Notes under the pieces: model-generated
What the model was told of the DNA's origin: nothing
Databases searched by the model: none
What the model saw: only the letters and a program-made list of their open reading frames with translations
Made by a program: the position numbers and the translations under genes
In this document: positions 1-32,000 of the stretch, one piece after another
Layout: each line of letters opens with the position of its first letter
How positions within the stretch are numbered: the first letter of the stretch is position 1
From: Promethearchaeota archaeon
GTDB taxonomy: Archaea > Asgardarchaeota > Hermodarchaeia > Hermodarchaeales > Hermodarchaeaceae
DNA length: 32,000 nucleotides
Assembly (NCBI GenBank): GCA_048938295.1
Contig: JBHLMI010000016.1
Coordinates: 22,973 to 54,972, forward strand
Direction: 5' to 3'

Positions 1-1
1 T

Positions 2-1051
2 CAAATGGTGTTACGACGTCTGGATGCCGATTATAGATCCTTCTTCGCTAGATGGAAAAAAGGTGATCAAAATGCTCACCCACCTCGCTTCAAAGGTAAG
101 TACTATTTCACAACATTATGCTATAATCAATCGGGCTTCATAATAGATGTTGTAAACAAACAAATCCGGTTTTCTCATAATCATCCATCAGGCATGGAAC
201 TCACTTTCAATCTAGTTTGGCTGCCACACCTTTCAGGAAAGGTTAAACAGGTTGAGATTTTCCAGGATCGGTCGTGTCGCTGGTTCGTTGCTATTGTTAT
301 TGACGAGAAAGTTCCTATGTATGATGATAACAGATTATACCAAGCCATTGATTTAGGTATCATCAATTTAGTTACAACAGTCAACCTTCATGGTAAATTC
401 GTTCAAGTTCGGAACCGCCGGGCAGACCTGTATTGGCGGAAAAAAATACGAGAAGTACAATCTAAACGCGATCATTGCAAACAATTCAGCAACAAATGGT
501 ATCGATATGATGTGAAATTAAAGAAGATGAAACAAAGAATGGTCCATCAGCTTCGAGATTTCCAACACAAAACATCAAGTCGTTTGGTGAAAAATACTAA
601 AGCGAATACGATTATCCTCGGTGATCTTAGAGTAAAAGATATGGTTCAAAAGCAAGTGCTTGGTAGCAATCGACAAACCAAAGCTAAAAAGACCCTTAAC
701 CATTCCACTCAGAACACAGGTTTTCTTGGGCGATTTGCCGAATTCTTGACCTACAAAGCTCAGCGAGTAGGTAAAAAAGTTGTAAGAATTGACGAATCGT
801 ATACTACACAAACTTGCTGTATCTGTAGAAAGGTGATGCGGCGACAATTATCCGACCGTCTTATTCAATGCGATTGTGGAAATACATTGGATCGAGATAA
901 GAATGCAGCGGTCAACATTATGGTCCGATTCCTATCGCAACAACCCCCTGTGAACGGGGAGCCATTACAGATTTTTTTGGATGGCTTGTATCGACACACA
1001 GCCCTATCCCTCTCTACTCGGGTAGAGGACTCGATAGAAGCCCCTGTATGA
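2..1051 (+). CDS. tnpB: TnpB / OrfB-type RNA-guided endonuclease-like protein, N-terminus cut by the window edge
   Basis: RuvC-I motif AIDLGI (D at 350-352). Zinc-finger cysteines CCIC...CDCG. RuvC-III motif DRDKNAAVNI (D at 896-898). YTTQTC motif. The reading frame stays open to base 2. Confidence 0.85.
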   Translation, partial: QMVLRRLDADYRSFFARWKKGDQNAHPPRFKGKYYFTTLCYNQSGFIIDVVNKQIRFSHNHPSGMELTFNLVWLPHLSGKVKQVEIFQDRSCRWFVAIVIDEKVPMYDDNRLYQAIDLGIINLVTTVNLHGKFVQVRNRRADLYWRKKIREVQSKRDHCKQFSNKWYRYDVKLKKMKQRMVHQLRDFQHKTSSRLVKNTKANTIILGDLRVKDMVQKQVLGSNRQTKAKKTLNHSTQNTGFLGRFAEFLTYKAQRVGKKVVRIDESYTTQTCCICRKVMRRQLSDRLIQCDCGNTLDRDKNAAVNIMVRFLSQQPPVNGEPLQIFLDGLYRHTALSLSTRVEDSIEAPV

Positions 1052-1100
1052 TTTACGGGGCAGTTCACTCCTAACGGATACGCCAATTCAAGACGATTAG
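940..1100 (+). ncRNA. Candidate omega/reRNA scaffold and guide region of the TnpB element
   Basis: Three stem-loops overlap the tnpB 3' end: CCCC..GGGG at 953-968, TCTCTAC-TCGG-GTAGAGG at 1011-1028, and CCCCTGTA..TTACGGGG at 1041-1060. The first and third share the pattern CCCCTGT...ACGGGG. The boundaries are guesses. Confidence 0.3.
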
Positions 1101-1109
1101 TAGCCGGTA

Positions 1110-2510
1110 TCATTTCCGTTTCAGATGAGCTGGAATGATGTATTTGTCTGGGGCGGTTTCGATGGGTTGAAGATAGGGTTGAAGGGGTTTCGGGATTAGA
1201 ATCCGTCCGTCTGGTTGGAGGTTATTCTCCAGCACAGCGGTTATGGATCGGGTGGTAGCAATCACTGTTGAGTTCAAGGTGTGTACGAAGCCCTTTGTTG
1301 GGTGTCCACGCGTTTTAGCGTAGCGAATATTGAGGCGATATGCTTGGTAATCAGTACAGTTGCTGCAGGATACGAATTCTCGATATCGCCCTTGAGAGGG
1401 CATCCAGAGCTCCAGATCATAGGTCTTGGACGCTACTCGACCGAAGTCTCCACTGGGTAAAATCACGATTCGAAATGGTATGCCTAGTGGTGCCCAGATT
1501 TCCTCTTCGATGGCAATCATTTTCTCAATCCAATCCCAGGAATCGTTAGGAAGACAAAAAACGAACATTTCGACTTTGGAGAATTGGTGGACGCGGAATA
1601 TTCCCTTGGTGTCTTTCCCATGGGCTCCGGCTTCCTTCCGGTAGCAGGGGCTATAACCAGCGAATTTGAGAGGGAGTTCATCGATTTCGAGGACTTCGTT
1701 CATATACTGGGCGGCAATCGGATGTTCAGAGGTGGCAATAAGATAGAGGTCCTGATCTTCGAGCTTGTACAGTGAGTCCTCAAAGGCACTGATATCTGTG
1801 ACGCCGCTGTATGCTGCTTGGTTGAGTAAATGTGGGGGGATGAGTGGAGTAAATCCCCGTTTTGTAATGTTATCTAGGGCATAGAGTGCCAATCCAAGAT
1901 CGAGCCAGACGATATCATCAATAAGATAGTAGAACCGGGATCCGGCGACCTTGGCTGCACGAGTCGTATCGATTAAACCGATCTCCTCTGAGATAACATA
2001 GTGGCTTTTCGGCAGGTCTTCAACGACTTCGTATTCGGGTTCCAAGCCCTGGGCAGCTGCGATGAATTGGTCTACATGATTGGTCCAAATCCGTGGTTTA
2101 CCAATGTACTTCACAGGTTTCGCTTCTGTCTCATCCATGCCATCAGGAACAGAATCATGTACAATGTTGGCAATGCCCCAGAGTTTGTCCATCCGCTGCT
2201 TCTCAAGATCAGTAAGTTGTCTCTCTCCTGCCTCGACTTTCTTTGAGAGCTGTTTAGATTTTTTGATAAGGGCTTCTCGTTTGGTCTTATCTTTAGTTTT
2301 TCCAATTTCTTTGGCCACTTCATTTCGCTGGCGTTGGAACTCCGCAAGGTCCGATCGTGTTTTTCTCCACGTTTCATCTAGTTTGATAGCTTCATCAACG
2401 ATGGCAGGATCGAGTCCTCGACGTCGTTGAGACCTTCGAAGTATTTCAGGGTCTTCACGCACAGCTGTAAGTATAGACCACGTACTCAATTTCTTCTCCT
2501 CGGGGAGCAC
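1110..2510 (-). CDS. serS: Seryl-tRNA synthetase
   Basis: N-terminal coiled-coil arm. Class II motifs FRVHQFSKVEMF and GRYREFVSCSNCTDYQAYRLNIRY. The ORF has a GTG start at 2510. An alternative TTG at 2489 is preceded by GAGGAG. Confidence 0.9.
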   Translation of the reverse strand: MLPEEKKLSTWSILTAVREDPEILRRSQRRRGLDPAIVDEAIKLDETWRKTRSDLAEFQRQRNEVAKEIGKTKDKTKREALIKKSKQLSKKVEAGERQLTDLEKQRMDKLWGIANIVHDSVPDGMDETEAKPVKYIGKPRIWTNHVDQFIAAAQGLEPEYEVVEDLPKSHYVISEEIGLIDTTRAAKVAGSRFYYLIDDIVWLDLGLALYALDNITKRGFTPLIPPHLLNQAAYSGVTDISAFEDSLYKLEDQDLYLIATSEHPIAAQYMNEVLEIDELPLKFAGYSPCYRKEAGAHGKDTKGIFRVHQFSKVEMFVFCLPNDSWDWIEKMIAIEEEIWAPLGIPFRIVILPSGDFGRVASKTYDLELWMPSQGRYREFVSCSNCTDYQAYRLNIRYAKTRGHPTKGFVHTLNSTVIATTRSITAVLENNLQPDGRILIPKPLQPYLQPIETAPDKYIIPAHLKRK

Positions 2511-2586
2511 TCACTATTTTGCGATTAAAAAACCTTCCCTCCGCTCTCAACCCATTTGTTGTTTTCCTTTTGGAGTCGCTTGGGTT

Positions 2587-3795
2587 CTAGAATACTTCAG
2601 CTCGACGAGCGATAATGATGCACAATACGATTACTACGACTACTACGACTACAGCGACAATCCACCATGGAAAGACAAAAAGGTCGGGTCCCACTGGCAG
2701 GAGAAGTTGGTCAAGTTGGTCGAGTAGGGCTAGAGTGGAAACTGCGAAATTTGTTTGGGTGGCAGTTCCATTTGTTCCGCTAATATCGTTGAAGCCACCG
2801 TCAAGAGTCTGTTTGCTAAGTATCCATGCTGTGATATCCTCTGTAACTAGCTGACTGTCTGCGCTGAGGATTTGTAGACTAGCTACCGCATAAAAGGTTG
2901 CTAGAAGGGTAGCAACAGGGTTGTCTGGCGTATAACTGAAGCCCCCTTGGTATTGAGGATAATTCATATCATCGCGATAATGGGGAAGAATGTAATCAAT
3001 CGCTGCTTGTTCATCGATTATTGATAGGGCTCCGAGTATTTGGAGACTACGCAGGGCCATGTAAGTTGTTTGCAAGTCTGCTACTGTAGAGTTCCGTCCG
3101 TTAGCAAATCCTCCATAGCTGGGCGAAAGCGGATCTGATAGAAGCTGGCTGGAATTCAGCCAGTCAATTGCTAAGGAGGTATTCATTTGCGAAATCGCAT
3201 TGTACACGTCAAGAATTTGAATCGCAGAATAGGTGGCCGACACCGTAGCAGAGATATTAGCCCAATCCATGAACCCGCCAACCGTGTCAGGATACAAAGT
3301 GGCGTTAGTGTGTTGTAGGTTGATAGTGAAATCTATGAGAATAGTGAAATCAATATTATCTGTATGATTAAGGAGATCGAGCGTCTGGGCTCCAAAGGCA
3401 CTTGCCGAGAGCGTTGCATTCGGGTAGCCATAATACGGTGGGAATCCCCCATAGCTTGGATCTGAAGACATTTCATCGACTTGAAGTTCGGTAACCCATT
3501 CTGTCATGTTCTCAATTAAGACCCGATCCGGAGTAAGGAGGTCCGCCGCGATCCAGGCATCAAGGGTATCAAAGACGTTAGCGATGGCAAAGGTATTAGA
3601 TATTGTGGGAAGTGGTTCGCCTGGTCGCAAAACTGCACCACCAGAGCCGTCTAAACAAGTCACGGAGAAGGCAATGATAACATCCTGTCGAGAGGGCGCG
3701 GCTAAGGCAGTCAGAGGGCTAGCCAATACAAGGAGAATGAGCCCAAGAATCAAGGTGTTAGTGAACCTACGCAAGCAATGGTCCTCCAAATTCAC
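2587..3795 (-). CDS. Secreted, C-terminally membrane-anchored protein with prenyltransferase/squalene-cyclase-type alpha/alpha toroid repeats
   Basis: Signal peptide LILGLILLVLASPLTALAAP. Five to six repeats of the type xxGGF...T(Y/F)xAxxxLxxL (SYGGFPP, VGGFMD, SYGGFAN, YQGGFSY, LDGGFND). Many N-x-S/T sequons. Poly-Val C-terminal TM helix followed by RRAEVF. Confidence 0.65.
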   Translation of the reverse strand: MNLEDHCLRRFTNTLILGLILLVLASPLTALAAPSRQDVIIAFSVTCLDGSGGAVLRPGEPLPTISNTFAIANVFDTLDAWIAADLLTPDRVLIENMTEWVTELQVDEMSSDPSYGGFPPYYGYPNATLSASAFGAQTLDLLNHTDNIDFTILIDFTINLQHTNATLYPDTVGGFMDWANISATVSATYSAIQILDVYNAISQMNTSLAIDWLNSSQLLSDPLSPSYGGFANGRNSTVADLQTTYMALRSLQILGALSIIDEQAAIDYILPHYRDDMNYPQYQGGFSYTPDNPVATLLATFYAVASLQILSADSQLVTEDITAWILSKQTLDGGFNDISGTNGTATQTNFAVSTLALLDQLDQLLLPVGPDLFVFPWWIVAVVVVVVVIVLCIIIARRAEVF

Positions 3796-3848
3796 GTGTA
3801 CCGACGTTCACGGCAAAATATACCTTAAAACCTTGTGGTCAGCGACAA

Positions 3849-4772
3849 TTATTGAATAGGTCTGACCATAAGCCAATGGGTAACAGCTTTTACTGCATCA
3901 CCACAAGCTCTTACAATCTGTCGGGGTTCACCAGTTATATCCCCTACGGCATAGACACCTTTAATGTTCGTTTGCTGATTTGCATCCACTATGATATTTC
4001 CTTTATCGTCAAGATTTACTCCTACTGATTCACAAAATGAGCTGTTAGGAGTGCAACCGACGGCAATAAACACACCATCAGCTTCCAGGGTCCATTCCTT
4101 GTCGGTTTTCTTGTTACGTAATTTCACCCCTGTGACCCCTTCCTCCCCTAAAACTTCTAGCAGAATGGTGTCCCAAAGGATTTCAACATTAGACATCGCT
4201 TTCAGTCGATCTGCATAGGTTTTTTCTGCTCGGAGTTGATCCCGGCGATGCACTATATACACTTTTTCAACGATATTAGCTAGAAAGAGGGCATCCATTG
4301 CAGCGGTATTTCCTCCACCCACAACAACCACGCATTTTCCACGATAGAGGGGGCCATCACAGGTGGCACAATAACTGATCCCACGTCCGTGATATTCAGT
4401 TTCGCCCGGTACACCTAGTTCCATATCACAAGCTCCCATCGCCAATACCACAGCCGGAGCGTGGAATTCTTCCCCATCTGCAGTGACCACCACTTTTGTT
4501 GGTTTCGAAAATCGGAATTCCTGTGCTGCAGTCATCTCCCGGATTTCTACTCCCGCGTTTTCCGCTTGGGTTTTCATTTTCGTGGCCAAAGCGCCTCCAC
4601 TGATCTTCTCAAAGCCCGGGTAGTTTTCGATTTCCCAGGCATTCATCATTCGGCCACCACAAATCCCCGTTTCCAAAATTATTGCATTCAAGCCCATTCG
4701 TGCGGCGTATAAGCCTGCAGTCATACCGGCAGGTCCACAGCCAACGATTATGAGGTCACGCTTCTCTGCCAT
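3849..4772 (-). CDS. trxB: Thioredoxin-disulfide reductase
   Basis: FAD motif IIVGCGPAG, redox-active CATCDG, NADPH motif VVGGGNTA...HRRD, C-terminal GDITG. Confidence 0.9.
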   Translation of the reverse strand: MAEKRDLIIVGCGPAGMTAGLYAARMGLNAIILETGICGGRMMNAWEIENYPGFEKISGGALATKMKTQAENAGVEIREMTAAQEFRFSKPTKVVVTADGEEFHAPAVVLAMGACDMELGVPGETEYHGRGISYCATCDGPLYRGKCVVVVGGGNTAAMDALFLANIVEKVYIVHRRDQLRAEKTYADRLKAMSNVEILWDTILLEVLGEEGVTGVKLRNKKTDKEWTLEADGVFIAVGCTPNSSFCESVGVNLDDKGNIIVDANQQTNIKGVYAVGDITGEPRQIVRACGDAVKAVTHWLMVRPIQ

Positions 4773-4864
4773 TACTTAACTCGCCTCATTTCCGCCTTCA
4801 CAGTGTGTCCGCTATATGTAGATTTTGGCTTTGTACATCATGCTCTCCAAAACATGAAGAGCAG

Positions 4865-5482
4865 TTACAGTTCTTGGGCCTTCCCTTGAGCAACTTCTTC
4901 AAGTTTTTCGACTGCTTCCTTATAACCGCCAGCATAGATGATGTCGCCAGGAAGAAGTTTGAATCGTCCATGTGGATCATAGGTCCACTGGTCTTTGCGC
5001 TTCACGACGAAGATCCGTGTGCCATGGTCCTCCAATCGGAGCTGTCCTAGGGTTTTGTTGGCAAGGATGGATTTGGCATCAACAATCTGACGGCTGACCC
5101 TTTCATCAGCGTCTTTCAATGCCAGGCGCATGAGAGGATGGACATCGACGCCACGAAGCACAATTTCCGCCATTTGTGCGGCAGCATCTACGAGGTTTTC
5201 AGCTGCAACGCCAAGCCTGATGAGGCCCAGTCGGCGTTTCTCTTCTCCCTCTTCGAGCTCCATGCGTAAAACTTCAAGTTCAAATTCAGTATGAAAGCCA
5301 TCGAAGGTTTCTTCTAATTCAAAGATGTCTTCGGCTATGTCTTTATTATTAGTTAGCAACGCAGTATAAGCTAGGCTTATGAGAAGCTCAGAGGTATCCT
5401 TCAATTGGATAAGCATTGTGAGAATACGTTCCCCTGGCGTCTGTTCTCCAGTAGGGGTTTTAAGCAATCTTTTCAAGCTCAC
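4865..5482 (-). CDS. PhoU-like domain + TrkA-C (RCK C-terminal) domain protein, paralogue B
   Basis: It aligns by eye with the upstream paralogue (LIQLKDTSELLISLAYTAL versus LVEMKDLSELMIDLAYSAV). The C-terminal TrkA-C-like segment is KTLGQLRL...IFVVKRKDQW...LLPGDIIY. GTG start overlaps the upstream gene by 23 nt. Confidence 0.7.
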   Translation of the reverse strand: MSLKRLLKTPTGEQTPGERILTMLIQLKDTSELLISLAYTALLTNNKDIAEDIFELEETFDGFHTEFELEVLRMELEEGEEKRRLGLIRLGVAAENLVDAAAQMAEIVLRGVDVHPLMRLALKDADERVSRQIVDAKSILANKTLGQLRLEDHGTRIFVVKRKDQWTYDPHGRFKLLPGDIIYAGGYKEAVEKLEEVAQGKAQEL

Positions 5483-6068
5483 CAGAGGCTAACTCCTGCA
5501 GTTTCTTTATACTATCAGCTGAACCCCGAGCGATGACTCGATCGCCTTTTTGCAATTCAAAAGTTTCAGATGGGTCGATTGTCCATTTTCTCTTTCGTTG
5601 AATTGCAATGATATCAGCGCCAATTTCTTCTTCGAGATTGATATCAGCTAGAGTCTTCTCTACCAGCATTGATTTTTTCAGAATGGTTGCCCGTCCAACA
5701 ATTTCGTCAGCTTGACTCATCGCGAGCCATAATATTCCCGGTATGCCAATATCATGCAGGACGAGTCCAGCGATGTCTGCAGCGGCGTCACTGATTTTGT
5801 TTGCAGATGAAGCTGTTTTCATGATACTGACGATTTGTTCGGCGTCTTTTTTGTCACGAACGGCCAGCGATGCGTTCATGAGTAATAGGTAGCCAAGGTA
5901 ATCGACACGTTCTTCCATATCCATGACTTCTTCAGCTAAATCGCGGTCATTGAACATGACCGCTGAGTAAGCCAGGTCAATCATTAACTCACTGAGGTCT
6001 TTCATTTCTACTAGTAATTCACGGACTGGGATGGGTTGATACTCGACTTCGTGAAGTTCCTCTTGCAT
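5460..6068 (-). CDS. PhoU-like domain + TrkA-C domain protein, paralogue A
   Basis: The N-terminal helical PhoU-like region matches the archaeal PhoU/TrkA_C family pattern. The C-terminal TrkA-C-like segment is KTLADINLEEEIGADIIAIQRKRKW...LQKGDRVIARG. Confidence 0.75.
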   Translation of the reverse strand: MQEELHEVEYQPIPVRELLVEMKDLSELMIDLAYSAVMFNDRDLAEEVMDMEERVDYLGYLLLMNASLAVRDKKDAEQIVSIMKTASSANKISDAAADIAGLVLHDIGIPGILWLAMSQADEIVGRATILKKSMLVEKTLADINLEEEIGADIIAIQRKRKWTIDPSETFELQKGDRVIARGSADSIKKLQELASGELEKIA

Positions 6069-6216
6069 AACGGTGTCACGAGCTCCCAGAAAAAATGGAG
6101 ATCCAATATTCCAATACCTTATCTGCAGAAAACACGCTTTTCAGTCTTTCGAGTTATCCAATGATGCGAAGAAACTTAATAGGCACACCTCCACAGGAAT
6201 GTAATCAAACTAGAGT

Positions 6217-6888
6217 GTGGTTACGATGGTCGTCGGACGCATCAAAGAACAATTCAAGCGTGCTTTTTCACCAGTTGCACGTATCATTGCAAAGTCACGC
6301 GTCCCCCCCAATGCACTCACTCTCTTAGGACCAGTTATTGCTAGCTTTGCCGCTTGGATGTATATTCAACAGCAACTGGCACTGGCACTTCTACTTCTAT
6401 TGCTTTCAGGTTTTGTGGATGCCCTTGATGGTGCCGTGGCTCGGGAGATGGGGAAGACATCAGCATTTGGCGGAGTGCTAGACAGCATCTGCGATCGTTA
6501 TAGCGATGCCATTGTCCTCTTTGGGATAATTCTTGGTGGCTGGGTCTCCACTCTTTGGGGTATCGTTGCTATTGTTGGGAGCCTGCTGGTCAGCTATGTT
6601 CGGGCACGCGCAGAAGCCGCAAGGGTTACCCAACTGGGTATAGGAATTGCAGAACGTCCTGAACGCTTAATCATTCTAATGGTTGTAACCCTCTTACAGT
6701 ATCTTACCGTAATTGGTGTCCTCTTTGCCCCACCGATTTTCTTCGGTCTCGAGAACTGGATAGCTTATGGTGTTGTGCTTGTAGCCATCCTTGCCCATGT
6801 CACAGTGATTCAACGCGCAATTTCTGCCTACCGTGTACTTTCTAGGATGGAGTCAGAGTCCGAGCAAGCAAATCAAGAAAAAGCCTAG
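6217..6888 (+). CDS. CDP-alcohol phosphatidyltransferase family membrane enzyme (polar lipid head-group synthase)
   Basis: Complete signature D-x2-DG-x2-AR-x8-G-x3-D-x3-D in VDALDGAVAREMGKTSAFGGVLDSICDRYSD. Multiple hydrophobic helices. Start is GTG at 6217 or ATG at 6226. Confidence 0.85.
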   Translation: MVTMVVGRIKEQFKRAFSPVARIIAKSRVPPNALTLLGPVIASFAAWMYIQQQLALALLLLLLSGFVDALDGAVAREMGKTSAFGGVLDSICDRYSDAIVLFGIILGGWVSTLWGIVAIVGSLLVSYVRARAEAARVTQLGIGIAERPERLIILMVVTLLQYLTVIGVLFAPPIFFGLENWIAYGVVLVAILAHVTVIQRAISAYRVLSRMESESEQANQEKA

Positions 6889-7231
6889 CCTGATTGAGGG
6901 TTTTTCGGCCCAGGTCGGTAATCCGATAATATTTCCGAGGTGGTCGGCGTCCTTCTTTTCTTTCCTCACTGAGCTCCACTAATCCATCACGTTGGAGTTT
7001 ATGTAAGAGCACATACGCTGTAACTGAAGCCATTTTCACTCCAAACCGTTCTTTGACAATTCCTTGCACCTCATATCCGAAGTAATCCCTCTCTTCCAAC
7101 AGGGTCAAGACATACAGCCAGAGATTGTCTTTAGTCGTCCGAGAAACTAACCGTCGCATAGCTTTCGTTTGATGGTTTGAATACTTGTCCAGAGCCTGAA
7201 CAAACTCGGAATTATCGGTCATGACGTCCAC
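6842..7231 (-). CDS. PadR-family winged-helix transcriptional regulator
   Basis: The pattern LWLYVLTLLEERDYFGYEVQ...AYVLLHKLQRDGLVE...RKYYRITDLGRK is typical of PadR. The start is probably the ATG at 7222. Confidence 0.8.
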   Translation of the reverse strand: MDVMTDNSEFVQALDKYSNHQTKAMRRLVSRTTKDNLWLYVLTLLEERDYFGYEVQGIVKERFGVKMASVTAYVLLHKLQRDGLVELSEERKEGRRPPRKYYRITDLGRKTLNQARLFLDLLARTLTPS

Positions 7232-7244
7232 GTCTTTAGTCTCA

Positions 7245-7856
7245 TTATGTTCCTTCTCGTCGAAGCAGATCGAGTAGAAATAAACTAATCACCTGGCTTC
7301 CCAAAAGGCTTCTCGTTCCAATGCTAACTTCTTGGACTACCTTCGCTCTGACCTCTTTTTCATGAGCTGGGGAAAGCCCCTGGTCATCGCCTAAAATCAC
7401 TACGATTGGCTCATTCAACCTCAACTTTACTTGCTCTAGCGGCTGACCGGTTTCCACTAAATACAGAACCTGTTTTTTATCTTGGATAACATCCTCAAGG
7501 GTTTGCCCAAAGTCTTGGGGTGTGATTGTAAATTGGGGCCAATTCGGATCCTGTGAAACAGATTGGGATCGATATCGATAAAGCAAGCCTTTCAAAATGA
7601 GCGCGCATTCAAGTTCACTCTCAGGGAAATCTTCCGGGTTTACATTCGTGACTTGGAGTCGAAGTGGTGGGTTTGGAGGGCCTCCAAAAATAGCATCAAG
7701 TTGAATGGCAGATGAGAACGTCGGAACTGTCCGATACGCAGATACGAGAATCCGGCAGATAACATCCAGTCGCCCACTTGTTCCTGGTACATCCCGTATC
7801 AGAAACTCGTCTGAGGTGCGTACCCGCAAAGCGTCTACAATGATGTACAGGTCCAA
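7245..7856 (-). CDS. trmY: tRNA (pseudouridine54-N1)-methyltransferase, SPOUT family
   Basis: Motifs DVPGTSGRLDVICR, FGGPPNPPLRLQV and VVILGDDQGLS match the TrmY/DUF358 pattern. TTG start is preceded by GGAGTGG. Confidence 0.75.
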   Translation of the reverse strand: MDLYIIVDALRVRTSDEFLIRDVPGTSGRLDVICRILVSAYRTVPTFSSAIQLDAIFGGPPNPPLRLQVTNVNPEDFPESELECALILKGLLYRYRSQSVSQDPNWPQFTITPQDFGQTLEDVIQDKKQVLYLVETGQPLEQVKLRLNEPIVVILGDDQGLSPAHEKEVRAKVVQEVSIGTRSLLGSQVISLFLLDLLRREGT

Positions 7857-7913
7857 AATCTGCCACTCCAGCGACTAGCCCTCTGCTGTAAGGAGAACCT
7901 GCTTTATTGCCGG

Positions 7914-8189
7914 TTACTTTCCTTTTCGATCTTTGCGACTCCGGATGGTTACAACTCCACTATGCACGGCGCAACTGATACAATACCACTTGGTGGTCTG
8001 TCGCGCAGGAATGAAGGTGCCTGCACGCCGTAGTTCTCGCGCCATCTGTGGGTCGACAAAAGAAGTACGTGAGGTTCGTTTTTTTGCTTTATCTCGAGGG
8101 ACTATTTTTCCACACTTAGTACACTGAACTGTGGCTCCACGGCCTGTCGCACCTTTGCTGCGACCGCCACTTTTCCGTTTAGATGGCAA
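7914..8189 (-). CDS. rps26e: Ribosomal protein eS26
   Basis: The sequence PSKRKSGGRSKGATGRG..VQCTKCGKIVPRDKAKKR...YCISCAVHSGVVTIRSRKDRK is the eS26 pattern. The preferred start is TTG at 8189, preceded by GAGATGATC (one mismatch to GAGGTGATC) at 5-nt spacing. The ORF track extends to 8249. Confidence 0.85.
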   Translation of the reverse strand: MPSKRKSGGRSKGATGRGATVQCTKCGKIVPRDKAKKRTSRTSFVDPQMARELRRAGTFIPARQTTKWYCISCAVHSGVVTIRSRKDRKGK

Positions 8190-8307
8190 TATGCGATCAT
8201 CTCGAAGATTCACAGCGGGTGTTGTCAGCCTTCCTGTAAGCTGAGTCAACGACCGCTTGAGTGGAGCATGTATCCTTGATTGAAAAACTTTGTGCTCTCA
8301 CACGCAT

Positions 8308-8730
8308 CTAATCAATAGTTCTACCAGACTCCGAAAGCGGATGCCCATAACATTCAAGTTTGAAGGCTTTGTACCAGCCGAATGGGCTTTGATGCACCAC
8401 GAAACCTTGTTCTTGTAAGGTCTTTAGCAGGGCTTGCAATAGCTTAACAGCGAACTTAGGTTTGGCAAGTTTTCGGGGAAAGATATGAGCGTGTGGATAC
8501 AAGATAATCCTCTTCACCTTGACTCGTTGAGCCACTAACTGAATTTCTTCTGTTGCTTTTCGCACAATTTCGGATAATTGTTCTTCGTCGGTGGCTTCCA
8601 CAGCGCAAAAGACAATTAAGCAGTTTTCGAATTCTTGCCATACATCCTCCTCCGCTTCATCACGAACACTGATCTTTACCGGTTCAGTTGGTTTGTAGGC
8701 TAGATTTCCGTGAAAAATTAACAAACGCAA
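8308..8730 (-). CDS. Free-standing archaeal ThrRS-type editing domain (DTD-like fold), 140 aa
   Basis: MRLLIFHG..., YPHAHIFPRKLAKP and SPFGWYKAFKLECYGHPLSESGRTI closely resemble the N-terminal editing domain of archaeal threonyl-tRNA synthetases. TTG start is preceded by GGTGA. Confidence 0.75.
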   Translation of the reverse strand: MRLLIFHGNLAYKPTEPVKISVRDEAEEDVWQEFENCLIVFCAVEATDEEQLSEIVRKATEEIQLVAQRVKVKRIILYPHAHIFPRKLAKPKFAVKLLQALLKTLQEQGFVVHQSPFGWYKAFKLECYGHPLSESGRTID

Positions 8731-8747
8731 CGCATTTCACCATACTC

Positions 8748-10127
8748 TTACTTTACTTTCAGATCTTCGAGAGCATCAGATACGATTTGGAGTCCTTGGT
8801 TGACTAATGTCTTTACTCGGGTTTCAGTTTTTGCTTCTGCAAAGACACGAAAGATAGGTTCTGTTCCAGAGGGGCGGAGAAGAACCCAACCATCGGTGTA
8901 TCGAAATTTGATTCCATCGATGGTGCTGCACTCCGCTTCTGAGGGGGCATATCCTTTGATGAGCTCAAGGAGGTCCTCTTTCTCCTGATGACTGCAGTGA
9001 ACGCTCTCTTTAACTTGATGATAAGTGGGAAATTGGCGATCTAGCTCTTCCAGAGATTTGTCTTCTAGCTCCATTAGTTCGAGAATCTTTAGTGCGGTAA
9101 GCATCCCCTCTCGGGCCCAAGACCAGCCGCGATAAATAACTCCCCCATTTTCTTCACCCCCAATCACCGCATTTTTTGCTTTCATTGCCTGGACTATAAA
9201 TGGTTCACCGACCCGCGTTTCGACTATCTCTGCATCAACGAGGCGAGCAACTTCGTGGATGATATCGCTGGTCGCAACTTGTGTTACGATACGCTTTGGC
9301 TTCTCCTGTAGGTCTCGAAGCGAATGATATGCTGCTAGTGCGAAGACGCGATCACCCATAAGGTATCGACCTTGATCTGTGATGAAGATGATTCGGTCGG
9401 CATCACCATCCCAGGCAATCCCCACATCGAGTTCATTCTTTTTAACGGTCTGAATTAATTCTTGGAGATTCGCTTCTTTTGGCTCTGGTAGCCGGTTAGA
9501 AAAAAGACCATCAGGCTCGCAGTAAAGAAGCTTGGTCCGCACCTCTATCGCATTCAACAGGGCAGGAACAACCATCGCCGCTGCGCCTCCACCACAATCA
9601 GCAGCAACATGGAACTGCCGTTTAATCAGACGTTGTCCATCAACCTGCTCGAGCAAGGCTTCGATATACTGCAACCTGAAATCCTCAGAGGGGACGAGAC
9701 GGCCGCAAGCCTGCCATTCACGTAAGGATCTGTCTTCAGCAAAATAGTAGTCTTCAACTGCATGTCCCATTTCTACCGTAAAGGATGCGCCATCTGGGCC
9801 CCATAATTTAATGCCATTGTATTCTGGTGGGTTATGACTTGCTGTAATCATTACCCCCCCATCCAATTTGAGTCGTGGAATGGCATAAGCTAACAGTGGT
9901 GTGGGAACCAGACCAAGAATATGAACATTACAACCTCCCCCCATCAAGCCAGCACTAAAAGCAAATCCAAGCATTTCACTGGATTGTCGCGAATCCCAAC
10001 CTAGACCGATGGTCTTCTGTCCTTCAAGATAATCTGCTAGTGCATGGCCCACATCATGTGCAACTGTTGCCGTGAGTTCTTTATTGACGATGCCACGGAA
10101 TCCTTGGGTCCCAAACAATCGGGTCAA
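8748..10127 (-). CDS. glmM: Phosphohexomutase paralogue 1 (phosphoglucosamine mutase / PGM-PMM family)
   Basis: TASHNPPEYNGIKL (catalytic Ser loop), DGDADR (metal loop), GGEENGG (sugar loop), RPSGTEP (phosphate loop). TTG start is preceded by GAGGAG. Confidence 0.8.
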   Translation of the reverse strand: MTRLFGTQGFRGIVNKELTATVAHDVGHALADYLEGQKTIGLGWDSRQSSEMLGFAFSAGLMGGGCNVHILGLVPTPLLAYAIPRLKLDGGVMITASHNPPEYNGIKLWGPDGASFTVEMGHAVEDYYFAEDRSLREWQACGRLVPSEDFRLQYIEALLEQVDGQRLIKRQFHVAADCGGGAAAMVVPALLNAIEVRTKLLYCEPDGLFSNRLPEPKEANLQELIQTVKKNELDVGIAWDGDADRIIFITDQGRYLMGDRVFALAAYHSLRDLQEKPKRIVTQVATSDIIHEVARLVDAEIVETRVGEPFIVQAMKAKNAVIGGEENGGVIYRGWSWAREGMLTALKILELMELEDKSLEELDRQFPTYHQVKESVHCSHQEKEDLLELIKGYAPSEAECSTIDGIKFRYTDGWVLLRPSGTEPIFRVFAEAKTETRVKTLVNQGLQIVSDALEDLKVK

Positions 10128-10205
10128 CGGAGTCTCCTCTTGTAATCATCAACCCTACCTGCAAAGGTATTAATCTGTGGGCTAGCTCAGTTCCGCTATA
10201 TCCAA

Positions 10206-10916
10206 CTAAAACATATTCGGGGAAATGTTTTGGCGGGATACAAGTGATCGCGTCTCTTCAATGTGAGTTCCGATTTCTTTGCGGATCACTTCGATACGAT
10301 CCGCCTCAAGATAAGGCTCCATGGTCCATAGGAGCAATCCAGTATAGAGTTCCTTTGGATCTATGAGTTCCTCAATATTCCGGATTGTTTTCAATCGAAA
10401 CAGGTACTCGTCCTCGTACATGCAGACTATTTCACAAAGCTTCCGGCTAAGGGCATCGACGTTTTCAACCAATTGATGAATCCGTGGTTCATTGCTTCCC
10501 TCAGAGCTGAGCAGATTGCCTCCACGGCGTTGCAACTCAGAGACCCGTTTTTCCATTAACCGCATTTTTCTGATCGAGCTTTCAAAATCAGATGCTAGGG
10601 CTAACAACTTGGGGAGCACCTTATCGAGGAGTCCCATGTTTTTGGTGATAGCTCGATCGATGATACCCTCAAAAGAAGTGAGTTTTCCAAGATCCTCGAT
10701 ATTACGAAGGTAATTGATTTTGGATAATGAGCCAAGGATGACTCGAATGGGTCGAAGTGAACTGCGGTGTGCTGATTCCCACCGATTCATGGCGTCGTCC
10801 AGACCTCCCGTGACTTCCCGCATTGAGCGCCCGAACTCACGGATGACCGCAGCAAGATGGTCTTCATCCATTGATTGAGAATTCCCTAAGGAATCTGCAG
10901 ACTTAACGACCCGCAT
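10206..10916 (-). CDS. Hypothetical, predicted all-helical cytoplasmic protein
   Basis: Long ORF with no motif I recognise. The ATG at 10916 is preceded by AAGGTGG at 5-nt spacing, which is why it is preferred over the GTG at 10925. Confidence 0.5.
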   Translation of the reverse strand: MRVVKSADSLGNSQSMDEDHLAAVIREFGRSMREVTGGLDDAMNRWESAHRSSLRPIRVILGSLSKINYLRNIEDLGKLTSFEGIIDRAITKNMGLLDKVLPKLLALASDFESSIRKMRLMEKRVSELQRRGGNLLSSEGSNEPRIHQLVENVDALSRKLCEIVCMYEDEYLFRLKTIRNIEELIDPKELYTGLLLWTMEPYLEADRIEVIRKEIGTHIEETRSLVSRQNISPNMF

Positions 10917-10983
10917 CCTAACCACCTTAGAGTAGTCGGCGAATTTAACTTCTTTGCTTTGTGCATTGTAGAAAAAACCACGC

Positions 10984-10991
10984 TATAAAAA
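10984..10991 (-). promoter_or_regulatory. Candidate TATA box (minus-strand TTTTTATA) for the 10206-10916 gene
   Basis: A/T-rich box in the 123-bp divergent intergenic region. It sits back-to-back with a second box at 10996-11003. Confidence 0.3.
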
Positions 10992-10995
10992 GGGC

Positions 10996-11003
10996 TTTTT
11001 AAG
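10996..11003 (+). promoter_or_regulatory. Candidate TATA box (TTTTTAAG) for the 11049-13859 mutase operon
   Basis: It lies about 50 nt upstream of the ATG at 11049. GAGGT lies 8 nt before the ATG. Confidence 0.3.
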
Positions 11004-11048
11004 CATAGCGATATGATGTAAGACGCAGCTCTTGAATGAGGTTTCGAC

Positions 11049-12428
11049 ATGACATGGACGCCCTGCTTCGGCACTAGCGGTATTCGTGGCTCTGTCCCCG
11101 ATGAACTCAATCCTAGGGTTGCTTGGCAAATTGGCTATAGCGTTGCCACGGTTTTCAACCGGGCACCTCTGTTGGTCTGCCATGATAACCGTACAAGCAG
11201 CCCATTGCTGACAAATGCCATCGTTAGTGGATTAATGGCAGGAGGATCTGACGCTCTTTATGGAGGTGAAGTCATCACACCAGCTGTGAGCCTGTATCTC
11301 CGCTACTGTGATTTGGCGGGGGCAATACTAATCACCGGGAGTCATATTCCCGCTCATATGTCTGGGATTGAAGTACTCAGCCATGATGGCGCGCCAGTCG
11401 CACATGATGTTGAATTGCAGATCGAAGCGCTCAATGTGTCGAAAGCCACACCTGTGAATTGGCGAAACCATGGACGGCTTCGACAAGTAACCGATGTAGG
11501 CTCCTTTTGGATTAAAAAGGTCGTAGCACAAGTGGATGCAGATCTCATTGCCAGACGAAAATTTCGCGTTGTTGTCGATGCTGCAAATGGAACAGCCATC
11601 CCCTGGCTGCTAGATGCCATCAAACAACTGGGTTGTACTGTCATTGGGCTTAACACCGAACGGGATCCCATGTTTCCCGGTCGGTCCCCGAATTTACGGG
11701 TTAACTTATTGGAACAAGCGGTTCAGTTGGTGAAACAACATAAGGCGGATTTGGGTGTCGCCGTTGATGGTGATGCTGACCGTGCATTTTTCGTCGACGA
11801 TAAAGGACGGGCAATCATGGGGGATGTTTCTGGCACACTACTGGCTCAAATCGAATTGACCCGTGAAGGGGGAGGCACCATCGTCACACCCATCAATTCT
11901 AGTAACCTCGTTGAAGATGTCGTTGGACAATTCAAAGCTCGCATCGTATATAGCCGCATAGGACCACCAGCGATAGTGGCGGCCATCAAGAAGTATAACG
12001 CACTATTTGCTTTTGAGGAATCTGGTAAAATCATCTACCCCCACCTCAACTACCTTTCAGATAGTGGTCTTGGCACTGCCTATCTGTTGGAGCATTTAGC
12101 AAAAACCGAAAAGCCACTAAGTGAGATTATTGATACATTCCCCAAGTATACCCAATTGAAACGCGCAATTGATTGCCCGAATGGTCTCAAAGAAGCTGTT
12201 AGCTTGCATGCACTTGAAATGGTGAGAAAAGATTATCCCAATGTGCAAGTCAATACCGTAGATGGAGTCAAAGTCATTTTCGATGATGGCTGGTTGCTGC
12301 TTCGTCCCTCCGGTACAGAACCAGTCTTTCGCTGCTTTGCAGAATCCCGTCAGGAAAAACGAGCTCAGGAACTCCTTGCACTCGGGCTCGATTGGATTGG
12401 AGATGTACTCAAATCTGCTGCTTCATAA
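11049..12428 (+). CDS. Phosphohexomutase paralogue 2, divergent catalytic loop
   Basis: DGDADR and RPSGTEP loops are present. The catalytic Ser loop reads ITGSHIPAHMSGIEV instead of TASHNPxxxNG. The sugar loop reads FEESGK. Confidence 0.75.
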   Translation: MTWTPCFGTSGIRGSVPDELNPRVAWQIGYSVATVFNRAPLLVCHDNRTSSPLLTNAIVSGLMAGGSDALYGGEVITPAVSLYLRYCDLAGAILITGSHIPAHMSGIEVLSHDGAPVAHDVELQIEALNVSKATPVNWRNHGRLRQVTDVGSFWIKKVVAQVDADLIARRKFRVVVDAANGTAIPWLLDAIKQLGCTVIGLNTERDPMFPGRSPNLRVNLLEQAVQLVKQHKADLGVAVDGDADRAFFVDDKGRAIMGDVSGTLLAQIELTREGGGTIVTPINSSNLVEDVVGQFKARIVYSRIGPPAIVAAIKKYNALFAFEESGKIIYPHLNYLSDSGLGTAYLLEHLAKTEKPLSEIIDTFPKYTQLKRAIDCPNGLKEAVSLHALEMVRKDYPNVQVNTVDGVKVIFDDGWLLLRPSGTEPVFRCFAESRQEKRAQELLALGLDWIGDVLKSAAS

Positions 12429-12455
12429 TATAGCGACATTAAATGGAGAAATATC

Positions 12456-13859
12456 ATGTCTTCAACACAATCCTTGTTTGGAAGCTCAGGTATCCGGGGA
12501 AAAGTCAATGAGTTCATCACCGGTCCATTGGCTATCCAAATTGGTCTAGCTACCGCAGACTATCTACGAGCTTTAGAGAAGCATCCACAGATTATGGTGG
12601 GGCATGATCATCGGACTACTGGTCCGATGCTGACTTCGGCGTTAATGGCAGGCCTTCTTGAGGGGGGAGTTACAGTTACAAAAACCGAGATGGCACCCAC
12701 ACCCTCCATTGCCTATGCGGCGGGAAAAAAGGGCATGCACGCATCGATAATTGTGACCGCGAGTCACAACCCTCCCGAATACAATGGTTTCAAATTTCAC
12801 AATCCCGATGGGGCTGGCTTCTCAGCGACCCAACAGGATGAACTCGAAAAGCGGATTACGAAAGTTGAACCCGTAGATTGGACGCATTTCACTGATTTTA
12901 CTTCGGTTGAAGTCATCCCACATCACCTCGATGCTATAGTGAATGCCTGCGATGTGAATAGGTCATACAATGTTGTTATAGACGGCGCACTCGGCGTCGG
13001 AAGCCTGGTCACCCCCCCAGCACTTCAACAACTACACGCAAGCGTCAAACCCCTTAATGCTCCCCCCGATGGGCAGGAATATGCACACCATTGCCACCCA
13101 TCAAAGATACAAAGTGCCGCAGCAGCGGAATGGCAGCATTTTGTACATCTTGATAATCTCAGCGAAATCGTCACCTCAACTAAAGCACACGTCGGAATCG
13201 CCCATGATGGCGATGCAGACCGCGTTTTAGCAGTCGATGATAAAGGACGAGTTCTAGCAGGGGATATCCTCTTGGCATTAGTGGCAGACTACTACCTCGC
13301 TACCCGGGGAGGTAAGGTCATTGCCACTACCGTGTCAAGCTCGAGCATCGTCGATCATGTTGCAAAGCATCATGGTGCACGGGTTGAGCGGTCCCGTGTT
13401 GGTGATGTGTTTGTTTCCAATCTAGTCAAAGAACATCAAGCCGTGATGGGTGCCGAACCCTCTGGGCCTTTCATCTTCCCAGAGGTACATTATTGTCCTG
13501 ATGGACCACTTGCTGCATGTAAGATACTTGAACTCCTCGAATGGGCAAACCGGTCCCTAAGTCAGCTCGTCGATGATCTACCATCAACCCATTTACTCAG
13601 AGCATCTGTAACTTGTCCCAACGAGAAAAAAGACACTGTGATGAAAGCAATCAAATCAGTATTCGAAGAACGGATGGACATCGAAGACGTGAACCAAATT
13701 GATGGTATTCGTGCCAGTTTCCATGACTCCAGCTGGGTGCTCATCAGACCATCCGGTACAGAACCCGTCATCCGTGTCACAGTTGAAGCATTTTCAGCAC
13801 AAAGGGCAAAGGACCTTCTCAAAGCTGCCCAACAGACGCTAAAACGGCAAATCAGGTAA
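12456..13859 (+). CDS. Phosphohexomutase paralogue 3
   Basis: TASHNPPEYNGFKF, HDGDADR, GAEPSGP, RPSGTEP. There is a 27-nt spacer after paralogue 2, with GGAG upstream of the ATG. Confidence 0.8.
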   Translation: MSSTQSLFGSSGIRGKVNEFITGPLAIQIGLATADYLRALEKHPQIMVGHDHRTTGPMLTSALMAGLLEGGVTVTKTEMAPTPSIAYAAGKKGMHASIIVTASHNPPEYNGFKFHNPDGAGFSATQQDELEKRITKVEPVDWTHFTDFTSVEVIPHHLDAIVNACDVNRSYNVVIDGALGVGSLVTPPALQQLHASVKPLNAPPDGQEYAHHCHPSKIQSAAAAEWQHFVHLDNLSEIVTSTKAHVGIAHDGDADRVLAVDDKGRVLAGDILLALVADYYLATRGGKVIATTVSSSSIVDHVAKHHGARVERSRVGDVFVSNLVKEHQAVMGAEPSGPFIFPEVHYCPDGPLAACKILELLEWANRSLSQLVDDLPSTHLLRASVTCPNEKKDTVMKAIKSVFEERMDIEDVNQIDGIRASFHDSSWVLIRPSGTEPVIRVTVEAFSAQRAKDLLKAAQQTLKRQIR

Positions 13860-13864
13860 GGAGT

Positions 13865-15148
13865 CTAGTGTCGATCTTCTATTGTCGTTTGCTTGAGCTT
13901 AACATGCACATTGTCAGGTACATCCTTTTGGACAACAATCGAGGGATCAATCCATGAGTTATACCCAATAGTTCGACCTGGTAACACAACTGCTCCACAG
14001 CCGATTTTCGAAGCGTCCCCGATGACAGCGCCAAATTTGTCTGTATGTGTAGACACTAATTGCCCTCCTAGCATTACCTGAACCTCTGAACCATCAAATC
14101 GGTAGTTAGCCAACACGACACTCGCCCCGATCTCTACATCAAAACCAAGGATACTATCACCAACAAAGGCGAGATGACCAATTCTACTTCCAGGTAACAT
14201 CACGGTATTACGAACTTCACAGGAAAAGCCGGCTCGTGCTCCTTGATCGATCACAACGTGATCACGAATTAAGCAATTGTTGCCCACAATGGCATTGGGA
14301 CCGATATAAACGGGTCCCACTAAGGCTGCCCCAGGAAACACTCGGGCGTGCGACCCTATCCACACATCTCCACTGAGATGTGCAGAATCACTAACTGTTG
14401 CGGTTGGATGAATGGAATCGCCTTTCTGTTGACGTAATCGGTCGAAGAGGATGGGAGACGCCTCGAGGATATTCCAACTGCGTCCAACGTCAACCCAGGA
14501 ATCCTTTGAATGGCTCCCGTGGACAGTATGCCCTTCGTCGATGAGTTTCTGAATCCCCCCTTCCAAATCCTGAGTCTTTCGAAGCATGTCAAAGATTGCA
14601 TTGGTGAAAACGTAGACTCCTGCTACGGCAAGATTACTTGGCTCCGTTCCCTTCTTTGGTTTCTCAACAATAGTTGTGATCTCAGTCCCTTCCAAAGCCA
14701 CAACCCCAAACTGCCAAGGGTTCGGCACCTCAAACAATGATAAAGCCATATCGCTAGATTTGGCAGCTTCTACTGTCGCCTTGAAGCGTCTCGTTGTAGT
14801 GATGATGTCACAATCAGTCATTAGGAAACGGTCCTCGTCCGCTAGGCGATCTTCGGCGGCTAGGACTGCGTCGTATTCTCCTTTCGGTTCAGTCTGCTTT
14901 GAGTAGCTGATAGTAACTCCGAAGTCTTCCCCTTCACCAAAATACGCTTCAATTTGCTCACAGAAGTGACCTACAACTAGCACAATGTCTTTCATACCCG
15001 CTTCGCGGACTGTATCAATCACATGGTGCAGCATCGGTTTGCCAAGAAGCGGTATCATGGCCTTTGGTCGATGCTGAGTCAAAGGATGTAATCTTGTGCC
15101 ATACCCAGCCGCGAGAATTAGTGCCTTCAATCTTATTCCCACTTCCAT
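13865..15148 (-). CDS. Bifunctional sugar-1-phosphate nucleotidylyltransferase / left-handed beta-helix acetyltransferase (archaeal GlmU-like)
   Basis: N-terminal LILAAGYGTRLHPLTQHRPKAMIP motif. The C-terminal third has hexapeptide-repeat character (IGPNAIVGNNCLI...IGHLAFVGDSILG...IGASVVL). The ATG at 15148 overlaps cysS by 16 nt. An alternative TTG at 15130 would give MKALILAAG. Confidence 0.8.
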   Translation of the reverse strand: MEVGIRLKALILAAGYGTRLHPLTQHRPKAMIPLLGKPMLHHVIDTVREAGMKDIVLVVGHFCEQIEAYFGEGEDFGVTISYSKQTEPKGEYDAVLAAEDRLADEDRFLMTDCDIITTTRRFKATVEAAKSSDMALSLFEVPNPWQFGVVALEGTEITTIVEKPKKGTEPSNLAVAGVYVFTNAIFDMLRKTQDLEGGIQKLIDEGHTVHGSHSKDSWVDVGRSWNILEASPILFDRLRQQKGDSIHPTATVSDSAHLSGDVWIGSHARVFPGAALVGPVYIGPNAIVGNNCLIRDHVVIDQGARAGFSCEVRNTVMLPGSRIGHLAFVGDSILGFDVEIGASVVLANYRFDGSEVQVMLGGQLVSTHTDKFGAVIGDASKIGCGAVVLPGRTIGYNSWIDPSIVVQKDVPDNVHVKLKQTTIEDRH

Positions 15149-16599
15149 ACGGTTCCGGTCTTTTCGTCTTCTAAGATAATACCCAAGTCCTTGAGTTGAT
15201 TACGGACCTGGTCCGCTGTTTTGAAATCTTTTTGTTTGCGAGCTTGATCCCGAATTTGAATTAGCAGCCTCACTAATCCGTCAACCATTCGGTCATCGTC
15301 TGCACTTGACCGCATCCGTTCACGGTATAGCCCTAACACCTCACCAACAGCATCAAGACTTGTGAAGATTTTTTCTAACGTCCCTGCAGTCACCGATTGA
15401 TTCCCTGCTACCATACTATTCATTGTAGTCAGGAATTTATTCAGGCTAGCGAGGGTTTCAGGGGTATTGAAATCATCATCCATAGCTGAATCAAATTCAT
15501 GCTCGAAAGTGGATAGCGCGTCCCACAGCTTGGTATCTGCCTCCGATGGCTTCCTCGGATTCTTTGTTTCCTCCATCCGGGCTTCGCGAAGCCGGTGCTG
15601 AAGAAGATCGATTGAGTTGTGAATTCGTGCCAACCGAGCCTTTGCTTCCTCAAGCTGAGCATCACTGAAATCAACTGGGCTTCGATAATGTGATGAAATG
15701 AGGAATAAGCGAACGATCTCTGGATCATATTTCGCCGTAATTTCTTGGATGGTGAAAAAGTTCCCCAACGATTTGGACATCTTCTCGCGATTCACCGTTA
15801 AGAAACCATTATGCATCCAATACCGAACGAAGGGTTGACCCGCTAAGGCCTCAGATTGAGCAATCTCATTTTCATGATGGGGGAATACCAAATCAAGGCC
15901 ACCCCCATGAATATCAATGGGGTAGCCTAGATACTTAGTCGACATGACCGAACATTCAATATGCCAGCCTGGGCGACCTTTTCCCCACGGAGAGTCCCAA
16001 CTCGGTTCACCTGGCTTCATAGCTTTCCATAACGCAAAGTCCTCTGGATGCTCTTTCTCTTCGATCACTCCGGCATCCTGATCTTCCTGCTCAAATGGCG
16101 TCTCCTCCCCCTTGTCCCGACGTGATAGGCGACCGTATTGTTTGAACTTTGATACCCGGAAATACACGCTACCATTTGCCTCGTAGGCAACCCCTTTCGC
16201 GATTAATTTGTTGATGTGTTCAATCATCTCTTGGATGTGCTCGGTAGCCTTCGGATAAGCGGTGGCACGTTTCACAAACAGCTTATCAAAATCCTCAAAA
16301 TACTCGTGGATATACTTCGCTGCTAACTTGGCCGTGGTCGTGTTCTGCTCTTGTGCACGATTTATCATCTTATCATCGATATCCGTGAAGTTTTGGATAA
16401 AGCGCATATCATAGCCCTTATACTCCAGATAACGTCGAATTACATCAAAGGCCACAATTGATCGCGCATGGCCCAAATGTGCTGAATCATACACCGTGGG
16501 TCCACAGACATACATGCGAATCTCGCCCTCATGTAGAGGTTTGAAGGGCTCTTTCTTCCGTGAGAGCGTATTGTATACCTGTAACATAGCGTCTCCCAT
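15133..16599 (-). CDS. cysS: Cysteinyl-tRNA synthetase
   Basis: Class I signatures HLGHARS and KMSKSLGN. Zn/Cys-binding context CGPTVYD. Start is ATG at 16599 or at 16587. Confidence 0.92.
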   Translation of the reverse strand: MGDAMLQVYNTLSRKKEPFKPLHEGEIRMYVCGPTVYDSAHLGHARSIVAFDVIRRYLEYKGYDMRFIQNFTDIDDKMINRAQEQNTTTAKLAAKYIHEYFEDFDKLFVKRATAYPKATEHIQEMIEHINKLIAKGVAYEANGSVYFRVSKFKQYGRLSRRDKGEETPFEQEDQDAGVIEEKEHPEDFALWKAMKPGEPSWDSPWGKGRPGWHIECSVMSTKYLGYPIDIHGGGLDLVFPHHENEIAQSEALAGQPFVRYWMHNGFLTVNREKMSKSLGNFFTIQEITAKYDPEIVRLFLISSHYRSPVDFSDAQLEEAKARLARIHNSIDLLQHRLREARMEETKNPRKPSEADTKLWDALSTFEHEFDSAMDDDFNTPETLASLNKFLTTMNSMVAGNQSVTAGTLEKIFTSLDAVGEVLGLYRERMRSSADDDRMVDGLVRLLIQIRDQARKQKDFKTADQVRNQLKDLGIILEDEKTGTVWKWE

Positions 16600-16620
16600 C
16601 TGAATCAGCAGTGCACCCGG

Positions 16621-16627
16621 TATAAAA
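16621..16627 (-). promoter_or_regulatory. Candidate TATA box for cysS (minus strand AAAGTATTTTATACCGG)
   Basis: It is centred about 25 nt upstream of the ATG at 16599, which would give a leaderless or near-leaderless cysS mRNA. It lies 8 nt beyond the cofD stop codon. Confidence 0.45.
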
Positions 16628-16634
16628 TACTTTA

Positions 16635-17582
16635 TTACGATCTCCGTTTCTGCGCCTTTGCAGCCGCTAGAACGGTTTGTGCTAGCTTCTTTTTACGGGC
16701 TATAGATGTCATGAGTGTCTGTTCAATTACGACTCTCATTCCTAACTCCTCGATACGGGATGCAAGATGTCGATCCTCTTTGTCGATCACCATAACATCG
16801 AGGAACTCCTGATAGATTTGTGCCACTCCCACAGCTGACACTTCAATACCCTTACCTTCCATAAATTTGTCTGCCGGACCTTTCACTGGTTTCCCCCCAA
16901 TAATCGGTGAAACGGCAATCTTGATAGCATCAGTGTTTTTGACTCCTTCTTTGATACCAGGTACAGCTAAAATAGGTCCGATACTGACAATGGGATTACT
17001 GGGACATATGATGATAATCTCTGCATGTTCTATCGCTTCTAGAACATCTGGACTTGGTGCAGCACTATCGATGCCATCAAAAAGAACATCCTCAACAGTA
17101 TCTTGGGCCTTTCGCTTCACAAGATACTCTTCGAAATGGACTAATCCGATATCGGTGACAACACGTGTTGGCACCCACTGCTCTGTCATGGGGATAATAC
17201 GACAACGGACTCCCAGCAATTCGCTAATTACCTTTGTGGCTTTCGAAAGTGACCAACCCTGTTGCAGCATTGCGGTTCGTGCAAGGTGGGTGCCCAGGTC
17301 TCGGTCGCCTAGCGAAAACCAGGTATCAAATCCCAACTTCTGAAGCGCCTGTAAGGCATGAAATGTATCTCCTTCTATCCCCCAGCCTTTCTCCGGATCC
17401 ACAATCCCAGCAAGGGTGTATGTGACGATATCCACATCAGGAGAAATGTACAAACCCATGAAATTTGCCATATCATCTCCGGTGTTAACGATAATCGTAA
17501 GTTCATCAGATGGCAGCACCCTGACAAGTCCTTCTAAAAACCGTGCTGCACCCACGCCGCCAGCTAACGCTACCACTGACAT
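16635..17582 (-). CDS. cofD: 2-phospho-L-lactate (or EPPG) transferase, F420 biosynthesis
   Basis: MSVVALAGGVGAARFLEGL N-terminus and overall CofD/YvcK-family pattern. The ATG at 17582 lies 4 nt after the upstream gene's stop. The longer ORF-track start at 17681 would overlap that upstream gene. Confidence 0.8.
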   Translation of the reverse strand: MSVVALAGGVGAARFLEGLVRVLPSDELTIIVNTGDDMANFMGLYISPDVDIVTYTLAGIVDPEKGWGIEGDTFHALQALQKLGFDTWFSLGDRDLGTHLARTAMLQQGWSLSKATKVISELLGVRCRIIPMTEQWVPTRVVTDIGLVHFEEYLVKRKAQDTVEDVLFDGIDSAAPSPDVLEAIEHAEIIIICPSNPIVSIGPILAVPGIKEGVKNTDAIKIAVSPIIGGKPVKGPADKFMEGKGIEVSAVGVAQIYQEFLDVMVIDKEDRHLASRIEELGMRVVIEQTLMTSIARKKKLAQTVLAAAKAQKRRS

Positions 17583-17586
17583 AGAC

Positions 17587-18204
17587 TCAGCATCCCTCTC
17601 CTTTGATGAATCTAACAAGTTTCTCAAGAGGTTGCCTTGGAGGTGGATCCGGCATATCATCAGCATATCCCAAAGTAACAAGAGCCTGTGGAATGACGGT
17701 CTCTGGTAATCTTAGAATCTGTTGCACAGTATCTGGACAAAACAAGGGGGCACAAAACCAACATCCTGCTAAACCCTCTGCATGCGCTGTAAGAAGCAGT
17801 GTTTGGATCGCGGCTGCTACACTTTGAACAGCCATTGTGTATTCAGCACGTTGACGTTTATCATCCGGATATACATCCATTGGTTCCATCGTAAGACACG
17901 CGAGGATGAGAACCGGAGCGCTTGTAAACCGTGTGATAGAAGTGGCTACCAATTCGTCTATCTTCATCGGTTCCTCTCCATCTGCTGTCAAATCCTGTCG
18001 CAACACATTCCCCATCGCATTTGCAAGTCTCGCCTTTTCCTTCATAGACTGCAACACGAAGAACCGCCAAGGCTGGGCGTTATGCGCCGAAGGCGCCCAT
18101 AAGGTTGCCTCAAGGACGCGGTTAAGCTGAGCCAATGCAACGGGCTTTTCCTTCAATTCACGAATACTCCGTCGGCTCGTAATTAACTCATAAAACTGCC
18201 GCAT
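17587..18204 (-). CDS. Nitroreductase-fold flavoprotein, FbiB C-terminal-domain-like (candidate dehydro-F420-0 reductase)
   Basis: RRSIRELKEKPV...LEATLWAPSAHNAQPWRF nitroreductase signature. The ATG at 18204 is preceded by GGTGGAGTGA. Confidence 0.7.
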   Translation of the reverse strand: MRQFYELITSRRSIRELKEKPVALAQLNRVLEATLWAPSAHNAQPWRFFVLQSMKEKARLANAMGNVLRQDLTADGEEPMKIDELVATSITRFTSAPVLILACLTMEPMDVYPDDKRQRAEYTMAVQSVAAAIQTLLLTAHAEGLAGCWFCAPLFCPDTVQQILRLPETVIPQALVTLGYADDMPDPPPRQPLEKLVRFIKGEGC

Positions 18205-18442
18205 CAAAATTCACTCCACCGTACTAGAATAGATACACTTTGCCTTTCAATCCCTTATAGGCTATGCTCAGTCGCCTTGTTAACTCCTTAATCAGTTTAT
18301 TATCATCCGCAATCTAGACAAATACTTAAGAACGCGTGTTTCGCGGCACTAGGTGGACTTTGAAGAGAAGGCTAGCCTCTTCAGAGTGTGTGCATTGCAC
18401 TCATGCGGCTACAAAGGCAACTCCAATCTTAAGGTGGATATC

Positions 18443-21400
18443 ATGCGGCGAAAACAGATCTTCTTATTGGTAGTAATGTCAATCCTGCTCTTTCCCCTCG
18501 TTCCTCTTGTTCCCTCTAACAAGGCAATATCACCTCACACCAGCACTTCGGATGTGGAAACCGGAACCTCTCCGGATTCATTATTCAACAATCCCCTTGA
18601 CACTTCATTGACTACACCTGAGTTTACTTTGCCAACCGGTATCTCTATTCCGGACAATCCTGTAGAAACCCCTGATATCCCAATCAGCCAATCTGGGGCT
18701 GGTTCAACTCGTCTTACACAATTAACATGGAATATATCACGGTCATTCAACAATCGAAATGATGTTTCAGATTACACAGTCCATATCACTAAGGGCATGC
18801 TATATCATGATGAAAGCTACTTCACCCGCATCGGGGATATCCACTCAAATAAAGACTACATACTGGTTGAAGACCATGATCCCTTAGCCGGTTGGCGCTA
18901 TTACTGGCCAATGGAAGAAAAGGCCTGGCCTGGTGAAGTCGTGTTTATGGCCTTTAATATTAGCGGGCTCTCCCCAATTGAGCTAACTGAATTTGTAATC
19001 TACCTCTATTCACCAAGTACTCCACCCAATCCTGTCTCTGGGGGTTGGTATAATTATACTGTGTATGCTGCAGCCCCCAGTGGAACCTCGGGCTTGGGAA
19101 CTATGCCAAATTTGGCTCAACGTATGGGACCTTGGATGCAGGAACTTGTTCCAGATATCCCAAGAGGGGATGAACTTTGGGTTCCGCTCCCCACTACCCC
19201 TATTATTTTGGATAGCGGAATGACTTATGCGAACACCTTCTACTTTGCCCTCACAATGATGCCTGGTGCTGCTGCAAATTGGGCATTGATGGAGGATGTC
19301 GGAATTCCCCCCGATGGAGATGGTGATGATGAAGGTGATGCATGGTATTCCTATCCTTGGCCAAGCCTTACTTTCTTCTCGGGTCCTTCGCATGATTTCT
19401 TCCTCGGACTTGCATTCACACGGTTCTTCTATCCCAGTGAGATAGGCATGGCTGTGAATGCTACTCCTGTGATGGACCAGTTTCCAACTCCTGGAATTGG
19501 TTTATGGGATGGTGGCTGGCATTCACCAGCCATCAATATGACGAATGCTGACCGATATTATGACGTGTCATACAGCATGCCAGGTTTAACCTATGATGTA
19601 GATTGGCTTGGCTGGTTTTATGAACTAGTATATGCTGATTCGCACTGGACCGCGTACGTTTTCCAAGATTGGGTTGATTGGAACGTAAGCTTCTATGCTG
19701 AGTTTCCTGTTCTAGCGCTTGATCAGAGAATATTAGTTTCGATTGGGTCAGATTGGACAGTGCTTTCTGTCCAATGCAATGGATTGAACCACTTGGACTG
19801 GTCATATCAATATTCTCCCACCACCGGATACTGGCTTGTCATTGATAACGCCCGAAGTGGACAATGGACCATCCTTTGCGATTCACCAGATTATATGGTA
19901 GATTCGGAAGTTCGGGATATGTCAAATCAGGTGATTACACAAGCCACAGGCGACGATGACGTAACAGCCATAGGGTACGTTGAGGATCAATCCGGTCAAA
20001 ACGCCACCAACGGATATGGCTATCTACTCGTTTACGATCCACGAGATGCCTTCAATACTTTTAATTTCAGTGCCCTTCCGATGCCTCCAGGTGGAATGGT
20101 CGAAATCAATTGGTCAATTTGGCTAACCTCCACATGGGCAGGCGTGTACACGCTCCATATCCTCTGGACAAATGGCAGTGAGGCAGGCCTGAATCTCCAA
20201 ACTCTCGAAGTCTACATGCAAACTAATCTAAAAATCACCTATGAATTCCCTCCAGCTGGCGATCCCGTGATTCGCGGTGACGTGGTCCATATTGAAGTCT
20301 ATTTTGACAACCAATGGGGATTCCCAATCTACGATGCTACAGTCACAATCATTAATGACAGCAGTGGATTAGAATGGGGGCTTGGCCCAGGCGACACCAA
20401 AATTGATTATGAGTATATCAACTGGGAAGAACAAGGCTTTCCCGGATACTACACAGCACTCCTCTTTACTGAAAATGCCTCTCTTGGAGTTTTACACAAT
20501 ATCACAATGCAGCTCTCCTCGCCCTATAATCAGGATCAGAGTGTGACAAAACAATTCGAGGTAAAGAGCCGGGCAACTCATATCGTGTTCTTCTGGGAAG
20601 GGCAACCACTTCCAGGATTGAATAATATCTCGGATATTTGGTTTACTGATCCTCACCCCTACATCAACGATACATCTTTACAGTTCACTATTCGTTATAC
20701 CGATGATTTTGGTCTACCCATTACTGGAGCTCAAATTACCCCGTATCTCGTTCACGAGACGCAGGGGGTCTACAAACGGCTTGATTGGGTTGACCTATAT
20801 CTTATTGACTCAACTAAACCAGGCTTCTATAATATCACCATCGATACCAATCCAATAGCTGGCAGAGCCTTTCACGAAGGTGATCCAGCCTATATTGTCA
20901 TTTATGCAAGTAAGTTTGGCTACGAATCAACCTGGTCAGACACAATCGATGTCTTACCCCAACCTCGACCTTCCCGCATCGATGTGCCACTCGAATTTCA
21001 AGAAATCACATTATACCACGATTGGACTTATCCCACAAGTGGGCATCCTAACATTCTCCGTGTTATTCTCCGTGATGCCATAAACAGTGAAGACCTGAGT
21101 CATGGAACAGTAAAAGCTAGTGTAGGTGGGTTACCAAACATCACCCTCATTTTAGCAACTCCCGGACTTGGGCTTTATGAAATTGAAAATATCACAACAG
21201 CAGGATTACTACCTGGGGTCTATAACATCACACTCTATGCTGAAGCACGAGATTTCGTTGAAACAGTAACCTATGTCCAACTGACAATCCTTCCCAAACA
21301 GACAATCGGGTATACCATCGATTCGAACTTCGAAGAATTACAAATGCCTAATTATGGTTTGGAGTGGTGGATCTCTCTTCAGCTTTATCTTGAAAATCCT

Positions 21401-22522
21401 CCTGGTTTCAAGAACTCGGATTCAATTTTTGGAGTTAGTCGCCAACCAGGAGTAAGCTTCATACCTAGTGGTGTTAAGGTCATTTTAACCATTACCGCAC
21501 AGAGTGGAAATTATGCCCCGATAGAGGGAACTGTTGGCGAAGATGGAATGGTGCATTTTTCAGGGGACCTTATCCATGAAGGGGAACATAATTTCTACAT
21601 AAGCCTAGAAGGTGCAGAGAATTATGCCACCATCACGAATATGGAGATCCAGCCCAGTAGCCAACCCGTTAGCGTTATGTCAATGACTTCTCTTATTACT
21701 CAAAATCTCCCAACAATTCTTATGCTGGTCGCCCTTATCACCATAATTCCATTGGGTTCATTTCTAGCCTACCGGCGCTATTATCTCCTACCCAAACGCC
21801 AAGAAAAATTAGAGAAATACCAAACCATTGCAGATACTTTCAGTGACGTAGCGAATCTTAATCGACTCCTCGTACTCCACAAAGAAAGCGGCATTTGCGT
21901 CTTTGATCCCTTCGCTGAAGAAAGCCAAGACGCAACGTTAGTAGCAGGATTTCTCCAAGCAATTTCCACCTTTGGACATGACCTAGGAGACAGTCAAGGG
22001 CTTGCAAATGGTTCAGATGAGGCACGTACCCTCCGCGAACTCCAATACGAAGGCTTTCGAATCCTCATCAACGATGCCCAGTTCATTCGTGTTGCTTTAG
22101 TTCTGAGTGGAACACCCAGTGAACAACTCCGAGGTCGACTCGAAACCTTCTCAGACGTCTTTGAGAAACGATATCAAGCTGACTTTGAGCAATGGGAGGG
22201 CCGCGTAGATCAGTTCAATGGCGCCTCAGACCTCGTTGAAGATGTCTTTCTAATCTCACTACGCCACCCCCATAGTGTGACGCCAAGTAAACCTCGCGGA
22301 ATCCAACTAACCTCAGTGGAATCCGATATTTACAGCCTTTCCAAAGAACTGACCAAAGACCGAGAATACATCTTCCTTGGACAAATCCTAAGCACCTATC
22401 TCGCTGCAGCGAAAACCGATAAACTGGAAGCTTTAATGGGCATCTATCAGCTCCGAATGAAAGGTATATTCCAACCACTGCATATCATCCCCGCCCCAAC
22501 AACTACTGCGTCAGCTGGCTAG
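18443..22522 (+). CDS. Giant (1359 aa) predicted type I surface glycoprotein with a 243-aa cytoplasmic tail (longin/roadblock-like plus winged-helix-like)
   Basis: The ATG at 18443 is preceded by AAGGTGGA. Signal/anchor MRRKQIFLLVVMSILLFPLVPLVP. W/Y/N-rich ectodomain with many N-x-S/T sequons. Single TM at about 21707-21772 (LPTILMLVALITIIPLGSFLAY) followed by RRYY. The tail spans 21791-22519. Confidence 0.8.
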   Translation: MRRKQIFLLVVMSILLFPLVPLVPSNKAISPHTSTSDVETGTSPDSLFNNPLDTSLTTPEFTLPTGISIPDNPVETPDIPISQSGAGSTRLTQLTWNISRSFNNRNDVSDYTVHITKGMLYHDESYFTRIGDIHSNKDYILVEDHDPLAGWRYYWPMEEKAWPGEVVFMAFNISGLSPIELTEFVIYLYSPSTPPNPVSGGWYNYTVYAAAPSGTSGLGTMPNLAQRMGPWMQELVPDIPRGDELWVPLPTTPIILDSGMTYANTFYFALTMMPGAAANWALMEDVGIPPDGDGDDEGDAWYSYPWPSLTFFSGPSHDFFLGLAFTRFFYPSEIGMAVNATPVMDQFPTPGIGLWDGGWHSPAINMTNADRYYDVSYSMPGLTYDVDWLGWFYELVYADSHWTAYVFQDWVDWNVSFYAEFPVLALDQRILVSIGSDWTVLSVQCNGLNHLDWSYQYSPTTGYWLVIDNARSGQWTILCDSPDYMVDSEVRDMSNQVITQATGDDDVTAIGYVEDQSGQNATNGYGYLLVYDPRDAFNTFNFSALPMPPGGMVEINWSIWLTSTWAGVYTLHILWTNGSEAGLNLQTLEVYMQTNLKITYEFPPAGDPVIRGDVVHIEVYFDNQWGFPIYDATVTIINDSSGLEWGLGPGDTKIDYEYINWEEQGFPGYYTALLFTENASLGVLHNITMQLSSPYNQDQSVTKQFEVKSRATHIVFFWEGQPLPGLNNISDIWFTDPHPYINDTSLQFTIRYTDDFGLPITGAQITPYLVHETQGVYKRLDWVDLYLIDSTKPGFYNITIDTNPIAGRAFHEGDPAYIVIYASKFGYESTWSDTIDVLPQPRPSRIDVPLEFQEITLYHDWTYPTSGHPNILRVILRDAINSEDLSHGTVKASVGGLPNITLILATPGLGLYEIENITTAGLLPGVYNITLYAEARDFVETVTYVQLTILPKQTIGYTIDSNFEELQMPNYGLEWWISLQLYLENPPGFKNSDSIFGVSRQPGVSFIPSGVKVILTITAQSGNYAPIEGTVGEDGMVHFSGDLIHEGEHNFYISLEGAENYATITNMEIQPSSQPVSVMSMTSLITQNLPTILMLVALITIIPLGSFLAYRRYYLLPKRQEKLEKYQTIADTFSDVANLNRLLVLHKESGICVFDPFAEESQDATLVAGFLQAISTFGHDLGDSQGLANGSDEARTLRELQYEGFRILINDAQFIRVALVLSGTPSEQLRGRLETFSDVFEKRYQADFEQWEGRVDQFNGASDLVEDVFLISLRHPHSVTPSKPRGIQLTSVESDIYSLSKELTKDREYIFLGQILSTYLAAAKTDKLEALMGIYQLRMKGIFQPLHIIPAPTTTASAG

Positions 22523-22598
22523 ACTCGCTACACCGCTAATTACTCTTTCCAGTCTTAATAGTACTGAATATGCCTAAAACCAACGCTTACAAATATAA

Positions 22599-22673
22599 TG
22601 GAGCCGAGGATGGGATTTGAACCCATATAGAACAGCTCTGCAGGCTGTCGCGTGGCCACTCCGCCACCTCGGC
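22599..22673 (-). tRNA. tRNA-Cys (anticodon GCA), CCA encoded
   Basis: Manual cloverleaf. Acceptor stem GCCGAGG/CCTCGGC. T arm ATGGG-TTCAAAT-CCCAT. Anticodon arm ACAGC-CTGCAGA-GCTGT. 5-nt variable loop. Discriminator U73, as expected for tRNA-Cys. 3' CCA is present in the DNA. Confidence 0.9.
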
Positions 22674-22783
22674 AGAAAAAAACAGCCACCCCCTCATTAC
22701 CTTACCGCTTTTTTGCTCTTTCGGTAATGGGATTAGCTTTTTATTGCTGCACGAGAGACCAGAATCCAGGGGCAGAACTAACA

Positions 22784-24052
22784 ATGACAGGCAACTCCTC
22801 GGAAAAAGCGATACTAGTTATTAGCGACGGGCTTGGTGACCGACCAATCCCTGCTCTAAAAGGGAAAACCCCCTTAGAAGCTGCTAAGAAACCCACACTC
22901 GATAAGCTTGCGGCAAAAGGCATCACGGGTCTTGTGCATGTCCTCTCACCAGGAATTCCCCCTGGAAGCGATACAGGCCACCTTTCCCTCTTCGGGTATG
23001 ATGCCCGAGACTGCTATACGGGACGAGGCCCCTTCGAAGCCTTGGGTGCCAGCCTCGATCTCGGACCAACTGATGTTGCCTTCCGAGGGAATTTTGCCAC
23101 AGTCCGCCAACTGAAAGATGAAACATACGATGTTTTAGATCGGCGAGCAGGCCGCAACGTAGCTGAAGGTGCAGAACTTGTCAAACTCATCGATGGGCTG
23201 AAAGTACCTGGTTATCCCACGATTGAAGTCACTGTAAGGCATACAGTTGAACATCGTTGCGTGGTTGTGATTCGAGGCGACGGACTATCTTCGAAAATTT
23301 CCGACACTGATCCCCATGGACATGGCGATTCTGTGCTTGCATCGATGCCGTTAGATGACACATCAGAAGCTGAGCTTACATCTAAAATTGTGAATGCAAC
23401 TACTCGCGAATTTCACCGTATCTTAGCCGATAGTCCCATCAATGCTCAACGAAAGAAGGCTGGGCTACCAGAAGCGAATATCGTAATTCTACGTGGCGCA
23501 GGTGTACTCCCTGAGATTCCATTCCTCAAAGATATCTATGGGATTTCTACCGCCTGCGTGGCGGGTGGAGCTCTCTACAAAGGTGTTGCCCAGAGTGTAG
23601 GTATGGACGTGCTCTCTGTACCCGGTGACACAGCAAGCTATGACACAGATGTTGAGGCTAAAGCCCGAGCAACAGCTGATGCGTTGAAAAACCATGACTA
23701 TGTGTTTCTCCACTTCAAACCTACCGATAGTGCAGCCCATGATTTGGATCCTAGAAAAAAGATGGCGATGATCGAGAAATTTGATCAGATGGTAGCAACC
23801 CTCACCCAACTTATCGACATGGACCACACTCACATCGCCATAACCGGTGATCACACAACGGCCAGCACTACTGGCCAACACACAGGAGATCCAGTTCCCC
23901 TCCTGCTTGTGGGTCCAACGGTTCGCAATGATGATGTAAAGGAGTTCAGTGAAAGGGCATGTGCTACTGGGGGGCTAGGCTCTATTCTTGGGATGGCTGT
24001 CATGCCCCTGCTAATGAGCGCGATAGACCGAACACCCATGTTTGGTGCCTAA
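22784..24052 (+). CDS. apgM: 2,3-bisphosphoglycerate-independent phosphoglycerate mutase, archaeal type
   Basis: N-terminus KAILVISDGLGDRPIPALKGKTPLEAAKKPTLDKLA. Metal-site context ITGDHTT. The ATG at 22784 is chosen because the longer ORF overlaps the tRNA. Confidence 0.85.
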   Translation: MTGNSSEKAILVISDGLGDRPIPALKGKTPLEAAKKPTLDKLAAKGITGLVHVLSPGIPPGSDTGHLSLFGYDARDCYTGRGPFEALGASLDLGPTDVAFRGNFATVRQLKDETYDVLDRRAGRNVAEGAELVKLIDGLKVPGYPTIEVTVRHTVEHRCVVVIRGDGLSSKISDTDPHGHGDSVLASMPLDDTSEAELTSKIVNATTREFHRILADSPINAQRKKAGLPEANIVILRGAGVLPEIPFLKDIYGISTACVAGGALYKGVAQSVGMDVLSVPGDTASYDTDVEAKARATADALKNHDYVFLHFKPTDSAAHDLDPRKKMAMIEKFDQMVATLTQLIDMDHTHIAITGDHTTASTTGQHTGDPVPLLLVGPTVRNDDVKEFSERACATGGLGSILGMAVMPLLMSAIDRTPMFGA

Positions 24053-24084
24053 GCGTCTGCGTTTTTAAATAGCACAAGCCTTTA

Positions 24085-24438
24085 ATGGAAGCTTTAATGC
24101 ATGAGGGTCTGGTGACAACCTTGGCAAAAGATTCTGGTCTTGTGCTCGCAGGTACTGTCCTTTGCTTTATCGCATCAATTATTGCAGTCATCCTCGGTGT
24201 ACTGGATTTAGTTGCTTTTGACCTCATCAGCGGTGTTATCTACCTCGGTCTCGGTCTAGTGTGTGTCATTTTCACCTTTCGTATCTATAAGCGGTACTTC
24301 CAAACCTATGCAATTCTGCTTCTGGTGTTTTCGATTATTTTCCTCGTCGCAGCATACCTTGTTCTTGGAACTTGGGGATATCTCGTCGGCATTCTCATGC
24401 TCATTGGAGTAATTCTACTCCTTGTTGCGAAAGCTTAA
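24085..24438 (+). CDS. Small integral membrane protein (3-4 TM helices), unknown function
   Basis: Strongly hydrophobic helices. A TTTTTAAATA box at 24062-24071 suggests the start may instead be the ATG at 24097 (leaderless). Confidence 0.55.
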   Translation: MEALMHEGLVTTLAKDSGLVLAGTVLCFIASIIAVILGVLDLVAFDLISGVIYLGLGLVCVIFTFRIYKRYFQTYAILLLVFSIIFLVAAYLVLGTWGYLVGILMLIGVILLLVAKA

Positions 24439-24448
24439 TCAAGCGCGT

Positions 24449-25222
24449 TTATTCAGCGACATCGGACAAGGCTATAATGGCCTTGGTTAGGGCTCGGATG
24501 ATGGCTGAATGGGCGCTTGCCCTTCTTTCTTTTTCTTGCTCTGTCAAGTCATCAAGGATGCTTTTTCCCTCGAGAGGTAAATCCGAAATAACATGCGCTG
24601 CGACCGCATTAATTCCCACAACGCTCGCAACCGTATACAAGGCACTGGTCTCCATTTCAATCCCCATAAACGCCTTTTCTGATAATGCAGTCAAAAACGG
24701 GATAGTCTCCGCTGCTAGCGAATCAGTCGTGAACACGTCCCCAACGAACAACTGGTATCCCTCTTCGTCAGCCACGACCTGAAGAAACGGTTGCACGTGT
24801 TTAGCTAACTCAGAACACACACAAGCCCGATCAAAAAGTGACGCAAAATATCCGGATGCCCCATCTCCGCGCTCACAATCCATGGCTAAAACAAAATCAC
24901 CAATCTCCATTCCTTGTGCGAGCCCACCAATAGCGCCAGTGTATAGGATGTTTTTCACTCCGGCAAATTGCAGAAAGTACACACAATCGGCCATGCCAGG
25001 TGCATACCTGACATTATCCAATATTGTGATGAACTGGTTCTCTTCTAAGAACCCAGACACACCAGTAAACCATTTACCAATTGGCACAGGCTGCTGAAGC
25101 TGGTCTTCAAGTTCAATCACCTTGTTCTTGGTGGGAGTAATCAAGACAGTAGGGGCGATTTGATCGGGGTGTACACCAAAGACGCGGTGGATTATTCGTT
25201 CTGGGTCATATTCTGCAAACAT
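24449..25222 (-). CDS. Nucleoside phosphorylase, PNP/UDP family 1
   Basis: The motifs TGAIGGLAQGMEIGDFV and GIEMETSALYTVA are typical of purine/uridine nucleoside phosphorylases. Substrate is not assignable. Confidence 0.7.
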   Translation of the reverse strand: MFAEYDPERIIHRVFGVHPDQIAPTVLITPTKNKVIELEDQLQQPVPIGKWFTGVSGFLEENQFITILDNVRYAPGMADCVYFLQFAGVKNILYTGAIGGLAQGMEIGDFVLAMDCERGDGASGYFASLFDRACVCSELAKHVQPFLQVVADEEGYQLFVGDVFTTDSLAAETIPFLTALSEKAFMGIEMETSALYTVASVVGINAVAAHVISDLPLEGKSILDDLTEQEKERRASAHSAIIRALTKAIIALSDVAE

Positions 25223-25448
25223 CTATTTTCTCTTCCATATAGTTCGATGTGCTTCAGCACCTGGCATAGCACTCGATGCGGATAGCTGGCAGCTGGTCTC
25301 GCTTAAAAAGCGTTCCTCTATCCAAATACAGAAAGTATTGTCAGCATAGATTTGGCATAAGAAATATTGACGGTGAGCAAGATATATAGACGATACAAAT
25401 TAGATGGCTACTTACACGGTCTTAGAACAAGCCCCGAAGGGTTGAGCT

Positions 25449-26582
25449 ATGGAGAAACGGAAGATTATGCGGCTAGGCAAATCCTCGCTAGTCGTTTCCA
25501 TTCCCAAAAGCTGGACAGAAGAATTCAAACTCAACTCTGGCGATCATCTCATTCTAATTCCACAACGCGACCGTTCTTTAGCCCTTTATCCAGTCAAAGA
25601 GTTCTCTGATACACCCTCCGAACAAGAAATTATCACCGATCCAACGGATGAACCTGGTATTCTTGAACGACGCCTTATCGCCGCTTATCTAAACAATTTT
25701 GGTATTATCCACCTCCGGTCAAAGGGTGTTTTCACACCAGAACAGCAATCACTTGTACGGCAACGAGTGCGCATGTTAACGGGCTTACAAATCATAGATG
25801 CTAGCACCAACGAAATTGTCATCCAGTCTCTGATGAGGCTCAACCAACTCGATTTACCTAAAAGCATGCGCCTAGCTCATCGCATCACCTCCACCATGCT
25901 CGTGGATGCCCTTTCAGCGCTTCAAATCCGAGACGCTGAACTTGCTCAAACAGTCATCGGTCTTGACGAAGACGTCAACCAATTCTACTTTTTAGTATTC
26001 AAACAACTCCGAGCAGCTCTGCTGGACCCTCGATTCATGAATGAGCTCAACATCGATTCGATGGACTGCCTCACCTACCTAATGTTCATCCAACGCATTG
26101 AGAATGTGGCTGACCATGCAAAGGGGATTGCTCAATCAGTCATCTCGCTTGGAAAAGAGGAATGCCCGAAAGATCTCCTTAACCTAGCCTTAAAGACAGG
26201 TAACCACGTTCACCGAGTATATTCCATGGCTGCGGAATCGATGTTGATGGGTGATGACAAAGCTGCGAATCACGTCATCAATGAAATCGTTCATTTCGTT
26301 CCCATGCGACAACAAGCCGAGGAACTTATGGAACAGCATCTAGTAAAGCTCTGTGAACAAATGCTGCCCAAACTCACTCCCGACAGCTGCGCCCTTTTTG
26401 GCCCCCACCAAAAGGCTATGTTCTGCTTAGAAAACATCTTCGATTCCTTTGGAAAAATCCTTGAACATTCCAGCGCCATAGCCGAAATTGCCATCGATAA
26501 GGCCCTTGAAACGAATCGCCGATGGCCCGTAACAGAAACTCTCAAACCGAAAAAGAAGAAGACCACCAAAACAAAAGTCTAG
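25449..26582 (+). CDS. AbrB/SpoVT-domain + PhoU-domain regulator (archaeal phosphate-uptake-regulator-like)
   Basis: N-terminal swapped-hairpin pattern RKIMRLGKSSLVVSIPKSWTEEFKLNSGDHLIL, followed by helical PhoU-like repeats. Lys-rich tail KPKKKKTTKTKV. Confidence 0.7.
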   Translation: MEKRKIMRLGKSSLVVSIPKSWTEEFKLNSGDHLILIPQRDRSLALYPVKEFSDTPSEQEIITDPTDEPGILERRLIAAYLNNFGIIHLRSKGVFTPEQQSLVRQRVRMLTGLQIIDASTNEIVIQSLMRLNQLDLPKSMRLAHRITSTMLVDALSALQIRDAELAQTVIGLDEDVNQFYFLVFKQLRAALLDPRFMNELNIDSMDCLTYLMFIQRIENVADHAKGIAQSVISLGKEECPKDLLNLALKTGNHVHRVYSMAAESMLMGDDKAANHVINEIVHFVPMRQQAEELMEQHLVKLCEQMLPKLTPDSCALFGPHQKAMFCLENIFDSFGKILEHSSAIAEIAIDKALETNRRWPVTETLKPKKKKTTKTKV

Positions 26583-26651
26583 CCCAGTGTGGAAAAGCCC
26601 TTTAGGCTCCAACCCTAAGTTTTTGCATGCTATACGCCCTAGTAAAGATTA

Positions 26652-27815
26652 ATGGTAATTAGGCTTGGTGCAACCGTGGTGGAACCCATTTCCCCTGATG
26701 TTATCCGTACAACCGATGTCGGAAGTTATCCACTCGTCGCCATTGATATGACCCGTTATTCATGGGGTGCTGCAGATCTAGAGGGCAGTCATCACACAGA
26801 AGTAGCTAAGGACTTCATCCGACAGCACAATGATGCCTTTACACGCAAGATGAGAGCACTAGGGTCATCGATCAGTGCACCTTGCTATGTGCAAGGCACC
26901 TTCGAAAGGGATATGATCAGTCAATTCCTTGACCCTATTGTCCGGCATGGCCGTGGTCTCCAAAAACAGGCAAACAGGTATCTCTGGGACGGAACTCTCA
27001 TCCAGTTGCCATCAGAAAAGGCTCAAGTAGCTGAACTTCTAGCCCTTAAACACGGGGCAAAAACCATCTGCCAAGAATTCGAGATTGATTCTATCCAATA
27101 CCGGGCCTGCATCACTGGACCCTTTGAATTAGCCAGTCGCCTCTGGCGAGACATGGGCGTTGGTCCCCGCTACGATGAATCCCTCATCGAATCCTTCGCA
27201 GCCATCGTCCGCGCCTTCATGAAGAACGCCCAAATCGAAACCAAATACCTCAAGCCCCTCATCATTACACTGGATGAACCTTCAATCGGTGTCGCTGGGG
27301 TCGGTGATCTATTCATGGATACTGATACGGATGATCGGCTCAATCACCTCATCGACAACTGGAATACAATACTCTCAACTATTCCTTCTTGTTATTACCG
27401 TGGTATACATCTCCATTCTTCTCCTTACCACCAACTCGCTAGCGCGAATTGGAATCTGCTTGAAGCCCACCAGAGCGTCATTGTTTCAAAATCTTGGCTT
27501 GTGGAGCACAACAAATACATTCGAGCCGCGGTCATGCGAACCGACGGACCGACTTTTTCCTCAGGCGTTAATCTACGAAAGGCTTGGGACGAAATCCTGT
27601 CAGGGAACATTCTGCCTTACCTCCAGCCACAAGAAGAAATGTGGCATTATCTTGAAGCTGCTGTCACCCGCTATGGCAGTGACCAAGTCCCTTTTGCTGG
27701 TCCCGAATGTGGACTTGGTCCCTGGAACTGGCGATACGGTGAGGAAATGGTCCTCGCTAGCCTTGAGAATCTCCAACAGGTTGTTACAAGTTTCAACCAG
27801 TCACACAAACTCTAA
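26652..27815 (+). CDS. MetE-like (cobalamin-independent methionine synthase family, catalytic-domain type) methyltransferase
   Basis: TTDVGSYP N-terminal motif, LIITLDEPSIG, H-L-H at 27408-27416, LLEAH, and PECGLG (Cys at 27708-27710). Confidence 0.6.
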   Translation: MVIRLGATVVEPISPDVIRTTDVGSYPLVAIDMTRYSWGAADLEGSHHTEVAKDFIRQHNDAFTRKMRALGSSISAPCYVQGTFERDMISQFLDPIVRHGRGLQKQANRYLWDGTLIQLPSEKAQVAELLALKHGAKTICQEFEIDSIQYRACITGPFELASRLWRDMGVGPRYDESLIESFAAIVRAFMKNAQIETKYLKPLIITLDEPSIGVAGVGDLFMDTDTDDRLNHLIDNWNTILSTIPSCYYRGIHLHSSPYHQLASANWNLLEAHQSVIVSKSWLVEHNKYIRAAVMRTDGPTFSSGVNLRKAWDEILSGNILPYLQPQEEMWHYLEAAVTRYGSDQVPFAGPECGLGPWNWRYGEEMVLASLENLQQVVTSFNQSHKL

Positions 27816-27864
27816 TAGGCTTCTCGAACTCCACTCTAGACTGCTAAATAACTGCTGACGAGTT

Positions 27865-28794
27865 CTAACGACCTGAGGCTTCAATAATACGGGGGATGAG
27901 CTCTTCCCACTTCACCGCCATGATATGACAACCCACCGCGTGCGTCGTCTTCCTCAACTCACGGAGAAACTCACCATAATACTCCACGTTATACTCGGCA
28001 ATCTTCTCCTTCCGGATCACCTTATCCTCAATGTCCTGAAGCTCTTTGAGCCGCGTCAACATCGGCTCCGGAATCTTCACACCGGGAACGAATTTTTCCA
28101 TCCAATCAGCGATTTTAAATGATTTTAGAGGAAAGATGCCGACAAGGGTGGGGACTTTGACGTGTTTGATGGCTTTCATGAAGGCTTTGGCTTGTTCGAT
28201 TTCGAAGACGACTTGGGTTTGAGCGAATTCTGCTCCGACGGTTTCTTTGCGTTCGAGTTTCAGTATCTCGGGCTCGAGGGGGATGGCGCCGGGGTTGATG
28301 GCGACGCCAACGTGGAATTTTGGGGGGTTGTGGATTTCGTGTCCGTTGAGGTCAACGCCCTCATCGGTGATTTTGCGGATCAAGGCGGTGAGGCTGGCGG
28401 AATCGAGGTCGAAGACAGGCTTCGCTTCGGGTTGATCACCTAGGCTAGGATGGTCGCCAGTTAATGCCAAGATGTTAACAATGCCCAGAGCACCGGCGGC
28501 AAGCAGGTCCGCGAACATAGCGAGTCGGTTCCGGTCACGGCAGGTCATTTGGCAGACGGCTTCCAGTCCGGCTTTTTCTTGAATCATATACGAGGGACCT
28601 AATGAGTTCATGTAAGCGAAACTCTGGGGGATATCAGTCACGTTGGCGGCGACAACATGGCCTACGAGTTTCTTGGCGCCTTCAATGACTTCGTCCATGT
28701 CGCCGATTTTTTCGGGTTCAAGTTCACCGGTGTATACGAACTTGCCCGCATTGATTTCTTCCATGAGTTTGCTGTATGCTTCACGTTTTGCCAT
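27865..28794 (-). CDS. metF: Methylenetetrahydrofolate reductase, small (acetogen/archaeal MetF) type
   Basis: TIM-barrel MTHFR pattern: YTGELEPEK...VTDIPQS...CQMTCRDRNR...ILALTGDHP...VFDLDS. ATG is preceded by GGTGA. 16-nt spacer from metV. Confidence 0.8.
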   Translation of the reverse strand: MAKREAYSKLMEEINAGKFVYTGELEPEKIGDMDEVIEGAKKLVGHVVAANVTDIPQSFAYMNSLGPSYMIQEKAGLEAVCQMTCRDRNRLAMFADLLAAGALGIVNILALTGDHPSLGDQPEAKPVFDLDSASLTALIRKITDEGVDLNGHEIHNPPKFHVGVAINPGAIPLEPEILKLERKETVGAEFAQTQVVFEIEQAKAFMKAIKHVKVPTLVGIFPLKSFKIADWMEKFVPGVKIPEPMLTRLKELQDIEDKVIRKEKIAEYNVEYYGEFLRELRKTTHAVGCHIMAVKWEELIPRIIEASGR

Positions 28795-28810
28795 AGTGTT
28801 TCACCGTCTC

Positions 28811-29467
28811 TTAGATTTCCAGTTTCCGGGGCGATTGGGCGACCCGCCAGTCACGGGGTTCACGGTACTTCTTATACAAATCTAGTCGTCCCAGTTTCTT
28901 CAGCCGTTCATAGATGAGATACCATGCGCAATCATTCTTGTAGTCCCCGACTTCACATTTCCCTTCCAACATTCCACCACATGGGCCATTGACTAGCGCT
29001 TTGGGGCAGCGGGTCATGGGGCAAATCCCCCCGGTTTCATTGAGTAGACAGTCTCCGCAGCCTCTACAATATTCGAAGAAGTGTCCAAGTTCTCGGTCCT
29101 TTCCTCCCATGCCGAATGTGTCAACAGCAGTAAACACTTTCATATCGGGGAATACGTCAATAAGGGTTTGAGGGCCAACGCCACACGCAAGGGAAATCAT
29201 GGCATCAATCCCTTCTAATTGTGGTCGTAGGGTCGTCGCGACGAGTTGCCGATCACATTGTCGCAGCACAATGGTGTGACGCACTTCACCCGGTTCATTG
29301 TTCAGCTGACGATGCATCTCAATAAGCTTTGCCAGCATTTCTGTCTGCTTTTCGCCACCAACCATGTAAATTCCTGAGCATCCATCACATCCAACAATAA
29401 GTAGGTTCTCAATACCCTCGACAGTCTTCAGTATTTTTTCGACTGGCATTTGTTTCGGAATAATCAT
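28811..29467 (-). CDS. metV: MetV-like Cys-rich partner subunit of MetF (MTHFR C-terminal-domain family)
   Basis: Cys clusters CRGCGDCLLNETGGICPMTRCPKALVNGPCGG...GKCEV...CAW. It lies immediately upstream of metF on the same strand. Confidence 0.7.
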   Translation of the reverse strand: MIIPKQMPVEKILKTVEGIENLLIVGCDGCSGIYMVGGEKQTEMLAKLIEMHRQLNNEPGEVRHTIVLRQCDRQLVATTLRPQLEGIDAMISLACGVGPQTLIDVFPDMKVFTAVDTFGMGGKDRELGHFFEYCRGCGDCLLNETGGICPMTRCPKALVNGPCGGMLEGKCEVGDYKNDCAWYLIYERLKKLGRLDLYKKYREPRDWRVAQSPRKLEI

Positions 29468-29499
29468 TGGTAGTCACCGTAATCAAGCAATCTGGCAAC

Positions 29500-29532
29500 G
29501 GTATAGCTTTGACGTATATACAATTTTTTCTC
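29500..29532 (-). promoter_or_regulatory. Candidate metVF promoter (BRE-like A-run + GTATATAC, and a second CTATACCG box)
   Basis: The minus strand reads GGAGAAAAAATTGTATATACGTCAAAGCTATACCG, 35-65 nt upstream of the metV ATG at 29467. GGTGA lies 7 nt before the ATG. Confidence 0.35.
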
Positions 29533-29674
29533 CTTCAAGAATGAGATTGAAACATCCAAACGTCTTGGTTTTGTTTGCGGTTGTAAGTAGATGGTTTGAT
29601 GGGTTTTAACGGGTTTTTGTTGAGAACCATTATGCATATAAACAAACCAAAACCCGCACCCAGGCACCCACACC

Positions 29675-29941
29675 ATGAGGGGTTCTATGCATTCCGAAGT
29701 CCACGAATATGATGAAGAAAATGAAAGTAAGGAAACAGAAGGCCTCGAACACCGTATTCCAACTCTCGACGAACTAGACAAATCGGAGATTTCAATGGAT
29801 TTTCCGAGAAGAGCAGACGAAATTCCATCCTTGAAAAAAACATCGGTTCAGTTTTGGCAACCTTGTGTTGGGAATAAATCAAGTAGTGACATCCTCTCTT
29901 TCAGAAAATGTACGAGGCAAAAATGCTTACTGGTTGTCTAA
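29675..29941 (+). CDS. Questionable small acidic ORF (88 aa)
   Basis: It is the only + strand ORF in the 459-bp gap. An ATATAAA box at 29636-29642 lies about 35 nt upstream. No recognisable motif. Its 3' end overlaps the receiver gene. Confidence 0.2.
   Translation: MRGSMHSEVHEYDEENESKETEGLEHRIPTLDELDKSEISMDFPRRADEIPSLKKTSVQFWQPCVGNKSSSDILSFRKCTRQKCLLVV
29834..29923 (-). terminator. Oligo-T tracts downstream of the receiver gene (T5 at 29919-29923, T4 at 29904-29907, T7 at 29834-29840 on the minus strand)
   Basis: Archaeal termination typically uses oligo-T runs. The tracts begin 4 nt after the stop codon at 29927-29929. Confidence 0.35.
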
Positions 29942-30292
29942 GACTTGGGTAATTGTTCGGAGGAGTTGGGCAAACCGTACGGGCTTTATCAGGAACGAGA
30001 CCGCTCCTGCTTCTAGCGCCTGTTTTCGGGCGGTTTCGTCAGCGCTTAAAAAGATGATTTTGCTCGCGGGATCAATGATCCGAATTTCTTTAGTGGCAGT
30101 TACGCCGTCCTTGATGGGCATACGGTAGTCCATCAATAGTACGTCTGGTCGAGGGTTGAGGGCTCCAAATAGTTTCACGGCTTCGTCGCCATCGAAGGCG
30201 CTGCCGACCACATTGAATCCTTTCATCGAGAAGAAAGACCGATACACCCGATGGAGGTTCTCATCGTCATCAACGATAAAAATGGAAATTAT
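29927..30292 (-). CDS. Stand-alone CheY-like receiver domain (response regulator); the start codon is non-canonical or the gene is fused to the kinase
   Basis: The frame reads (I)ISIFIVDDDENLH...DVLLMDYRMP...IIFLSA...K. The conserved acidic DDD lies upstream of the first canonical start (GTG at 30247). The only upstream candidates are ATA at 30292 and ATT at 30289. Confidence 0.75.
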   Translation of the reverse strand: MISIFIVDDDENLHRVYRSFFSMKGFNVVGSAFDGDEAVKLFGALNPRPDVLLMDYRMPIKDGVTATKEIRIIDPASKIIFLSADETARKQALEAGAVSFLIKPVRFAQLLRTITQVLDNQ

Positions 30293-31767
30293 TCTTGTTC
30301 CCCCCTTGGTAAGAGCACAACAAAGTTTGCTCCTTGTGTGTGGTCACCAGTAACCCGATCTTCGACCCAAATCTCACCGCCATAACGTTGGAGGATCCGC
30401 TGAACCAGTGTTAATCCTATTCCCGACCCACGTACTCCTTCTGGTCCGTTGGGGTACCGGTTGAAAATCCGTTTCTTCTCCGAATCGGGTACACCTGGCC
30501 CTTGGTCCTGCACTTCGACTTTCACAAAGTTATTCGTACTTTTTTCACTGGCTTGCACTTCGATTTTGACCATTGGATTGCGATCCATCTTCGCAGCATT
30601 ATGAAGGATGTTGAAGAATAACTCCGTGAGGAATCCATCGCTGTAGACCCAATAGGTTTGGTCCTGTATGTTTGTAGACAAGAATATCTGTTTATTCGGA
30701 AATGCCCTTTCGACGGCACGGACTGCAGCATGAAATGGAGGCGAAAGATCGCGTGTCGATAATCGGCGGGGTTCAGTTTCCAAGGATTGGAAACGTTTAA
30801 CATTTGTTATCAATTCGGCGCTACGTTCCACTTGATTGAGTGAAGCCTCTAGTCCTTCACGAAGATGTTTTGGAAGCTGTTCATCGCTTTCGATGAGCTC
30901 CAAGGTCATCATGATACCTTGGTTAATGTTGTTCAAGTCATGGGCCATTAGGTCGACGAGGAATTCAGACCGTTGGTGGGCTGTTGACAGTTTGATCTCA
31001 GCTTCCTTTCGTTTAGTGATGTCTTCCAGGCTTCCCTCATAGCAGTAGATTTCTCCATTGGTATTCCGGATCGCTCGGGTGTTTAGTTCAATCCATATGA
31101 TCTCCCCATCTCGACGTTGAAACTGAACTTCGAAACCTCGGACAACTTCCGCCTTTTTAATATGTGCTTCAAATTGTTTCCGCACTTCTGCATTGACATA
31201 GAATTCGGAGGCTTTGTGTTTCAGTAGCTCTTCTTTTGACTCAAAGCCAAGCATTTCGACTAAGGCTGGATTGATATCGTGAATTTGTCCTTCTGGAGTT
31301 GTCCTGTACAGCCCCACAGGGACACTATCAAAGAGACTGCGATACTTTGCCTCTGATTCTTCTAAAGCGTGCTGTGTCTCTTTCCAATCAGTGATATCGA
31401 TTCCAATTCCAAAAATTTCAGCGACTTCTCCTGCCTCATCCGTGATGAAGGTGTTATTCCATCGCACGAGGCGCTGTTCGCCTGATTTGGTTATCCAATG
31501 AACTTCTGGCGAATATGCTGGCGTTTTTCCTTGCACTAGATCCTGGAATCGAACCATCAGCTTTGATCGTTCATCCTCAGGAATGAATAACTCAACAATA
31601 TTTTTCCCAAGCACTTCCTCTGAAGAGTAACCTGTAACCTCCTCGCAACGCCTGTTAAAGAGCGTTATACGACCCTGCGTATCCACTCCCACCACCAAAG
31701 CACCAGTCGCATCAACAAGACGACTAAACCTGTCTTGTTTCTTCTGAATCTCCTTCATTGGCGACAT
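30289..31767 (-). CDS. Cytoplasmic PAS-PAS sensor histidine kinase
   Basis: Two PAS modules (ITLFNRRCEEVTGYSSEEVLGK; GLYRTTPEGQIHDINPALVEMLGF). H-box MAHDLNN. N box NILHNAAK. G boxes DQGPGV and GSGIGL. ATG is preceded by AGGAGG. Confidence 0.88.
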   Translation of the reverse strand: MSPMKEIQKKQDRFSRLVDATGALVVGVDTQGRITLFNRRCEEVTGYSSEEVLGKNIVELFIPEDERSKLMVRFQDLVQGKTPAYSPEVHWITKSGEQRLVRWNNTFITDEAGEVAEIFGIGIDITDWKETQHALEESEAKYRSLFDSVPVGLYRTTPEGQIHDINPALVEMLGFESKEELLKHKASEFYVNAEVRKQFEAHIKKAEVVRGFEVQFQRRDGEIIWIELNTRAIRNTNGEIYCYEGSLEDITKRKEAEIKLSTAHQRSEFLVDLMAHDLNNINQGIMMTLELIESDEQLPKHLREGLEASLNQVERSAELITNVKRFQSLETEPRRLSTRDLSPPFHAAVRAVERAFPNKQIFLSTNIQDQTYWVYSDGFLTELFFNILHNAAKMDRNPMVKIEVQASEKSTNNFVKVEVQDQGPGVPDSEKKRIFNRYPNGPEGVRGSGIGLTLVQRILQRYGGEIWVEDRVTGDHTQGANFVVLLPRGEQE

Positions 31768-31874
31768 GGACGATTCCTCCTGTCAAGAGGGAGCAGGTGA
31801 GCTGCGTATCCCAGGAAAAAGTACTCGTTCCTGTTTGGCTTCAAACCCCGCAATCAATCCAGCTCAATGAACGG

Positions 31875-31881
31875 TATAAAA
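31875..31881 (-). promoter_or_regulatory. Candidate TATA box upstream of the kinase operon (minus strand GGTTTTATACCGTT)
   Basis: It carries the same 10-mer, TTTTATACCG, as the cysS box. It lies about 110 nt upstream of the kinase ATG, which implies a leader containing the hairpin at 31812-31833. Confidence 0.3.
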
Positions 31882-32000
31882 CCTTTTCATCCATTCTTCC
31901 AACAACCGACTTCGTTGTAGATTTTACAACCGCATCAAACTTGGTCTTCTATCAGTGATCGGATTAGATGGTCAACTCCGAAGCGTCCCTCCGTATTTGG

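Follow-up and report, generated by a model that had tools for sequence, protein, structure and literature searches.

In this Hermodarchaeia-like Asgard archaeon, the gene at 18443..22522 (+) codes for a conserved surface glycoprotein of type I topology, in which a fast-evolving ectodomain is joined to a slowly evolving cytoplasmic module. Among orthologues, the tail retains 58-84% identity, compared with 30-54% for the ectodomain. Structure modelling supports a longin/roadblock-type fold for tail residues 1 to about 133-135, and the modelled fold is of the type that eukaryotes use as a small-GTPase docking platform. The architecture is real; its mechanism is what we infer.

Layout and topology of the protein

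The window, 32,000 nucleotides in all, contains an ORF at 18443..22522 (stop codon included) for a protein of 1359 aa. The reading frame is already open from GTG 18353. ATG 18443 is the likely start codon, and the sequence GGTGGA at 18433..18438 (+), located at -10 and 4 nt 5′ of this ATG, is a candidate ribosome-binding site. The NCBI protein P0195 has the same length and sequence as the product and is labelled “hypothetical protein [Promethearchaeota archaeon]”. Full-length orthologues have 1244-1373 aa.

The protein has four parts: an N-terminal signal or anchor, a 1062-aa acidic ectodomain, one TM helix with a K/R-rich stretch, and a 243-aa tail. A hydropathy scan of the whole protein found two hydrophobic segments, at residues 4-25 and about 1089-1111. 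MRRKQ and the first segment form a predicted signal peptide or signal anchor (18443..18520, +), with a hydropathy maximum of 2.66 over residues 6-24, and the N-terminus is conserved across the orthologue alignment. The second is the predicted TM helix, residues 1089-1111 (21707..21775, +; hydropathy 2.38). The basic stop-transfer stretch RRYYL (21776..21790, +) follows directly, in a positive-inside pattern. The position of the helix is kept in 8 orthologues, where YRRY..PKR comes after it; in 8/8 a K/R cluster stands directly after the helix and none before.

The ectodomain (18521..21706, +; ∼1062 aa) is rich in W (3.3%) and Y (6.0%), contains 5.2% N and has a K+R content of just 3.6%. It carries 19 N-x-S/T sequons, whereas 8.2 ± 2.6 were expected from 5000 shuffles, only one of which attained 19. 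The tail has one. The same excess was seen in all eight orthologues examined, with 19-32 ectodomain sequons compared with 7-11 expected and 0-2 in the tails, and 16 aligned sequon columns are common to at least five of the eight. This distribution, together with the K/R cluster, fits an ectodomain outside the cell and a tail in the cytoplasm, and we infer N-glycosylation of the ectodomain from the sequons. Hydropathy, composition, sequon excess and orthologues thus confirmed the layout of the original prediction, a signal or anchor, a sequon-rich ectodomain, a single TM helix and a 243-aa tail.

When the ectodomain was searched against Pfam, NCBIfam and PDB sequences, also as an orthologue profile, no domain match was obtained. 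Compared with the ectodomains of paralogous family members, it shows 22-30% local similarity.

The tail module and its family

The longin/roadblock-like domain takes up tail residues 1-133 (21791..22189, +). The AlphaFold2 model of the tail (pLDDT 86.6, pTM 0.81) has an α-β-β-α-β-β-β-α domain, consisting of a juxtamembrane helix (residues 2-22), two strands (23-30 and 36-38), the conserved helix D..L..GFLQAIS.F (48-66), three strands (81-86, 89-95 and 99-105) and a helix (111-133). The model has the element order of the roadblock/longin superfamily, whose fold is a five-stranded antiparallel β-meander with a single helix on one side and one or two on the opposite side (α-β-β-α-β-β-β-α or β-β-α-β-β-β-α-α). 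Foldseek was used to compare the model with the PDB. Among the best 50 matches, 49 belong to this superfamily, including Fuzzy, Mon1-Ccz1, AP σ subunits, dynein LC7, LAMTOR, Sec22b and Rag C-terminal domains, and the remaining one is a bacteriophytochrome domain. A second, independent and shallower AlphaFold2 model (pLDDT 68.0) again gave best 50 PDB matches almost all from the superfamily. For the two models, the superfamily matches have a probability of about 1.0, E-values of about 1e-3 to 2e-2 and 8-20% identity, with TM-scores of up to about 0.65 when normalised to the small single-domain targets. The roadblock/LC7-longin fold that had been proposed for the tail was thus borne out, and the four strings behind the proposed β-β-α-β-β-β-α periodicity correspond to β1-β2, the α helix, β3-β5 and the next α helix of the model.

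Sequence comparison did not detect this relationship. At E≤1, neither the tail nor the whole protein matched any Pfam family, including Roadblock/LC7 (PF03259), and no PF03259 or winged-helix match was found in 38 family members. There was no hhalign match to human DYNLRB1 or LAMTOR2, NCBIfam and PDB sequence searches likewise gave no match, and no link to Robl_LC7 or longin emerged. The domain is the conservation core of the family: in 140 members, conservation reaches at least 86% at each of D19, K31, G34, D47, L50, G53, F54, A57, F61, Y86, G96, R100 and E125. The top-helix residues L50, F54, A57, I58 and F61 are mostly hydrophobic, and their conservation may reflect sheet packing alone, which weighs against the docking mechanism proposed below.

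A linker of two helices and a short strand follows at 22190..22300 (+; helices 140-153 and 155-158, strand 161-163 in the model), with a conserved F142 and a conserved P160-H161 motif. Tail residues 171-232 (22301..22486, +) are modelled as a winged-helix-like domain, with helices at 175-187, 196-206 and 211-223, a strand at 227-229 and a tentative strand at 194, all at pLDDT above 90. The model hints at a C-terminal winged helix, as originally predicted, since the order H-(β)-H-H-β over the last ∼60 aa fits. However, sequence profiles found no such domain: Pfam gave no match, a profile of the region gave only chance matches among PDB sequences, and hhalign against the PCI-like winged helices of soluble relatives gave E 0.029 and a probability of 1.7%. 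Within the module, conservation across the family is lowest in this region, which is absent or replaced in several subfamilies. The C-terminus, tail residues 233-243 (22487..22519, +), is variable among homologues and predicted to be disordered (pLDDT below 50 at 235-243).

The tail module defines a family of 893 representatives (50% identity clusters) at E≤1e-3, or 449 at E≤1e-10. A TM helix lies within 40 aa upstream of the module in 139 of the 150 best representatives, and the ectodomains are highly variable. All named members with the TM plus module architecture are Asgard archaea, with MAG labels Hermod-, Loki-, Hel-, Hod-, Odin- and Thor-, and their annotations are “hypothetical” or “Ig-like domain-containing”. 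The search for this architecture in relatives, suggested by the original prediction, therefore uncovered a large Asgard-wide family, and Pfam, NCBIfam and NCBI names carry no annotation for the architecture, which was described there as unrecognised. The module is a sequence-distinct domain family, unannotated in current databases, and may fall within one of the 130 Roadblock-superfamily asCOGs.

Several known systems resemble the modelled tail in part. Ragulator (LAMTOR1-5), the lysosomal docking complex for Rag GTPases, shares the roadblock fold and the idea of a platform lying flat on the membrane, and the best fold matches of the tail include LAMTOR2, LAMTOR3 and Rag C-terminal domains. 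However, it is anchored by lipidation of LAMTOR1, lacks a TM helix and an ectodomain and has no sequence similarity to the tail; RagA-like neighbours occur only in other subfamilies (L079, L068, L076 and L092) and none lies near 18443..22522. MglB/Roadblock-LC7 proteins (PF03259) have the same α-β-β-α-β-β-β(-α) fold class (dynein LC7, 3l7h, target-normalised TM-score 0.65), but proteins of the MglB type are small and soluble, their genes usually lie beside that of their GTPase, and the tail has no PF03259 match. The longin SNAREs Sec22b, Ykt6 and VAMP7 are also single-pass membrane proteins with a longin-type domain facing the cytoplasm, and Sec22b (1ifq) gave target-normalised TM-scores of 0.64-0.65. 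SNAREs start with the longin domain, end in a TM helix that acts as tail anchor, and have a SNARE motif and no ectodomain, whereas the order here is ectodomain, TM helix, domain. NPRL2/NPRL3 of GATOR1 and Asgard NPRL2-like longin proteins have a longin domain followed by HTH or winged helix (Levine 2013, PMC3747258), an order that the model of the tail also suggests. NPRL2/3 are soluble, the tail has no Pfam NPR2 match, and NPRL2 and NPRL3 are absent among the best 50 fold matches. The best Foldseek E-values came from the tri-longin RabGEFs Fuzzy-Inturned and Mon1-Ccz1 (9rs8_A, 8.9e-4; 9rs9_A; 9lol_B), but over these long alignments the structures fit poorly (TM-score 0.2-0.39, rmsd 8-12 Å) and the tail has just one longin-type domain.

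Gene neighbourhood and alternative explanations

Pfam, a GTPase HMM and a motif scan found no GTPase or P-loop ORF within the window, in agreement with the original prediction, and no GTPase was found in 7 syntenic orthologous loci with adequate flanks. In 84 family loci, we counted 15 GTPases in 450 kb at distances of up to 5 kb (0.33 per 10 kb), compared with 5 in 200 kb at 5-10 kb (0.25 per 10 kb); a binomial test gave no enrichment close to family members (p = 0.39). The GTPase/cytoskeleton signalling receptor that had been suggested thus has no direct support.

Among neighbour families, small GTPases recur most often: they occur beside members of 8 of the 31 subfamilies, compared with 3 for the runner-up. 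This is partly expected because GTPases are very abundant in Asgard genomes, and linkage at the level of subfamilies may be inherited synteny. Operon-like arrangements with Rag/Ras-like GTPases are limited to a few other subfamilies. At L079, a TM member is followed on the same strand by a Gtr1/RagA-like GTPase at +75 bp and then a Ras fusion protein, and at L095 a GTPase lies at +57 bp after the family member, also on the same strand. L068, L076 and L092 each have three genes in series, for a soluble relative, a protein of ∼180 aa and a Gtr1/RagA-like GTPase of ∼400 aa. At L032, L081, L066 and L099, TM members have adjacent genes for small, soluble proteins related to the longin/roadblock-like domain, which is suggestive of dimer partners. 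The GTPase link of the family is unproven.

A structural role in the envelope or glycocalyx is a possible, though somewhat unlikely, explanation. The tail would then just anchor, oligomerise or space the protein, perhaps against a cortical scaffold and free of GTPases, and the ectodomain would belong to the “complex surface proteins” covering Asgard cells instead of an ordered S-layer. Archaeal S-layer glycoproteins are generally built from a signal peptide, a large ectodomain that is acidic and N-glycosylated, and a TM anchor at the C-terminus, and the predicted features of this protein match this design. To our knowledge, however, such glycoproteins have a short cytoplasmic tail at most or none, whereas here we find a folded, highly conserved 243-aa cytoplasmic module. 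A plain anchor needs no module of this size that stays 58-84% identical as the ectodomain diverges to 30-54%, and the domain is also present in soluble proteins and beside Rag/Ras-like GTPases. In many Hermodarchaeota MAGs, the gene keeps its syntenic place between housekeeping genes, and it adjoins a sugar-nucleotide supply cluster of three PGM/PMM genes and an NTP-transferase, which favours an envelope role, as does the absence of GTPase linkage for this orthologue group. So does Ca. L. ossiferum, which has many unidentified surface proteins and no ordered S-layer (PMC9834061).

The winged-helix-like region bears on two further explanations. In one, which we consider improbable, the tail would use PCI-type winged helices to recruit machinery associated with ribosomes, ubiquitin-like proteins or proteasomes. 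It would then control how very large secreted domains are inserted, turned over or trafficked, and would not act in signalling. Soluble relatives of the domain are fused to winged-helix arrays that match PCI (E 2.5e-18), DDRGK (4e-14) and E3_UFM1_ligase (2.4e-15) above Pfam cut-offs, and the longin-like subunits AP σ and coatomer ζ, which belong to sorting machinery, are among the best fold matches. Against this stand the missing PCI or other Pfam match and the weak hhalign result for the winged helix of the tail itself, and such partners were not found in the neighbourhoods examined. Less probable still is a membrane-tethered one-component transcription regulator of the ToxR/CadC type, with a sensing ectodomain and a DNA-binding winged helix. 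The winged helix is the commonest archaeal DNA-binding fold, and this single-pass protein has a modelled winged-helix-like domain in its cytoplasmic tail. However, the region has no basic character (its net charge is ∼0, and the family median is +1.5), its poor conservation and its loss or replacement in several subfamilies do not suit such a role, and known membrane-bound regulators do not resemble a family with hundreds of paralogous clusters and giant glycosylated ectodomains.

Proposed mechanism and significance

As a whole, we regard it as the best explanation, held tentatively and at somewhat less than an even chance, that the tail platform ties a variable ectodomain to an intracellular GTPase and scaffold network. 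By analogy with known dimers of the superfamily, which form through β3 and the top helix, the tail domain would pair side by side with a second copy or a soluble relative. The pair would lie flat under the membrane because the juxtamembrane helix runs straight out of the TM helix. The conserved single-helix face would point to the cytoplasm and dock a partner, most likely an Arf/Rag/Ras-family small GTPase or another longin/roadblock protein. As a general rule, longin/roadblock dimers serve as GTPase platforms, in which the top helix binds the GTPase and the bottom face can face a membrane (Levine et al. 2013, PMC3747258). The protein would in this way link an adhesion or recognition ectodomain with the interior, either as outside-in signalling or as inside-out positioning of the surface protein. 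The more specific proposal, that the family couples Asgard receptors to GTPases through TM-anchored Ragulator/MglB-like platforms that recruit or regulate Arf/Rag/Ras GTPases under surface patches, is doubtful at present.

Asgard archaea have many small GTPases and roadblock/longin proteins, and how these connect to the cell surface is the gap addressed here. In cryo-tomograms of Ca. Lokiarchaeum ossiferum, the single membrane had no S-layer and was covered by numerous surface proteins of unidentified nature (PMC9834061). The family offers testable candidates for those proteins and for the link from the surface to GTPases or scaffolds. Even without a GTPase role, the module is a new, sequence-distinct and unannotated domain family. 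If true, the coupling of receptors to GTPases would identify molecularly the “complex surface proteins” on Asgard cells and would represent a prokaryotic forerunner of eukaryotic membrane-anchored longin/roadblock platforms.

The window gene and the topology of its product

The longest ORF of the window lies at 18353-22522 (+). Within it, the ATG at 18443 is the likely start, with GGTGGA just upstream, and the resulting product has 1359 aa. An NCBI protein (P0195, "hypothetical protein [Promethearchaeota archaeon]") is identical to this product, start included. The closest relatives of the gene occur in Hermodarchaeota and Promethearchaeota MAGs, where synteny is conserved, and on this ground the window is assigned to a Hermodarchaeia-like Asgard archaeon. 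One orthologue (locus L001, 9900-10100, assembly GCA_012974985.1) is split into ORFs of 1091 aa and 274 aa with a 4-nt overlap. Because an "nn" stands ~100 nt upstream and all other orthologues are intact, we rejected a two-gene version and treated the split as probably an assembly frameshift.

By hydropathy, the window protein has two hydrophobic segments and no more, at residues 4-25 and ~1089-1111 (nt 21707-21775). The 1062-aa stretch between them contains 3.3% W, 6.0% Y and 5.2% N and just 3.6% K+R. It carries 19 N-x-S/T sequons, compared with 8.2 ± 2.6 in shuffled sequences, and 1 of 5000 shuffles reached 19. The tail, which is the last 243 aa, has 1 sequon and 10.8% K+R. In all 8 orthologues examined, the ectodomain contains 19-32 sequons against 7-11 expected, and a K/R cluster immediately follows the membrane helix whereas none precedes it. 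Sixteen aligned sequon columns are common to at least 5 of the 8. As read from the sequences, this distribution of sequons and K/R fits a type I topology with a cytoplasmic tail. The original prediction of a signal/anchor, a W/Y/N-rich ectodomain full of sequons and a single TM helix was thus borne out by hydropathy, by the 19 sequons and by the same pattern in the orthologues.

The two parts of the protein are conserved to different degrees. Identity among the orthologues is 58-84% in the tail and 30-54% in the ectodomain. Self-BLAST detected no internal repeats in the ectodomain, and no ectodomain homologues lacking the tail were found.

Fold of the tail and its family

Sequence searches of Pfam, NCBIfam and the PDB gave no match with the whole protein, the tail, an orthologue profile or a family profile. 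Matches of sodium-channel β1 to A2, one of the alignment profiles, were discarded as irrelevant, as they arise from Ig and TM columns.

The tail was then considered at the level of structure. An AlphaFold2 model built from 38 family sequences had a pLDDT of 86.6 and a pTM of 0.81. In tail numbering, it consists of a juxtamembrane helix (2-22), strands 23-30 and 36-38, helix 48-66, a disordered loop, strands 81-86, 89-95 and 99-105, and helix 111-133. A linker of two helices and one short strand leads to helix 175-187, a short β element at 194, helices 196-206 and 211-223, and strand 227-229. When the model was compared with the PDB by Foldseek, 49 of the top 50 matches belonged to the roadblock/longin superfamily; the sole exception, at rank 30, was a bacteriophytochrome chromophore-binding domain. 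Matches included Fuzzy, AP-1/AP-2 σ, Mon1-Ccz1, dynein LC7, LAMTOR2/3, Sec22b, coatomer ζ, Rag C-terminal domains and TRAPP, with probability ~1.0, E 9e-4 to 1e-2, identity 8-19% and TM-scores ≤0.65, normalised to small single-domain targets. An earlier model of lower quality (12 sequences, pLDDT 68) led to this superfamily in 50/50 top matches, at 8-20% identity. Since both lists are dominated by roadblock/longin structures, the longin/roadblock reading proposed for the tail is supported at the level of fold. At the level of sequence it found no counterpart: besides the database searches, the family alignment was compared by hhalign with approximate sequences of human DYNLRB1 and LAMTOR2, which gave nothing.

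The winged helix proposed for the C-terminal part is only weakly supported. The order of elements fits a winged helix and lies in a high-confidence part of the model. Sequence profiles pointed to no winged-helix family: a 25-sequence profile retrieved only designed TIM barrels and VASP coiled coils from the PDB, which are chance matches, and hhalign against the PCI-like winged helices of soluble relatives gave a probability of 1.7%.

When the tail was used as query in an exhaustive HMMER search, 893 cluster representatives (50% identity level) were recovered at E≤1e-3; the number fell to 449 at E≤1e-10 and to 23 at E≤1e-30. Within the top 150, the proteins measure 150-3025 aa and have the ~230-aa module at or near the C-terminus, the ectodomain ranges from ~0 to 2400 aa, and 57 have an additional helical-repeat extension beyond the module. 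The TM-plus-tail architecture of the window protein recurs in these relatives, as 139 of the 150 have a TM helix ≤40 residues upstream of the module. All named members are Asgard archaea (Hermodarchaeia, Lokiarchaeota/Harpocratesius, Helarchaeota, Hodarchaeota, Odinarchaeota, Thorarchaeota-labelled and Promethearchaeota), and their database names are "hypothetical protein" or "Ig-like domain-containing protein". In some ectodomains Ig-like Pfam domains alone were recognised (Big_1, MG4, Big_3_5); no Pfam domain was recognised within the module of the members scanned. Positions conserved across 140 members are D19, K31, G34, D47, L50, G53, F54, A57, F61, Y86, G96, R100, E125, G137, F142 and P160. 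Conservation clusters in the longin/roadblock-like domain, and the winged helix is weakly conserved.

The extension beyond the module is homologous in 44 of the top 150 representatives (for example P0036, P0037, P0042, P0100 and P0142). It contains a conserved motif of ~50 aa, "ISQQE..L....V......E.....V..L....P.EREA.L.SL", and behind this motif 2-5 copies of a helical repeat of ~100 aa, "KYKEA...Y..A......FKLG". Compared with known domains, it gave sub-threshold TPR matches only.

The longin/roadblock-like domain also occurs in soluble proteins of 720-805 aa, in one TPR fusion and in small stand-alone proteins. The soluble Asgard proteins (L070 5971-8142, L065 1030-3447 and L076 8213-10378) join it to winged-helix arrays, which match PCI, DDRGK and E3_UFM1_ligase (UFL1) above Pfam cut-offs. 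The N-terminus of the L070 protein has putative Cys-rich, zinc-ribbon-like motifs. An Alteromonas membrane protein of the OmpA family has a distant homologue in its cytoplasmic part. That these matches are spurious was ruled out: the local match is real (30% identity over 137 aa, pairwise E 4e-12) and covers the longin/roadblock-like half of the module. The proteins from Alteromonas and relatives (P0190-P0194, ~587 aa) have a cytoplasmic N-terminal region with the domain homologue at residues 149-278, a TM helix and a periplasmic OmpA domain, so that their topology is the mirror image of the Asgard family.

Asgard roadblock/longin proteins and many of their fusions are already known, with 130 superfamily asCOGs and NPRL2-like longin fusions (Liu et al. 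preprint). In the literature searched, we found no description of a single-pass giant glycoprotein with a cytoplasmic longin/roadblock domain, and the module lies outside all current Pfam and NCBIfam models.

Gene neighbourhood and small GTPases

The window gene is surrounded by housekeeping genes. Upstream are a nitroreductase-family gene, CofD, CysRS (15133-16599, -), an NTP-transferase/LbH gene (13865-15148, -) and three PGM/PMM paralogues at 8748-10127 (-), 11049-12428 (+) and 12456-13859 (+). Together the PGM/PMM and NTP-transferase genes form a cluster (8748-15148) at a distance of 3-10 kb from the glycoprotein gene, with synteny conserved in L001 and L015; the cluster may supply sugar nucleotides for glycosylation. 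Downstream are tRNA-Cys (22599-22673, -), 77 nt past the stop codon and 6 kb from CysRS, and an archaeal-type phosphoglycerate mutase. The tRNA and the 5′ end of the ApgM ORF, as mechanically called, overlap; therefore the true ApgM start must be later.

Elsewhere, a TnpB/Cas12f-like ORF (5-1051, +; OrfB_IS605 and Cas12f1-like TNB domain) sits at the extreme start of the window. A prenyltransferase α-α toroid repeat protein (2587-3795, -; PF00432, E 1e-25) may deserve attention in a lineage with many small GTPases. The ORFs at 26652-27815 (+), 24372-24782 (+) and 10206-10925 (-) have no Pfam match or sub-threshold matches only; among these Pfam-poor ORFs, one of 239 aa has a weak CA109-like match that recurs in syntenic L015.

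In general, dimers of longin/roadblock domains serve small GTPases as platforms: the GTPase binds to the "top" face with its single helix, and the face on the other side can rest on a membrane (Levine et al. 2013, PMC3747258). As originally noted for GTPases, no GTPase or P-loop ORF was found across the entire 32 kb by Pfam or by GTPase HMM and motif scan. We examined 101 loci (84 non-redundant, in 31 member subfamilies), gathered by one scan each of a genome collection and of metagenomes and by exact look-ups. In the 84 loci, the small-GTPase HMM found 15 GTPases within 5 kb of a member gene, where the flanks add up to 450 kb (0.33 per 10 kb), and 5 in the 200 kb that lie at 5-10 kb (0.25 per 10 kb), which is not a significant enrichment (binomial p = 0.39). 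In the window gene's orthologue group, none was found in the 7 loci whose flanks were adequate. Three additional family loci have GTPases solely at ≥4.7 kb, or solely a Robl_LC7 gene 3.7-4.5 kb off.

GTPases are nevertheless the most recurrent neighbour family: they occur beside members in 8 of the 31 subfamilies, and the family next in rank does so in 3. The TM-anchored member of L079 has a gene for a Gtr1/RagA-like GTPase 75 bp downstream, and after it a gene for 351 aa whose C-terminal part is a Ras-family GTPase domain. A GTPase lies 57 bp downstream of the member in L095. L068, L076 and L092 share a same-strand series of a soluble relative, a ~180-aa protein and a ~400-aa Gtr1/RagA-like GTPase. 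Asgard genomes abound in GTPases (Liu et al. preprint), and therefore this recurrence is suggestive for these subfamilies only and says nothing direct on the window gene. The proposed GTPase link thus showed no overall genomic signal, and tight linkage appeared in a few other subfamilies.

An Arf-like gene beside the Harpocratesius paralogue (L014) was dropped as a linkage, because it is missing from syntenic L019, L020 and L102. These four loci, from a Harpocratesius (Promethearchaeia) genome, a JAEOU-series MAG assembly and two more assemblies, share a triad of P-type cation ATPase, ATP-grasp_5 protein (~232 aa) and giant member, the first two upstream of the third. L102 and L103 have RadA and a Robl_LC7 gene 3.7-4.5 kb downstream. 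Upstream of another member, L104 (1-5322) contains a TIR-Arf/Ras fusion, an HTH-HTH-Ras fusion and an Rce1-like (CAAX protease family) gene.

Possible roles of the family

The window gene product is a conserved type I surface protein and putative glycoprotein with a fast-evolving ectodomain. Its slowly evolving cytoplasmic part is a longin/roadblock-type domain plus a probable winged helix, and it belongs to a large, unannotated Asgard family.

Tentatively, and short of calling it probable, we propose that two tails, or a tail and a soluble relative, form a pair that docks a partner from the cytoplasm at the membrane. The first domain helix of the model continues straight out of the TM helix, so the domain would sit flat beneath the membrane. 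Among candidates for the docked partner, a small GTPase or a further longin/roadblock protein would be likeliest. In this manner the protein would couple a variable ectodomain, for adhesion or recognition, to intracellular machinery, in either direction. The main rival, which we regard as rather unlikely, is a purely structural envelope protein whose tail merely anchors or oligomerises. The S-layer-like design, the housekeeping synteny and the nearby sugar-nucleotide genes would all suit such a protein; however, it leaves unexplained why the tail is conserved far above the ectodomain. A sorting or quality-control role of the tail seems improbable, and a ToxR-like membrane-bound regulator very improbable, given a winged helix that is neutral in charge and poorly conserved.

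With the docking role as our tentative choice, the family would physically connect the cell surface with the GTPase/longin network, which can be tested. Its chief importance is that its members are candidates for the unexplained proteins on the surface of Asgard cells (PMC9834061).
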